DNA of 64,000 bases from an uncultured delta proteobacterium (lineage in GTDB: Bacteria; Myxococcota_A; Polyangia; Fen-1088), in contig CAVTRY010000006.1 of the NCBI GenBank assembly GCA_963737265.1, positions 1 to 64,000 on the forward strand, written 5' to 3'. Positions 1 to 64,000 of the stretch are shown here, piece by piece (the first letter of the stretch is position 1; every line of letters begins with the position of its first letter). The position numbers and the translations under genes were made by a program. A model generated the notes under the pieces. It had not been told where the DNA came from, made no database searches, and saw only the letters and a program-made list of their open reading frames with translations.

Positions 1-2541
1 GTATCATCCGCAGCCCCCGGGCGCGGATTAAGACAAGGACACGGTGCGAAGAATTGACCTTGCCCTGAGACTATCATCCGTTCTTCATTCTCCAAGAAAG
101 AATCGTGAGAGGGTTCTGCACTACCCCCGAGGAGGTACCGTGGCGCGACGACTTTTCAGCGGTCGTGGCATGAGGCTCCCTGTGGCAGGCTACAGGCTTC
201 AGGCGATAGTGCAGGCTCATCGGGTCTGGCGTATCGGTTGGGTCCCTGAATACCAAAATTCCTCGCCTCACACCATACGGCGCGCTCCCTCGACAGATGG
301 GGTAGCCCATCGCCGCCCCGACCAAACAACCTGGTGCCCTGTAACCCGTAGCCTGAAGCCTCAAATATTATGCGCGGAACAAATCACATGCGCGAGAGAG
401 GGGCGGAACATGTCATACGCTGGGCACCTAAGAGAGTGGGTTCGGCGAGCGAATCATCCTCGTCGGCGGGAGTCCAAACAACCTCAAGCCCAAGCAAGGC
501 GCTCGCTGGAACACCGCCAAGCTCACCCAACACGGGTGTTGATGTCGTGGCGTTGTTCGACCTTCTTCACGCCATCGAGCGGTAGGCGGGTGGCCACAAG
601 GAGGGGTGACCACGAGAAAACTCCAGGGTTAGTTGATCGACGGCTGGAAGCGGCGTCCGACCCGGGCACCTGACCTTCGGCACCGCGCACGTGATCTAGC
701 GGAAACGCGAGCGCTCGGCCATGGCAGCGCCGATCGACCGGGCTTTCGCTGTGTTGGTCACGCTGAACGGCCTGGGCGCCTCGACCAGGCTATAGCGAAT
801 GGAATCCTCTCGCGCATCAGTTCCAGCGCCGTCGGGCGGAGAAGCTCGGCCAGGCCCGCTTCGGAAGAGGTGTCGCCCTTGCTGGCGAACTCCTCAAGTC
901 GCTTCTGGATGCCCCGCGCTCAGCGGCCCGCAACCGAGCTGAACCTTGTAGACCGTAGGCTCTATTTTCCACGGATGCGGCCACATCGTCGTATTCATCA
1001 TTATACCTGCCATCGGCCCCGCCGTAGCGGCGGGACGCGCGCCGCAGGGAGCGAACGACCATCACCGCGCCGACTCACACGAAAAGAATCATGAGCGTGC
1101 CCATCATCCCCATGCCGCCGCCTTTCACCCACCCGCCATGACGCCAACCCAAGCCTGGAGAGTAACACTTAACTCTACCTGCCCCCTAATATTGCGGCTG
1201 CCTGAAAGGCTGCGGTCGCCCGCCCGAGCTCGAACGAAATCCGCTCAAACCTCCGAAGCCTGCTGCCCGATTTGGGGCCGGCGTAGGCCCAACTCTCTAA
1301 AACGACCAGCAAACACACAAGGGTAATCCATCGGAGCGCGCGCATCATGGCGTCCTCACACAAAGAGGGGCCGGGGAGGCGAAAAGCAAAGGAGGATTAC
1401 CACGGTGCGTGCAGCCGGAGTGCTGCAATGGCCACGGGAACCTCCGCGACGGAATCGCTGGCTGCACCGCTTATGCCCGCGCTCTGTTGTTCTAACTCCG
1501 ATGAATCTCTGGCGCAGGCCACGAAAATGCAACCCCAATGGGCTTCCGTTGCTGGCTCGCGATGAAACTACGCATAAGCGCGTGCCATAGAGCGCGCGAT
1601 AGAGCCTGGATGAAGGGTGGATGGAAAATTTGCTCTCGGCCAGGGGGCGCGTAGCGTGAGGGGCGATGACGTCCACGTTGCAATTTCAGAAGCATCTACG
1701 CCCCGGCCGGCTGCGACGGCTATCTGACCCGCCGACAGGCGGCCCGCGCGCTCGGATTTACCAGCGAGTTCAAGATCCGCGAGTTCAAAGGGAAGGCGCG
1801 CTGCACTCGGTGCGCGGGCCCATGCGGGCGGCGTTCTACCCGCGCGAGGAAATCCTGGCGCTCAAGGCGCAGCTGGCCTTGCGCGAGCCTGGGCCGCGCC
1901 CGAGAACGAGTGGACCGACGCTGAGCTTATCGCGCTCTTGCGCCATCCGACTCGCGCGGGGCAACCACGTACGGCCCTCGATTTCTCGTGCTTGAAACCC
2001 AAATCAGCATCGAGCGCGCCGAACGCGTCTGTTGTTTTCTGGCCGCCAGCGAAGCTACGCCCGCTCCGAAGCCCGCCCGCCCCGCCAGGGCGTCAGCCGA
2101 TCGGCAGGTGTCGCCATCGCGAAATCGAAGCTATCTCCACGTCCATCGCAGCGCGTTGGCGAGCTCCCCGATTGCTTTGCGTTCGGCCGCGGGGACTGTG
2201 TTCAGCGGCTGAGGATTGCCTTGAGCTCCCCCTTTTTACCTGTGATGGTGGCGCTTCCGCGTCGCGCAGCGCCTGCTCGGTCGTCGCCCCCCGACCGACC
2301 GTGCAACGTCGCGCGCAAGGTCTCGAGTGAGTCCCGCCATCGGAGATACCAGGGATTGACGCTTGGCGCACTCCGTACGGCACAGGCGGCGCGCACACGG
2401 CTGGTGTGCGCCGACGCAGGGCCCCTCGACGGCAGGGCAAGCGCGAGGGGTAGGGCGAGTTGCCGCGTCGCGCGCCGTCCGCCAGCTCGAGTCGCGGCAA
2501 CTCGCCCTACCCCTCGCGCTTGCCCTAGCCGTCGCCTCGCC

Positions 2542-3309
2542 CTACCTCGGCGCACGCCGGCCGTCTGCGTGCCGCCTGCGCCGTACGGAGTGCGCCAAGC
2601 GATGAATCCGGCGGACTCTCCGATGGCTGGCCCGCTCGAGACCTTGCGCGCGACGTTCCGCGGTCGATTCGAGGGGGGCGACGACCGAGCAGGCGCTGCG
2701 CAACGAGAACGCCACCATCCTCGGTAAAAGGGGGGAGCTCAAGGCGATCCTCAGCCAGCTGAACGCCGTCCCCGCGGCCGAACGCAAAGCGATCGGGGAG
2801 CTCGCCAACGCGCTGCGAAAGGACGTGGAGACGGCGTTCGAGGAGCGTCTTCGCGCGATGGCGACAGCTGGATCGGCTGACGCCCTGGCGGGGCGGGCGG
2901 GCTGCGGAGCGGGCGTAGCTTCGCTGGCGGCCAGAAAACAACAGACGCGTTCGGCGCGCTCGATGCTGATTTGGGTTTCAAGCACGAGATCGAGGGCCGT
3001 ACGTGGTTGCCCCGCGCGAGTCGGATGGCGCAAGAGCGCGATAAGCTCGGCATCGGTCCACTCGTTCTCGGGCGCGGCCGCAGGCTCGCGCAAGGCCAGC
3101 TGCGCCTTGAGCGCCAGGATTTCCTCGCGCGGGTAGAACGCCGCCCGCATGGGCCCGCGCACCGAGTGCAGCACGCCTTCCTTTTCGAACTGGCGGATCT
3201 TGAACTCGCTGGAAAATCCGAGCGCGCGGGCCGCCTGTCGGCGGGTCAGATAGCCGTCGCAGCCGGCCGGGGCGTGCGGGTGCTTCTGAAATTGCAACGT
3301 GGACGTCAT
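2542..3309 (-). CDS. Helix-turn-helix (MerR/excisionase-like) DNA-binding protein; 3' end beyond ~2870 doubtful
   Basis: YLTRRQAARALGFSSEFKIRQFEKEGVLHSVRG...FYPREEI resembles a winged HTH. The C-terminal part is antisense to the PheS-like fragment. Confidence 0.55.
   Translation of the reverse strand: MTSTLQFQKHPHAPAGCDGYLTRRQAARALGFSSEFKIRQFEKEGVLHSVRGPMRAAFYPREEILALKAQLALREPAAAPENEWTDAELIALLRHPTRAGQPRTALDLVLETQISIERAERVCCFLAASEATPAPQPARPARASADPAVAIARRRSSNAVSTSFRSALASSPIALRSAAGTAFSWLRIALSSPLLPRMVAFSLRSACSVVAPLESTAERRAQGLERASHRRVRRIHRLAHSVRRRRHADGRRAPR
2602..2880 (+). pseudogene. PheS N-terminal coiled-coil-like fragment (frameshift near 2675, no catalytic domain follows)
   Basis: Joining frames across the G-run at ~2673-2678 gives MNPADS...FEGATTEQALRNENATILGKRGELKAILSQLNAVPAAERKAIGELANALRKDVETAFEERL, which fits the LGKKGEL...ERKxIG.xxN pattern of the PheS N-terminus. 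Confidence 0.6.
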
Positions 3310-3623
3310 CGCCCCTCACGCTACGCGCCCCCTGGCCGAGAGCAAATTTTCCATCCAGCCTTCATCCAGGCTCTGTCGCGCGCTCTATCGCACGCGCTAT
3401 CGTAGTTTCATCGCGAGCCAGCAACGGAAGCCCATCGGGGATCCATCGTGGCCTAGCCGAGATTCATCGGAGTTAGAACAACAGAGCGCGGGCATAAGCG
3501 GTGCCGCTCGCGATTCCATCGCGATTCCATCGCCGTCCAGCGCTCCGGCTGCACGCACCGTGGTAATCCTCCTTTGCCTTTCGCCTCCCCGGCCGATAAG
3601 CTTGGGCAGCTTGTGAGGACCCC

Positions 3624-4565
3624 ATGATGCGCGCGCTCCGATCGATTACCCTTGTGTGTTTGCTGGTCGTTTCAAGCGTGGCCTACGCCGGCCCCAGATC
3701 GGGCAGCAGCTTCGGAGGTTTGAGCGGATTTCGTTCGAGCTCGGGCGGGCTGTCGCGCAGCCTTTCCGGCGGCCGCAGCAACTACGGGGGCGGGTCGAGT
3801 TTCGTGTTTCTGCCCAGCTTTGGTTGGGGCTATGGCGGGTGGGGGTTCGGCGGCGGCATGGGGATGATGGGCACGCTCATGATTCTTGGCATCGTTGGCG
3901 TCGGCGCGGTGATGGTCGTTCGCTCCCTGCGGCGCGCGTCCCGCCGCTACGGCGGGGCCGATGGCAGGTATAATGATGAATACGACGATGTGGCCGCATC
4001 CGTGGATCGCGCCTACGTCTACAAGGTTCAGCTCGGTTTGGGCCGCTCAGCGCGGGGCATCCAGAAGCGACTTGAGGAGTTCGCCAGCAAGGGCGACACC
4101 TCTTCCGAAGCGGGCCTGGCCGAGCTTCTCCGCCAGACGGCGCTGGAACTGATGCGCGAGAAGGATTCCATTCGCTATAGCCTGGTCGAGGCGGGCGGGC
4201 CGTTCAGCATGACCAACGGCGAAACCAAGATGAATGGCGCTGCCATGGCCGAGCGCTCGCGTTTCCAGCTCGAGCGCGTGCGCGGTGCCGAAGGTCAGGT
4301 GCGTCGCTCGGACGCCGCTGCCACCGTCGGTCGCGAAGCCCTGGAGTTTCTCGTGGTCACCCTCCTTGTGGCCACCCGCCTACCGCTCGATGGCGTGAAG
4401 AAGGTCGAAGATCGCCACGACATCGACGCCGTGTTGGGTGAGCTTGGCGGTGTTCCAGCGAGCGCCTTGCTTGGGCTTGAGGTTATTTGGACTCCCGCCG
4501 ACGAGGATGATTCGCTCACCGAGACCGATCTCATGACGACCTATCCCGAGATGCGGAGCGTATGA
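3624..4565 (+). CDS. DUF1517 domain-containing membrane protein
   Basis: Signal peptide, Gly/Ser-rich GSSFGG segment, TM helix, then VYKVQLGL...DTSSEAGLAELLRQTALEL and LEVIWTP...L..TDL...YP motifs. Confidence 0.85.
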   Translation: MMRALRSITLVCLLVVSSVAYAGPRSGSSFGGLSGFRSSSGGLSRSLSGGRSNYGGGSSFVFLPSFGWGYGGWGFGGGMGMMGTLMILGIVGVGAVMVVRSLRRASRRYGGADGRYNDEYDDVAASVDRAYVYKVQLGLGRSARGIQKRLEEFASKGDTSSEAGLAELLRQTALELMREKDSIRYSLVEAGGPFSMTNGETKMNGAAMAERSRFQLERVRGAEGQVRRSDAAATVGREALEFLVVTLLVATRLPLDGVKKVEDRHDIDAVLGELGGVPASALLGLEVIWTPADEDDSLTETDLMTTYPEMRSV

Positions 4566-4609
4566 CATGCGGCCTCTCGCGCATGTGCCGCCTTCGCGCA
4601 TGATCCTTG

Positions 4610-4797
4610 AGGCTTCAGGCTACAGACTCCAGGCCTCAGGTTGTTTGGTCGGGGCGGCGATCAGCTTCTCCAGGGCCCGAAGGAGCGCGCCGTATCGTGT
4701 GTGGCAAGGAGGTCGCGATATTCGGACCCAACCGATACGCCAGACCCGATGAGCCTGCACTATCGCCTGAAGCCTGTAGCCTGCAGCCTGAAGCCTC
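4610..4797. repeat. Inverted pair of heptameric tandem repeat tracts (GCCTGNA type)
   Basis: ggcttcaggctacagactccaggcctcagg at ~4610-4640 and cctgaagcctgtagcctgcagcctgaagcct at ~4767-4797 are mutually complementary. Confidence 0.65.
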
Positions 4798-4989
4798 ATG
4801 CCACGACCGCTGAAAAGTCGTCGCGCCACGGGAAGAACCTCGGGGGTAGTGCAGAACCCTCTCACGATTCTTTCTTGGAGAATGAACGGATGATAGTCTC
4901 GGGCAAGGTGAATTCTTCGCACCGTGTCCTTGTCTTGATCCGCGCCCGGGGTGCGGATACATTGTCGAAGAGCGAGGGTGCCGAGCACG

Positions 4990-6756
4990 ATGCATAAGCT
5001 GCTCATCGAGGACGATGAAGGGAAGACGGTCGCCGTCCCCTTGATTCGTGAGGAAATCACCATCGGTCGCCTGGAAGGCAACACGATCCGCTTGACCGAG
5101 CAGAACGTGTCGCGCAAGCACGCGCGCCTGACCCTGCACGAAAGCCGGCTCCAGATTGAAGACTTGCGGAGCTACAACGGCACGAGCCTGAACGGCAGCG
5201 CGCTATCTGGCGTCGTGATTTTGAAGGATGGCGACGTCATCATGATCGGTGACTACCGCCTCGGCATTGAGGAAGAACGGGCGAGTCAAGCAGCGCAGGT
5301 GTTCGCGGCGCCGGCAGCTCCCGCCGCCGCGCCGCCCGTCGACCAGGTCATGGACGGCCAGCCGACGATTCCCATCGCCACGCTGGCCCTGCAGACCGCC
5401 TTCTCCGAGCCCCCGGCACGCCTGATCGTCGCGGGTCGCGTCCTGCCCGGCAGCGAGTACATCCTCGATCGCGTCGCTCACGTCATCGGCCGTACCCCCG
5501 AGAACGACATCGTCCTCAACCACAAGTCCATCTCGCGCCACCACGCCAAGATCACGCGCGAGGGAAATCGCTACGTCATCCTGGATCTGGAAAGCGCGAA
5601 CGGGGTTCGCGTGGGCGGCAGCGCACAGGACCGGGCCGAGCTACAATCCGGCGACGTCATCGAGCTGGGCGAGGTCAGGCTGCGCTTCCTCACCGGCGAT
5701 GGCGCGGTTTTCGACGAGCCCCAGTCCTGGTATCGGGACAAGCGCAAGGTCGCGCTGGCCATAGGCGCGGGCGTGGTGGGGCTGGCGGTCGTGCTGGTAC
5801 TGGCCTTCTCGGGAAGCTCCGCCAAGCCGCCCGTGGAAACGAAGCGTCCGTCTCCTCCAGTGGTCGTGGAACCGGCGCCGCCGACGCCTCCCGTGCAAGA
5901 GCCAAAAGCCGCGGAGCCCCAGGTGCCGCCGCAGGTGCCGGTGGCGCAATTGCTGGCAGACGCAAAGACCGCCGCACAGGCGGAAAAGTGGGGTGAGGCG
6001 CTGGCCCTCATCACCCAAGCCACTGCGGCGGAGCCCAGCTCGGTCGAAGCTGCCGACCTGCGTAAGACGGTCGAGGGCGAAAAGGCGAACAGCGAGAAAC
6101 TGGCCGCGCTCAAGCAAGGCCTGGACAACAGAGACTACGAGGCTGTCCTAAAGGGTGCCGCGGAAATCCCTGACGACAGCATGTACAGAGCGCAAGCAAT
6201 TGAGCTGCGCAAAAGCGCGCAAAGCCAATTCGTCGCCACCCACATCGACGCGGCCAAGAGCAAGCTCGCAGCCGGCGAATGCGACGACGCTCGCCGCGAG
6301 GCGGAGCTGGTGCTGGGGTTGGAAGCGAAAAACAAGAAAGCCGCGGATGTGGTCAGGCGCTGCCAGGCCCTCGCCAACAAGCCTCAAGCCGAACCGGTGG
6401 TCGCGGCGGCGAAGCCCGCACGCCGTCGTGTCGCGGCCGTTCCGGTCGCACCGGTCGCCGTCGCGCCAAGGGCCAAGTTGCCCGAGGCTGCGAAGCCGGA
6501 AACAGCCGCGGATCCCGACAAGTTGATCAAGGATGCCCAGCAGGCCTGGTTCCGAGGCCAGTACGCCGCCGCCGTCGACTTTGCCCGCAAAGCCCTGCGC
6601 GCCAAGCCGAGCCTCACCAATGCGTACCAGATCATCGCCGTCTGTTCCTGCGCCCTCCACGACGCCGATGCGGCGGCCAAGGCTTTCGAGAAGCTGGACG
6701 AGCGCAACCGGCTGTATGTGAAGTCGGCGTGCCAGAAGAACGGTATCAGCTTCTAG
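4990..6756 (+). CDS. Double-FHA domain membrane protein with Pro-rich linker and C-terminal TPR-like region
   Basis: Two FHA motifs (IGR...VSRKHA...S.NGT and IGR...ISRHHA...SANGV), one TM helix, Pro-rich spacer, helical TPR-like C-terminus. Confidence 0.9.
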   Translation: MHKLLIEDDEGKTVAVPLIREEITIGRLEGNTIRLTEQNVSRKHARLTLHESRLQIEDLRSYNGTSLNGSALSGVVILKDGDVIMIGDYRLGIEEERASQAAQVFAAPAAPAAAPPVDQVMDGQPTIPIATLALQTAFSEPPARLIVAGRVLPGSEYILDRVAHVIGRTPENDIVLNHKSISRHHAKITREGNRYVILDLESANGVRVGGSAQDRAELQSGDVIELGEVRLRFLTGDGAVFDEPQSWYRDKRKVALAIGAGVVGLAVVLVLAFSGSSAKPPVETKRPSPPVVVEPAPPTPPVQEPKAAEPQVPPQVPVAQLLADAKTAAQAEKWGEALALITQATAAEPSSVEAADLRKTVEGEKANSEKLAALKQGLDNRDYEAVLKGAAEIPDDSMYRAQAIELRKSAQSQFVATHIDAAKSKLAAGECDDARREAELVLGLEAKNKKAADVVRRCQALANKPQAEPVVAAAKPARRRVAAVPVAPVAVAPRAKLPEAAKPETAADPDKLIKDAQQAWFRGQYAAAVDFARKALRAKPSLTNAYQIIAVCSCALHDADAAAKAFEKLDERNRLYVKSACQKNGISF

Positions 6757-6820
6757 TCTCTTCTAGCCCGCGGCCTGCCAGATGCCGGGGAATCCGTGGT
6801 ACAGTAACCGCATCCATCTC

Positions 6821-7231
6821 ATGACGACCGAGGCTCAGCCGCTCATTCGACTCGTGGCAGCTGTCATCGAACGCGATGGCCGCTACCTCATCACCCAGCG
6901 GCGCGCGACGGCGGTACTGCCCGGTCTGTGGGAATTTCCGGGCGGTCGGGTTGAAGAGGGCGAGAGTGACGAGGAAGCGCTACGTCGCGAGCTGCGCGAG
7001 CGACTTGGCGCCGAGGTCGAGGTGAAGGGCCGGATGGCCCATCGAGTTCACAGCTACCACGGGTACTCGGTGGACTTGAATCTGTTCCAGGCGACGATTC
7101 CGCCCGGCCAGGAGCCCCAGGCACTGCGCGTGGCGGAGGCGCGCTGGGTGGCCTCGGGAGAATTCGAGAAGTACAAGTTCCCCGCCGCGGATCAGGCTAC
7201 CACCGACTTGCTGCTCGGGTTCCGGCGCTAG
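6821..7231 (+). CDS. MutT/NudG-family NUDIX hydrolase
   Basis: WEFPGGRVEEGESDEEALRRELRERLG Nudix box. Confidence 0.9.
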   Translation: MTTEAQPLIRLVAAVIERDGRYLITQRRATAVLPGLWEFPGGRVEEGESDEEALRRELRERLGAEVEVKGRMAHRVHSYHGYSVDLNLFQATIPPGQEPQALRVAEARWVASGEFEKYKFPAADQATTDLLLGFRR

Positions 7232-7243
7232 CTAATCGGAAGA

Positions 7244-7747
7244 TTAGGGCGAGGGCGCGCAGACTTTGACGATCGTGCTGGGCGTGGCATTCGCCACCAA
7301 GGCGATGGTTCCGTGGGTGCTGGAGGTCGACAGCACACCCTCGATGCCGGCTTCGCGGCACGCGTAGCCACTTCGGCAGTCGCTGTTGCTACCGCACGTC
7401 CGCTCGCAATAGCGGTGCTCGTCTACGCGCGCTGCGCAGAAGCCGTCGGGCAGGCAGAGCTGGTCGCTTGTGCACAGGGAATCTTGCACTTGGGAATTTT
7501 GCACGCACGACGGGCCGGGAGACACGGACGGGAAGACGCGAATGCACACGCCCTCCGACGGGCAAGACTGCTCGTCGCAGCCGAGGATCGTGCAATAACC
7601 TCCCGGTTGGGACAGATCGCAATCGCGCGTGCCGTCCTGGGCACAGTCGACGTTGGTACTACATGTGTCGCCTATTTCCTTGCCGCAGCCCTGGACGAGC
7701 ACGGCGGTGGCGGCGAGCAGGGCGAATAGAAAGGGCGAGCGAGGCAC
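7244..7747 (-). CDS. Cysteine-rich lipoprotein
   Basis: Lipobox LVQGC and many Cys (IGDTC...DC...CDLSQPGGYCT). GTG start inferred. Confidence 0.75.
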   Translation of the reverse strand: MPRSPFLFALLAATAVLVQGCGKEIGDTCSTNVDCAQDGTRDCDLSQPGGYCTILGCDEQSCPSEGVCIRVFPSVSPGPSCVQNSQVQDSLCTSDQLCLPDGFCAARVDEHRYCERTCGSNSDCRSGYACREAGIEGVLSTSSTHGTIALVANATPSTIVKVCAPSP

Positions 7748-7778
7748 GGCGGGAGTATTTGCCACAAAAGGGACGGAA

Positions 7779-8573
7779 TCAACGAAGGACTGCTCCAATC
7801 ACCATGGTGAGCAGGAAGCCGAGCACGACGCCCGTCGATGCCGTGCCTTCGTGGCCGTGGCTATGGGATTCGGGAATGACTTCGTTCGAGGTCACGTAAA
7901 TGAGTATGCCGCCAGCGAGCGCGAGCACGAAGGGAAGGGTGCTGGTGGCCGAGGCAGATAGCGCGTGTCCCAAGATGGCTCCCAAGGGAACCGCCAGACC
8001 GCTCGCAGCAACGACCAATAGGCCGCGCAAGGGCGAAACACCGGAGAGGCGCAAGGGCGCGCCCATCACCACCCCTTCGCAAATATTTTGGATGCCCACC
8101 GACATGACCAGCAGCCAGCCCAAGCGCGAGCCGTGGCCAGACGCGAAGCCGGCGCCGATAGCCAACCCTTCGGGAATGCGATGGATGCTGAGCGCTCCGA
8201 CAATGGCGTAGCTGCGGCGGAGATCCTCGGCGTGCTCCTCGTGAGGCAGGTCGTCGAGGCCGATGTGGTGGTGATGACCGCCAGCGTGCCGGTGCGGGAT
8301 GAAGCGATCCATCAGGGCGGCGACCACCACGCCGAGGAGAAACCCCAGCACGACCTTACCGAGGTGCGTGCCATCGAGTCCGGCGGTGGTTTGCACGCCG
8401 TCCAAGGCTTCGGCAAGCAGGCCCAGTGTCGCCGCCGCCAGCATGAGGCCTGCGCCCAGGCCAAGAATGCCGTCGTACGCCCGGCGGGGAAGCTTGCGGA
8501 AAAAGAAAAACGGAGATGCCCCGAGACCCGTGGCCAGGCCAGTCAGGGACGCTGCGATGAGGGCTTGCTGCAT
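7779..8573 (-). CDS. ZIP (ZupT/GufA) family metal transporter
   Basis: LATGLGA, GLMLAAA, His-rich loop, IHRIPEGLAIG, IQNICEG, EVIPESHSHG. Confidence 0.9.
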   Translation of the reverse strand: MQQALIAASLTGLATGLGASPFFFFRKLPRRAYDGILGLGAGLMLAAATLGLLAEALDGVQTTAGLDGTHLGKVVLGFLLGVVVAALMDRFIPHRHAGGHHHHIGLDDLPHEEHAEDLRRSYAIVGALSIHRIPEGLAIGAGFASGHGSRLGWLLVMSVGIQNICEGVVMGAPLRLSGVSPLRGLLVVAASGLAVPLGAILGHALSASATSTLPFVLALAGGILIYVTSNEVIPESHSHGHEGTASTGVVLGFLLTMVIGAVLR

Positions 8574-8624
8574 GGAACGGGGCGTTCTTACCACGCCCCG
8601 GCTTTGGAGTATGCTGCACCCGAA

Positions 8625-9097
8625 ATGGTTGCCTATCTCGGGTTGGGATCCAATCTTGGCGACCGAGCGGCCGAGCTCGCGATGGCTATCCGGGCTTTGG
8701 CGCAGCTAGGCCGGGTGGCCGCAGCCAGCGCTTTTTACGAAACCCTGCCCGAGGGTGGCGTCGACCAGCCCAAGTACGCCAACGCCGTCGTGCGCCTGGA
8801 AACCGACCTCTCCGCGCGTGCTCTCCTGCAGGCATGCCTGCGCATCGAGAAGGCGCAGGGGCGCATTCGGCCGAGCGGGGCGATCAAGGCGCCTCGAACC
8901 ATCGACATCGATCTACTGCTCTACGGTTCTGAGGTGATTTCGGAGCCGGGACTCTGCGTTCCCCACCCGATGCTTCTCGCACGCTCTTTCGTGCGCGTCC
9001 CGCTGGTCGAGGTGGCGTCGCAGGGCTGCGTCACCCGGTTGCGGGTGACCTCCTCGATCGCTGCAACCCAGATGCGACGGTTCGGCGCCTGGGCTAA
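8625..9097 (+). CDS. folK: 2-amino-4-hydroxy-6-hydroxymethyldihydropteridine diphosphokinase (apparent frameshift near 9020)
   Basis: AYLGLGSNLGDR, PRTIDIDLLLYG, PHP...RSFV..PL. The alternate frame gives GLRHPVAG...LG* ending at 9097. Confidence 0.9.
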
Positions 9098-9478
9098 CTA
9101 CTTTTGGCCGTCTTCGTCCGCGGGGAGCTCGTCATAGGTGACTTCCACCTTCCACTCCTCGGCCAGCCATTCGAGCAGACCGGACTCGCGCCCTTCGACG
9201 GCGTCTTTCATGGCAGCTTCGATCACCGAGCCGTAGATCACCTCGCGTGCTTCCTGCCGGTCGATCTTGGACAGAAACTGGCGCAGCGACTCTTCGTCGG
9301 GGAAGCGCTTGTCGACTTCGTCCACAGCGGATTGGTAGGAGTCTTCGCCGATGGCATCGATGATCGCGGAAATCTCCTGCTCCTCGTCTTCGGTCAGGTG
9401 ACCGCTGGCCAGGATCACGAATTCCAGCAGGCCCGCGAGAGCGACCTGTTCGTCTTTGTTGAGGTCGGCAATTTCCAT
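9098..9478 (-). CDS. Acidic helical hypothetical protein (TerB-like)
   Basis: ILASGHLTEDEEQEI and AAMKDAVEGRESGLLEWLAEEW resemble TerB-fold repeats. Upstream GGAG RBS. Confidence 0.6.
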   Translation of the reverse strand: MEIADLNKDEQVALAGLLEFVILASGHLTEDEEQEISAIIDAIGEDSYQSAVDEVDKRFPDEESLRQFLSKIDRQEAREVIYGSVIEAAMKDAVEGRESGLLEWLAEEWKVEVTYDELPADEDGQK

Positions 9479-9689
9479 TGGCGTCTCCTGGGATGAGCTT
9501 ACACCAACAGCAGGTATGTGCTTCTATGGAAACCCTAGAAGGGTTTCCACACCCTCGGTACCACCTCCCCACCCTCCACACCCATCGCTGCGCTCGGTCT
9601 CGCGCGCGCTGGCTCCGCTAGCGGAACCACCCGCGACGGAATTCGCGTGAAGTGACCCACGCGGTCGAGGATAATCTGCAGCCCTTCCC

Positions 9690-10715
9690 ATGAAACGCCC
9701 AAAGAATGTCCTTGTCACCATGGGCGATCCCGCCGGGATTTCCGGCGAGGTGATTGTCAAGGCGCTGGCTGCCCTCGCGCGCCCCAAGACGCCTATCGCC
9801 AAGCAGGTGCGAGCGCTACTCGCGGCCCGGCCGGCCAACTTGTATGTGGCGGGCGACCACCACGTGCTGGCGCAGTCGGCGCGTGCGGTTCGCGCGGCCA
9901 TTGCCATCGACGTGGTCGAGGATTTTTCGCCCTCGACGCTAGCGCCCACGCGGTTGCGCCTGTTCAATCTTAGCGACATCGACATGGCGAGCTTTCGTTT
10001 TGGCACGCCTTCTTGCGGCCGTGAGCAGCTCCGCTACCTCGACTTCGCCATCGACAAGGCACGGCGAAAAATCGTCGCTGCCATCGTGACCGCGCCCATG
10101 ACCAAGGAAGCGGTGGCGAAGGTCGTGCCCGGCTTCGTTGGCCACACCGGCTACTTGGCCGAACAGCTCGGCGTGCACGACGAGCGCATGGCGTTTCTCA
10201 CGCCCGATTACATTCTCGCCCTGCAGACCACACATGTGCCGCTCGCCGATGTGGCGAAGACCCTCTCGCGGGCAGGCATCGCGACCACCATCGCGGTGCT
10301 GGCAGCGGCTGGGCGCAAGTACTACGGACGGAAGCTTCCGGTGGCGGTGCTCGGTCTCAATCCGCATGCCGGCGAGCACGGGCTTTTGGGCTCCGAGGAG
10401 GACAGGATCATTCTGCCGGCCATGGATAAGGCGCGCGGTCTTGGCTGGGCCTGCGATGGGCCGTTCCCGGCGGATTCGTTCTTCATCGCGCGTGTGAAGC
10501 GTTACAGACTGATCGTGGCCATGTACCACGACCAAGGTTTGGTGGCAGTGAAGCCGGCGTTTCCGCGCGTCTCGGTCAACGTCACGCTGGGGTTGCCCGT
10601 GGTGCGAACGTCCGTCGACCACGGCAGCGGCTACGACATCGCCGGCAAGGGAAAAGCCGACGAGACCAGCATGCTTTACGCCATCAAGGCCGCTTTGGAG
10701 TTGACCAAGTCTTGA
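9690..10715 (+). CDS. pdxA: 4-hydroxythreonine-4-phosphate dehydrogenase PdxA
   Basis: TMGDPAGI, GHT, GLNPHAGE, GPFPADS, AMYHDQGL, RTSVDHG. Confidence 0.95.
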   Translation: MKRPKNVLVTMGDPAGISGEVIVKALAALARPKTPIAKQVRALLAARPANLYVAGDHHVLAQSARAVRAAIAIDVVEDFSPSTLAPTRLRLFNLSDIDMASFRFGTPSCGREQLRYLDFAIDKARRKIVAAIVTAPMTKEAVAKVVPGFVGHTGYLAEQLGVHDERMAFLTPDYILALQTTHVPLADVAKTLSRAGIATTIAVLAAAGRKYYGRKLPVAVLGLNPHAGEHGLLGSEEDRIILPAMDKARGLGWACDGPFPADSFFIARVKRYRLIVAMYHDQGLVAVKPAFPRVSVNVTLGLPVVRTSVDHGSGYDIAGKGKADETSMLYAIKAALELTKS

Positions 10716-11074
10716 GACCGCGCCGTTCGCGCCGCGCGGGCCCGCCAACAGTATTCGCGCAACATGCGCCGGTGCAGGTTCGCCATCTGGGTGAAGCGCA
10801 CGCCGAAACCATAAAAGTAGTCATCCAGGCTGTCGCGGCAAGTTTCGCCGGCGGCCCAGATCGTCTCGCCCAAGGTGGGGAGACCGAACTCAAGTCCAAC
10901 TGGCGTGCGCGGCGGATAGGGGTGCTGAATCAGAGCATTCAGGTAGAGGCCACTTTCGCTGATGTCGAGAGTGACCGCCCGCTTGGGCTGATCGAGGAGG
11001 TAGGCGCTGATGTACATCTCGAGCGGGATACGAGCGTCGAAGCGCCGATTATCGAAAAGTGAGTTGTGAGTCAT
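10676..11074 (-). CDS. PilZ domain protein
   Basis: RRFDAR (RxxxR), DISESG and FGVRF motifs. Confidence 0.85.
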   Translation of the reverse strand: MTHNSLFDNRRFDARIPLEMYISAYLLDQPKRAVTLDISESGLYLNALIQHPYPPRTPVGLEFGLPTLGETIWAAGETCRDSLDDYFYGFGVRFTQMANLHRRMLREYCWRARAARTARSQDLVNSKAALMA

Positions 11075-11087
11075 GGCGGCCCTCAAG

Positions 11088-11114
11088 GTGGTTTAATGTA
11101 GGATATTAAACCAC
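11088..11114. promoter_or_regulatory. AT-rich palindrome upstream of the PilZ gene (candidate operator or hairpin)
   Basis: GTGGTTTAAT-N7-ATTAAACCAC, perfect 10-bp arms, in a divergent intergenic region. Confidence 0.5.
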
Positions 11115-11293
11115 AGAGTGCTACACGTCAAATGGTCTATCGTTTCAGGCTAGGCAGACCCGGAAACGAAGTTACCAACATCAACCGCTGCTGGTGCGCG
11201 GCATGTTCTGCGACGATGCGCGACCGGCCAGGGTCCGACCAGGGTCCGCTAGCAAAGTGTTCTTCGTGTGGCGAGTGGTGGATAATAGCCGCC

Positions 11294-12331
11294 ATGCAAG
11301 CCATGATTCTTGCTGCTGGCCGCTCCACGCGTTTGGGATCCATCGGTCTGGCGTTGCCTAAACCGCTACTGCCTATTTGCGGTTATCCCGCCATCACGTA
11401 CGGCATCGAGCTCTGCCGTCAAGCCGGTCTCACCGACATCGTGATCAATCTTCACCATCACGGCGACAAGATTGGACAGACCTTGGGCGACGGTTCGCGT
11501 TTTGGCGTCCGCCTGCGCTACTCCTCTGAGGAGGAACTGCTCGGCACCGGGGGTGGTTTGTGGAAGGCGCGCTATCTCTTTTCGCCCGGGCCGGTGCTGG
11601 TCATGAACGGCAAGGTTGCCGCGGATTTCGATTTGCGCGCGGTGATGGACGCGCACGGCAATGCCCCGGAGGGCACGGTGGCCACCATGGTGGTGCGCGA
11701 AGATCCGAATCCGGAGCTTTGGGCTCCGATTGGCGTGGATGGCACCGGCGCGGTGGTGAGCATCAGGGGCAAGCGAGCCGACGGAGCCGCACGTGGGCAA
11801 GTGCTGCCGCGCATGTTCACTGGCATCCACGTCGTCGAAATGGGCTTACTCGATCGGCTGCCCGAGGGAGTGTCCGACGTCATCGGCGACGCCTACATTC
11901 CCGCGCTGCTCGCGGGCAACCGCGTTGGATCCGTCACCATGAAAGGCTACTTCGCCGAGCACTCGACGGCGGAGCGCTACCTGGCGGGCAACCTGGCGCT
12001 GCTGCAAGACCCGGTGTTGCTGCCGCACCCACCCGGACCGCTGATGGGTGTGGATGCGGGGGCCGAGGTGGATGCGGGCGCGCACATCCGGGCCCCGGTG
12101 CGGATTGCCGCCGGCGCGGTGGTCGAGGCCGGTGCGATCGTCGGTCCTCTCGCCGTGCTGTGCGGTGGCGCGCGGGTGGCGGCCGGCGCCGAGATCTCGC
12201 GCAGCGTGGTTTGGCCTGGCACCACCGCCAGCGGAAAACACGAGGGCTCCGTGATCACGCCCGGCGGCGTCTACATGGCCGAAACCACTCCCGAGCCCGT
12301 CTTGGTCCGGCCGTCGCGCGGAGTTGAATAG
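11294..12331 (+). CDS. NDP-sugar pyrophosphorylase family nucleotidyltransferase with left-handed beta-helix C-terminus
   Basis: AMILAAGRSTRL...LPKPLLPI, EEELLGTGGGL, hexapeptide repeats. Confidence 0.9.
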   Translation: MQAMILAAGRSTRLGSIGLALPKPLLPICGYPAITYGIELCRQAGLTDIVINLHHHGDKIGQTLGDGSRFGVRLRYSSEEELLGTGGGLWKARYLFSPGPVLVMNGKVAADFDLRAVMDAHGNAPEGTVATMVVREDPNPELWAPIGVDGTGAVVSIRGKRADGAARGQVLPRMFTGIHVVEMGLLDRLPEGVSDVIGDAYIPALLAGNRVGSVTMKGYFAEHSTAERYLAGNLALLQDPVLLPHPPGPLMGVDAGAEVDAGAHIRAPVRIAAGAVVEAGAIVGPLAVLCGGARVAAGAEISRSVVWPGTTASGKHEGSVITPGGVYMAETTPEPVLVRPSRGVE

Positions 12332-12336
12332 ACGGG

Positions 12337-12843
12337 TCAGTGTCCGCCGCAGCCGGAGCACGAGGCGCAGTCGTGGTCGCCGTGGCCACTGCCGTGCATG
12401 TCTTCTTTCGTGGCCGCGCGCACGCCGACCACCTTGACGTCGAAATTCAACGTCGCGCCGGCGAGCGGGTGGTTCCCGTCGACGGTGATGGTGTCCGCGT
12501 CGGTGGCCACGACCGTGAGCACGCGCGCGCCGCGCGGTCCGTGCGAGCGGAAGTGCATGCCGACCTCGATGTCGCCTTCGGGAAACTCATCGCGCGAGAG
12601 TTTTTCCACCAGGCCCTCTTCACGCACACCGTAGGCGCTTTCGGGACCGATCGTCACCTTGACCTGGTCGCCCTCGGACTTGCCCAAGAGTGCTTGTTCG
12701 AGGCCGGGAACGATGGTGCCGGAACCGTGCAGGTAGGAAAGCGGCTCGTTGTTGTCCGGTCCCTGCGAAGAATCCAGAACCGTGCCGGTGGCATCGGTCA
12801 GCGTGTAGTGAATCGTCACGACGGTTTGATCGGCTATCTGCAT
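12337..12843 (-). CDS. slyD: FKBP-type peptidyl-prolyl isomerase SlyD
   Basis: VVTIHYTL, YLHG...IVPGLE, DGNHPLAG.TLNFDV, His/Cys-rich tail. Confidence 0.93.
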   Translation of the reverse strand: MQIADQTVVTIHYTLTDATGTVLDSSQGPDNNEPLSYLHGSGTIVPGLEQALLGKSEGDQVKVTIGPESAYGVREEGLVEKLSRDEFPEGDIEVGMHFRSHGPRGARVLTVVATDADTITVDGNHPLAGATLNFDVKVVGVRAATKEDMHGSGHGDHDCASCSGCGGH

Positions 12844-12915
12844 GGGCGTTCCTTCCGGGCGGGTGGACCTACTAGCATACTTCTATCCTTCTTGGCTGAC
12901 CACTCGAGCCACCCT

Positions 12916-13893
12916 TCAGTACACGCGGCCCGCGAGCGGCTGACCGCGCAGGAAACGGTCGAGGTTGGAGAGGAAAAGCGCTACCAATCGGTCGTATTCA
13001 TCCGCGTGTCCGCCAGCCACGTGCGGGGTGAGAAAGCAGTTCGGCTCGGACCACAGCGGGTGTTCGGGCGGCAACGGTTCGGGCGAAGTGACGTCGAGGT
13101 AGGCCGCGCGCAGGTGGCCACGCAGGGCCGCCAGCAGAGCGGTTTGTTCCACGGTGGTGCCGCGCCCAATATTGATAAATGTTGCCCCGCGTTTTACGGC
13201 GACGAATTTCGCCCCATCGAAAAAGCCCGCCGTTTCGGTCGCTGCCGGCAGAATGTCGATGACGTAGTCGGCGCGAGGCAGCCAACTGTCGATATCGGCC
13301 ATCGGCCTCACCTCGATGGGTTCGTCGCCGCGCGGACGACGGCGGAAGCCAACGACCTGCAACTCGAACGGCGCCAACAACTGAACCAGGCGTTTGGCGA
13401 TGGCGCCGTATCCGACGAGCAACACGGTCTGGCCCTTGAGCAGGAAGGAAGCCGCCCGAGTGGGCTGAGTGTTCCAAGCATGGCTCGTCGTCTGGTCGCG
13501 CATCGAACGAGGCAGTTGCCGGGCATCGGCCAGCATATAGGCAAGCGCATGCTGGGCGCAGGGCTCGTCGTAGATCGAGGAGCTGACGCTGACTGGAATG
13601 CCGCGGGCAATGAGTGCGGAGCGAGCGTCAGCACCGGCGAACGTCGTGTATCCCGCGCTCGCCAAATGCACCCACAGCAGTCGGGCGGAAGTCACGCACT
13701 GGTCCGCCTCGGGCTGGCCAAAAACAACGTCTGCTTCGGGCACGAAGGGATCGGGGTGTCCGAGGGGCTGATTGTACTCGGGCATCTCCACGGCGCGTAC
13801 CAGATGGTGCGGGCCGAGCCCGGCCCGCAGCGTCGCGAGCGCCCGTTCGGTCAGACGCAGGTTGCACCAGACTGTGAGTGTCGCCGAGGTCAT
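12916..13893 (-). CDS. D-2-hydroxyacid dehydrogenase family protein
   Basis: VGYGAIA, FINIGRG, AYLDVTSPEPLP..HPLW, TPHVAG. Confidence 0.92.
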   Translation of the reverse strand: MTSATLTVWCNLRLTERALATLRAGLGPHHLVRAVEMPEYNQPLGHPDPFVPEADVVFGQPEADQCVTSARLLWVHLASAGYTTFAGADARSALIARGIPVSVSSSIYDEPCAQHALAYMLADARQLPRSMRDQTTSHAWNTQPTRAASFLLKGQTVLLVGYGAIAKRLVQLLAPFELQVVGFRRRPRGDEPIEVRPMADIDSWLPRADYVIDILPAATETAGFFDGAKFVAVKRGATFINIGRGTTVEQTALLAALRGHLRAAYLDVTSPEPLPPEHPLWSEPNCFLTPHVAGGHADEYDRLVALFLSNLDRFLRGQPLAGRVY

Positions 13894-13943
13894 GGCGCCA
13901 CTATACCTGCCTCCGGTCGTCGGGTCGAAGTGGGGCGGAGCCC

Positions 13944-15875
13944 TTAGTTCAGCGAAAGTTGCTGGCGGCGGCAATAGTCGAGAAGAACAAAGGGCGCCCA
14001 TACCCGCGACCAGTACAATCCTGGCGCGCCGGAGCGAAAGGCCCTCCACAGGCGCGCCAGGGTGTCGGGATTCAACCCGACACTTTCAACCAGCGCGTGG
14101 TCGGCGAAGAGGGCGTCGATCAAACAAGACAGCTCGTTCTTCGCCCACACCTCGATAGGCAGAACGAAACCCGATTTGGGGCGGGCGAAGAGCGCCGGGT
14201 CGAGCGACGGCATGGCCAGCGTCTTGAGCAGTTGCTTTCGCCCAAGCGGCGAGAAGCGAGCGCCGTCAGGGATCGCTTCGGCGGCCTCGACGACTGCGTG
14301 ATCGAGGAGGGGTACGCGCAACTCCAACGAGGTCGCCATGCTGGCGACGTCCGAGTCTCGCAGCAACCTTTCGCCAATAAACAGCGCGAGCTCCATTCGT
14401 GCCACGGCCGCCAGGCGCGTTCCCGATTTGAGCGTGGCGGCGATCTCTTGTGCGCGTTCTGGCGGCAACCCGGAAGGCGCCAAGTCCAGCATGGACGGCC
14501 TGGCCAGCTCGCCAAGAAAATCTCTGGTAAAGAGCCCGTGCATCACCTGATAGAGGCTCACGTCGTCGCCCCTCGTGTTGATCAGATCGGCGGACTTTCC
14601 CCAACGACTTTGCGGAGCAACCTCGCCGCCCTTGCCGGCACTCACCCGCATGATCACGCTGGCCACCAGGCGGGCAAGCGCGGGGGACAGGAAGCGGGCG
14701 ACTTGACCGAGGCGGTGGCTCTTGGGAAAGTCGCGAAAGCTGGAATAGCCACCGAACAGCTCGTCGCCTCCTGTTCCGGCCAATGCCACCGTCAAACCCG
14801 CCTCGCGTACGACGTGGCTCACGAAATAGGTGTTCATGGCGTCGAAGGTCGGCTGATCCAGGCCCCGCAACGCCTCGTCCAGGCGAGCGCGAAAATCTGC
14901 TTGCGTCAGCGTGAATTCCGCGTGCTCGGTACCGAGAGCTTCCGCCACCTTGCGTGCGTACACGGACTCGTCGAAGCCTGCTTCCTCGAACTTGATGTGG
15001 AAGGTCCTGACGGGTTGGGTTCCGACCCGAGCCGCGAGCGCGGCCACGGCGCTCGAATCCACGCCCCCCGATAGGAACACGCCAAGTGGAACGTCGCTGA
15101 CCAAGTGCTGGCGCGCGGCCGTGAGGAGTTCGTGCTCGAGCGCCGCCACCGCGTCTTTGCGGGGCAGCGTAGGCCGGTTCCCGAGCGACCAATACCGACA
15201 CGGGCATACCTGTGGATCGTCGGCGGAAATGCTTAGCGAAGTTCCCGAGGGTAGGAGCGACACTCCCTCGACGATGGTCGATGGCCCCACCACGAATCCG
15301 TTCCACAGATAGGTCGCGACACCGCGAGGATCGAGCCGCCGCGGCACGAGGCCGCTCGCGATCAGAGCGCGAACTTCAGAGCCGAAAAGCAGCACGTTGC
15401 CAGCTGAACGCCGCACGATGGTGTAGTACAGCGGTTTGATTCCCAGTCTATCCCGCGCCAAGAAGGCTTGGCGCCTGCCAGCATCCCACACGGCGAAGGC
15501 GAACATGCCGCGCAATCGGGTAACCATCGCCTCGCCCCAGCGTCCGTAGGCGCGCAAGAGTACCTCGGCGTCTCCGGTCGAACGAAACGTCTCGCCTTGG
15601 GCGACGAGATCGGCGCGCAATTCAGCGAAATTGTATATCTCGCCGTTGAAGACGAGCACGTTCCCGCGCCGTTCGTCGACCATGGGCTGGTGACCGTTGG
15701 GTGAAAGGTCGAGGACGGCGAGGCGGCGAAAACCCAGAATCGCGCCCGGTCCCGATGCCGTGGTGAACAGTCCCTCGCCGTTGGGACCGCGGTGGACCTG
15801 GGCATCCATCATCGCTCGCACGCTGGTTTCGAGGCTAGGATCGATGGCGCCCACAGCGCCGGCAATACCGCACAT
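13944..15875 (-). CDS. asnB: Asparagine synthase (glutamine-hydrolysing) family amidotransferase
   Basis: MCGIAG, HRGP, FNGEIYN, RDRLGIKPLY, FLSGGVDSS, GTGGDELFGGY. Confidence 0.95.
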   Translation of the reverse strand: MCGIAGAVGAIDPSLETSVRAMMDAQVHRGPNGEGLFTTASGPGAILGFRRLAVLDLSPNGHQPMVDERRGNVLVFNGEIYNFAELRADLVAQGETFRSTGDAEVLLRAYGRWGEAMVTRLRGMFAFAVWDAGRRQAFLARDRLGIKPLYYTIVRRSAGNVLLFGSEVRALIASGLVPRRLDPRGVATYLWNGFVVGPSTIVEGVSLLPSGTSLSISADDPQVCPCRYWSLGNRPTLPRKDAVAALEHELLTAARQHLVSDVPLGVFLSGGVDSSAVAALAARVGTQPVRTFHIKFEEAGFDESVYARKVAEALGTEHAEFTLTQADFRARLDEALRGLDQPTFDAMNTYFVSHVVREAGLTVALAGTGGDELFGGYSSFRDFPKSHRLGQVARFLSPALARLVASVIMRVSAGKGGEVAPQSRWGKSADLINTRGDDVSLYQVMHGLFTRDFLGELARPSMLDLAPSGLPPERAQEIAATLKSGTRLAAVARMELALFIGERLLRDSDVASMATSLELRVPLLDHAVVEAAEAIPDGARFSPLGRKQLLKTLAMPSLDPALFARPKSGFVLPIEVWAKNELSCLIDALFADHALVESVGLNPDTLARLWRAFRSGAPGLYWSRVWAPFVLLDYCRRQQLSLN

Positions 15876-15964
15876 AGATCCAGCATATAGGACCTAGCGG
15901 TCAAATATTGCAACGCGCGTGTACGAAAAGAGCTCGCACACGACGCGAGGTTGACTGCCGCGAG

Positions 15965-17420
15965 CTATCGAGATCGGGCGACAGAAAGAGATGGGCCGGA
16001 GGTTGGCGCATCGGTTAACGACGCGACGCCGAGCCCGACGCCAACAGGCCCTTGCGGGGGTGCTTTGGACCTCGTCCCCAGGTCCCGTAGCTGACGCGTT
16101 AACACACCCGCGACGAGGTAAACGTAGACGCTCCAGAGGCCATTGGGGATCAGATCCACTGCCACAAGTGCCACAATTAGCGCCAGGCCGGTCAGGTTTT
16201 GTCGCTCGCGCTCATCCGCACAGTTGCGCAAGCGGGGGCGCGCCCACACGACAGGCCAAAACAGAGCTCCAAAAGCGACGAGAAAGCCGACCGCTCCAGC
16301 GATGCCCAGCTCGATAATCCAGAGCCCGTCAGTGACGGTCATGTCCCGTCCTTCGGCGTCAAAGACACGGTTACGACCGTAGGTTCCCCACCCAAAAAGA
16401 ATTCGCTCGCGAGCGTGGGCCAGCAAGAGATCTTCATTCTTGAAACGATACTCAAGGGAATCGGCCCGATCCTTCTGAAGTGCGCCGGCAGCGTCCAGAA
16501 ATTCGGACACGGGAAATACGTCTGAGGCGCGCAGCAGCGGATAGGCGATGGTCCCCACGGCCAAGACGGTTGCCAACCAGTAACTGCCGCTTCGAACGAT
16601 TCATCGAGATAAACAGAATGCCGACAAGAACCATGACTATCGCACCGGTGCTCCTGCACAAAACAACAATTACAGCGTTGTACCAAGCCAGAAGACGCAC
16701 TGGTAGGCCGAGCAACGTGCGTCGGCTTTTTGCCAAGACGAAAAGCGCCAGGGTCGTGACCATGAAAAAGCGAGCTAGCGCCAGCCCGTGCGCCATGAAA
16801 ACCGTGGGACGATATCCTCCCCATCGTATCGTCTGGAGAAACTCCCCGGTTGAGTAGCCGTAGATCCAGTTGTTGAACTGAGGACTCATGCGCATCTCAA
16901 CGATCGCGAACGGGCAATAGATAAGCCCCGCGATTCCTAGACCGGCGAGTAGGTCTTCGACATCCTTTGGGCCACGAAAGATCGCATACCCGAGGTAGAA
17001 GGCCAGATAGCTTGGGAAGAGCTCGCTGACTCCTACGAACATCCCGTCCTTGAATGTCATGGCGGGAATCACAACTTCGCCCGCGGCTCCAAATGTCATC
17101 GCGTCGCCGTTGGTCCAGCCAGTGAAAGCCCCGCCCAAAAAGGCGAGAAACGTGAGGGCCAGAAACCACTTCTCTTTCGGTAACTTCGTGACCCTCCCGG
17201 GACAACGCAACAAGCAGCCGATCAGGATGCACAGGTAAGGAACGTTGAATTTGCCGAGCGGAGGAACCCAAGGGATATGGAATTCGGGGCCCACTGGAAG
17301 AAACATCTCGGCGCCCAAGATGACAATGAGGGTTGCCTTCAGGGGCGGAACGACAAAAAAGACCCCGATCATCAGGGGGATCGAGAGATATAGGACTATC
17401 TCGGCGATGGTGCTTGTCAC
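15965..17420 (-). CDS. O-antigen ligase/Wzy-like polysaccharide polymerase (frameshift near 16577)
   Basis: Multi-TM protein with EMRMSPQ, RWGGYRPTVFMAHGL, SLEYRFKNE, FGWG.YGRNRV and TDGLWII, split over two ORFs by one extra base. Confidence 0.8.
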
Positions 17421-17602
17421 TGCTCGAACTCGAAGGAGCTTGTCCGTGTCGTGGTGTTTGAAGGCTGTCGTCGCTCGGACCGACTCTATACCCTGCCGGG
17501 GCAGTGTATCAGCCGAGATCGCCCCTTGACGCCCCTATCGAGACTGTCATATTCGCACGCTCCGCGACGTTGTCAGACGGGACGGTGCCGAAAAGGTCCA
17601 AG

Positions 17603-18775
17603 ATGGCCAGTCGAGACTACATCGTGTTTGGCAAACCGAGCTTCGCCGAAGAGGAAATCGACGCGGTGGCGGCAACTTTGCGCAGCGGTTGGGCCGGCAC
17701 GGGTGCCCAGGTCCAGGAGTTCCAGCGCGCGTTCGCTGCTTACGTCGGCACTCGTCACGCGGTCGCGGTCGGCTCATGCACCGCTGCACTTCATCTGGCG
17801 CTGATCGCCGCCGGTCTCGTCGAGGGCGACGAGGTCATCACCACGCCGCTGACGTTCGCGGCCACGGCGAACGCCATCGTTCACTCCGGGGCGACGCCCG
17901 TCTTCGCCGACATCCGGCGGGACAGCATGAACATCGATCCCGAACAGGTCGAAAGACGAATTTCGTCGAGAACCCGAGCGATCCTTCCCGTGCACCTGGC
18001 CGGCCGGCCCTGCGAGATGGATGCCTTGCGCACTATCGCGCACCGCCATGGGCTCATGCTCATCGAGGACGCCGCGCACGCCATCGAAGCACGCTATCGC
18101 GGCGGCAAGATCGGCGCGCTCGGAGACGCGAGTTGCTTCAGCTTCTACGTGACCAAGAACATAACGACCGTCGAGGGCGGCATGCTGTGCACCAACCAGG
18201 ATGCCATCGCGAACAAGGCGCGGATTCTCTCCTTGCACGGGATGAGCGCGGACGCCTGGACGCGCTTCAGCGACGAGGGTCACAAACACTACGACGTCAT
18301 CTTAACGGGTTTCAAATACAACATGACCGACGTCCAGGCGGCCATTGGAATTCGCCAGCTGGCGAAGATCGAAGGCTGGCTTGGGCGACGTCGCGAGGTA
18401 TGGGCACGTTACGATCGAGAGTTTGCCGACCTGCCGTGCGTTCGCCCCGCGTCCGAGGACCCAGAAACGATTCACGCACGACACCTCTACACTTTGCTGA
18501 TCGACGAAGCCACCAGCGGAATCACGCGCGACCAGTTCCTGCAGACCTTGCATCGCGGTGGCGTCGGCTGCGGCGTCCACTACCGCGCGCTGCATGCCCA
18601 CCCCTATTACCGCCGGCGCTTCGGCTTTGAGCCGGATGATTTTCCCAACGCGTTTTACGTCGGAGAGCGCACGGTTTCGCTGCCCCTGTCGCCTCACCTG
18701 ACCGACGAACAGGTCGATCGTATTGTCGGGCTGGTTCGCTCAACCCTGAGCAAAGGCATCGAGTTGCGCAAGTGA
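17603..18775 (+). CDS. DegT/DnrJ/EryC1/StrS family sugar aminotransferase
   Basis: SCTAALHLAL, TFAATANA, IEDAAHA, FSFYVTKNITTVEGG. Confidence 0.95.
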   Translation: MASRDYIVFGKPSFAEEEIDAVAATLRSGWAGTGAQVQEFQRAFAAYVGTRHAVAVGSCTAALHLALIAAGLVEGDEVITTPLTFAATANAIVHSGATPVFADIRRDSMNIDPEQVERRISSRTRAILPVHLAGRPCEMDALRTIAHRHGLMLIEDAAHAIEARYRGGKIGALGDASCFSFYVTKNITTVEGGMLCTNQDAIANKARILSLHGMSADAWTRFSDEGHKHYDVILTGFKYNMTDVQAAIGIRQLAKIEGWLGRRREVWARYDREFADLPCVRPASEDPETIHARHLYTLLIDEATSGITRDQFLQTLHRGGVGCGVHYRALHAHPYYRRRFGFEPDDFPNAFYVGERTVSLPLSPHLTDEQVDRIVGLVRSTLSKGIELRK

Positions 18776-18895
18776 CGTCCCCAGACCGACGATCCGTTGC
18801 CGAACTTGACAGGAGTCACTATCGTGGCTAGGACTCCGGCGCACCTGGGGATAGAACGGCTGATCTGCTCTCCCTTCGGATGAAAGTTTGGTCAC

Positions 18896-20473
18896 GTGAG
18901 TCAAGAAGCAAATCCTCTCCACGGCACGAATGGCTCCGCGACAACGGCCCACGAGACGGCAACGGATCCCAACGGACACGGCGAGGGCTCGCACACCCTC
19001 AAGTCGAGAATGGCGCGCGGCTCGGCCTGGGCACTCGCCGGCTACGCGAGCAGTCAGGCGCTCCGACTAGTCAGCAATTTGATTCTGTGGCGCCTGCTCA
19101 ACGCAGAAGTCTTCGGAATTATGGCCATCATCAATGTCTTGATGCAAGGCCTCGGCATGTTCTCGGATGTCGGCATCGGCCCAGCCGTCGTACAACACGA
19201 ACGCGGCGACGATCCGATCTACCTAAACACTGCATGGACCATCCAGATCATTCGCGGATTCTGCCTTTTCCTGGTGGGCTGCATTCTCGCGGCGCCAGTG
19301 GCGGGTTTCTACAGACAACCCCAGCTTGCAGCCCTGATCCCGGTTGTAGCATTTGGCGCGGCCATCGCCGGGTTTAACTCTACTCGCCTCTTCACTCTGG
19401 CGCGCAAAGTAGCCCTCGGACGACTAACCGCGCTCGACCTGGGCTCGCAGATCGTTGGTCTCGTCGTGATGCTTATCGGGGCCTGGAGCAACCGGAGCAT
19501 CTGGGCAATCGTCGTCGGAGGTCTCGCATCGAACCTCGCGCGAGTGATTCTTAGCCACACGTTCCTTCCGGGGATCCGGAATCATCTTCGCTGGGATTCC
19601 ACCTGCGTCCGGAGCCTCCTACGGTTCGGACGATGGGTCTTCTTCAGCTCGCTGCTGTCCTTCATGGTGATGCAATCGGACCGACTCATCTTTGGAAAGC
19701 TGATCCCGCTCAGCCTGCTAGGCGTCTACAGCATTGCCCTGACGTGGGCCATGTTGCCGGCCGCGGTTTTCGAGCACGTGTTCAGATCCGTGTTATTCCC
19801 TCTGCTCAGCCGACTTCGCCAACAGGGCACCGACTTTTCCTCCGAGCTCCTCAAGGCGCGCACGCCGTGGCTGCTCCTTGGTGGCTGGAGCACGGCCTGC
19901 TTGATAAGCGGCGGTCCCACCCTGATCCGGCTGCTCTACGATGCTCGGGCGACGAGCGCGGGCTGGATCATTCAGGTTCTTGCGGCTGCAGCGTGGTTGA
20001 TGCTGCTCGAGAGCGCGAATGCGACATCGCTGCTTGCGCTGGGCGAGCCCATGCGGCTTGCCGCCGACAACGCGGCGAAACTGGTGGGTATGATCGTCTT
20101 CATCCCGCTCGGTTACGCTCGCCTTGGTTTCCCTGGGGCCGTGGCAGGATTCGCGGCCTCGGATCTACTGCGCTACGCGACCTCGGTGTACGGAGCGCGC
20201 AGGCACAAGGTCGCCTACTTGGGCCAAGATGTTTGGCTATCCGTCCTGGTGATCGCAACTACCGGCATGGGCGTGCTGGCAACTCGGTGGATCACGCCCT
20301 CCCTGCGTACCATCGCCTGGCACCCGGCCCGGCTGGGCGTCGTGCTCGAAGGATTGGTCATCACGCTGTTCGTGAGCATCGGCTGGGGTTGGGTCTACCT
20401 GCGCGAGCGGTCTCGGCGCCACAAGCAGCTCGGCCAGCCGTGCTTTCGCCCGTCAACCCGTTCGATGCTCTAA
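18896..20473 (+). CDS. Oligosaccharide flippase (Wzx-like)
   Basis: Multi-TM protein with FSDVGIGPAVVQ, LNTAWTIQIIRG, FGRW.F.SS and QSDRLIFGKL. Confidence 0.9.
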   Translation: MSQEANPLHGTNGSATTAHETATDPNGHGEGSHTLKSRMARGSAWALAGYASSQALRLVSNLILWRLLNAEVFGIMAIINVLMQGLGMFSDVGIGPAVVQHERGDDPIYLNTAWTIQIIRGFCLFLVGCILAAPVAGFYRQPQLAALIPVVAFGAAIAGFNSTRLFTLARKVALGRLTALDLGSQIVGLVVMLIGAWSNRSIWAIVVGGLASNLARVILSHTFLPGIRNHLRWDSTCVRSLLRFGRWVFFSSLLSFMVMQSDRLIFGKLIPLSLLGVYSIALTWAMLPAAVFEHVFRSVLFPLLSRLRQQGTDFSSELLKARTPWLLLGGWSTACLISGGPTLIRLLYDARATSAGWIIQVLAAAAWLMLLESANATSLLALGEPMRLAADNAAKLVGMIVFIPLGYARLGFPGAVAGFAASDLLRYATSVYGARRHKVAYLGQDVWLSVLVIATTGMGVLATRWITPSLRTIAWHPARLGVVLEGLVITLFVSIGWGWVYLRERSRRHKQLGQPCFRPSTRSML

Positions 20474-21739
20474 GAGGTTGCCGGGAGCGAGGGCGTCGGG
20501 AGCGGCGGGTGTCGGATGTCCGCTCGTCGTCGCGCCTTCGATGGTCGCCCGGAAGTGCGCCACCATGCCTCGGGCGATGTCGTCGATGGCGTGTTGCCGC
20601 CGCACATCTTCCCGCCCGCGCAACCCCATCTCGGCAAGCTCTGCCAGAGGAGCGTCGAGGATCCGCCGAATGCTATCGACGAGAGCTTCGACCGAGCCTG
20701 CCGGTACGAGCCAGCCGTTCCGTCCGGGAACAACCAATTCGGGAATTCCTGCCACAAACGTGCTGAGCACGGGACGCGCGCGCGCCAGCGCTTCCATGAT
20801 GACGACTGGCAGCCCCTCGGCAAAGCTAGGCAGTACGAACGCACAGCTCTCATCAAGAGAACGCCGAATCGTTTCGCTGTCGGCCCAGCCCAAGATACGA
20901 ACGCTCGGGTCAAGATTGTTGCGCTTGATGGCAGCCTCGAGCTCGCTACGCAGGACTCCGTCGCCAATCAACACGAGCTCGACTTCGCGACCTTCCCTGT
21001 GCAACCGAGCCATCGCCTCGACGAGAAGAAGTTGGCCCTTCTGCTCACACAGGCGACCAACAGTAACCAGTCGGCGCGGGCCGTGCATCGGACTCGGAGG
21101 CGGACCCAAAAACTGGTCATCCACGCCGCAGCGAACGACCTTGATGCTCGACCAGTAGCGAAATCCGCAGCGCCGGAACAGCTGGCTACGTCCGTAGCTG
21201 CTGATGGCCGCGACAAAGGACGCGCGTGCGATTTTCTCTCCCAGTCCCAAGATGAGCGCCTTGTCGAACTCCTCGGGACCATGCGCCGTGAAGCTGTAGG
21301 TCGGGCCTCCCATGTGATGGCACAACATCGCCACCGTGGTGGAATTGGTACCAAAATGGGCGTGGACATGCTGAATCTTTTCTCGCGCGAGCCAGCGCAC
21401 GAGAACGCAGGCTTCGGCGAGATAAACGAGGTGCCGCAATAAGCCGCGGTCTGAGCGCCAGCCAACGCGTATGGCAAGCCACAGCGCGCCGACAAAGAGT
21501 GCGGAATGCGCTGCGAACATCCGCACCATGGCTTGTAACAACCCAGTCCAACCGGCATCTAGTACGATATGCGTCTTCCTAGCTTCTTCCTGGTCAAGGG
21601 GATCGACCAGATGGTCCGTCGTCCGTCGGAGACTGCAGCGCATGACTTGGCAACCCTCTCGTTCGACCGCGAGGATCTCCCGCCGAATGAAGACATGGCT
21701 GATCTTCGGGTACTGGTTCACGAGGTAGGCAATTCTCAT
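20453..21739 (-). CDS. GT4 glycosyltransferase (WcaL-like)
   Basis: MRIAYLVNQYP, HVHAHFGTN, VGRLCEQKG, EGLPVVIMEALA. Confidence 0.93.
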   Translation of the reverse strand: MRIAYLVNQYPKISHVFIRREILAVEREGCQVMRCSLRRTTDHLVDPLDQEEARKTHIVLDAGWTGLLQAMVRMFAAHSALFVGALWLAIRVGWRSDRGLLRHLVYLAEACVLVRWLAREKIQHVHAHFGTNSTTVAMLCHHMGGPTYSFTAHGPEEFDKALILGLGEKIARASFVAAISSYGRSQLFRRCGFRYWSSIKVVRCGVDDQFLGPPPSPMHGPRRLVTVGRLCEQKGQLLLVEAMARLHREGREVELVLIGDGVLRSELEAAIKRNNLDPSVRILGWADSETIRRSLDESCAFVLPSFAEGLPVVIMEALARARPVLSTFVAGIPELVVPGRNGWLVPAGSVEALVDSIRRILDAPLAELAEMGLRGREDVRRQHAIDDIARGMVAHFRATIEGATTSGHPTPAAPDALAPGNLLEHRTG

Positions 21740-21997
21740 CGCGGGAACCTTAGCACGCGTATGCGCGATCCGGCGGGAGGCCCGGTGGGCGTCGGTCGGC
21801 TCAACGGTCCCATTGGAGAACGGCATTTCGCCGGTCTTCCTAGTTCCGACCAGCGAGTTCCCCATTGCATCGCTCGACGAGATTTTTCAATGTCCTAAGT
21901 GTTACTAGCCCGTTGCGTTGTGTAAGCCACTTCACGCTTGACATGCAAACGGCCACGTGGTCTCTTTCACCTTCAAATTCAAAAATAGGAACCTAGC

Positions 21998-23407
21998 ATG
22001 GGATCATCAAGTGGAACACTAAGGCGTCACGAGGCTTGGGTAAGCTCTCTGCAGCGCTTGGTTGATGCTGCGACTGTGATACTGGCCCAACTACTCGCGC
22101 ACTCAGTCTACGGTGAGGCGTGGCGCGAGCAGACGATGACGATTACAGTCATCGGACTGTTGGTATATGGATTCGCGGCTGAGGTGAGTGGCCTTTATCG
22201 GCCGTGGCGGATGGAGACCATCCTTCGCGAAACCAAGGATACGCTGATTGCGTGGTTGCCGGTTCCCCTGGCGCTGCTGGCATTCTGGTTCTTTACCAAG
22301 ACCTCGACGCAATACTCCCGCGTAGCTGCGTTCGGTTGGTTCATCCTTGCGCCGATCTTGCTCTGCGGCTTGCGTGTCGTCGTCCGGATCGGATTGCGCA
22401 TCCTCCGCGCCCAGGGACGCAACATGCGTCGAGTTGCCATCCTCGGCTGCACCAAGGATGCCGAACGACTGGCCGAGTCGTTTGAGAATCTCCCTTGGCT
22501 CGGGCTCAGTCTGACCGGAGTGTTCGATGACCGTTCCGAGAAGCGCCGGCATGTTCCAAAACATCCGCGGTGCAAAGTCGTCGGCAATTCGGAGGACTTG
22601 ATTCGCCAATGCCGCCAGGGTTTGATCGATGTGGTTTACGTCGCGCTGCCCCTGCGCGCCGAGCTGCGCACGGCCGGGCTTCTTTCCGTTCTCGCGGATA
22701 CCACGGTGACCGTCTACCTGGTGGCCGACTTTCTCTACTACAGTCTGCTGCGCGCGCAGTGGAGCCAGGTTGGCAATATCCCTGTGGTCAGTGTTCACGA
22801 TTCTCCCTTCGAGGGCGTGGTTGGGTGGGTGAAGCGAATGGAGGACTTGGTTCTGGGAAGTTTGATTGTCCTGCTCACCGCGATCCCGATGATCTGCATC
22901 GCCATCGCCATCAAGGCCAGTTCGCCTGGACCGGTTTTCTTCCGGCAGTGGCGCTACGGTTTGAGCGGAAGGAAAATCCGCATCCTCAAATTTCGCACCA
23001 TGAAAGTGTGCGAGGATGGCCCCGCCATCGTCCAGGCTTCAAAGAACGATCCACGCGTCACCAGGGTTGGACGGTTCTTGCGTCGAACCTCGCTCGACGA
23101 GTTTCCACAGTTCCTGCAGGTTTTGAGCGGCGAGCTCTCGCTGGTCGGCCCGAGACCGCATGCCGTGGCTCATAACGAGCAATACCGGGCACTCATTCAC
23201 GGCTACATGCTTCGTCACATGGTCAAGCCCGGAATCACCGGCTGGGCGCAGGTCAATGGCTGGCGGGGAGAAACAGCCGAGCTGGAGAAGATGGAGCAGC
23301 GCGTTCAACACGACTTGGAATACATCCGCAATTGGAATCTCCTCCTCGATCTGAAGATCATTTTTCTGACGATTTTCGGCGCCAAAAAGGGCCGAAACGC
23401 CTACTAG
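21998..23407 (+). CDS. wcaJ: Undecaprenyl-phosphate glucose phosphotransferase (WcaJ-like priming transferase)
   Basis: KFRTM, DPRVTRVGRFLRRTSLDE.PQF, VGPRPHA, VKPGITGWAQVNGWRGET. Confidence 0.93.
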   Translation: MGSSSGTLRRHEAWVSSLQRLVDAATVILAQLLAHSVYGEAWREQTMTITVIGLLVYGFAAEVSGLYRPWRMETILRETKDTLIAWLPVPLALLAFWFFTKTSTQYSRVAAFGWFILAPILLCGLRVVVRIGLRILRAQGRNMRRVAILGCTKDAERLAESFENLPWLGLSLTGVFDDRSEKRRHVPKHPRCKVVGNSEDLIRQCRQGLIDVVYVALPLRAELRTAGLLSVLADTTVTVYLVADFLYYSLLRAQWSQVGNIPVVSVHDSPFEGVVGWVKRMEDLVLGSLIVLLTAIPMICIAIAIKASSPGPVFFRQWRYGLSGRKIRILKFRTMKVCEDGPAIVQASKNDPRVTRVGRFLRRTSLDEFPQFLQVLSGELSLVGPRPHAVAHNEQYRALIHGYMLRHMVKPGITGWAQVNGWRGETAELEKMEQRVQHDLEYIRNWNLLLDLKIIFLTIFGAKKGRNAY

Positions 23408-23449
23408 ATCTTGCCCTCACTCGACGAGTCACCTGGCTCTTCGTCAGCG

Positions 23450-24170
23450 ATGCTGGCGCGGCTTGGTTTGGTTTTTCGCCAGCCCGGTGTCGTTACCAGG
23501 GAAGCGCGCCTGGCTCAAGAGCACGACCGGCTTCTGCCGGAAGAAGCTGCCGTCGTCTCCACCTCGGTCGAAAAACGGCGGCAGGAATTTACCGCCTCGC
23601 GGAGTTGTGCTCGCCAGGCATTGGCCCAAATTGGCATCACCGACTTTCCCTTACTCCCCGATCAGCATCGTGCGCCCATCTGGCCCGCGTCGGTCGTGGG
23701 ATCCATTACACACACCGATGGTTGTCCGAAGGGATACTGCGGCGTGGCCGTTGCCGAGCGGCGCATCGCTATGGCGTTGGGCCTAGATGCCGAGCCGAGC
23801 CAGCCCCTTCCCCGCGACGTCTGGCGGTTGGTGCTCGAACGAGCTGGAGCAGCGGGACGCTCGGCAAACCCCGTCACCAGGAATCCGCGCACGGTTAATT
23901 TTCTCCGCGAAGGAAACCACGTACAAGACCCTCTTTCCCATTTTCAGGCAGTTTCTTGAATTCTCTGACGTGCACGTCGACTTTGCGCCCGAGCCGGGCG
24001 TTTTCTATTCCGAGCTAGTCGGCGCGGCCCGAGATCTTGGTCTGGCCGAGACGAGACTTGTGGGACGATTCGTCATCGATGACGAGCTGTTGGTCACCGG
24101 TATGATCCTGCCTGCCTCCGGTTTAGGGCTTGCCCTAGAAGGGCTGTCGCTTCACCATGATACTTGCTAG
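23450..24170 (+). CDS. 4'-phosphopantetheinyl transferase, EntD/Npt type (frameshift near 23835)
   Basis: KRRQEF...R.CARQAL, P.WP..VVGSITHT and LGLDAE in one frame; FSAKETTYK in the next frame. Confidence 0.88.
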
Positions 24171-24191
24171 GAGAGGACGCAGGACGCAAGC

Positions 24192-26701
24192 TATGGGGCT
24201 CAAACGCGGTGACAACGACGAATCCGACCACGAGACGCTTAGCTTTGCTGAGTTCGTCAATCGCGACGGCCCTCGTCCGAGCTCCGATGGAGCTTCGCTC
24301 ATCCTCGGTGAGCCGGGCGACGATCAGCATGTCTTTCCCCTGACCCGCAATCCCACGGTCATCGGACGGTCGAACAACGCGGACCTAGTCCTTGCCGATC
24401 CGACAATTTCTGACTTTCACGCTCGTATTATCAAGCACAGTTTCGGATACACGGTTGAGGACATGGGGTCGGTTGAAGGAACCTTTGTGGGCGAACGTCG
24501 CATCAACCACGCCCGCCTGGTCAACGGCGACACCCTCCGGCTCGGAACCACTATGCTCACCTTCGTGAACGAGCGGGAGGGTCGCTCCAAAGACCAGGCC
24601 AAGACCATGGCGCTGGTGACGGTGCAAGGCACCGCGAAGGGACTGGCACCTCGCACGACCATCGTACGAGATTCCCATTCGCGACCCAACACCGTACGTC
24701 GCATTGAAACTCCACCAACGCCAGAGACCAGGTGGAAAGCGGCAGACGGCCACGATGTCGAGCCCTCGCTCGACGATATTCTGCTCAAGATCGTCCACGC
24801 CTTTCGCTTCATTCGACAACACGCCCGGCTGATGCTGACCTTTGCAATCGCGGGCACTGCCCTCGGTGCCGCCAGTTACAAATACTTTCCCCCAGCGCGC
24901 GCCGCCTATTGCGTCGTGACCCTGCACCATGCACCCAAGGCCAATCCCATCGAGCCAGACACGAGCCAGCCTCACTCCGATTCGATGCAGTTCTTCGCCG
25001 ACGCCGAGCGATCCTTCGCCAGCCGCGCCAACATCATGTCTACACTCAAACGGCTCGGCGTGGTCAACCCCGACGAAACATCAGCCGACGGCATCGCCAA
25101 GCGGATGCGCTTCGAATCGCTGGGCGACGATACCTACACAGCCACGCTGACTCCAAGCCCTTTTGGCCGACGCGACGGTAGCCACGTGGGGTTTCTTGAT
25201 GCCCACGTCAAGAATTACGTCGAGTCGGAAGTCGAGAAGAAGCTCAAGGTCTTCGTCGCGGAAGTTGACTTTCTACGCTCCCAGACCGAGGCATCCGACA
25301 AGCGCCTGCAGGAAATTTCGGAGCAGACCGTGACCTTTCGCGAAGCCCATTCGGATCAGATCCTCGGCGCAGGGAAGCCTGACCGCGGGTTCGCCGGCAG
25401 GGCTCGAAACGCGCCGAATCGAGCTCTCTGGGCAGATCAATCGCCTTTCCGGCGAACTTGAGGGGATTCGCAGCCAGCTCGCCCGCGGCAGCGCGCTCAG
25501 CCAGGCCAAGGCACAATCGGGGCAGGCTGACCGGGATGCCCTTGCCAGCGTCCGTCGCAAGCTCGGCGAACTGCGGGCGCAGGGGTTTGCCGACGGGCAT
25601 CCCGATGTCGAGCGCCTGCTTACGGAGCAGAAAGAGCTGCAGAGGGTGGTGGATGAACATGTCCGTTCCGATGTAACCCAGTTCGAAAAACGTTCGAATA
25701 CCGCCTACGACACGCTGCAAAGCCAAGCCGATCAACTGGGAGCCCAGCTCAGGGCCGCGCGATCTGAACGAGAGTTCATCGAGTCCAGCCTGCGCTCCCT
25801 GCGCGTGGTTAGCAATGAGTCGCCCAAGGTCAACGCACGGATTGATGAGCTGATGCGCATCAAGGAAGAGGTGGTTCGGCAGCACGGTCTTCTCTTCGAT
25901 CGTTTGAAGAAGGCTGAGGTCCAACTCCAGCTCGAACGCGTGTCCGCGACCTCTCGCTACGAGATCGTGATCCCAGCGCGACTGGAGTCGCCACCAGGTC
26001 GGAAGGCCTATGCCCTGCGGCTAGCGTCGGGGCTAGGGCTTGGCCTCTTGCTGGCAGCTCTCGTGCTTGGCATCGGTGAGCTGATCGGGCGCTTAACCAG
26101 GGTGGCACAGGGAAACGCAGCCACGGTTGTGGTATTGCTTGGTTTTGTTGCCTCTCTCGCGATGGGTTGCGCCCACGACGAAAGGTTTACCTGGGTGGAG
26201 GACGTCCCGCTGAGGGAATCTGGCTCTGAAGGCATCATCCACGCGCGCGACACGATTTTGGTCGAAGTTCGGAAGCAGCCAACCCTTTCGGGTGAATTCG
26301 TCGTCCGCGACGATGGACACTACGCGCAGCCCATGGTGGGTAGCGTTCATGTCGCCGACCTGACGCCTGGGCAAGTTGCCAGGGGCGTCGCTATAGCCCT
26401 CAAGGACGTTGTGGTCAACCCCGCGGTGTCGGTCTGGATTACCAAAGTATCCCCAATTCGCGTCAGCGTGGTTGGCGAGGTAAAGACGCCAGGTACGTTC
26501 GAGCTCGCCCGCGATCGGGGCCTGCTTGCCGTGCTTGCCCTGGCGGGTTGGCTGACCGAGTTCGCGCACAGTGACCGCGTCTTTGTCGTGCGGGCGGGCG
26601 GCGGGGATCGGATCCGCTTCCGCGTGCGTGACATCACGACAGCCGAGCCGCACGCCGCCCAGTTCGTGCTGGCGGATTCGGACGTCGTGGTCGTGGAGTA
26701 G
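24192..26701 (+). CDS. FHA + polysaccharide co-polymerase (GumC/Wzz-like) + OPX/Wza (Poly_export, SLBB) fusion; one frameshift near 25366
   Basis: FHA (IGR...ISDFHA...S.EGT), TM, coiled coil with HPDV, TM, then hydrophobic ...LAMGC and D.I.VEV...LSGEFVVRDDG...VVGEVKTPG...LALAGWLTEFA...L...DVVVVE. Removing one base at ctcggcgcag joins the two ORFs with no stop. Confidence 0.75.
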
Positions 26702-26706
26702 CGACG

Positions 26707-28125
26707 ATGCTCGCCGGCGGCCCGGTGACCCTGTTCGCGCTGTGCTGGCTGCAAGCGAACGCGCAAGTGGAGCTTGGTGGTCGCGCTGAAGTGAGAGCCG
26801 GGGAGATGCCCGTCGTGGTCCAGACCAACGGGACGCCGCAGTATATTTCGCAGGATATCCTAGTTGCCTCGATCACGCCCACCTTGGCGCTCTCCTCGCG
26901 CACGAGTGACAACGAACTGCGGGCTGACTACTCGTCGCGGTTTTTCTGGGGCGTGTCCGACACTGCCGCTCCGCTTCGACCCCTCATCCTGCAGACCTTG
27001 GCGCTCACCGATCTCTATCGGCCTTCAAAGCGCAGCACGTGGCGCATGGAGCTGCACGCGATCTATGGCGAGGAAGATTCGATAGCTCTGGCACAGTTGC
27101 TGCCCGGCCAGGCCACACTGCCGACATCGATGAATATCATTTTGGTAGCAGGATCCGCGGATGCAGCTTGGCGGAGCACGCGCCTAACGACCCTGTCATT
27201 CCGGGTCGCCGCACTTCATCGTCAGCCACTGGACAACACGACATCCGGGGCAAACACGTATGTCCTCAGCACGCAAACGAACGTAGTCGCCACGCCAGAA
27301 TTGAATCATGCGCTTTCGCGCCGCTCGCACCTCGAACTCTCGATTCCCGTCGGCTACTACAATTCCCTCATCAACACCTTGTCACCGCCCAAGCTCGTCG
27401 CACCAAGCGAATTCGTGCTTGCCAGCCACTACAACTCCCTCGCCAACGCGCTGGCACCCACCCCATTGTCAGATCGACTTGATGCTCTCGTCGTTCAGCC
27501 TCAGATCGCCTGGATCGACGAGCTGTCGCGATGGCACCGGCTACACTTGGCCGTTGGCGTTTCCTACGCTGACATCATCAGGCACCCCACTGTGGTCGCT
27601 GGCGCTGCATCCTACCCCCTCCCCTACCCTATCACGCCGATTGTCGACGCCAGCCTGGATTCGCTCCTCCTCAGAACGCGTTCGGTTGTCCTCCGCTCGG
27701 CCCTATCCGCCGGTGTGAGCTGGTACTTGGATCCAGTTCTTGGCACCGCGGTACCGCGCGCGCCGCTCGCGGCTCGTATCGACGCCGCCTTGGGGACATC
27801 CTGGAACGCTGGGGCCTACGTCAATTTCTCGACCGATGCCAGTCGGAAACCGTTGGCGGCGGCAATTCCGGCAGGTATCACCGTTTCCCAGGATGGGTAT
27901 CCGAACGAAAGAAATGGTGGATTTCCGGATGAGACCGTTCTGACCGCCGGCATTCCCGTCCGCTACACCTGGGCGCGGCTCGCATTCGTCGAATTCGCGG
28001 CCCGGTACACCGTGCGCGCTCCCCATCTGCGGGTCCCAGACCAATACTTCCACTGGGGAGAAACCGAAATCTGGGCAACTCTGACGTTGTCCACAGTGAG
28101 CAGATTACCCTTGGGACCATCCTAA
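26707..28125 (+). CDS. Putative outer-membrane beta-barrel associated with polysaccharide export
   Basis: Signal-like N-terminus, alternating amphipathic strands, located directly after the OPX domain. The fold is inferred. Confidence 0.55.
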   Translation: MLAGGPVTLFALCWLQANAQVELGGRAEVRAGEMPVVVQTNGTPQYISQDILVASITPTLALSSRTSDNELRADYSSRFFWGVSDTAAPLRPLILQTLALTDLYRPSKRSTWRMELHAIYGEEDSIALAQLLPGQATLPTSMNIILVAGSADAAWRSTRLTTLSFRVAALHRQPLDNTTSGANTYVLSTQTNVVATPELNHALSRRSHLELSIPVGYYNSLINTLSPPKLVAPSEFVLASHYNSLANALAPTPLSDRLDALVVQPQIAWIDELSRWHRLHLAVGVSYADIIRHPTVVAGAASYPLPYPITPIVDASLDSLLLRTRSVVLRSALSAGVSWYLDPVLGTAVPRAPLAARIDAALGTSWNAGAYVNFSTDASRKPLAAAIPAGITVSQDGYPNERNGGFPDETVLTAGIPVRYTWARLAFVEFAARYTVRAPHLRVPDQYFHWGETEIWATLTLSTVSRLPLGPS

Positions 28126-28231
28126 TCACCAAGACAACACACGGGAATTCGGGCCGCGGTCGCCCATCGCGCGGAGCCTGTGTTTCCACGAGCTGGCGAA
28201 ATCTTCGGACGTCCTCGGGCGGACGATAGAC

Positions 28232-29398
28232 TCAGCTCTTTGGCTTTGGGCGGAGTCCCTCGGTGTGCGTCGCCGGGGGACGAATGTGGGACGAGCGAAA
28301 AACCAGATAGCGGCTGGCTATGAAATTGAATGCCGTCGCGGCGGCAACTCCGACCAGCGCCGCAAGCTGCGGCCGCAGCGAGAAGGTCGTGCCCATAAAA
28401 ACGAGCGTCATGAAATAGTTGATGAGCGCTCCGACCGAGCAGGCCGCCATGAAGCCGATAAACTGCCGTACCCAACTTTCCTTGCGAGCTTCGCCGAAGC
28501 TGAAACGTCGGTTGAGCACGAAATTGAAGCACATGGAAAGGACGATCGCCAACGCCACGGCCGGCTTGGACGGCACGCCCCAGCCAAGAATCACGGTGAG
28601 GAGGACCAGATTCACCACCGTCCCGAGCGCGCCGACGGTCAGGAATTGCAGGAGCTGAGACCACGCGCCGAATTTGAACGAATAGAGCCTGCGCAGATGT
28701 TTGACGTAAAGCAATTGCTGCTTCATCGTCAGCTTGCTCTTGCCGAGCTGTCGGTCCTCGAAATGGATGGGAACCTCGACCACGCGCTCGCACCCGCACT
28801 TGACAATAAGCTCGAGCCCGATCTTGTAACCCACGGGGTTGAAGACCTGGCCAGCCTCGAAGGTGGATCGCCGCAGTGAAAAGAAGCCCGCCATTGGATC
28901 GCGGGCAGCGGTCAGAGGCCGCGCCAACAGGGTAGCCACTCGGCTGTTGAGCCAGCGCAGGAATCCCCAGTCGTCGGAAGTCGATCCGCCGTTCACGTAA
29001 CGAGAGCCAATGACAAAGTCCGCGCCTTCCTCCAGCTTGCGCAACATGTGCGGAATCGCTTCTGGGGGATGGCTGAGGTCGGCGTCCATGCAGACAAGGA
29101 CATCGCCTCTGGCTCGCCTTAGCCCATCGAGCACCGAGGCGCTAAGGCCTCGGTCGGTGGTGCGGACCACAACCTGAACCCAGGCCTCTGGTCGCGCGGC
29201 GATGAGCTCGGCAGAGCCATCGCGGCTATCGTCGTCCATGACGATGACATCGAGATCGAGGCCGCTCTCTTCGCGCACCTTGGCCAGCCGAGCAATCAGG
29301 TGGGGAAGATTCTCCACCTCCCTGTAAGTCGGAACGACGACAGTGACCCTCGACGATCCGCCAGAAGCGGCCTGGGCGACGGACGGCAAATTATCCAA
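28232..29398 (-). CDS. GT2 polyprenol-phosphate glycosyltransferase fused to a GtrA-like domain
   Basis: VVVPTYRE, DDDSRDGS, RGLSASV, MDADLSHPP, GSRY, DPMAGFF, GYKIGLEL; C-terminal FLTVGALG.VVNL...NFVLNRRFSF. Confidence 0.92.
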   Translation of the reverse strand: MDNLPSVAQAASGGSSRVTVVVPTYREVENLPHLIARLAKVREESGLDLDVIVMDDDSRDGSAELIAARPEAWVQVVVRTTDRGLSASVLDGLRRARGDVLVCMDADLSHPPEAIPHMLRKLEEGADFVIGSRYVNGGSTSDDWGFLRWLNSRVATLLARPLTAARDPMAGFFSLRRSTFEAGQVFNPVGYKIGLELIVKCGCERVVEVPIHFEDRQLGKSKLTMKQQLLYVKHLRRLYSFKFGAWSQLLQFLTVGALGTVVNLVLLTVILGWGVPSKPAVALAIVLSMCFNFVLNRRFSFGEARKESWVRQFIGFMAACSVGALINYFMTLVFMGTTFSLRPQLAALVGVAAATAFNFIASRYLVFRSSHIRPPATHTEGLRPKPKS

Positions 29399-29450
29399 GG
29401 AGGTCTTCTTTCGGGCCGAAGTAGGGTGATGGCTCGGTGGGGGGCAAGAT

Positions 29451-31091
29451 CTACCAGAGTTTGCGCAACACCGTTGCCGGATAGTAGTGGCCAAGTATGT
29501 CCCGGTACTTCTTGCCGGCCTCGGCCATACCGATGGCGCCGGTCTGGCACATGCCCACGCCGTGGCCGAAGCCGGCGCCGTGAAAGACCGCGCCGCCGGT
29601 CTGCATTTCCACCACGAAGAGCGAGCTACGCAAATTGCCGAAGGCCTGGCGGATACGAAGCTCGCCTCTGATGACCTCCGAGCGTACGGCGCCGCTGACC
29701 TTCACAACACGTGCCCGACCAGAGACGCCACGCTCCTCGACCTCGATGGACTTGATTGGGCCGAGGCGGTACTTGGCGAGCAGCGTTTCGAGCTCGGCCG
29801 GTGAGCGCAGGACGGTCCAGCGATAGCGATCGCCGCTGCCCAGATGGGACTGTCCGCAGAACGACGGGGGCGGATGGGCGATGAAGGTCGCGATGTTCTC
29901 GGATGTGATGCCGCCAGCGTACGGATCGCCGGCAACTCTCGCGGCGTCGCGATGACCGCGCAGCGAAGGCAACGCCGGCATCTCGGGCCACGCGTTCTCG
30001 TTGTTCTCGGTGTGGCCGCCGCAATTGGCGGAATACACGGTGTCAACCAGATCGTTGCCGTCGGCCTCGAACAGCACTTCGCCGCGCGTGGCCTCGACCG
30101 CGGCTATGGTGCGCGGGGTTTCGTGGCCGGTGCCGGAGTAGACTTGGCAGTGGGTCTGCGAGCAAAGACGAAATGGATCGCCGATGTGGCGCGTCCCGAT
30201 TTTGGAAAGCAGCTCGCCACGCGCCGCGACGGCCTGCGCCTTGAGTGCTTCGTCGGGAGCGCCGGGAAAAATCTCTGCCGCAATCAGCCCGGCGAGCAGC
30301 TTGTTTTCCGGTACGGCGTTGACCACCGCCATGCTGCCCAAGCGGTCGATCGTGACGTACACGCGACCCGCGTAGGATCCGGCGATCTTGAATTTCTCCT
30401 TGCCGCGTTCGCCGCCCCCTTCCACGCGCAAGGGAGCGTCGCCGAGGGGCATGAACCACAGCACGCCTTCGTTGCGAACCTTGAAACCGGACTTTGCGCC
30501 TGTGGCTTCCATCTGGCCGTGGGGTCGGTCGACGAGCTCGGTGAACGTGCCGGGATGAACGAGCGTCGATTTGACGGCTAAACGCTCAAGCGCACGTTCA
30601 GTTTCCTCGGCCGAAGCGAACGGCCCGACGCCGACGATGGCCTCGCGCCGGTCGAGCACCTCGCCGCTCACACCGAAAAGGGTTCCCTGCTCGAAACGCC
30701 GCGCTTTTTCCCCCCTCTCGCTCCAGTTTGCGATTTGCCGATCGGCCTCCCGCCCCTTGGCCACGGGGCCGCGCCACACCACCGCCCAATAGCGCAGCTT
30801 CGCGCCCGACGTGGCCGATGCGCGAATCTGCCAAGAATCATCCGCTCTAATCTCGGGACCACCATCCCCCTCGGGCAAAAGGCGCACGCCACCCGGCCCC
30901 GCGGTGATGGTCACGCTCGAAAGCCCTTCCGCGATCGCCACCGGCACCACCGGTAGTCCATCCTTGGTGAAGCGAAACTCCGCCGAGTAGATCGAGCGCA
31001 GTTTGTCGGCGCCCGAAAATTCATCGGCGGTATGTCCGAGAGTGGGCGTGGCTAGAGCCGCGACCAGCGTTGCAAGCGACCGGCGCTTCAT
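29451..31091 (-). CDS. SpoIID/LytB domain protein
   Basis: EALKAQAVAAR, HCQVYSG, YSANCGGHTE, GAGFGHGVGMCQTGA, IL.HYYP. Confidence 0.92.
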   Translation of the reverse strand: MKRRSLATLVAALATPTLGHTADEFSGADKLRSIYSAEFRFTKDGLPVVPVAIAEGLSSVTITAGPGGVRLLPEGDGGPEIRADDSWQIRASATSGAKLRYWAVVWRGPVAKGREADRQIANWSERGEKARRFEQGTLFGVSGEVLDRREAIVGVGPFASAEETERALERLAVKSTLVHPGTFTELVDRPHGQMEATGAKSGFKVRNEGVLWFMPLGDAPLRVEGGGERGKEKFKIAGSYAGRVYVTIDRLGSMAVVNAVPENKLLAGLIAAEIFPGAPDEALKAQAVAARGELLSKIGTRHIGDPFRLCSQTHCQVYSGTGHETPRTIAAVEATRGEVLFEADGNDLVDTVYSANCGGHTENNENAWPEMPALPSLRGHRDAARVAGDPYAGGITSENIATFIAHPPPSFCGQSHLGSGDRYRWTVLRSPAELETLLAKYRLGPIKSIEVEERGVSGRARVVKVSGAVRSEVIRGELRIRQAFGNLRSSLFVVEMQTGGAVFHGAGFGHGVGMCQTGAIGMAEAGKKYRDILGHYYPATVLRKLW

Positions 31092-31660
31092 CCGAGATCC
31101 GTGGTGGAAAGGTAACGCAGGTTGAGTGCGTTGACCGTGAAATGGGCCACCACCGGACCACTCAAATCACCGGCCCACATGAAGAGCTGGCCAAACACCA
31201 GTCCGGCGACCAGCGACGAGAACGTCCAAGGCAAAAACCTCACCTTCGGCCCGATATGCAGAAGGGCGAAGATAGCGCTCGATCCCCAAAGGCCGATGGC
31301 GGGTAAGAGCGCCCCTCGGAAAAATATCTCCTCGCCGATCGCCGAGGCCGCGGCCAGTACGACGATCTCGGGGCCAGGCAAGGGCCCAAGCAAAGCGCGC
31401 AGATCGCGGTGCAGGGCGCGTCCCCATTCGAATCGGTGCGTGGCGAAGCGCGAGCCAAAGACAAACCCGAGCCCGATGAGCAATCCGGCGAGGATCCCGA
31501 GCATGACCTGCGCATCGTCGCGGCCGGCAAATCTCCACACGCTGGCGTCTCCCCGCGCCGTAGACCACGCGATCCCGGCTGAGGCCAACGCCAGATACAA
31601 AACCAGGACCAGGGCCGGCCGCGACCAACTTCGACTGGCATCGGGCATGCGCGCCAACAT
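31088..31660 (-). CDS. CPBP (CAAX/Abi) family intramembrane protease
   Basis: EEIFFRG, FALLH, AHFTVN motifs. Confidence 0.9.
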   Translation of the reverse strand: MLARMPDASRSWSRPALVLVLYLALASAGIAWSTARGDASVWRFAGRDDAQVMLGILAGLLIGLGFVFGSRFATHRFEWGRALHRDLRALLGPLPGPEIVVLAAASAIGEEIFFRGALLPAIGLWGSSAIFALLHIGPKVRFLPWTFSSLVAGLVFGQLFMWAGDLSGPVVAHFTVNALNLRYLSTTDLG

Positions 31661-31850
31661 ATCAGCAAAGCGGTCGGTCGAGGCAGGCCATGACAGACCA
31701 ACAGCGCACCGCGCTGCCACGTGTCCCATGAGGTACTGCAGCCATAACCCAAGAATTCCTCGGGCCTGCGAAAGCCGCAGTTGGATTCCCGTGAAGCCCC
31801 TGGGTTTGTTGCGAATGGCGCGATGCGCTCATGGTAGATGATGGACCGTC

Positions 31851-32930
31851 ATGGCGCTCGGCGCAGTCCGGTCGAAGCGATTCGGTCCCAGGCCCACTGT
31901 CGAAGATTCGGTGGTGCGCGAAGTCGGCTTGCAAAAGCTGCTGTCGAGCCGCATCTGCGACCTCACCCTCAAGGTCGAGGATGTGCTTTTCGACTGTCTG
32001 GCCCAGGTCACAAGCGAGCTGCGTGCCCGGGACATCACCTTCATCCCCGCCTTCTACCTTGGCGACGACGATTTCTGGACCGCCGACCGAGCCACCAGCG
32101 TGAACGTTCCCTGGTACCTCGCCAACGCCTTGCTTTGGCAGCTGGTCAACGACCACCTGTTCGAGTACACGCGCGAGGAGGTCGTGATGTATCTGCGGCA
32201 CGAGACCGGCCACGCTGTCAACTACGCCTTCGAGCTTTGGAAGCGCAAAGACTGGACGCAGACCTTCGGTGAGTTTCGCCGGCCCTACCGCGACGTCTAC
32301 AGCCCTAATCCGTGGAGCCGCGAGTACGTTCGTTACCTTCATCGCGCCGGCATGTACCACTACGCACAGAAACACCCTGACGAGGACTTCGCCGAGACTT
32401 TCGCCGTGTGGCTAGATCCCTCGTCGCGCTGGCGGCGGCGCTACCGCGACTGGCAAGTCGCGCTGGCCAAACTGGAGTATCTCGAACGGGTCGTGGACCT
32501 CGAAGGCGTATGCCGGGGCTCGCCGTCCAACCATCGTCTCGGCCAGCGCGTGCTTTACAGCGAGATCAGGGAAACCGTCGCCGACTATTTCGACATCGAG
32601 CACGCGGTAGATCCGGACCTGGCGGAGTACCGCCGCGATCTGCTCGAAATCTTCCCGCGTCGTTCCGAGCGAACGCGCGGCGCACAGAGCGGTCTCTCGG
32701 CGGCACGCTTCATCCAGCAATACCAGCCCATGCTGATCGACAAGCTGGGCAGCTGGATAGGAAAGTCCGACCGCCGCGTGATTGGCCGCTTCCTTCGCCA
32801 GCTGCAGGCGCTTTGTACCTACGAGCACCTGGTGGTTCCCGAGAACCAACGCAGCGAGCGGCTGGTTGACCTCACGATCGTCGCCACCTGGCACGTGCTC
32901 GACGGTATCCACCGGCTGAGCGAGAAATAG
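31851..32930 (+). CDS. Putative zinc-binding metallopeptidase
   Basis: LRHETGHAVNY (HExxH) and YAQKHPDEDFAETFAVWL. Confidence 0.85.
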   Translation: MALGAVRSKRFGPRPTVEDSVVREVGLQKLLSSRICDLTLKVEDVLFDCLAQVTSELRARDITFIPAFYLGDDDFWTADRATSVNVPWYLANALLWQLVNDHLFEYTREEVVMYLRHETGHAVNYAFELWKRKDWTQTFGEFRRPYRDVYSPNPWSREYVRYLHRAGMYHYAQKHPDEDFAETFAVWLDPSSRWRRRYRDWQVALAKLEYLERVVDLEGVCRGSPSNHRLGQRVLYSEIRETVADYFDIEHAVDPDLAEYRRDLLEIFPRRSERTRGAQSGLSAARFIQQYQPMLIDKLGSWIGKSDRRVIGRFLRQLQALCTYEHLVVPENQRSERLVDLTIVATWHVLDGIHRLSEK

Positions 32931-32979
32931 CCTTCCTCGCTCTCGGCACTCGCCAGACCGAACGGCCGCGCCAGCTATC

Positions 32980-33228
32980 TTATTCGACCGTAAGACCCAC
33001 TTGGATGATCTTGCGCAAGACATCCGCCCCGATGCGCGGAGTTCGCTTTTCCTCCTCGAAGATGATCTGTGCCAGCGTCTGCGCGGTGAGATCCGCGCTG
33101 CTAACATAATCAGTCACCTGCACGTCGTCGCCCTTGCGGACAAAGCCAGCGACATCGGCCAGAGTCACGTAGTGACGCTCGGTCGTGTCGTAGAGTTTTC
33201 GATTTGAGTAGCGTTTGATGATACGCAT
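32980..33228 (-). CDS. PhaR-like (PHB_acc_N) DNA-binding domain protein
   Basis: IIKRYSNRKLYDT...YVTL...DLTAQTLAQIIFEEEK. Confidence 0.9.
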   Translation of the reverse strand: MRIIKRYSNRKLYDTTERHYVTLADVAGFVRKGDDVQVTDYVSSADLTAQTLAQIIFEEEKRTPRIGADVLRKIIQVGLTVE

Positions 33229-33415
33229 GGTCCCCTAAGAATGACACGCGTCGGCGAGTTGACAAGTTTGTCTTCGCGCGGGGGCGCAAGCGGGCCGAAA
33301 AGCTAAACCCAATCGGCCGCCGTCATCATCTTATGGAGGCAGCCTGGACCACAACCGCGCAAAACTGCAGCCCATCTTCACGACCTAGACAGTCCTCTTT
33401 TCGGAGCCCGCTCTC

Positions 33416-34864
<1,449 letters not shown>

Positions 34865-34868
34865 CTCG

Positions 34869-35648
34869 ATGGCATTACTGTCTATCAAGAACCTGCATGT
34901 GGAAGCGGCCGGCAAGCCGATTCTGCGCGGCCTCAGCCTCGATGTGCAGGCGGGCGAAGTGCACGCGGTCATGGGCCCCAATGGCTCGGGCAAGAGCACG
35001 TTGGCCAATGTGCTCGCTGGCCGCGACGGCTATGTCGTCACGGCCGGCGAAGTCCTCTATCAGGACAAGAACCTGCTTACGCTCGCGCCCGAGGAGCGGG
35101 CGCGCGAGGGGATCTTCCTCGGCTTTCAATATCCCGTGGAAATCCCGGGCGTGGCCAATACCTATTTTCTGCGCGCCGCCCTCAATGCGGTCAGGAAATA
35201 CCGTGGCGAAGAACAACTGGACGCGATGGATTTCTTGGCGCTGGTTAAGCAGAAGGCCAAGAACCTGGGACTTGACCCCGGCTTGCTCGGGCGACCTGTG
35301 AATGAAGGTTTCTCGGGCGGCGAAAAGAAGCGCAACGAGATTCTGCAAATGTCGCTGCTTGAACCACGCCTGGCGGTGCTCGACGAAACCGATTCGGGTC
35401 TCGACATCGATGCCTTGCGCGAGGTCGCGAACGCCGTCCAGGCGCTTCGGCACCCCACGCGCGCCATGGTGGTCATAACCCATCACCAACGCCTGCTCGA
35501 CTATCTGATTCCCGATCGCGTGCACGTGCTTTCGGGCGGCACCATCGTCACCTCGGGCGACAAGACGCTCGCCACCGAGCTGGAGCAGCGCGGTTATGGC
35601 TGGGCCGCCGCGCAGCCGGAGGCACCAGAACCGGGACAGGCCGCATGA
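34869..35648 (+). CDS. sufC: Fe-S cluster assembly ATPase SufC
   Basis: GPNGSGKST, FQYPVEIPGV, GFSGGEKKRNE, DETDSGLDIDAL. Confidence 0.98.
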   Translation: MALLSIKNLHVEAAGKPILRGLSLDVQAGEVHAVMGPNGSGKSTLANVLAGRDGYVVTAGEVLYQDKNLLTLAPEERAREGIFLGFQYPVEIPGVANTYFLRAALNAVRKYRGEEQLDAMDFLALVKQKAKNLGLDPGLLGRPVNEGFSGGEKKRNEILQMSLLEPRLAVLDETDSGLDIDALREVANAVQALRHPTRAMVVITHHQRLLDYLIPDRVHVLSGGTIVTSGDKTLATELEQRGYGWAAAQPEAPEPGQAA

Positions 35649-37009
35649 ACATGGGACTTCCAACGGAAATGCGCGACGCCTACGCGGCCGAGTTCGCGAA
35701 CGCTCTGGCACGCAGCGCGGGACTGCCATCTTGGCTGGCCGGTGCGCGCAAGACCGCATTCGACGCTTTCGTTGAGCAGGGGTGGCCGACCACCAAGCAG
35801 GAAGACTGGCGTTTAACCGATGTCACGCCCATCACGCGTCTTGCTCTTCTGCCACCGCCGGCGACGCAGCCCGAGCTCAGCACAGACGCTTTCGATTCAA
35901 AGCTAGTCAATCTTGGCAGCGGGCGGGGTCATCGCCTGGTATTTGTCGACGGCCGATACCAGGCCGGATTCTCGACCTGGCAGGCCCTTCCGCGTGATGT
36001 GCGGGTAACGCCGTTGTCGTCTATTGTTGCCGGGGTTGCCGGGGCTGCTGGCGACGCGAAGCCGCTGCGCGACGTCCTAGGTAGCCAACTTGGCAGTCAA
36101 AACGCATTCGTAGCCCTCAGCACGGCCTTCATGACCGATGGGGCGCTGGTTCACATTCCGGCGGGTATCAGCGTCGAATTGCCCATCTACTTGGTTTTTC
36201 TTTCTTCCGGCCAGGAAGCGACCAGTTTTCCTCGCACCGTGGTGTTGGCTGGCGAGAACAGTCAAGCCACCGTCGTCGAGGTTCACCTCGGTGCCGCGGC
36301 CTCCGCGACGCTGTCGAATGCCGTCACGGAAATCGTGCTTGAACCTCACGCCCGCCTTGCCCACCACAGTATCCAGAAGATGTCGCCCGCGGGGTTTCAC
36401 GTCGGCCATGTCGCCGTCACCCAACAGGCCGACAGCGCGTTCTCGGGCCACAGCCTGTTTCTCGACGGCCGCATCGTCCGCAACGACGTTCGCGCGCTGC
36501 TGTCGGCAGAGCGCTGTGCTTGCAATCTCGATGGGCTGTATCTCGCTGGCGGCACCAGCCACGTCGACAACCACACCACCATCGACCACCGCATGCCCAA
36601 GTCGACCAGTCGCGAGTCGTACCGGGGTGTGGTCGACGGACGCAGCAGCGCCGTGTTCAACGGTCGCATCATCGTCCGGCCGGGCGCGCAGCAAACCGAC
36701 GCACGCCAGACCAGCCGGAATCTGATTCTCGCCGACGGTGCCATGGTGCACACCAAGCCGCATCTCGAGATCTTCGCCAACGACGTCAAGTGCGCTCACG
36801 GCGCGACCATCGGCCGCCTCGATGAGGAATCCCTGTTCTACCTGCGCTCGCGTGGCATCGGCCTGCGCGAGGCAAATCAGATCCTCATCGGTGCCTTCAT
36901 GCGAGAAGGGCTCGAACGCGTCACCTTTGCGCCCCTGCTCCATGAGCTCGAAGCAATCCTCGCCAGTCGAATCGACGACATGACCAGCGTCGCGGGAGTA
37001 TCCACGTGA
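35645..37009 (+). CDS. sufD: Fe-S cluster assembly protein SufD
   Basis: PTTKQEDWR.T, VFNGRI.V, KPHLEIFANDVKCAHGATIG, LFYLRSRGI. Confidence 0.96.
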   Translation: MNMGLPTEMRDAYAAEFANALARSAGLPSWLAGARKTAFDAFVEQGWPTTKQEDWRLTDVTPITRLALLPPPATQPELSTDAFDSKLVNLGSGRGHRLVFVDGRYQAGFSTWQALPRDVRVTPLSSIVAGVAGAAGDAKPLRDVLGSQLGSQNAFVALSTAFMTDGALVHIPAGISVELPIYLVFLSSGQEATSFPRTVVLAGENSQATVVEVHLGAAASATLSNAVTEIVLEPHARLAHHSIQKMSPAGFHVGHVAVTQQADSAFSGHSLFLDGRIVRNDVRALLSAERCACNLDGLYLAGGTSHVDNHTTIDHRMPKSTSRESYRGVVDGRSSAVFNGRIIVRPGAQQTDARQTSRNLILADGAMVHTKPHLEIFANDVKCAHGATIGRLDEESLFYLRSRGIGLREANQILIGAFMREGLERVTFAPLLHELEAILASRIDDMTSVAGVST

Positions 37010-38277
37010 TGGCCACCAAGTCGATGAGCGGCTCGAATCACCCTGCCCTGTCGAACAACCTCGACGTGGAGCGCGTGCGCAGGGACTTTCCTGCGCTCGC
37101 ACAGAAGATCCACGGGCATCCCCTGGTCTATCTCGACAATGCGGCCACGACACAGAAGCCGTCGGTCGTTCTCGATCGCATTCGTCGCAGCTACATCGAG
37201 GAATGCGCCAACATCCACCGCGGTGTCTATCAACTGAGCGAACGCGCGACCGCCGCCCACGAGGCCGCGCGCGAAAAGGTTCGCCAGTTCATCGGCGCCG
37301 AGATGAGCAGCGAGATCGTCTTCGTGCGCGGAGCGACCGAGGGGGTGAACCTGGTGGCGCAAAGCTACGGCCGCGCGCACGTCGGCGCCGGCGACGAAAT
37401 CCTCATCACCGCCATGGAGCACCATTCGAACCTCGTGCCGTGGCAGATGCTTTGCCACGAACGGGGCGCGCATCTGAAAGTCGCTCCCATCGACGACAAC
37501 GGCGATGTCATCCTGGCCGAGTACGAAAAGCTCCTCGGCGCCCGCACCAAGCTGGTCGCCTTCACCCATGTTTCGAACGCCTTCGGCACTGTCAATCCGG
37601 TGCAAACCATGACCGAGGCCGCCCACCGACATGGCGCCGTGGTTTTGCTCGACGCCGCGCAAGCCGCGCCACACTGCGAGCTCGATGTGAAAGAGCTTGG
37701 CTGCGATTTCCTGGTCTTCTCCGGTCACAAGATCTACGGCCCGACCGGCATAGGCGTGCTTTACGGCAAGCAAGCCTTGCTGGAAGAAATGCCGCCCTGG
37801 CAAGGTGGCGGCGACATGATCCTTTCGGTGACGTTCGAGAAGACAACGTATGCCGCCGTGCCGGCGAAATTCGAAGCCGGAACGCCCGACATCAGTGGCG
37901 CCATCGGCCTCGGCGCGGCCATCGACTACGTTCGATCCTTCGGCATGGCCGCGATCGAACGCTACGAGGCAGAGTTGATTCGGTACACCGAAACCTCGCT
38001 GGCGAAGCTACCGGGCGTGCGGCTCATCGGACGCCCGAAGCGCCGCGCGGCCGCGGTCTCGTTCATGCTTGACGACATTCATCCCCACGACGTGGGCACG
38101 GTTCTCGATCGGTATGGGATCGCCATTCGCGCCGGCCACCACTGCGCCCAGCCCGCCATGAAACGCATGGGCGTTCCCGGCACCGCGCGCGTCTCGGTAG
38201 CCTTCTACAACAAGAGCGACGAAATCGATTATGTGGTTTCCTGCCTCGAGGAAACCCGGAAAATTTTCCGTTCATGA
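37006..38277 (+). CDS. sufS: Cysteine desulfurase SufS
   Basis: YLDNAATTQKP, EHHSN.VPW, FSGHK, RAGHHCAQP. Confidence 0.97.
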   Translation: MMATKSMSGSNHPALSNNLDVERVRRDFPALAQKIHGHPLVYLDNAATTQKPSVVLDRIRRSYIEECANIHRGVYQLSERATAAHEAAREKVRQFIGAEMSSEIVFVRGATEGVNLVAQSYGRAHVGAGDEILITAMEHHSNLVPWQMLCHERGAHLKVAPIDDNGDVILAEYEKLLGARTKLVAFTHVSNAFGTVNPVQTMTEAAHRHGAVVLLDAAQAAPHCELDVKELGCDFLVFSGHKIYGPTGIGVLYGKQALLEEMPPWQGGGDMILSVTFEKTTYAAVPAKFEAGTPDISGAIGLGAAIDYVRSFGMAAIERYEAELIRYTETSLAKLPGVRLIGRPKRRAAAVSFMLDDIHPHDVGTVLDRYGIAIRAGHHCAQPAMKRMGVPGTARVSVAFYNKSDEIDYVVSCLEETRKIFRS

Positions 38278-38759
38278 ACGACCTTGAAGATCTTTATCAG
38301 GAAGTCATTCTCGACCATCAGCGCAACCCGCGTAACTTTGCCCTGTTGCCCACCGCCAATCGCCACGCCGAAGGGCTCAACCCCCTGTGCGGCGACCATG
38401 TGACGGTTTATTTGGACGTGCAAGACGGCATCATTCGCAACATCAGCTTTCAGGGCGACGGTTGTGCTATCGCCAAGGCGTCGGCATCCATGATGACCTC
38501 GGTGGTGAAGGGAAAAACCTTGGCCGAGGCATCCGAGACCTTCAAGCGCTTTCACCAGATGGTGATGGGCGAAGACCCGTGTTTCGATTTGGAATCCGTG
38601 GGCAAGCTCGCCGCGTTTTCGGGCGTAAGCGCGTTCCCGGTGCGGGTCAAGTGTGCCAGCCTAGCTTGGCACACGCTGAATGCGGCCATGAATACACCGG
38701 CGGCGGGCGGCGGCGCTCCGGCGGCTGTGACGGAGAGAGGCAAAGGAGACGCGAAGTGA
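38274..38759 (+). CDS. sufU: SUF system NifU-family protein SufU
   Basis: LYQEVILDH, NPLCGD, GCAI.KASASMM, RVKCASLAWH. Confidence 0.96.
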   Translation: MNDLEDLYQEVILDHQRNPRNFALLPTANRHAEGLNPLCGDHVTVYLDVQDGIIRNISFQGDGCAIAKASASMMTSVVKGKTLAEASETFKRFHQMVMGEDPCFDLESVGKLAAFSGVSAFPVRVKCASLAWHTLNAAMNTPAAGGGAPAAVTERGKGDAK

Positions 38760-39136
38760 CCGCCAGCGCGGAAGAGCAGCCTGCCTCCGGCGAGACTCCA
38801 ACCTCGCCGACTGGCGAGGCACTTTCGCCGCTCGATCGCCTGGTTTGGCAGGAACTGCGTGAATGTTATGACCCCGAGATTCCGGTCAACATCGTCGATT
38901 TGGGCCTGGTTTATGCGATGAAATCCGAGGCGCTTCCCGAAGGCGGGCACCGGGTTGAAGTCCTCATGACCGTGACTTCTCCGGCGTGCGGTATGTCGGA
39001 AATCCTGCGCACCGAGGCCGAGGAGCGCATCCGCAAGTTGCCCGACGTCCGCCAGGTCGAGGTCGCGATTACATTCGATCCGCCGTGGACACCTGAGCTC
39101 ATGACCGAAGACGCCCGGCTGCTGCTGAATATGTAG
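38756..39136 (+). CDS. sufT: Metal-sulfur cluster assembly factor (DUF59/SufT)
   Basis: CYDPEIPVNIVDLGLVY, T.TSPACGM, FDPPW...MTEDAR. GTG start overlaps the sufU stop. Confidence 0.9.
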   Translation: MTASAEEQPASGETPTSPTGEALSPLDRLVWQELRECYDPEIPVNIVDLGLVYAMKSEALPEGGHRVEVLMTVTSPACGMSEILRTEAEERIRKLPDVRQVEVAITFDPPWTPELMTEDARLLLNM

Positions 39137-39146
39137 ACTCAACACG

Positions 39147-39161
39147 GGGGGCGCCGCCCCC
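39147..39161 (+). terminator. GC hairpin after the suf operon
   Basis: GGGGGC-GCC-GCCCCC about 10 nt after the sufT stop; no clear U-tract. Confidence 0.35.
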
Positions 39162-39212
39162 GATTCTCTGTGGCGAAATTCGTCGCGGTTGCCCTATAAA
39201 CACCGCAACTAG

Positions 39213-39650
39213 ATGAGCTTCGTTGCTACTGCCCTCCTCGTCACGGTTTTGGCCGCGCCCACAAGCCAGGTCGGCGGGCTTGCGCCCATGCCGCCCGAGG
39301 CGGGACTCTCGGCCGCGCCGACCGCCCCTCCACCGCTACCTCATCGCTTTTTCGATCGGGAAAACGTGCTGCTCTTTACTGGCGTGGCCGCGGGGCGGGC
39401 GTTCGACTATGTGTCTACCCGCCGCTTTCGCGACAAACACCTCAAAGAGTGGCTGCTCGACGACAAGACCGTCGACAACAAGCCCTTGTTCATTTCCATC
39501 GAAGTGGCCGCGACGGCGCTTTCCGTCGCCGCGTCGTACGCCCTTCACCAAACCGGCCATCACCGCTTAGAACGCTGGACTTCCATTCTCCACATTGCCT
39601 TCGCAACCGGCGGATCGATCTGGAACTGCACTCTGCCGAACGGCTTGTAA
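39213..39650 (+). CDS. Hypothetical exported/membrane protein
   Basis: Signal-like N-terminus, Pro-rich segment, hydrophobic helices. Confidence 0.6.
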   Translation: MSFVATALLVTVLAAPTSQVGGLAPMPPEAGLSAAPTAPPPLPHRFFDRENVLLFTGVAAGRAFDYVSTRRFRDKHLKEWLLDDKTVDNKPLFISIEVAATALSVAASYALHQTGHHRLERWTSILHIAFATGGSIWNCTLPNGL

Positions 39651-39675
39651 GCAAGGCGCTGTTCCAGCGCTACAC

Positions 39676-42600
39676 CTACTTGACCGGCGCCACTGTGGTC
39701 GGGTTCGGGAAGTTTCCGCTTAGGAACAACATCGAGTACACGCCGAGGGATTCCTGGAAATAGCGGTCGTTTTCGACCGTGGTGGAAACCGCCTCTTCAA
39801 TGGCTTCCCGCCGGATGTCGCTGGTCGTGGCATTGCCGTCGTTAAACAAACTGACGTAGTTACACATGGCCGTGTTGACCGTGTAGGAATTGTGACCGTA
39901 GGCTGGGTCGCAGTTGGTAATCGTGCCGTCGCCATGGAGTCGGTCGCAGATTGACGAGAAGCGATTGGCATTCGCCTCGACCGGATTGTTCTTGTAGAAG
40001 TTGTTGAAGAACTCCTGGGTGTTGTCGATCTTCGCTTGAATGCGCGACTTCGGGCTGTAGTGGGGCGAAGAGCTCGCCGTGTTCTCGGGTAGGGTGGCGT
40101 TGTTGCCGAACCAAGCGCCATCGATCCCAACGCGCCAGAGCGAGCGCAGCCCCTCGTAGGTCCCGACATCGACCGAGGCGCATGGCTTGGCCACATTTCC
40201 GTAGTCGCCCATCAAACCCGGATTGAGCCCCGGCTGGTCGTAGCACATCTCGATCATCTGGTAGACAGTCTCGGAGGTCTTGTACCAGAAATCGCGATGG
40301 GTCTGGCCGTTCGCCGCCTGCTGCGTGGCCCCCAACTGGGAAGACAAGAAATCGCCAAACACCCTGAAATAGCCCGGCGGGTAGTAGTCCATGAAAACCT
40401 GGCTGGGTTGTCCCGCAGCGTAGGAGCAGGGTTGGCCGGGGTAGTTCTGGCAATTCTTGTCCGCGGTGTCGCCCATTGACGGGTAGTTCCACTTGCCATC
40501 GTATTTGGTGTTGATCTCGCACTCCATCTTCGTCAGCCAACCGACGGCTGCCGGAGCGTACTCGGGCCACTGCAAAGCCGCGTACACCAGACCGATACCG
40601 ATGTCCACGTCGCCGTCGAAGGCGCTGTCCTCGTTACCCGAGCAAGCCTCCACGTCGATGTTGCATGCCGAATCGAGCTGTCGGCACGCCGTGCCGCCAT
40701 CCCACATCCAGCCCATCAGGCCGCCGCAGTACTTCTTCGACGACTGCGACAGGAAGTGCCGCACGAAGTTCCACAAGGCATCGAAGGTTGGCTTGTCGCC
40801 GATGGCGGCCGAAATGGCCATGCCGTAGCCTTGGCCTTCGCTTACAGTCTTGGGCGGATCGGTCTGAACGCGCGCCGTTCCAGGTCCACACACCGTGTCC
40901 GTCGTCGTAACGTAATTGTCCCTCCAGAGAAGGTAGCGCTCAAAGGTGAAAGCATTGAGAAGATCCTGAACGGTGGCCGGGTTGGGGTAGATATAGGCAA
41001 GCGAGGCGCCGTAGGGATACTTGTACTCCGTGCCTTTGTACGGGAACCAGCCCCCGTAGGGGAAGCCCACTGTCACCGGCGTCGCGGGCGGCTTGGGCGC
41101 GCACATGCTGTCGTTCCACACGCCGGTGGCCGACCAGTCGCCGTTCGTTCCGTCAGGATAGTAGTCGAAGAACTTGAAGTTGTCCGGCGGGGCCGTCCTG
41201 GGGATATCCGGCTTGCCGTAATACCAACGCAGCCAGTAGTCCTTGGCCACGGTCGGGAAGGGCCTGGGCGCGACCGTGTTCCACTCCGGACTGTGCAGCT
41301 TGTCCACCGCACGCCAAGTCGTCCCGGCGACGAAAAGTGAATCGGGAACCGGACAATCGAACCACGGACGATCTTGTTCGCGCCAACAGATCACCTTGGT
41401 GGCGGTCGTTCCGTTGACTTCCATTTCAATCCACTTGGGCATGAGCTCGGGCTTGGGGAAGAAGGTGAAGGTCTTCTGGCCGGCCCAAATGTAGCGGAAG
41501 TGCACCGAGTGATAGCCCGTCGGCTGCGGCGGGCTGCACGGATCGACGGCGGCGACGCTGCCGCCACCGCAACCCTGGTAACCGGGACCCGGGTTCGCCG
41601 TGTAGACGAAATAACTGTTCGGCTGCAGCGACCAGTCCATGCACTTGGTCGCGGAGGCAACGGTGTTGTCGGGCGCGCCGGCGTAGCCTATCCAATACTC
41701 GTTGGCCGTCCGCGGCGGCAAGGCGATGTTGTTGGTGAACAGCCCCTTCGACTCGTCCGGATAGCGGAACACGATGGAGGGCTCGGTACCGCTGGCCGGC
41801 CAAACGGAATTGGGAATGAGCACGTAGTACCAGGGACACACTCCGTCCTGGAATTCGAGGTTCGCCGTCATTTCGCAACCGCTGAGCCCAGTGACCTTGA
41901 GGCTGCTCGGATAGGGCGGCGGAGTGAAGCCGAGCTTGGTCGCGACATCAAGCGGGCAGGCGGAGCCGGCATAATTCGTTTGCGGATTCGTCGGGTCGTT
42001 CCACGGCCAGCGGAAGTGCACCTTGGTGTATCCGCTGGGAGGCGTCTCGTCTGGCGCCGTACCGATCTTGCATGCTAGGGCGGCAAGCGTGCTGCTGTCG
42101 GACGTGACGTGGAACTTGCCGCTGCCGATGGGCACGTTGGGATATTGGCCATAGTCGCCCTTCAGCGACGTGCTCGGACCGGTGTATTCGATCCAAAACT
42201 CCTTGCTCTTGTTCACCGATGTGATGTCGAAGAAGCCCGAGGAGCTGTCCGCCGGGCACGCGCTTGAGCCAATGGCCTGGATCTGGATGCTGGTGATGGT
42301 GTTTGGAATGCAAACCGAATAATAGGTGCAGGGGGGATTGCCGTTGATGTCGGTGGTCCCGTCGAGACGGGCGCCGTACTTCTGGTAGCCGTTCGCCGGA
42401 TCGATCACGATGACCCCAAGCGGGGGATTGGTCATGGTGTTCATGGTCGGGGTCACGCCCGAAGACCACAGGTCGCGCACGTGGACCCGCACTTGCCCGG
42501 CTGGGCAGACGAGGTTCTCGGTGGGCGGCGGCGGTGGAGGCGGCGGAGGCGCGTCCGGAATCGCAACCGTGGCGGCATCGGTCGGGCTTGGCGGGGACCG

Positions 42601-42858
42601 GACGGCGGGAACATCAGAGCCTCCAGCGTCGGGGAGTGGTCCAAGCTGGACCGGCTGGCCAAAGGGGCTGGACGTGGGTAGCCCTGCGTCGGAAAGAGTT
42701 ACCGGCGGTGGCGGCACAAACGTCGGAGGGTCGGTGACGCCAACCGATCCAGACTGGACATTCGACAGCAGGAGGTGCGAGTTGCAGCTTACGAGCGCTC
42801 CAACCAGGGCCACGGCTGCCAGTCCAAGACGCAAATATTTCCACGCGTTTGAATTCAT
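39676..42858 (-). CDS. Glycoside hydrolase family 8 lipoprotein with Pro-rich linker and three N-terminal repeated modules
   Basis: Lipobox LVSC; GH8 motifs TVSEGQGYGM, LMGW, SAFDGDVDIG.GLV.A..QW, DYYPPGYFRVF. Confidence 0.88.
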   Translation of the reverse strand: MNSNAWKYLRLGLAAVALVGALVSCNSHLLLSNVQSGSVGVTDPPTFVPPPPVTLSDAGLPTSSPFGQPVQLGPLPDAGGSDVPAVRSPPSPTDAATVAIPDAPPPPPPPPPTENLVCPAGQVRVHVRDLWSSGVTPTMNTMTNPPLGVIVIDPANGYQKYGARLDGTTDINGNPPCTYYSVCIPNTITSIQIQAIGSSACPADSSSGFFDITSVNKSKEFWIEYTGPSTSLKGDYGQYPNVPIGSGKFHVTSDSSTLAALACKIGTAPDETPPSGYTKVHFRWPWNDPTNPQTNYAGSACPLDVATKLGFTPPPYPSSLKVTGLSGCEMTANLEFQDGVCPWYYVLIPNSVWPASGTEPSIVFRYPDESKGLFTNNIALPPRTANEYWIGYAGAPDNTVASATKCMDWSLQPNSYFVYTANPGPGYQGCGGGSVAAVDPCSPPQPTGYHSVHFRYIWAGQKTFTFFPKPELMPKWIEMEVNGTTATKVICWREQDRPWFDCPVPDSLFVAGTTWRAVDKLHSPEWNTVAPRPFPTVAKDYWLRWYYGKPDIPRTAPPDNFKFFDYYPDGTNGDWSATGVWNDSMCAPKPPATPVTVGFPYGGWFPYKGTEYKYPYGASLAYIYPNPATVQDLLNAFTFERYLLWRDNYVTTTDTVCGPGTARVQTDPPKTVSEGQGYGMAISAAIGDKPTFDALWNFVRHFLSQSSKKYCGGLMGWMWDGGTACRQLDSACNIDVEACSGNEDSAFDGDVDIGIGLVYAALQWPEYAPAAVGWLTKMECEINTKYDGKWNYPSMGDTADKNCQNYPGQPCSYAAGQPSQVFMDYYPPGYFRVFGDFLSSQLGATQQAANGQTHRDFWYKTSETVYQMIEMCYDQPGLNPGLMGDYGNVAKPCASVDVGTYEGLRSLWRVGIDGAWFGNNATLPENTASSSPHYSPKSRIQAKIDNTQEFFNNFYKNNPVEANANRFSSICDRLHGDGTITNCDPAYGHNSYTVNTAMCNYVSLFNDGNATTSDIRREAIEEAVSTTVENDRYFQESLGVYSMLFLSGNFPNPTTVAPVK

Positions 42859-43032
42859 GAGGCCCATCCAACATAGAGGACGTGAGAGCGATGGCGACTG
42901 GGGACGGTCGGCGGATCTTGAGGATGTTACCACACGGTCCGGCGACCAAGCATTGTGTGGTCGCAATCCCACGTTATGCTACCTCGTCATGGTCAGTGTC
43001 TTCCCTGTGGATCCATCGGGTAAACTAGCCGC

Positions 43033-43785
43033 GTGAAGCTCATTTCATGGAACGTCAACGGGCTGCGCTCGGTCTTGCGCAAGAACTTCCTCGACTACCT
43101 GGCAAGCGAAGAGCCAGATGTCCTTTCTCTTCAAGAAACCAAGTGCCAACCTGAAGACGTGGACCAGGTTTGGCCGACGCCCTACTCCGCCTTCTGGAAC
43201 GCGGCCCACAAGAAGGGCTACGCCGGTACAGCGATCCTCACCAAGACAGCCCCACTTAGCGTCGTTCCTCACATCGACATCGCCGAGCACGATCGGGAGG
43301 GCCGCGTCCTGACTGCGGAATTCGTCGACTTCTTCCTGGTCAATGTCTACGTCCCGAACTCCAAGCGCGACCTCAGCCGGTTGCCCTATCGCCAGAAGTG
43401 GGATCGCGATTTTCTTGCCTACCTCAAACGCCTGGAGAAGAAGAAGCCCGTCGTCTTCTGCGGCGACCTCAATGTGGCCCACACCGAGATCGATCTGACT
43501 CATCCCAAAGCCAACGTCCACAACCATGGCTTTACGCCTGAAGAGCGCACCGGATTCGACGCCTTCGTGGGCGCCAACTTCCTCGACACGTATCGCGAAT
43601 TCGACGAGACCGGCGGTCATTACACCTGGTGGCGTCCCATGGGCGATGCCCGTGCGCGCAACATCGGTTGGCGGCTCGACTATTTTCTAATCAGTGCCGC
43701 CCTTCGTCCTCGGCTCAAACGGGCCTTCATCCAAAGCGATGTCCTCGGCTCCGACCACTGCCCGGTGGGGATCGAGATCGAGTAG
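43033..43785 (+). CDS. xth: Exodeoxyribonuclease III (ExoA/Xth AP endonuclease)
   Basis: ISWNVNGLR, LQETK, YVPN, GDLNVAH, GWRLDYF, GSDHCPV. Confidence 0.97.
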   Translation: MKLISWNVNGLRSVLRKNFLDYLASEEPDVLSLQETKCQPEDVDQVWPTPYSAFWNAAHKKGYAGTAILTKTAPLSVVPHIDIAEHDREGRVLTAEFVDFFLVNVYVPNSKRDLSRLPYRQKWDRDFLAYLKRLEKKKPVVFCGDLNVAHTEIDLTHPKANVHNHGFTPEERTGFDAFVGANFLDTYREFDETGGHYTWWRPMGDARARNIGWRLDYFLISAALRPRLKRAFIQSDVLGSDHCPVGIEIE

Positions 43786-43789
43786 GCGA

Positions 43790-44464
43790 TCAGTTGGCTC
43801 GGCCGGGCTTCGCCACCCGATCCGTCAGCGCTACCACTTCGCTCGACAGTCGTTCGAGGCGCTGAAACACGTCGGTGGTTTCCAGCAAATGCTGCCGGGT
43901 TTGCGAATCCGCAATAAGCGAGGCGGCGACGACGTTGGCGAGCGCGGCCGGGGTGTCCTGCGCAGCGGCCACGTGTTTGAGCAGGTCGCCACCGTCGGGG
44001 ATGGATTCTGCCAGACCGGTAACCAAGGCACGCAAGGCGGTGTCCGCTTCGTCGATGTCGGCGCGCTCCTCCGCCGAATCGTCGGGAATTTCGTGGGCCG
44101 CGATCAGGCGGTAGGGCTCGTCGCTCGGCAGCTCCTCGTCGATGCCGATGCGCGCTCGGCCGCGCACCACCAGATTGAATCGACCGTCGGGCAACTCCTG
44201 CGCCAGCACCAGCTCGCCCACCGACGCGACAACTGCCACGCGCGGAATGTTGCCGTCGTGCGGATTCTCCTTTTCGAGCTGAAGGCTGATGGCCAGCAAT
44301 CGGTTGGAGCCGAGAACGTCGCGCACCATTTTGCGGTAGCGCGACTCGAAGATGTGCAGCGGAATCATCGAATGCGGGAACAGCACCACATCCTCGAGGG
44401 GAAACAGGGGCAGTCGCCGCAGCGCCCGGCCGAGTCCACGCGACGACACCTTACCCGAAGACAT
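43790..44464 (-). CDS. LON peptidase substrate-binding domain protein
   Basis: LPLFPL..VVLFP...PLHIFESRYRKM, LPDGRFNL.V.G. Confidence 0.9.
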   Translation of the reverse strand: MSSGKVSSRGLGRALRRLPLFPLEDVVLFPHSMIPLHIFESRYRKMVRDVLGSNRLLAISLQLEKENPHDGNIPRVAVVASVGELVLAQELPDGRFNLVVRGRARIGIDEELPSDEPYRLIAAHEIPDDSAEERADIDEADTALRALVTGLAESIPDGGDLLKHVAAAQDTPAALANVVAASLIADSQTRQHLLETTDVFQRLERLSSEVVALTDRVAKPGRAN

Positions 44465-45164
44465 CGATACACGCTCCAGTCAGGGCGGACGGCGCAAGGG
44501 CGGCCAGGAATAGCGCCACGCGCGCCACTTCGTCGGCGCTCATCTTCGCTGTTCCGCCCGGCATGCCTTGCTTGAGCATCTCGGTGTCGACGGAGCCCGG
44601 ACAAATGGCGTTGATGGAAATCCCATCGGCGCGGAATTCTTCGGCAAGGGAGCGCGTCAGGCCCACCACGCCGTGCTTGGCCGCGCAATAGGCGGACAGC
44701 AGGGGCGTCCCGGTCCGGCCGGCGACGGACGCAAGGTTGACGATGCGGCCATGTCGCCGCGCCTTCATCGCGGGCAGAAATGCCTGGGTCACGAGAAAAG
44801 TCCCCGTCAGATTGGATGCCAGCACATCGTTCCAGGTCCCCTCGGTCATGGTGAGGGCAGATTCACGGGCCACGATGCCGGCATTGTTGACCAGGATATC
44901 GGGCGCGCCAAGCGCCGCCTGCACTTCATCGCGGAAGCGTGTCACGTCCGGCCTGGCGCGGATATCGCAAGGGGCGTAGACGCAGCGGCGCCGCTCGTCA
45001 GGCGAAAGATCGTCGAGGAAACCGGCCGCACCTGCACCGCGGGCGCAGCCGGCCACGCGCGCGCCTTGCTTGGCGAAAAGAACGGCGATCGCCCGGCCGA
45101 TGCCTCGCGAGGCACCCGTGACCACCGCCACACGCCCATCGAGGTTGCCGACAAGCGTGGCCAC
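44451..45164 (-). CDS. SDR family oxidoreductase
   Basis: TGASRGIG, LVNNAG, YCAAK, ICPG.VDT. Confidence 0.95.
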   Translation of the reverse strand: MATLVGNLDGRVAVVTGASRGIGRAIAVLFAKQGARVAGCARGAGAAGFLDDLSPDERRRCVYAPCDIRARPDVTRFRDEVQAALGAPDILVNNAGIVARESALTMTEGTWNDVLASNLTGTFLVTQAFLPAMKARRHGRIVNLASVAGRTGTPLLSAYCAAKHGVVGLTRSLAEEFRADGISINAICPGSVDTEMLKQGMPGGTAKMSADEVARVALFLAALAPSALTGACIDVFG

Positions 45165-45165
45165 G

Positions 45166-45762
45166 TCAGCGGTTCCTTCCGCCGAGGTCGGCGGCGGCGA
45201 GCAGGCGCGCTTTTAGATCCGGCCGTTCCCGCATTTCGCCCACGAAGGCGCTGGTCACGACGCCGGATTGGTCGTGGCGCTCGCCCGGCAAGGACAGACA
45301 CATCTGCTCGGCCTCTATCACGCAGCCGGCCCCGCGCGCGCCTAAGCCCTGCCACAGCGCCTCGGCGATTTGGTGCGTGGCCCGCTCTTGCAGCGTCAGG
45401 CGCTTGGTGAAGCATTCGACTAAATCCGCGAGCCGACCAAAACCCGCCAGCTTGCCCGCGGGAATGTACGCCACATGCGCCACCCCGCGGAAGGGCACGA
45501 GGTGATGCGGGCACATGGAGTGAAACCGCAAACCGCCCACCACCACGACGTCGGGATCGGCTTCGCCAAGGACCGGCTCGCCGAGGATCTTGGCGGGATC
45601 CATGGCATAGCCCGCGAGAAATTCTTCCCGCCACAGCTTGGCCACGCGTTCTGGCGTTTGTGCCAGATCCGCATCGCCCACCGGATCGCGGCCCGCGGCC
45701 CGCAAAAGGGCCGCAACCGCCGCCGACAATCCTTCGTGGCTGGATTCGTGATCGCGGTGCAA
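45166..45762 (-). CDS. folE: GTP cyclohydrolase I
   Basis: TPERVAK, SMCPHHLVPF.G.AHVAYIP, RLTLQE, EQMC. Confidence 0.9.
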   Translation of the reverse strand: MHRDHESSHEGLSAAVAALLRAAGRDPVGDADLAQTPERVAKLWREEFLAGYAMDPAKILGEPVLGEADPDVVVVGGLRFHSMCPHHLVPFRGVAHVAYIPAGKLAGFGRLADLVECFTKRLTLQERATHQIAEALWQGLGARGAGCVIEAEQMCLSLPGERHDQSGVVTSAFVGEMRERPDLKARLLAAADLGGRNR

Positions 45763-45850
45763 GGGAGCCTCGTTGGGATGAATCTATACAACATGAACCC
45801 GAAAAGGGTGTGCGACAATCGAAAGGTCGACTTCCATGTCAAGCCAACCC

Positions 45851-46293
45851 CTTCATCTTCGAGGCCGAACCGGTGCGTGTGATGGGGCTGCTCGAGACCG
45901 ACCCGCGTTTCGGCGTCGACCGCCTGACGTCGGGCGATGCTGGAGCTCCCGCTAGGTCACGCCACCTTCACCTGCGCCACGCAGCTCATTTCACACCAGG
46001 CGCTCGACATCATCGGAACGCGCGGCCGCATCACCATCGAGATTCCTTGGAGCATGCCTGCGGATCGGCCGAGTCGGCTTCTGCTCGACACAAGCTCGCG
46101 CGCCGCCAGGGACAACCTGGAAGAGGTATGGTTTCCCGCCTGCGATCAGTGGGGCGTCATGTGCGACCGATTCTGCGAGGCCATCGTGAATGCACAGCCC
46201 GCCCCCATCCCCATCGAGGATGGGGTGGCCAACATGCGCACGATCGACGCAATCTTCCGCTCGTCTCAGTCGGGCCGCTGGGAGACGCCGTAG
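45851..46293 (+). pseudogene. C-terminal fragment of a Gfo/Idh/MocA oxidoreductase (5' half missing, frameshift near 45932)
   Basis: FIFEAEPVRV...DPRFGVDRLTS..LE...GHATFTCATQL...GTRGRI.IEIP...ANMRTIDAIFRS.QSG.W; no NAD-binding N-terminus upstream. Confidence 0.75.
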
Positions 46294-46321
46294 CGGCGCC
46301 CACTGACAACCCTGAAGATCG

Positions 46322-47173
46322 CTACAGTGCCACTGTCTCGCCCTCGGCCGCGCCCATGATCGCGATGTGGCTGCCGCCACGCGAGTCGAGTAGGCGGCGA
46401 CCGCGCAGCACGAGCTCGTCGACGTCGTGGTCGCTGTAGTCCTGGTCGTAGTGAAAGAGCGCCAGCTTCTTCACCTCGGCACGCAGGGCTGCTTCCACGG
46501 CGTCCTCGAGCGAGGACAATCCGCGCGAGAGGCGCTCCGCTCGGTCCTCGGGCGTAAAGGAGCTGTCGTGGATGAGCAGATCGGCGCCGCGGTAGAGCGC
46601 GACCGCCTCATCCGATGGGCCGCGTTCGTCGTATCCCACGTCGCCGGCGTAGACCAGGGTCTTGCCGTCGGCTTCAATGCGATAGGCCATCACTTCGGTC
46701 GGGCCATGGGGGTTGGGATGGGCGGTGACCTGCGCTTGGCCCACGCGCACCTGCCGGTCTTCGAACACCGAGCGCATTTCGATCTGCGCGCCCATGTTGC
46801 GGTAGCTCTGCACCGGAAAGAACTGCGCCGCCATCTGCCGTTCGAGCACGCGCTCGAGCAGCTCGGAGCTGCGGCTTCCGCCCACGACGGTGAAGCGGTT
46901 GCCCGGGACATAGAACGGGCCGAAAAAAGGGAAGCCCTGAATGTGGTCCCAGTGGGCGTGCGACAGCAAGACCGTGGCGCTGCCCCTGCCGCCGCCAAAC
47001 GCACCCGCGAGCAGCGAGATACCGAAGTTGCGCGCGCCCGTCCCGCAATCGATCATGATGATCTCGCCGTCGGCGAGCTGGAGCGACACGCAGGACGTGT
47101 TGCCGCCGTAGCGCATCGTGGCCGGACCGGGCGATGGAATCGATCCGCGGACGCCCCAAAAGGTGACTTCCAT
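46322..47173 (-). CDS. MBL-fold metallo-hydrolase
   Basis: FWGVRGSIP, RYGGNTSCV, DCGTG, SHAHWDHIQG, LFHYD. Confidence 0.93.
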   Translation of the reverse strand: MEVTFWGVRGSIPSPGPATMRYGGNTSCVSLQLADGEIIMIDCGTGARNFGISLLAGAFGGGRGSATVLLSHAHWDHIQGFPFFGPFYVPGNRFTVVGGSRSSELLERVLERQMAAQFFPVQSYRNMGAQIEMRSVFEDRQVRVGQAQVTAHPNPHGPTEVMAYRIEADGKTLVYAGDVGYDERGPSDEAVALYRGADLLIHDSSFTPEDRAERLSRGLSSLEDAVEAALRAEVKKLALFHYDQDYSDHDVDELVLRGRRLLDSRGGSHIAIMGAAEGETVAL

Positions 47174-48105
47174 CAGCCCTTCCCCAGCGAAAGGTCGAGT
47201 CCTTCGAAGGCCGCGACGACCTCCAGCTTCCTCGCCTCGCTCTTGGCATGGCCGCGCGCAGCGTCGAGCATGGTGTCCACTTCGGCATCCGAACGATCGG
47301 GGGCATGATGAAAGAGCGCCAGCATTTTAGCGCCCGCATCGCGACACACGACGATGGCGTCCGACGGACGCGAGTGGCCGAAGTGGGGAAACTGGCGGTA
47401 TTCGTCCGCGGTGTACATGGTGTCGTAGATGACCAGATCGGCGCCTTCGCACAGGCGCACGACGGCCGCGGCCATGGACTTCAGCGTCGCCTTGTCGGCC
47501 TTGCCGAGACGAGCGTGCCTCGACGTTGGTCCGGACAGAAATTCCTGACCGAACAAGATGTCTGAAAACGGCGCAGTGTCCGCGATGTACGCCACGCGTG
47601 CGCCGTCCGCTTCCAGGGCGTAGGCCGTGGCGACGTGCGGATGGTTGAGCCGCGCCGAGGACACGCGCACATCCTCTATCTCGAACTCGGCGCCGTCGTG
47701 CAACTCGCGAAACGAAACATTGGCGCGCGTGTGGTCGAAGGGCACGGGAAAAAACGGCGCATCCGCCTGAGAGGCGAAGACGCTGCGCAGATTCTGGTCG
47801 TCACGCTGGCGCGCATAGACGAACAGGCGGTTGCCTTCGCGGTAAAACGGCGCGAAGAACGGCAGACCCTGAATGTGATCCCAGTGGGTGTGGCTGACCA
47901 GAATGTGCGCCTGGCCCTTGCCGGACTCGAACTCCGCGCGCATCAGCTCTTTGCCCAGGCGCCGGATGCCCGTGCCACCGTCGATGATGATGCGCGTGCC
48001 TGACGCCGAGGTGACCTCCACGCACGAGGTGTTCCCTCCGTAGCGCACAGTTCGTGCGCCAGGAACCGGAAGAGAGCCGCGAACGCCCCAGAAACGAACT
48101 CTCAT
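47173..48105 (-). CDS. MBL-fold metallo-hydrolase
   Basis: FWGVRGSLP, RYGGNTSCV, SHTHWDHIQG, FGHS, LFHHAP. Confidence 0.93.
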   Translation of the reverse strand: MRVRFWGVRGSLPVPGARTVRYGGNTSCVEVTSASGTRIIIDGGTGIRRLGKELMRAEFESGKGQAHILVSHTHWDHIQGLPFFAPFYREGNRLFVYARQRDDQNLRSVFASQADAPFFPVPFDHTRANVSFRELHDGAEFEIEDVRVSSARLNHPHVATAYALEADGARVAYIADTAPFSDILFGQEFLSGPTSRHARLGKADKATLKSMAAAVVRLCEGADLVIYDTMYTADEYRQFPHFGHSRPSDAIVVCRDAGAKMLALFHHAPDRSDAEVDTMLDAARGHAKSEARKLEVVAAFEGLDLSLGKG

Positions 48106-48278
48106 GGATGGTAAAGCACGCGTCCTTCGTCGTGCATGACGTAGCTCAACCTTAACACAGCACCGACGGAAGCGCGCGGGGCGTTGCGCGCTTCGAGCTG
48201 CGCGAGGCTCAGGACCACAGGCGTTAAGCGAATGGCCTCCAAAAATTCGACCAGCTGGTTTTCACCACGGAGTGCGGG

Positions 48279-48683
48279 CTAGTACCCGCGCAGATCCTTC
48301 AGCAAAGCGAAGTATTCGCTGCGGGAATAGGGCCGGTTGAGGATGTGAAACTCCTTCTTGGCGAGCCCCACGCAGCCCAAGCAGTAGTTGCAGTCGGTGC
48401 AAAAAGAACAGCGCAAGAGATAGGCGGAGTGGGTGCAGCCGAGGGCATCCTCGCAGTGGGAACAGTCGTGACAGCCCACGCAGCGCACGCAGTGCCCACT
48501 GCCCGTCGTGGCGTCACAGGATTCGCAGTGCGTGCAGCGGTAGCAGTTGCGACAGTCCTTGCAGAACATGCAATGCATGGAACCGGAGCAGCTCTCGCTG
48601 CGAAAGCTGCCCGGATTCTGCGTGGCTACGCCGAACTCCCGCACCAAACGGGCCAATTCGGCATCAAACTCGGAACGATTCAT
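48279..48683 (-). CDS. Small Cys-rich (CxxC-repeat) protein
   Basis: 19 Cys, mostly every third residue; C-terminal CVGLAKKEFHILNRPYSRSEYF. Confidence 0.8.
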   Translation of the reverse strand: MNRSEFDAELARLVREFGVATQNPGSFRSESCSGSMHCMFCKDCRNCYRCTHCESCDATTGSGHCVRCVGCHDCSHCEDALGCTHSAYLLRCSFCTDCNYCLGCVGLAKKEFHILNRPYSRSEYFALLKDLRGY

Positions 48684-48710
48684 GGCCGGGGACTATAGCT
48701 GAATCCGGTA

Positions 48711-48765
48711 GCGGGCGGACTTGCTCGCTCGACCAGGCGGTCTGCTATTGATAGACACGTCTTGA
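48711..48765. mobile_element. Degenerate partial copy (one end) of the 159-bp MITE
   Basis: gcgggcgg.cttgctcgctcg...ggtctgc.attgatagacacgtct followed by TGA matches 63353-63410. Confidence 0.8.
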
Positions 48766-48805
48766 GCTTGCAGTGACCCATCCGCTCCCTATAATCCCGC
48801 GTTCC

Positions 48806-50899
48806 ATGTCCGACCCAGCGCCAAGTCCCGACGCCAAAGCGAAGAAGCCTTCGAAGCTCACCCGTGTGCGCAACATCGGCGTCGCTGCGCACATCGATGC
48901 CGGCAAGACCACCGTCAGCGAACGGTTCCTCTACTACGCAGGGCGCATCCATAAGATCGGCGAGGTCCACGACGGCGAGGCGCAAATGGACTGGATGCCG
49001 CAAGAACGCGAGCGCGGCATCACCATCACCGCCGCGGCCACGACTCTCGAATGGCGCGGGCACGAGGTGCACCTCATTGATACGCCAGGTCACGTGGATT
49101 TCACCATCGAGGTCGAGCGCTCGCTGCGCGTGCTCGACGGCGCCGTGATCGTGTTTTGCGGTGTTTCGGGGGTCGAGCCGCAATCCGAAACGGTGTGGCA
49201 TCAAGCCGACAACTTCCACGTTCCCCGCCTGGCCTTCGTCAACAAGATGGACCGGCCGGGCGCCGATTTTCGGGCCGTGGTCGACGAAATCCGCGAACGC
49301 CTGGCCGCGTATCCGGTCGCCGTGCAACTGCCCATCGGCGCCGAGGACCAGTTCGTCGGCGTGGTGGATCTCATCCATGAGCGCGCCATCTATTTTTCCG
49401 GCGCCGAGGACGATCCCCCGCGCGAAGACAGCATTCCCGTGGCCATGGCCGACCAGGTCGCGGTCGCGCGCGAGAAACTCATCGAGGCTGCCGCCGACCT
49501 CGACGACACAATCGCCACCGCCTACCTCGAAGGAAAGCCCATCGCGCCCGCGGCGCTCATGGCAGCCCTGCGCAAGGGAACCATTCGCTGTTCCATCGTC
49601 CCCGTGCTAGCTGGCTCGGCCCTACGCAACAAAGGCATCCAACCCCTGCTCGACGCCGTCTGCGACTACCTGCCCGCGCCCACCGATGTGCCGCCCATCC
49701 AGGGCAAGGATCCCACCACCAACGAACCCACCACGCGTCCGCCCGAGGATAGCGCGCCCTTGTGCGCCCTGGCCTTCAAGGTGGCCATGGACGAAGGCCG
49801 CAAGACGGTGTTCCTGCGCATCTATTCGGGCGTGCTCAAGCCCGGCGACGAAGTCCAGAACGCGCGCACGCGCCGCAACGAAAAGGTGGCACGCCTGTTC
49901 TCGGTGCACGCCAATCGCCGCGAGCGCATCGAGCGCGCCGGTGCCGGCAGCATCGTGGTCGCCATGGGTCTCAAGGAAGCCGGCACTGGCGACACACTCT
50001 ATGCGCCCAGGGCGCCCATTTCCCTCGGCAGCATCGATGCGCACGAGCCGGTCATCGCCCGCGCCATCGAACCCAAGACCCAGGCCGAGAAGGAAAAGCT
50101 CGACTTCGGCCTGGCCAAGCTGGCCGACGAGGATCCCACGTTTCGTTTTGGCGAAGACGCGGAGACCGGACAAACCATCATTCGCGGCATGGGCGAGCTT
50201 CACCTCGACATCATGGTGGACCGCCTGCGCCGCGAGTACGGCGTCGATGCCCATGTCGGGCGACCGCAGGTGGTGTACCGCGAAACCCTCGCCGGCACAG
50301 CCGAGGCCGAGGCCCACTTCGAGCGCCAGGTCGGCGACGAAACCCTGTTCGGCCAGGCGCGCGTGCGCGTGGCCGCGCGCCCGCGGGGCAGCGGCAACCA
50401 GGTCAAGCTGGCCGTAGCGATGCCCGAGCAAGTGCCGGGCGCGCCCAAAATCCCAGAGCCTCCGCGCGCGATTCTGGAGGCGGCGCTCGAAGGCGCCACC
50501 GAGGCCATGCGCTCGGGACCGGAGGGCTATCCCTTCGAAGACATCGAGGTGGTGGTGACCGGCATCGAATACCGCCCCGACGCCTCGACGCCGGCAGGAC
50601 AAAAAGCCGCCGTCGGCGAGGCTCTACGCCAGGCCTCGCGCGAGGCCGGCACGCGCCTACTCGAACCCATCATGAAGGTCGAAGTGACCGCGCCCGAGGC
50701 CAACGTGGGCGACGTGCTAGGCGACCTCAACGCCCGCCGCGCCCGCATCGAAGACGTCAACGTGCGTGGCAACCAACGCCTCATCGTCGCCAAGGTTCCC
50801 CTGCGCCGCATGTTCGGCTACTCCACCGATCTGCGCTCCGCCACCCAAGGCCGCGCCAACTACACCATGCAATTCGAAACCTTCGACGCCTGGGAATAG
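48806..50899 (+). CDS. fusA: Elongation factor G paralogue
   Basis: [54 protein letters not shown]. Not in an rpsL-rpsG-tuf context. Confidence 0.95.
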
Positions 50900-50925
50900 G
50901 CGGGATCCCATTGCTCGTTAGTGCA

Positions 50926-50949
50926 CGTGGCGCCGAATCGGGCGCCACG
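50926..50949. terminator. Hairpin between convergent fusA and DHODH-like genes
   Basis: CGTGGCGCC-GAATCG-GGCGCCACG, perfect 9-bp stem. Confidence 0.6.
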
Positions 50950-50964
50950 GGGCGAACGAAAAGC

Positions 50965-51951
50965 CTAGTCTATTCCGACGATCGCTTTGATGTATTGGCC
51001 GCGCTCATAGGACCAGAGGTCGCTGTCCTTGGCGCCGGCCAGCTTGCCGCGGAAAGCGGCCAAGTTGGCGAACTTGTGCTCGGTCATCCAGGCGTCTAGC
51101 TCGCCCAGCATCTTCTGCACGCCGGCGCCTTGGGTCTTGAGGATCGCGCTCACGGCCTGCACCGAGTTGGCGCCGGCCAGGATTAGGCGGGCGATGTCCT
51201 TACCGCTGCCCACGCCGGTGCTGCCGACCAGGTCGGCCTTCACGCGCTTGCCGAGCAGGCCGATCCAGCGCAATGCCACCAGGGAATCGTGAGACTCGCT
51301 CGGGCGAAAGGCGGCGCGCTTGGTGAGCGTGTCCACGTCGATGTCGGGCTCGAACAGGCGGTTGAAGAGAACGAAGGCGTTGGCGCCTGCCTTTTCGAAG
51401 GCGGCGATGACGCTCATCAGGCTGGTGTAGTAGGGATGCAGCTTGACCGCGATGGGGATCGTCACCGCGGCCCGCACCTTCGCCACCACGTCCGCTTCGT
51501 GCTTTTCGATGTCGCCGGACTTCACGTCGGGGCTAAGCGCGGGCGAGTAGAAGTTGAGCTCCAGACCGTTGACGCCCGTGTCGGCCAGCTGCTTGGCGTA
51601 CTCGGCCCATGACGAGCCGTTGATACAGTTGAGGCTGGCGAAAATCGGCAGCTTCACCGCCTTGCGCGCTTCGTGCACCCAAAAGACGTGCTCCTTGGGG
51701 CCGCCGTGGCGGAGTTGCGGGAAGAACGACTGCGCCTCGGAATCCGCGTTGTCGTGCGCAGCCAGTTTGCTGTTGAAGTCGTCTTCCTCGATTTGAATCT
51801 GTTCTTCGAAGAGCGACTTGATGACAAGCCCGCCCGCCCCTGCAGCTTCCAGTGCCTTGATGCTGTCCACGTGCTTCGACAGCGAGCACGCGCCAACCAC
51901 CAGCGGATTGGCCAGTGGAATTCCCATATACGTCGTCTTCAAGTCAGCCAT
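50965..51951 (-). CDS. Dihydroorotate dehydrogenase-like flavoprotein
   Basis: L.TTYMG..L.NPL, KSLFEEQI, IPIAVKL.PY, LFNR..PDID, YERGQY. Confidence 0.88.
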   Translation of the reverse strand: MADLKTTYMGIPLANPLVVGACSLSKHVDSIKALEAAGAGGLVIKSLFEEQIQIEEDDFNSKLAAHDNADSEAQSFFPQLRHGGPKEHVFWVHEARKAVKLPIFASLNCINGSSWAEYAKQLADTGVNGLELNFYSPALSPDVKSGDIEKHEADVVAKVRAAVTIPIAVKLHPYYTSLMSVIAAFEKAGANAFVLFNRLFEPDIDVDTLTKRAAFRPSESHDSLVALRWIGLLGKRVKADLVGSTGVGSGKDIARLILAGANSVQAVSAILKTQGAGVQKMLGELDAWMTEHKFANLAAFRGKLAGAKDSDLWSYERGQYIKAIVGID

Positions 51952-52151
51952 GGTGCACCTTTCTTTCGAACGCAAGCCTGCCGCGATAGACGGAAGCGCG
52001 TGCGCACAGCCGGATCGCGAACTCATTTATCCAGGTTTGCACGAGCCGTCAACTACAGATGCGTTAGCAGCAGCGTTAGCATGCCGCCACTTGCCCACGC
52101 CATGGGCGCGACTTCTGGCTATACGCCGCCATCTCTGTAAGGATCGGCGTC

Positions 52152-54008
52152 ATGTCAGTCGAAAAGCCGCGCTTTCGCCGCGACCTTGAGGCGGTTGCCG
52201 TCGAGGCCGAGGGACGAGATTACGTCGAGGTCAGCGACCGGCGCACGGGCACGAGCTTTCGCTTCTACGATTTCGAGTACCGTGTCGCGCTGGCATTCGA
52301 CGGGCTGGCCTTCGACAAGGTCGCGCCGTGGGTGAAGTTGTCGAGTGGGCTGGAATTGACCGTCGCTCAGCTCGAGGAATTCGCCGCGCGTCTCGACGAG
52401 ATGGGTTTTCTCGAAACCGAAACCGGCTTCACACCCACGCCGCAGGTCGTACCGCGGCTGCTCGATCTGGCGGAAGCGAAAAACTCCTCAAGACGTGTCT
52501 ATCAATCGCAGGCCGAGCCCCGGCCGAGCGAGCAAGCCCGCCCGCGAGGCGCGACGAGCGCGCATAGCGCGGGCTCTGTAAGCGAGGAGCAACGAAGCGG
52601 GCGGGCTGCGCAGCCGGACGGGCGACGGGAGCGATTGATGGACACGTCTTCAGACACTGGCCTCGATCGCGAGCTCGAAGCGCTGGTTGCGACGACGGCG
52701 GCCGTCGCCAGCGACGCCGCGGAAGTCGCGGAACCGGTGACGGCGGTAGACACCGCGCCCCTAGCGGTGGCTGAGCCACGCGCGAAAGCGGCGACCCCGC
52801 CCGACGCCGCGGCGGAGACAACTGCGGCGCCGGCAAGTCGCGTGGATGCAACCGCGTTTCCCGTGCTGCCGGCGTCGTCTCCGCCGCGAACGATCGAGGC
52901 CGACCTTCCCGCCTCACCCTTGCCGCCCGCGTGGACGACGCCGCGGCCGATGATGACACCGGTGCCGGTCACCTTCGGGCCCAGCTTGTTTTCCGATCCG
53001 CCATCGCCCGCGGTCCGGCGGCGGCGGCGACGCTCTTTCGTCCTGTTCGCCTCGGCTGGTATCGTCGCGGCGATGGCGGTTCTCCTGCTGGTGCTGCCGT
53101 TTCTGTTCTCGCCCCGCGCCCCGTCGGCCGCCGAGGTGGCCACCCTGGTTGCCGCCCCGGGAACCGTTCTTCGCTATTTTGACGGGGCGGGCGTTATCGA
53201 GCCAGTCCCTGGCTTGGTGCTCAGGTTCCCAGCCCCGGGCAAGGTCATGCGTGTTGCAAGCCGCGGCGCCGCGCTGGCCGCCGGGGATGTCGCGGCGGCG
53301 GTCGAGGCCGCACGGCCCTTGCTGACTCAGCTTGGCCACCAGAGCGAAAGATTGGCGTTCTATCGCCAGATGACCGAGGCCATGAACCAGGTTGGAAATA
53401 CCAAGGAAGAAGGACAGCAAGCCGCGCAGGTCGAGCAGAGGACGGCAAACATCGCGCGGACGCGGCGTGCCCTGACCGATGTCGCGGTGGTGGCGAACGA
53501 TCCCGGTCAGGTCGAGGAAGCCCTGGTCCACGAAGGCGACCTCGTGCAGGCGGGCAGTCCGGCCTTGCGCTTGCGCTCGGCCGGATTTCGCGTGACCTTC
53601 GATCTACCGCGCGGCGAGGCGACGCGTGCGCGGCGCCTCGGCTTCTGCGAAGTTGAAGTGGATGGCTACCTTGTGGATTGCAATCCCGTCGCAACCAACT
53701 CCGAGGACACCCGCGTGAGCGTCGCGCTAGCGTCCGTTCCGGCGTCGCTGCTCGACAAGCCGGCGCACCTCGTCCGGGCGCGGTTCGTGGGCGCTCTCGT
53801 CGTGCCGGCCGCCGCGATCGCACGGACCGGGAGCCACGATCAAGCTCTGCTTGTCTCTCCGCGGGGGCAGGCGGAAGCACGCCCCGTGACCGTGGCGGAA
53901 CGAAACGCGACGGAAGCCGTCGTCGTTCAGGGTTTGGATGCTGGCGATCGCATCATCATCGAGGGGCCGGCCGGCCTGGCCGCGGGCATGCCCGTTCGGA
54001 CTCGCTAG
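52152..54008 (+). CDS. Membrane-fusion-protein-like adaptor with N-terminal PqqD/RRE-like domain, carrying an in-frame MITE insertion
   Basis: N-terminal PRFRRDL...D.RTG..F...LDEMGFLE; Ala/Pro linker; TM; VHEGDLVQAG.P, VVPAAAI, V.QGLDAGDRII (MFP C-terminal motifs). Confidence 0.7.
   Translation: MSVEKPRFRRDLEAVAVEAEGRDYVEVSDRRTGTSFRFYDFEYRVALAFDGLAFDKVAPWVKLSSGLELTVAQLEEFAARLDEMGFLETETGFTPTPQVVPRLLDLAEAKNSSRRVYQSQAEPRPSEQARPRGATSAHSAGSVSEEQRSGRAAQPDGRRERLMDTSSDTGLDRELEALVATTAAVASDAAEVAEPVTAVDTAPLAVAEPRAKAATPPDAAAETTAAPASRVDATAFPVLPASSPPRTIEADLPASPLPPAWTTPRPMMTPVPVTFGPSLFSDPPSPAVRRRRRRSFVLFASAGIVAAMAVLLLVLPFLFSPRAPSAAEVATLVAAPGTVLRYFDGAGVIEPVPGLVLRFPAPGKVMRVASRGAALAAGDVAAAVEAARPLLTQLGHQSERLAFYRQMTEAMNQVGNTKEEGQQAAQVEQRTANIARTRRALTDVAVVANDPGQVEEALVHEGDLVQAGSPALRLRSAGFRVTFDLPRGEATRARRLGFCEVEVDGYLVDCNPVATNSEDTRVSVALASVPASLLDKPAHLVRARFVGALVVPAAAIARTGSHDQALLVSPRGQAEARPVTVAERNATEAVVVQGLDAGDRIIIEGPAGLAAGMPVRTR
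52491..52649 (+). mobile_element. 159-bp MITE, copy 1 (TCA target duplication)
   Basis: TCA|AGACGTGTCTATCAATCGC...GCGATTGATGGACACGTCT|TCA; 19-bp TIR with one mismatch. Confidence 0.92.
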
Positions 54009-54025
54009 CGCTAGCGAACGCGCCA

Positions 54026-54412
54026 CTAGGGCGGATAGCCGTCGGTCTGCCAGTTTTGCAACAACTTCTTTCCGTTGGGGCCGACGCCTTCGCCCCACAG
54101 CCCGGCGGGCGGCATGTGGTCGTTGAGGGTGGCCTTGACGAGACGGGATCCTTGATCGAAGGCTCCCTGCACGCCGTTCGATGTCGCGTAGACATCGAGC
54201 CGGAAATTGGTCGGCGCGCCGCGGGTGGCGGGATAGCCGTGGCACAAGAGACAATGATCCGCGAGCAAGGGTTTGACGTCCAGCTCGAACGTGGGATGGG
54301 CTGGCACAGTGGCGATATCGGGCTTGGCACATGCCGACAGGGACGCTGTCAGCACGACCAACAGCGACCGCAGTAAACGCGCGAGCCGAGGATTCCGGTA
54401 TTGCTTCAACAT
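54026..54412 (-). CDS. Monohaem c-type cytochrome lipoprotein
   Basis: Lipobox LSAC, PTF..DV.P.L..HCLLCH, distal MPP, W..DG.P. Confidence 0.8.
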   Translation of the reverse strand: MLKQYRNPRLARLLRSLLVVLTASLSACAKPDIATVPAHPTFELDVKPLLADHCLLCHGYPATRGAPTNFRLDVYATSNGVQGAFDQGSRLVKATLNDHMPPAGLWGEGVGPNGKKLLQNWQTDGYPP

Positions 54413-54430
54413 GGCGTCCTTTCCTCGAAA

Positions 54431-55159
54431 TCAGAACACCCACGACAGGCCGGCCGCGGTCATGAATCCGAACGTCGTCCAGCCCACAATCTGGTGAGCC
54501 TGCGCCATCTGCTTGAGACCGCTTGGATTGCCTGCGTCGGCCTGACGAGCCGTGATGAAACCGAGCGCGACCTCGGCTAGCATGCCCGCGGTCGCGCCGA
54601 TGGCGGCCAGGCGATGCACGAGCGCGGTATCGAGCTGGAGCGGCTTTTTGTAGGGCGAGGGCGCCAGCAGCGAATAGATTCCCGTCGTCGCGAACAGCGC
54701 AGCCGTGGGATAGACGAGGAGGCGATGGGGCATTTGATAACTTCCCCTGCCGCTGCCGCCGCCATAGAGATCGTTGTAGTTGAGCTGCCCGACCACGCAG
54801 CTCGCTCCCATGAGGATCCAGGTCGCGATTCCGAGCGTCTGGTGGATCTCCAAGCGATGCCGGCGCGTCTTCGACAGCTGGTCGACGCTGGCGTCCTTCG
54901 CCGTGGTATCCGCGCCAGGCGTCGCGCCGGGCTCCGCAGCAAAGAAGTTGAAGTCGAGGCCGGGCGGTTTGCTGCCGGGTGCCGGCAGCGGTATGGATTG
55001 TGGCAACTTTTCCGAGGACGCGTGGGGTGTGACCACCGCTGGCACGCTCTCCGTCGGCGCGGATTCGTTCTCCGCAGGCGCGGGCGTCTGCGCCCAAGCG
55101 GCGACAGGCGCGAAAAGCGGGGCAAAGAGCAACAACCAAACTGCTGGGATACGGTTCAT
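54431..55159 (-). CDS. Membrane protein with His-containing helices (possible haem b binder)
   Basis: Signal peptide, Pro-rich linker, four hydrophobic helices each preceded by His (IHQTLG, PHRLL, VHRLA, AHQIVG). Confidence 0.65.
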   Translation of the reverse strand: MNRIPAVWLLLFAPLFAPVAAWAQTPAPAENESAPTESVPAVVTPHASSEKLPQSIPLPAPGSKPPGLDFNFFAAEPGATPGADTTAKDASVDQLSKTRRHRLEIHQTLGIATWILMGASCVVGQLNYNDLYGGGSGRGSYQMPHRLLVYPTAALFATTGIYSLLAPSPYKKPLQLDTALVHRLAAIGATAGMLAEVALGFITARQADAGNPSGLKQMAQAHQIVGWTTFGFMTAAGLSWVF

Positions 55160-55290
55160 TACGATGACGGAAATTAGCCTATTTCGCCCGCGATGCAATG
55201 ACCGGGAGGGGAAAAACGGATTTTGAATGCCGAAATTAACGGCGCATCCGATCGGCAAAATCCGCACGAACCGTGCATCTGGCTCCGCCA

Positions 55291-56340
55291 TCAACGACGG
55301 CTGCTTCCGCCGCGTACGAGCGCAGCCTGCACGGCCAGGATTACCTTGCGGGCCAACGCCGAAAGGGGCGCGGCGAGCGGGTCGGGCCACCACTTCTGTC
55401 CGGCCGCTTTTCTCGTCGTCGCAAGGTACACGCCGGCGCTCACGTGGCGGTGGGTGAGCTCGTGAAAGACTTGCGCCAGGCGCGGGCCGAGCGGCTGGCC
55501 GAGGCGCGCGGCGAGATCCCTTTTGGCCCGGATGCCGCTGGCGCTCGGCAATTCCCACAGCCCGGGCCACAGACCGTCGAGGGAGCGCTGTTCGAGCAGG
55601 ACCGCGCCCTCGCGCTCGCTCCAGGCGAAGGCAATGCGCAGAGATCTGCGTGGGGCCTTCGCGGCCTTGCCGGGATATGCCGCCTGCGCTCCGTCGCAAG
55701 ACGCGCGACAGATCCGGCGCAGGGGGCAGGCAAGGCATGCCGGCGCGTCTGGCCGGCACAGCGTCGCGCCGATGTCCATGAGCGCCTGGTTGATCTCGCC
55801 CGGCTGCCGGCAATCGACGAGACGTTGCGCCTGGGCGCGCACGGCGCGAACCAGAGCCGGGTCGGAAGCTCGGCCGGGCAAGGCAAACACGCGCGCGAGC
55901 ACGCGCACGAGGTTGCCGTCTACAGCGGCAGCGCGCGCGCCGTAGGCAATCGACGCGACGGCCGCGGCGGTGTAGGCCCCGATTCCGGGCAGCCCGCGCA
56001 GACCGGCCTCGTCCGCGGGCAGCTTGCCACCCAGATCGGAAACGATCAGGCGCGCGGCCTTGTGCAGGTTGCGCGCGCGCCGGTAATAGCCAAGTCCTGC
56101 CCAGGCTTCACACACGGTGCGCTCCTCCGCCGCCGCGAGCGCTTTCAGGTCGGGGAACTGGCGCAAAAAAACGGAAAAGCGGGGCACCACGGTTTGCACT
56201 TGCGTCTGCTGCAACATGACCTCGGAGACCCAGATGGCGTAGGGCTCGCGGGTTTGCCGCCAAGGCAGGTCGCGACCGTGTTTGCGATAGAACGCCAGCA
56301 GCGCCCGACGGAGCTCGCTGATGACCGCTAGCGTTTCCAG
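55291..56340 (-). CDS. mutY: A/G-specific adenine glycosylase MutY (start uncertain, possibly CTG at 56340)
   Basis: RDLPWR.TREPYAIWVSEVMLQQTQV, WAGLGYYRRARNL, LPGIGAYTA, VDGN, C-x6-C-x2-C-x5-C. Confidence 0.93.
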   Translation of the reverse strand: METLAVISELRRALLAFYRKHGRDLPWRQTREPYAIWVSEVMLQQTQVQTVVPRFSVFLRQFPDLKALAAAEERTVCEAWAGLGYYRRARNLHKAARLIVSDLGGKLPADEAGLRGLPGIGAYTAAAVASIAYGARAAAVDGNLVRVLARVFALPGRASDPALVRAVRAQAQRLVDCRQPGEINQALMDIGATLCRPDAPACLACPLRRICRASCDGAQAAYPGKAAKAPRRSLRIAFAWSEREGAVLLEQRSLDGLWPGLWELPSASGIRAKRDLAARLGQPLGPRLAQVFHELTHRHVSAGVYLATTRKAAGQKWWPDPLAAPLSALARKVILAVQAALVRGGSSRR

Positions 56341-59300
56341 AGTGTCATCCCACGGTAGTCGTTGCTAAAGCCAATCCGCCGAAGGACCTCGGCGTAGGGT
56401 GAAGCCATCGGACTCGCGTCGTTGACGGTCTCCACGATGACCGACGACAGTGGCGAAAATTCTCGGCTGAGGAATAGTCGATAAATGGCCAACGCGGATT
56501 CGAGCGCGGGATGGTCAGGTTCCACCAAGACCGTCAGCTCCCGACTGCTTCGCTCGACCACCAGCATCAGTCGGCTGCCGAGAAACGCCATCCAATTGCC
56601 GGCGATGCGGCGGGGTAAGTGCGCGGGAAGACCGTCGAGACCCAAGCCGCACAGCGAAGCCGGGTCGCAAGCATTTACGAAATAGATGCGCTCGCCGGGC
56701 AACGGGTCGGCCAGGCGACGAATGGCTTCGTGGGTGGCGAATTGAATTCCAGGCGCGCCCGCGAAGAAATGCCCCGACACGATTTCGCCCGAAAGCTCCA
56801 GCAAGCGCAGCGCCCGAAACAGCCTGGGCCAGCGCAGGGCGGGCAGCTCGTGTTCGAGGAGCTCGCGAAACACCACACCGAAGCGCCCCAGCACCATGCG
56901 CGCACGCTCTTTTTCCAGCTCGGCGTGTTGCACCGGACTCTTGCCGCTCGGACTCTGAACGAGCTTCCAAATCCCGGTGCTGGGTCGGGAGCGCTCCCAG
57001 CGGCGAAAACCCGCGCGGCCGCCATTGCCGATTTGTTTCACCTCTTGGGCGGAGAAACCATTCAAGACGCCACGCCGGACGGTTTCGTAGCTGTCGGTGG
57101 AGGCGCGCCCCTGCCAAGCCAAGCTCCACAACGTCTGGGCGAGCCTCGCGGTGTCGAGCGCGGTCGCCGCCGCCACATCGAAAAAGCCGAGCCCGCCGCT
57201 CGCTTGCTGGAGTCGCTGCGCGACCAAGGATTCGCCATCTCCCTGTTCGCCATCTTCCTGTTCGGCGGAGCGGTCGCTATCGACCAAGAACAGCTCTTGG
57301 TCGCTCGGAAAAGCGAAGCCGACTTTCTCCTTGCCACAACCTATCCAAGTCAATCCGTACGACAAAAAGAGCGTGTCCAGCCATGACGGATAGTAGGTTT
57401 CGAGCCGGCAGGGCAGGATGGCCTCTTCCCACAGCTCGGCGGGAAGGGGAAAACCAAATAGGCGATCGAGGGCGGCTTGCAGCGGTTCGAGACCGCTGCT
57501 TTGTCGGGAGAGGCCGTGCCATTCGGCGAGAAAGAGCGGCAAGTCTTCCATGGGTCTCGTGGGCAGCGACTGTCCGACCTCGGCGCGCCGGCCGGCGCGA
57601 TGCAGGCGGAGCAAGCGTTCGGCATTCTCGGCGTCGCAGAAGAGACGCTCGGCCAGGCCGTCGAGCAGCGGGCCCGCGACGATGCTTTCGCTTTCCAGCA
57701 GCTCATCGATGAGAGGCGGGAGCTCGGCCGCCCCCACCCCGAGAGCCGCAGAGATCTCGTCCGGCGAAACCGCGGCGCGACTGCGCAAGTAGTCGGCGAT
57801 CAGCCTGGCGGCAGACTCGGACTCCGAGCGATAGGGATGGGACTGCAAGTAATCGGTGACCTGCTCGCACGCTCCGCCGGACAATCGGCGCAAACCGCGC
57901 AGGTCGAGGCAGTCGATCCCGCGCAAAAACAAAACCCGCGGCACATCCCCGAGATCGGAGACCAGCTCCTGCGTCGCGCCGGGGAGAATGTAGGCCACGA
58001 GCGAGCTCAAAGTATCTGCGTCGCGGGATACCTTCTCGTCGGGGGAAAGCTGCGCAAGCCAAGCTTCGACGATGGCGCTCGGCAAAAGCACAATCTCGCG
58101 CACGGCGAGTAGGATCTCCTCGCGCGTGGCCGGCTGGTAGCCCGGATGGGTGCGCAGGAGCTTGCTGGTAAAGGCTGTGGCAAGTTGCTCCGGCACCGTT
58201 GGCGGCGCGCTGGCGTCGTGGAACAGATCGCGAAAGAGCTCGTCCGACAGATTCGACCGGCCGCCCGGGCCCGGCGCATCGTCGAGATACATGTGATAGT
58301 TGGTCTGGCGGAACACGACGCCGTCGGAAAAAGGGGTGGGGTGGGCCGGCCACGATACGTTCAGGGCGATGCGCTTGGCGGCGACGTCGTCGAGCAGGCC
58401 AGCCAGGGTGGGGATCTCGAATTCGTCCTCGAGTAGGTCGCGCCAGGTTTCGAGCAAGATGGGAAAGTCCTGCAGCCGCAGGACCGACGCCAGCAGCTTC
58501 TTCGCGCGCAGGCGATTGAGCCAAAGCGGATAGCGTTTCCTGGCGTCCCCGCGCGGAAGCAGCAGCGCCCGGCTGGCGTTCTCGCGAAAGCGCGAGCCGA
58601 AGAGCGCCGTCTTCTCCAAGCGCGAACGCAGAAGCTCGTCGAGCGCACTGGCCGACACCAGCTCAAACACGGCCGCCGGGTCGAAAGCATCGGGCAGCAT
58701 GAAGAGGATGTGATCGTTGGTCGCGAAACTGTCGAGCGGGCTGTCGTGACCGCGCTCCCAGGCTTCGGACATGGCCAAGGCCAGCGGGCGATTCACCCGG
58801 CCGCCCCAGAAGGTATGAAAGATCACCTGCTGCATGTCCGCTGGCGCCGACGGATCCTTGCTGCATTCGACGAGCACGCGCTGGCGGCCGGGAAGGGGCG
58901 CGCGCGACACCTCGCGCTGGCGCGCCAGGCAACGCACCAGGCTGCGCGCGGCGGCGGCGTCCATCCCGTGACGCGCGCGCAGCTCGCCGGCAAGATCGTC
59001 GGCAGCATCGTCGGCAGCGCCGAGCCCGGCGAGGTGTTTCTCGCAGACGTCGAAAAAATCCAGTAGCGCGAATGACGCCTGCGTCGATCGGTTCTGTTCG
59101 TCGGCCTTCCAAAACGGAATCATCGAGCCGCTTGGATTGGCGGGACCCACTTCGACATCGTTGTGGGTCACCTTGAGAATACGCCACGCCTGCGTGCCCA
59201 GGCTGAACTGATCGCCGAGCCTGCGCTCGCACACGAATTCCTCGTCGAGCTCGCCGAGCACGGCTTTGCTGTCGGCCAAGCGCAGGTGGTAGTAGCCGCG

Positions 59301-60824
59301 ATCGGGAATAGTTCCGCCGGATTGATAGAGGATAAATTCGGTCCCACTTCGGGCGGTGAAGGTGTGATCGACGCTATCGACGAGCGCCCGCAGCCGCAAC
59401 TCGCGCACCGGCGCGTCGGCGTAGCGGCCGGCGAGCATGGCCAAGACCAGATCGAAATGCGCACGCGGCAGGTCGTGATAGGCCGCGATGGTGCGCACGA
59501 AGGCGTAAAGTCGACCGATCTCCCAGACCGTCTGGCAGCCCATGGACAGCAGCACCTGCGCTAGCACGTCGAGGGCGTTTCTGATGGGACGAACTTCCTC
59601 TACCAAGCCTTGCCGGATCATTCCTTCCATCGACGCAGCCTGCGCGCCGTCGAGACCGTGCAGCACGAACAGACTGGCCCGGCTGGTGCCGCCCACGCGA
59701 TGGTCGGCGCGTCCGATGCGCTGGACCGACTGTGCGACCGAGGGCGGCGTGCCGACGAGAATTACTTCCTCGACCGAGCCGATGTCGATGCCGAGCTCTA
59801 GCGACCCGGTGGCCACGACAGCGCGCAGGCGGCCCTGCTTCATGCGTTCTTCGACCTCGAGGCGAATCTCGCGCGACAGCGAGCCGTGATGAGAATAGGC
59901 GACAGGTTCGCTCTCGCCAGCGTTGAGCAGGCGGGCAATCTTTTCCACCGTGCGCCGGCTGTTGGCGAATATGAGCGTGGAGCGGTTCTTGGCGATGATG
60001 GCCTTCACATCGCTGGCCAGCGCGTCCCACCACAGATCCGCCGCCTCCGGCCCCGGCGCAATTTCCACACCCGGCGCGCGCACGGTGAGCGCTATCGATC
60101 GCGCGTCGGTGGCGTGAACGATGGTCACCGGCCGCGGACGATAGCTGGCGCCCGACCCGTGATTGGTCATGGCGAAGCCGGCCATCCACGCGGCCACTAC
60201 CTCGGCCGGTCGCACGGTGGCGGACAGAGCGATACGCTGGAATTCGCCAGCCGAAAGCGTCAGGCGCTCGACCGCGGACATCATGTACGTGCCGCGTTTG
60301 CTCGCCGCCAGAGCGTGGATCTCGTCGAGGATCACGGTCTTGACGCCGTCGAATAGTTTCCGACTTTGCTTGCCGGTCAGCATCAGATTCAAGCTTTCCG
60401 GCGTCGTGATGAGAATTTCGGGCGGATGGCGCAGCATCGCGCGCCGTTCGTCGTCGGGCGTGTCGCCCGAGCGGGTCATCACGCGGATGGGCGGAAAGGC
60501 GACCTTCTCGCGCTCGAACAGGGCGCCCAGCTCCGCCAGCGGCTCGATCAGATTGAGGCGGATGTCGCTGTTGAGCGCCTTGAGCGGCGAAAGGTAGAGC
60601 GCGCGCACGACGCCGCCCGACCAGCGCCCAGTCACCAGGTTGTCGATGGCCGACAGGAACGCGGTCAGGGTCTTACCGCTGCCGGTGGGCGCGCTGACCA
60701 GCACGTGCCTCCCCTCGGCGATGAGCGGCCACGCCTGCGCCTGGGCATCCGTGGGCGCAGCAAAGCGACCCTCGAACCACCGGCGAACCAGGGGATGAAA
60801 TCCGTCGAGCTCGCGCTCGTCCAT
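56328..60824 (-). CDS. lhr: Lhr-family DEAD/DEAH-box ATP-dependent helicase (long form, ~1498 aa)
   Basis: APTGSGKT, SPLKAL, TTPESL, DEIH, SAT, HHGSLS, LELGIDIG, QRIGRA, GGTIPDRG, GELDEEF; extended C-terminus with DPA motif. Confidence 0.93.
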   Translation of the reverse strand: MDERELDGFHPLVRRWFEGRFAAPTDAQAQAWPLIAEGRHVLVSAPTGSGKTLTAFLSAIDNLVTGRWSGGVVRALYLSPLKALNSDIRLNLIEPLAELGALFEREKVAFPPIRVMTRSGDTPDDERRAMLRHPPEILITTPESLNLMLTGKQSRKLFDGVKTVILDEIHALAASKRGTYMMSAVERLTLSAGEFQRIALSATVRPAEVVAAWMAGFAMTNHGSGASYRPRPVTIVHATDARSIALTVRAPGVEIAPGPEAADLWWDALASDVKAIIAKNRSTLIFANSRRTVEKIARLLNAGESEPVAYSHHGSLSREIRLEVEERMKQGRLRAVVATGSLELGIDIGSVEEVILVGTPPSVAQSVQRIGRADHRVGGTSRASLFVLHGLDGAQAASMEGMIRQGLVEEVRPIRNALDVLAQVLLSMGCQTVWEIGRLYAFVRTIAAYHDLPRAHFDLVLAMLAGRYADAPVRELRLRALVDSVDHTFTARSGTEFILYQSGGTIPDRGYYHLRLADSKAVLGELDEEFVCERRLGDQFSLGTQAWRILKVTHNDVEVGPANPSGSMIPFWKADEQNRSTQASFALLDFFDVCEKHLAGLGAADDAADDLAGELRARHGMDAAAARSLVRCLARQREVSRAPLPGRQRVLVECSKDPSAPADMQQVIFHTFWGGRVNRPLALAMSEAWERGHDSPLDSFATNDHILFMLPDAFDPAAVFELVSASALDELLRSRLEKTALFGSRFRENASRALLLPRGDARKRYPLWLNRLRAKKLLASVLRLQDFPILLETWRDLLEDEFEIPTLAGLLDDVAAKRIALNVSWPAHPTPFSDGVVFRQTNYHMYLDDAPGPGGRSNLSDELFRDLFHDASAPPTVPEQLATAFTSKLLRTHPGYQPATREEILLAVREIVLLPSAIVEAWLAQLSPDEKVSRDADTLSSLVAYILPGATQELVSDLGDVPRVLFLRGIDCLDLRGLRRLSGGACEQVTDYLQSHPYRSESESAARLIADYLRSRAAVSPDEISAALGVGAAELPPLIDELLESESIVAGPLLDGLAERLFCDAENAERLLRLHRAGRRAEVGQSLPTRPMEDLPLFLAEWHGLSRQSSGLEPLQAALDRLFGFPLPAELWEEAILPCRLETYYPSWLDTLFLSYGLTWIGCGKEKVGFAFPSDQELFLVDSDRSAEQEDGEQGDGESLVAQRLQQASGGLGFFDVAAATALDTARLAQTLWSLAWQGRASTDSYETVRRGVLNGFSAQEVKQIGNGGRAGFRRWERSRPSTGIWKLVQSPSGKSPVQHAELEKERARMVLGRFGVVFRELLEHELPALRWPRLFRALRLLELSGEIVSGHFFAGAPGIQFATHEAIRRLADPLPGERIYFVNACDPASLCGLGLDGLPAHLPRRIAGNWMAFLGSRLMLVVERSSRELTVLVEPDHPALESALAIYRLFLSREFSPLSSVIVETVNDASPMASPYAEVLRRIGFSNDYRGMTLWKR

Positions 60825-60998
60825 GACCCGAAGCTTACGCGATCCCCCACTCGCCAATGATCGCCACAAGATCCTCGACGACGGAAACGTCAGGCTAGAG
60901 TTCAAGAAGTCCAGCAGGGGTACTGCCTCTGGGCTCTGGGGCAGCGTAACGCACCGCCGCTTGCTGGAATATTTGGGACGCCCCGTGGTTCTATACCT

Positions 60999-63248
60999 AT
61001 GAAAGACGCAGCTCGCCCCATGCGGCAAAACGCCGGAGACATTTTGAGAGTCTCTGCCAGAATTCTTCTGTGTGCCGTCGGACTGGGCCTGGTCCTTACC
61101 TCGACGGTCTGGGGTGGTCAGCCGGCCTCCGAGCGCAGCACCGCCGATACCACCGAAGCCAATATCACGTTGGTGACGGCGGGATTCTTGGAACATTCGC
61201 AGCTTGCCCATCACCCGCTCGACACCGAGCTGGCGGGGAAGTTCCTGGATCGCTATCTCGACGACCTGGACGGCTCGCGGTCGCTGCTCTTGCAGTCTGA
61301 CGTCAAGGAATTCGCGGCGTATCGCGCGACCTTGGCCGAAGCCATCCACAAGAACGGCGACACCAGCGCGGCCCATGTCATCTTTGCCCGCTTTCTGGAG
61401 CGGCTCGGGCAACGAGCGGCCTACGTCACGAATCTGCTGCAGACCACGACGTTCGAGTTCACGGGACACGACGTCTACGCCCTCGATCGGGAAAAAGCAG
61501 AGCGACCGCGCGATTTGCAGGCCGCCCAGCAGATTTGGCGGCAGCAAATTCGCGCCGAGTATTTGCAGGAGAAACTGTCGGACAAGTCGCCCTCCGAGAT
61601 TGTGCGCACGCTCTTGCGCAGGAAAGCCCACCAGCTTGCAACCATGAAGGCCCTGCGTGGCAGCGAGGTGATCGAGATCTACTTGAATGCTCTGGCCCAC
61701 GTTTACGACCCGCACACGGACTATCTCGGGCATGAACAGATGGAAAGTCTGAACATCGCCATGAACCTCTCGCTCTTTGGCATCGGTGCGGCGCTAGAGA
61801 CCGACGATGGCTACTGCAAGATTCACCAGCTCTTGCCAGGTGGGCCCGCGTTGCGCAGCGGCCGGCTCAAACCCGGCGATCGCATTGTCGCCGTCGCGCA
61901 ATCCCACGAAGAGCCCGTGGACATCACGAGCATGCCGCTCTCGCGTACCGTGGAATTGATTCGGGGACCGAAGGGGAGCGCGGTGACGTTGACCATCCTT
62001 CCTGCGGGCGCCGCCGATGGTTCGCTTGCCAAGACCGTGTCGCTGGTACGTGACGAGATCAAGCTCGAAGACCAGCAGGCGAAGGCCCGCATCCTGGAAG
62101 TGCCGATGCAACCACATCGTACGCTTCGCCTTGGGGTCATCGACCTGCCCTCGTTTTACGCTGACATGGGCGGACGAAAGGGTGCCAAGCCTCGCAGCGC
62201 AACCGCGGATGTGGCGCGATTGCTGGCTAGATTGAAGAAGGAGCACGTGCGCGGCGTGGTGCTGGATCTGCGGGACGACGGCGGCGGGTCGCTGGAAGAA
62301 GCCATCAGCCTAACGGGGCTATTCATTCGGCAAGGCCCGGTGGTGCAGACGCGCGGCCTCGGGGGCGAGGTTGAAGTGGGCGCGGACCAGGATCCAAGCG
62401 TTCAATACGACGGGCCGCTGATTGTCCTGGCCAACCGATTCAGTGCTTCGGCGTCGGAAATCCTGGTGGGTGCCTTGCAGGACTATGGGCGCGCGGTGGT
62501 CGTGGGAGATTCCTCGACCTTCGGCAAGGGTACGGTGCAAAGCATTTTGCCGCTGGCGACGGTGATGGACAAAGCTGGCTTCGCGCACGCGTACGATCCC
62601 GGCGCGCTCAAGGTCACTATCAGCAAGTTCTATCGACCGGACGGCGCTTCGACCCAACTACGAGGCGTGGCATCCGACATCGTGCTGCCTTCTTCCAGTG
62701 ACTTTGCCGATGTGAACGAGTCGGCACTGAAAGACCCATTGCCGTGGGACGCTGTTCCCGCGGCGCCCCACGAACAACTGAATCGCGTGCAGCCCTATCT
62801 TGGTATCCTGCGGGAGAGATCCCTGCATCGGGTAGCCACGGAAAAGCCGTTCACCTATCTGGCCGAGGATGTGGCTCGGCTTAAGAAGAGTCTGGCCGAG
62901 AAATCGGTTTCGCTCGCCGAAGCCCTTCGCCGGCAGGAGATGGCGCAGCTCAAGGCCCGCCAAGCCGCGCGCAAACAAGAAGAGCTGGCCCATCCGATTT
63001 CCCAGCCCGTGACCTATGAGATCACGCTCAAGAACGTCTCCTCGCCCGGCTTGCCGCCGACCATGATACCCAAGCAAGGTGAAGACACGGCCGCGACAGC
63101 CGACCAATCGCCGGACAGCGACATCCTCTTGCATGAGACCATGAAGATCTTGGGGGACTATGTCGACCTTCTCGGCATCCAGCCCAAAGGCCCACGCCTC
63201 GCCGGCCCACGCGTCGGCCCGCCGCCTGCGGCTGCCTTCAGTCGCTGA
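60999..63248 (+). CDS. prc: Carboxy-terminal processing protease (Prc/Tsp, S41A)
   Basis: YDPHTDY, GIGA.L PDZ, IRGPKGS, LDLR..GGGSL, SASASEI, TFGKGTVQ, KFYR..G.STQ.RGV. Confidence 0.93.
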   Translation: MKDAARPMRQNAGDILRVSARILLCAVGLGLVLTSTVWGGQPASERSTADTTEANITLVTAGFLEHSQLAHHPLDTELAGKFLDRYLDDLDGSRSLLLQSDVKEFAAYRATLAEAIHKNGDTSAAHVIFARFLERLGQRAAYVTNLLQTTTFEFTGHDVYALDREKAERPRDLQAAQQIWRQQIRAEYLQEKLSDKSPSEIVRTLLRRKAHQLATMKALRGSEVIEIYLNALAHVYDPHTDYLGHEQMESLNIAMNLSLFGIGAALETDDGYCKIHQLLPGGPALRSGRLKPGDRIVAVAQSHEEPVDITSMPLSRTVELIRGPKGSAVTLTILPAGAADGSLAKTVSLVRDEIKLEDQQAKARILEVPMQPHRTLRLGVIDLPSFYADMGGRKGAKPRSATADVARLLARLKKEHVRGVVLDLRDDGGGSLEEAISLTGLFIRQGPVVQTRGLGGEVEVGADQDPSVQYDGPLIVLANRFSASASEILVGALQDYGRAVVVGDSSTFGKGTVQSILPLATVMDKAGFAHAYDPGALKVTISKFYRPDGASTQLRGVASDIVLPSSSDFADVNESALKDPLPWDAVPAAPHEQLNRVQPYLGILRERSLHRVATEKPFTYLAEDVARLKKSLAEKSVSLAEALRRQEMAQLKARQAARKQEELAHPISQPVTYEITLKNVSSPGLPPTMIPKQGEDTAATADQSPDSDILLHETMKILGDYVDLLGIQPKGPRLAGPRVGPPPAAAFSR

Positions 63249-63407
63249 AGACGTGTCCATCAATCGCTCCCGTCGCCCGTCCGGCTGCGCAGCCCGCCCG
63301 CTTCGTTGCTCCTCGCTTACAGAGCCCGCGCTATGCGCGCTCGTCGCGCCTCGCGGGCGGGCTTGCTCGCTCGGCCGGGGCTCGGTCTGCGATTGATAGA
63401 CACGTCT
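63249..63407 (-). mobile_element. 159-bp MITE, copy 2 (TGA target duplication at the prc stop codon)
   Basis: TGA|AGACGTGTCCATCAATCGC...GCGATTGATAGACACGTCT|TGA; near-exact reverse complement of 52491-52649. Confidence 0.92.
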
Positions 63408-63801
63408 TGACTGCGCCCGCGCGTTTTGTTGCCGCGGGCTCGATCAAAAAGACGCCGGGCTGCGGAGCCTTCACCGTTCTCGGCGCAAGTCTACCATGCT
63501 TCCCTCCGCCTCCTCATTGCCGCTATATCCCCTGATATCCCCGATATCCCAGGCAAGTCACGCTTCCGTCGGTGAGCGGCCCACAGGTGTCGGTGCGCCG
63601 CCCACAGAGCGTGAAACCCGCCAGCGGAAATTTGCTTCGCGTCGCGCCGGCCGCATCGCGCCATGCGGTAATCCTGCCCAGTCGATGGCCTGAGCTATTA
63701 TAGTGAGCGGATGCGCGGGCCTCGTCGGCACCGTCGCCTTAGCCGTGGCCATCGAGCGCGGCCTCCTGTAGAAGGGACTGCGCAACAGAGGAAAGCACGA
63801 G

Positions 63802-64000
63802 ATGTTGTTTGACTGTCGAATCCTTCGCCTTGGCACCCCCTTCCTGATCGCAATCCTCTTGGCCCTCGGAACCCTCGGGGCTTGCCGGCCCGTGGCGAAT
63901 CCGGGTCCGGCGGCGTCGGGTGGCGCGGGCGGCTCCAACAATGGCGGGCAAAGCAGCGGCGCGGCCAGCGGCGGCGCGCCCAGCGGCGGCGCGGCGGGCA
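63802..64000 (+). CDS. Lipoprotein with Gly/Ser-rich linker (runs off window end)
   Basis: MLFDCRILRLGTPFLIAILLALGTLGAC lipobox, then GGAGGSNNGG...; GAGGA RBS upstream. Confidence 0.7.
   Translation, partial: MLFDCRILRLGTPFLIAILLALGTLGACRPVANPGPAASGGAGGSNNGGQSSGAASGGAPSGGAAG

Follow-up and report, generated by a model that had tools for sequence, protein, structure and literature searches.

The window (the whole 64,000-nucleotide stretch of DNA that we analysed) contains a single gene that joins an FHA domain, a co-polymerase (PCP), and an OPX protein, with a predicted signal peptide between the last two. This gene is best explained as the precursor of two proteins of a Wzx/Wzy export machine of the class-3 OPX/beta-barrel type. 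Judging from the sequence, we think it likely that Lgt and LspA process the product, which would give two proteins in a 1:1 ratio: an FHA-co-polymerase in the inner membrane and an OPX lipoprotein in the outer one. The parts are already known; we did not find the PCP-OPX fusion or the internal signal in print in the literature searched. The features are listed in Table 1.

Table 1. Positions of the fused gene, its predicted parts, and its neighbors in the window.
Feature	Position	Strand	Comment
Single gene: FHA, co-polymerase, predicted internal signal, OPX (about 835 aa)	24193..26701	+	Split here by one spurious base
Extra base, assembly error	25365..25365	+	Left out in X1 and X3 contigs
FHA domain (PF00498, E 3e-16, aa 55-118), cytoplasmic	24355..24546	+	Pfam
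TM1 of co-polymerase	24829..24879	+	Homology and model; under the 1.6 Kyte-Doolittle cut
Periplasmic co-polymerase domain	24889..25969	+	PslE, E 0.0023; Wzc; TIGR03007, E 4e-20
TM2 of co-polymerase	26021..26077	+	Hydrophobicity and model
Basic amphipathic cytoplasmic linker	26078..26116	+	PCP tail, probably doubling as OPX signal n-region
Predicted internal type II signal peptide, h-region and lipobox	26117..26170	+	Invariant Cys at 26168-26170
Predicted mature OPX lipoprotein (177 aa), D1 (Poly_export) and D2 (SLBB)	26168..26698	+	EpsY/WzaB-like
Putative outer-membrane beta-barrel, EpsX/Wzp-type partner	26707..28125	+	18 strands in model
WcaJ-type initiating phosphoglycosyl transferase	21998..23407	+	Conserved upstream
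Wzx flippase	18896..20473	+	Same cluster
Probable Wzy polymerase, frameshifted	15965..17420	-	No Pfam match; hydrophobic character and cluster position
GT4 glycosyltransferase	20453..21865	-	

As assembled, the gene is broken into two frames. The first (24193-25458) encodes the FHA domain, a hydrophobic helix, and the first half of the co-polymerase. The second is open and stop-free from 25334 to 26701 and encodes the HPDV coiled coil and TM2, then a basic linker and a hydrophobic stretch that runs to a Gly-Cys pair, and finally the Poly_export and SLBB domains. Reading through both frames, with an X at the break, gives 835 amino acids. A preliminary description of this DNA put one extra base near 25366, and we place it at 25365. 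The base is missing from an otherwise identical contig of run X1 (depth 3.5; possibly the window's own sample, with a coverage gap at 25881-26291) and from a short-read contig of a related strain, run X3 (depth 5.7); X1 and X3 were compared as contigs only. Two neighboring genes are also frameshifted in the window: the PPTase gene (23411-24170), which is a single ORF in the six relatives checked, and the wzy gene, which is a single ORF in the four checked. Because both contigs lack the base and these neighbors are whole in relatives, the frame break is an error of the assembly. The X3 contig covers 24853-26181 and therefore extends over the PCP/OPX junction; its net indel is in frame. We looked for a stop at the junction near 26095 and found none; the ttaa that occurs near 26092 lies in another frame.

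The co-polymerase has the architecture of a PCP-2 protein, with two TM helices that flank a large helical periplasmic domain. This domain is made of an alpha/beta base and a long coiled coil, and its longest modelled helix has 84 residues. The OPX matches PF02563 (E 2e-12) and then PF10531 (E 1e-9), and its closest structure is WzaB (9N9A, E 2e-19). Against the NCBIfam model for EpsY, it gives E 2e-37, which is below the cut-off; four fused homologs score 124-148 bits against the cut-off of 320 of this equivalog (NF041843). As the preliminary description had noticed, there is no C-terminal outer-membrane helix: the protein is of the D1D2 (class-3) type, and its DVVVVE end in the 25334-26701 frame lies on the last SLBB strand, as does the end of 35/35 aligned proteins. 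The overall topology that was proposed (cytoplasmic FHA, TM1, periplasmic coil, TM2, short loop, third helix, periplasmic OPX) is supported. The full-length model has a pTM of 0.36 and does not give the relative placement of the domains.

The fusion is conserved. A homology search among proteins of 777-2215 amino acids (8,000 candidates scored) gave 70 matches, 64 of which are intact co-polymerase-OPX fusions (798-890 amino acids, 97-100% query coverage, 44-80% identity). FHA is present in 61 of the fusions and was lost in three. The other six matches are multi-SLBB OPX-type proteins instead (five inspected). Together with the stop-free junction, these homologs bear out the single in-frame chain of FHA, GumC, and Poly_export domains, and the long homologs are not encoded as separate genes. 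We also examined 20 genome loci, annotated as uncultured Myxococcales, Polyangia, delta proteobacterium, or Proteobacteria: the junction is in one frame in 16, split in three, and frameshifted in one.

Within the window's order, a query made from the junction matches 43 of 89 genomes. The match is continuous and stop-free in the window's own genome, in 9/10 matching genomes of the same genus, and in 5/6 of one other genus. In all 18 loci that we took from other genera, a stop separates the PCP from the OPX (one locus contains Ns). Four genomes from other families (G020, G050, G058, and G061) seemed to have fusions by their open-frame values, but their DNA has a PCP/OPX stop in every case. When we searched 1.84 billion representatives with a profile, the best 150 listed included only five junction-spanning proteins, next to about a hundred FHA-co-polymerases that stand alone (representatives at 50% identity). 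In a FastTree of 153 co-polymerase domains (midpoint root; the rows include 20 hand-picked fused proteins and the loci), the 33 fused rows all group in a single clade (support 0.999) that sits within the stand-alone rows. This clade also includes eight unfused rows; of these, L031 and L033 are splits verified in the DNA, and the rest could be truncations. The simplest reading of these sequences is a fusion that is limited to one clade and probably arose once, with reversions. In the literature searched (titles and the starts of abstracts of openly accessible papers), we found neither a PCP-OPX fusion nor a natural polyprotein with an internal lipobox, although PCP-OPX fusions could be among the entries of the OPX tables of PMC9603273. 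We also found no published description of the FHA-co-polymerase family that stands alone in Polyangia-type myxobacteria.

These stand-alone relatives have the same FHA-TM-coil-TM arrangement, and an orthologous OPX gene with the same Cys comes directly after it, but they have a stop and a restart between PCP and OPX (18 split loci). The linker of the fused proteins corresponds to the tail of the free co-polymerases. Also, the OPX is free in L033 and fused in protein P0084, yet the two have the same signal end and the same N-terminus.

What was first described as a third TM helix is indeed a hydrophobic helix that ends in a Cys, but it keeps the features of a type II signal peptide. The Cys is unchanged in 65/65 fusions (0 changes over a tree length of 14.7), while columns of the h-region change 18.4 times on average; 48 of 645 columns show no change at all. 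The residue at -1 is G, A, or S in all 65. A disulfide does not explain the Cys: just one other periplasmic Cys is common, and it is replaced by S or A in 17/65, while 11/62 have no second Cys; having found no conserved partner, we ruled out this role. In the truncated second copy at L058, where the OPX was lost, the Cys was lost as well (one case). The uncharged run of the third helix averages 17.2 residues in the fusions and 15.7 in the signals of 22 free orthologs, and the 19-residue insertion scores are +2.9 and +3.3, compared to -1.3 for TM2, on a crude scale that has no positional term. (This comparison leaves out 2 of 67 fused rows and also loci L014 and L016, all of which are pattern misses, and L054, which has Ns.) The third helix is thus like the free signals, and unlike TM2, in both length and hydrophobicity. 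The linker before it has a net charge of +1 to +4 in 61/62, and the genome encodes lspA and several lgt genes. The best reading of the sequences is that this helix is the type II signal peptide of the OPX.

Some features count against processing. The strict lipobox pattern [LVI][ASTVI][GAS]C fits none of the 65 fusions and 3 of the 22 free orthologs, and a relaxed pattern fits 38/65 versus 19/22. Pro is at position -3 in 23/65 fusions and in one of the 22 free orthologs (L066); among 316 heuristic signal candidates from the window's genome, about 2% have it. Strong conservation extends to His at +3 and Trp at +9, so a structural role may be what preserves this segment. Finally, a 13-residue loop ties the third helix to two other helices, and Lgt and LspA may not act on a helix in this setting.

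If the chain is processed, then Sec would insert TM1 and TM2, and the third helix would act as an internal signal that exports the OPX. Lgt would add diacylglycerol to the Cys, and LspA would cut just before it. The resulting 177-residue OPX lipoprotein (about 19 kDa) would move to the outer membrane, oligomerise, and cap the barrel. The inner membrane would keep the FHA-co-polymerase (about 73 kDa), in which the used signal would either serve as a third helix or be trimmed off. The halves would then meet again non-covalently, with the tip of the coiled coil against D1, as in M. xanthus. We suppose that the fusion arose when the tail of the PCP merged with the n-region of the OPX signal; this would yield equal numbers of the two subunits. 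As precedents for processing of an internal signal, Hayashi et al. (1985) reportedly engineered internalized prolipoprotein signals, in artificial constructs, and the FbcH cytochrome b-c1 precursor of Bradyrhizobium is said to have an internal signal that is cut by signal peptidase I, with no lipidation.

The dimensions of the periplasm bear on whether the chain could stay whole. The distance from the Cys to the first strand of D1 is 27 residues in 59/64 measured fusions, which by arithmetic is about 100 Å at full stretch; with the height of the OPX added, the reach is about 160-175 Å. In relatives with solved or modelled structures, as given in PMC13434223, PMC9603273, and PMC12819527, the PCP measures 156-165 Å, the OPX 62-74 Å, and the periplasm 230-327 Å. 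PMC9603273 gives 210-442 Å for the periplasm in all but one strain measured. Because a tether of about 100 Å faces a periplasm of 230-327 Å, an OPX that is still tied to the inner membrane cannot reach an outer-membrane barrel, with the caveat that these dimensions come from other organisms. To place the Cys on the OPX we rely on the EpsY model of PMC9601211, in which it lies on the outer-membrane face. In WzaB, the C-terminus binds the barrel, the base of D1 binds the PCP, and the non-acylated protein is non-functional (PMC12819527).

Lipidation without cleavage would conserve the Cys too. Lgt could modify the Cys while the cut by LspA is absent, partial, or conditional. The OPX would then remain at the inner membrane and serve as an adaptor in the periplasm or as a reserve under regulation. 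The frequent Pro at -3 could slow cleavage, and PMC9603273 treats models that place the OPX away from the outer membrane. However, the -1 residue, which is important to both enzymes, stays G, A, or S; the free ortholog from L066 has Pro at -3 as well; and the C-terminal face of WzaB must reach the barrel (PMC12819527). We consider an uncut lipoprotein unlikely.

The preliminary description had instead proposed a permanently fused module across the periplasm. The chain would be whole and unmodified, with the third helix as a permanent anchor and with the OPX covalently tied to the co-polymerase while docking on the barrel. The continuous frame in 64 homologs, the tight junction (80-88 residues between the last coiled-coil motif and the Cys), the self-consistent topology, and the non-canonical residues at -3 and -2 all fit this proposal. 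Also, since compact Wzc projects only about 50 Å (PMC12819527), a tethered OPX could touch it. But a permanent anchor leaves the invariant Cys and the small -1 residue unexplained, the helix has not lengthened into an anchor, the reach falls short of the range of periplasmic widths, and lipidation of WzaB is essential (same paper). With the signal features under strong selection and the tether too short, we do not retain the covalent module, which is at least as improbable as the uncut lipoprotein.

Alternatively, two proteins might arise because translation starts again, or is recoded, close to the junction, which would make the fused frame incidental. Individual loci do have an in-frame ATG, GTG, or TTG in the linker, and L030 has strong Shine-Dalgarno-like pairing. 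But we found no start position common to the loci examined, which rejects a conserved internal start codon: the best single position in the linker, which covers -30 to -14 from the Cys, is shared by 5/17 loci, and some loci, such as L023 and L039, have no candidate start codon in the linker. Also, codon choice among synonyms is unconstrained at the listed conserved positions, and an unneeded open frame would be lost over such divergence. This makes an internal start very improbable. Although the window is indel-prone, there is next to no chance that the fusion is an artefact of assembly or annotation, as the same junction is found in 64 proteins of several sources, in 16/20 loci, and in one short-read contig.

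To return to the processed polyprotein, its predicted partner is encoded by the next gene. The product of 26707-28125, which the preliminary description took for a beta-barrel partner, has a signal-like N-terminus and matches no family in Pfam. A model from a 16-row alignment (pLDDT 78, pTM 0.73) has 18 strands as counted from DSSP, and it is closest to the 18-stranded OccD/AlgE porins (OpdQ, Z 20.3; AlgE, Z 19.7, rmsd 4.5 with 331 residues aligned). A search of PDB sequences with the barrel alignment gave 0 matches. The resemblance to EpsX is weak: two of the 16 aligned barrels match NF041842 (best E 6e-6) and the window's protein does not, and the Atlas feature score to an EpsX cluster is 0.97 (rank 2), with recognition just under the bar. 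The barrel gene directly follows the OPX in 18/20 loci, and the other two lack DNA or lack the OPX. This gene order, together with homology, suggests that the OPX docks on the barrel.

The closest known systems are those of M. xanthus: EpsV/EpsY/EpsX (WzcX/WzaX/WzpX) for EPS export and WzcB/WzaB/WzpB for BPS export. As described in PMC9601211, PMC9603273, and PMC12819527, they likewise have a D1D2 OPX that lacks the outer-membrane helix and has a lipobox Cys, and the EPS and BPS systems likewise have an adjacent 18-stranded barrel and a co-polymerase and PGT within a Wzx/Wzy cluster. By NCBIfam, EpsY is the best match of the OPX and EpsX is the best match of the barrel alignment, both weak. 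According to the same papers, M. xanthus encodes PCP and OPX in two genes and has the OPX signal at the N-terminus, while here they are fused and the signal is internal. Also, EpsV works with the pseudokinase EcpK, while the window's contig has no match to the BY-kinase family. The four papers that we searched for FHA do not mention it. Because the OPX is closest to WzaB and EpsY and the barrel is weakly similar to EpsX, we expect that the system works like the class-3 OPX/barrel machines of M. xanthus, by an analogy in which the EpsY cut-off is not reached.

For the co-polymerase part, the best solved match is PslE (E 0.0023) from the P. aeruginosa PslD-PslE complex (9V6L/9V75). This complex is an 8:8 trans-envelope conduit, and it is the source of the dimensions used above (PMC13434223). 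In PslD-PslE and in E. coli Wza-Wzc, the PCP and OPX are separate polypeptides and the OPX itself spans the outer membrane. These PCPs have a C-terminal kinase-like domain, and the fused protein has an N-terminal FHA domain instead.

FHA domains that bind phosphothreonine are marked by G-R, S-x-x-H, and N-G loop residues. In the fused clade, the corresponding motifs read S-D-F/Y-H and S-x-E/D-G-T, whereas most stand-alone relatives have S-x-N-G-T. More precisely, among the 60 fused FHA domains that could be parsed (of 64), the R is present in 58/60 and S-x-x-H in 60/60, and the loop Asn is replaced by E or D in 60/60; at least 39 of 41 parsed stand-alone domains (of 99) have the Asn. Because of this replacement by Glu or Asp, it is doubtful that the FHA domain of the fused clade binds phosphothreonine. 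No BY kinase is fused to the co-polymerase. TIGR01007 has no match on the window's contig and one match above the cut-off on another contig; a divergent pseudokinase could escape this model. With one regular expression, we found no Ser/Thr kinase motif in the window or in loci L021-L040; the genome has 45. On balance, we favor a picture in which LspA would cut a natural polyprotein into a polytopic inner-membrane protein and an outer-membrane lipoprotein, the two would reassemble 8:8 as a trans-envelope conduit, and a degenerate FHA domain would control the co-polymerase instead of a tyrosine kinase.

The fusion is a natural test of whether Lgt and LspA process a signal peptide that lies behind two membrane helices. 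Because the OPX needs its lipid and must reach the other membrane, function itself reports cleavage. The fusion also bears on how class-3 OPX systems bridge the periplasm and how they keep the stoichiometry of PCP and OPX. An uncut chain would force a new architecture. If the proposed processing is true and general, then internal lipoboxes would be an overlooked route of lipoprotein biogenesis, one that predictors of N-terminal signals miss.

Two FHA-co-polymerases from a single genome (loci L033 and L031) are nested inside the fused clade, and the C-terminal end of each lies within the linker, which is the basic cytoplasmic stretch before the third helix, or immediately past it. At L033, the OPX and the barrel are encoded on the opposite strand, behind the initiating phosphoglycosyl transferase (PGT), and have their own signal. 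The arrangement at these two loci is most simply read as a natural re-splitting of the fusion.

A second co-polymerase copy (L058, on G004:C287) keeps the complete third helix and terminates with Ile-stop at the position expected for the cysteine. In the fusions P0061-P0063, L028, and L029, a proline-rich low-complexity N-terminus takes the place of FHA. Among the matches listed from a profile search, P0086-P0230 make up a large family of FHA-co-polymerases that stand alone and lack a tyrosine kinase domain; our literature search found no paper on this family.

The window's own genome (G000) contains at least six LGT-family loci, one of which is apparently frameshifted. For the 592-aa protein of the window, Pfam gave no family besides its FHA domains.

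Features discussed in the text
Feature	Location	Strand	Remark
Region of FHA-co-polymerase copy	L033:2940-7977		same genome as L031
Region of FHA-co-polymerase copy	L031:2352-4325		same genome as L033
lspA, then two lgt-like genes	G000:C5:10380-12751
592-aa protein	window 4978-6753	+	two FHA domains
AsnB-like amidotransferase	window 13944-15875	-	within cluster
DegT aminotransferase	window 17504-18775	+	within cluster
EntD-like 4'-phosphopantetheinyl transferase	window 23411-24170	+	frameshifted in window, intact in relatives
Large probable lipoprotein	window 39676-42972	-	partial GH8 domain, cysteine-rich repeats

In 11 of 20 loci, the EntD-like gene of the polysaccharide cluster is flanked by the PGT and the fusion; one more locus has it close by. 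The AsnB-like amidotransferase and the DegT aminotransferase suggest that the polymer contains amidated or amino sugars.
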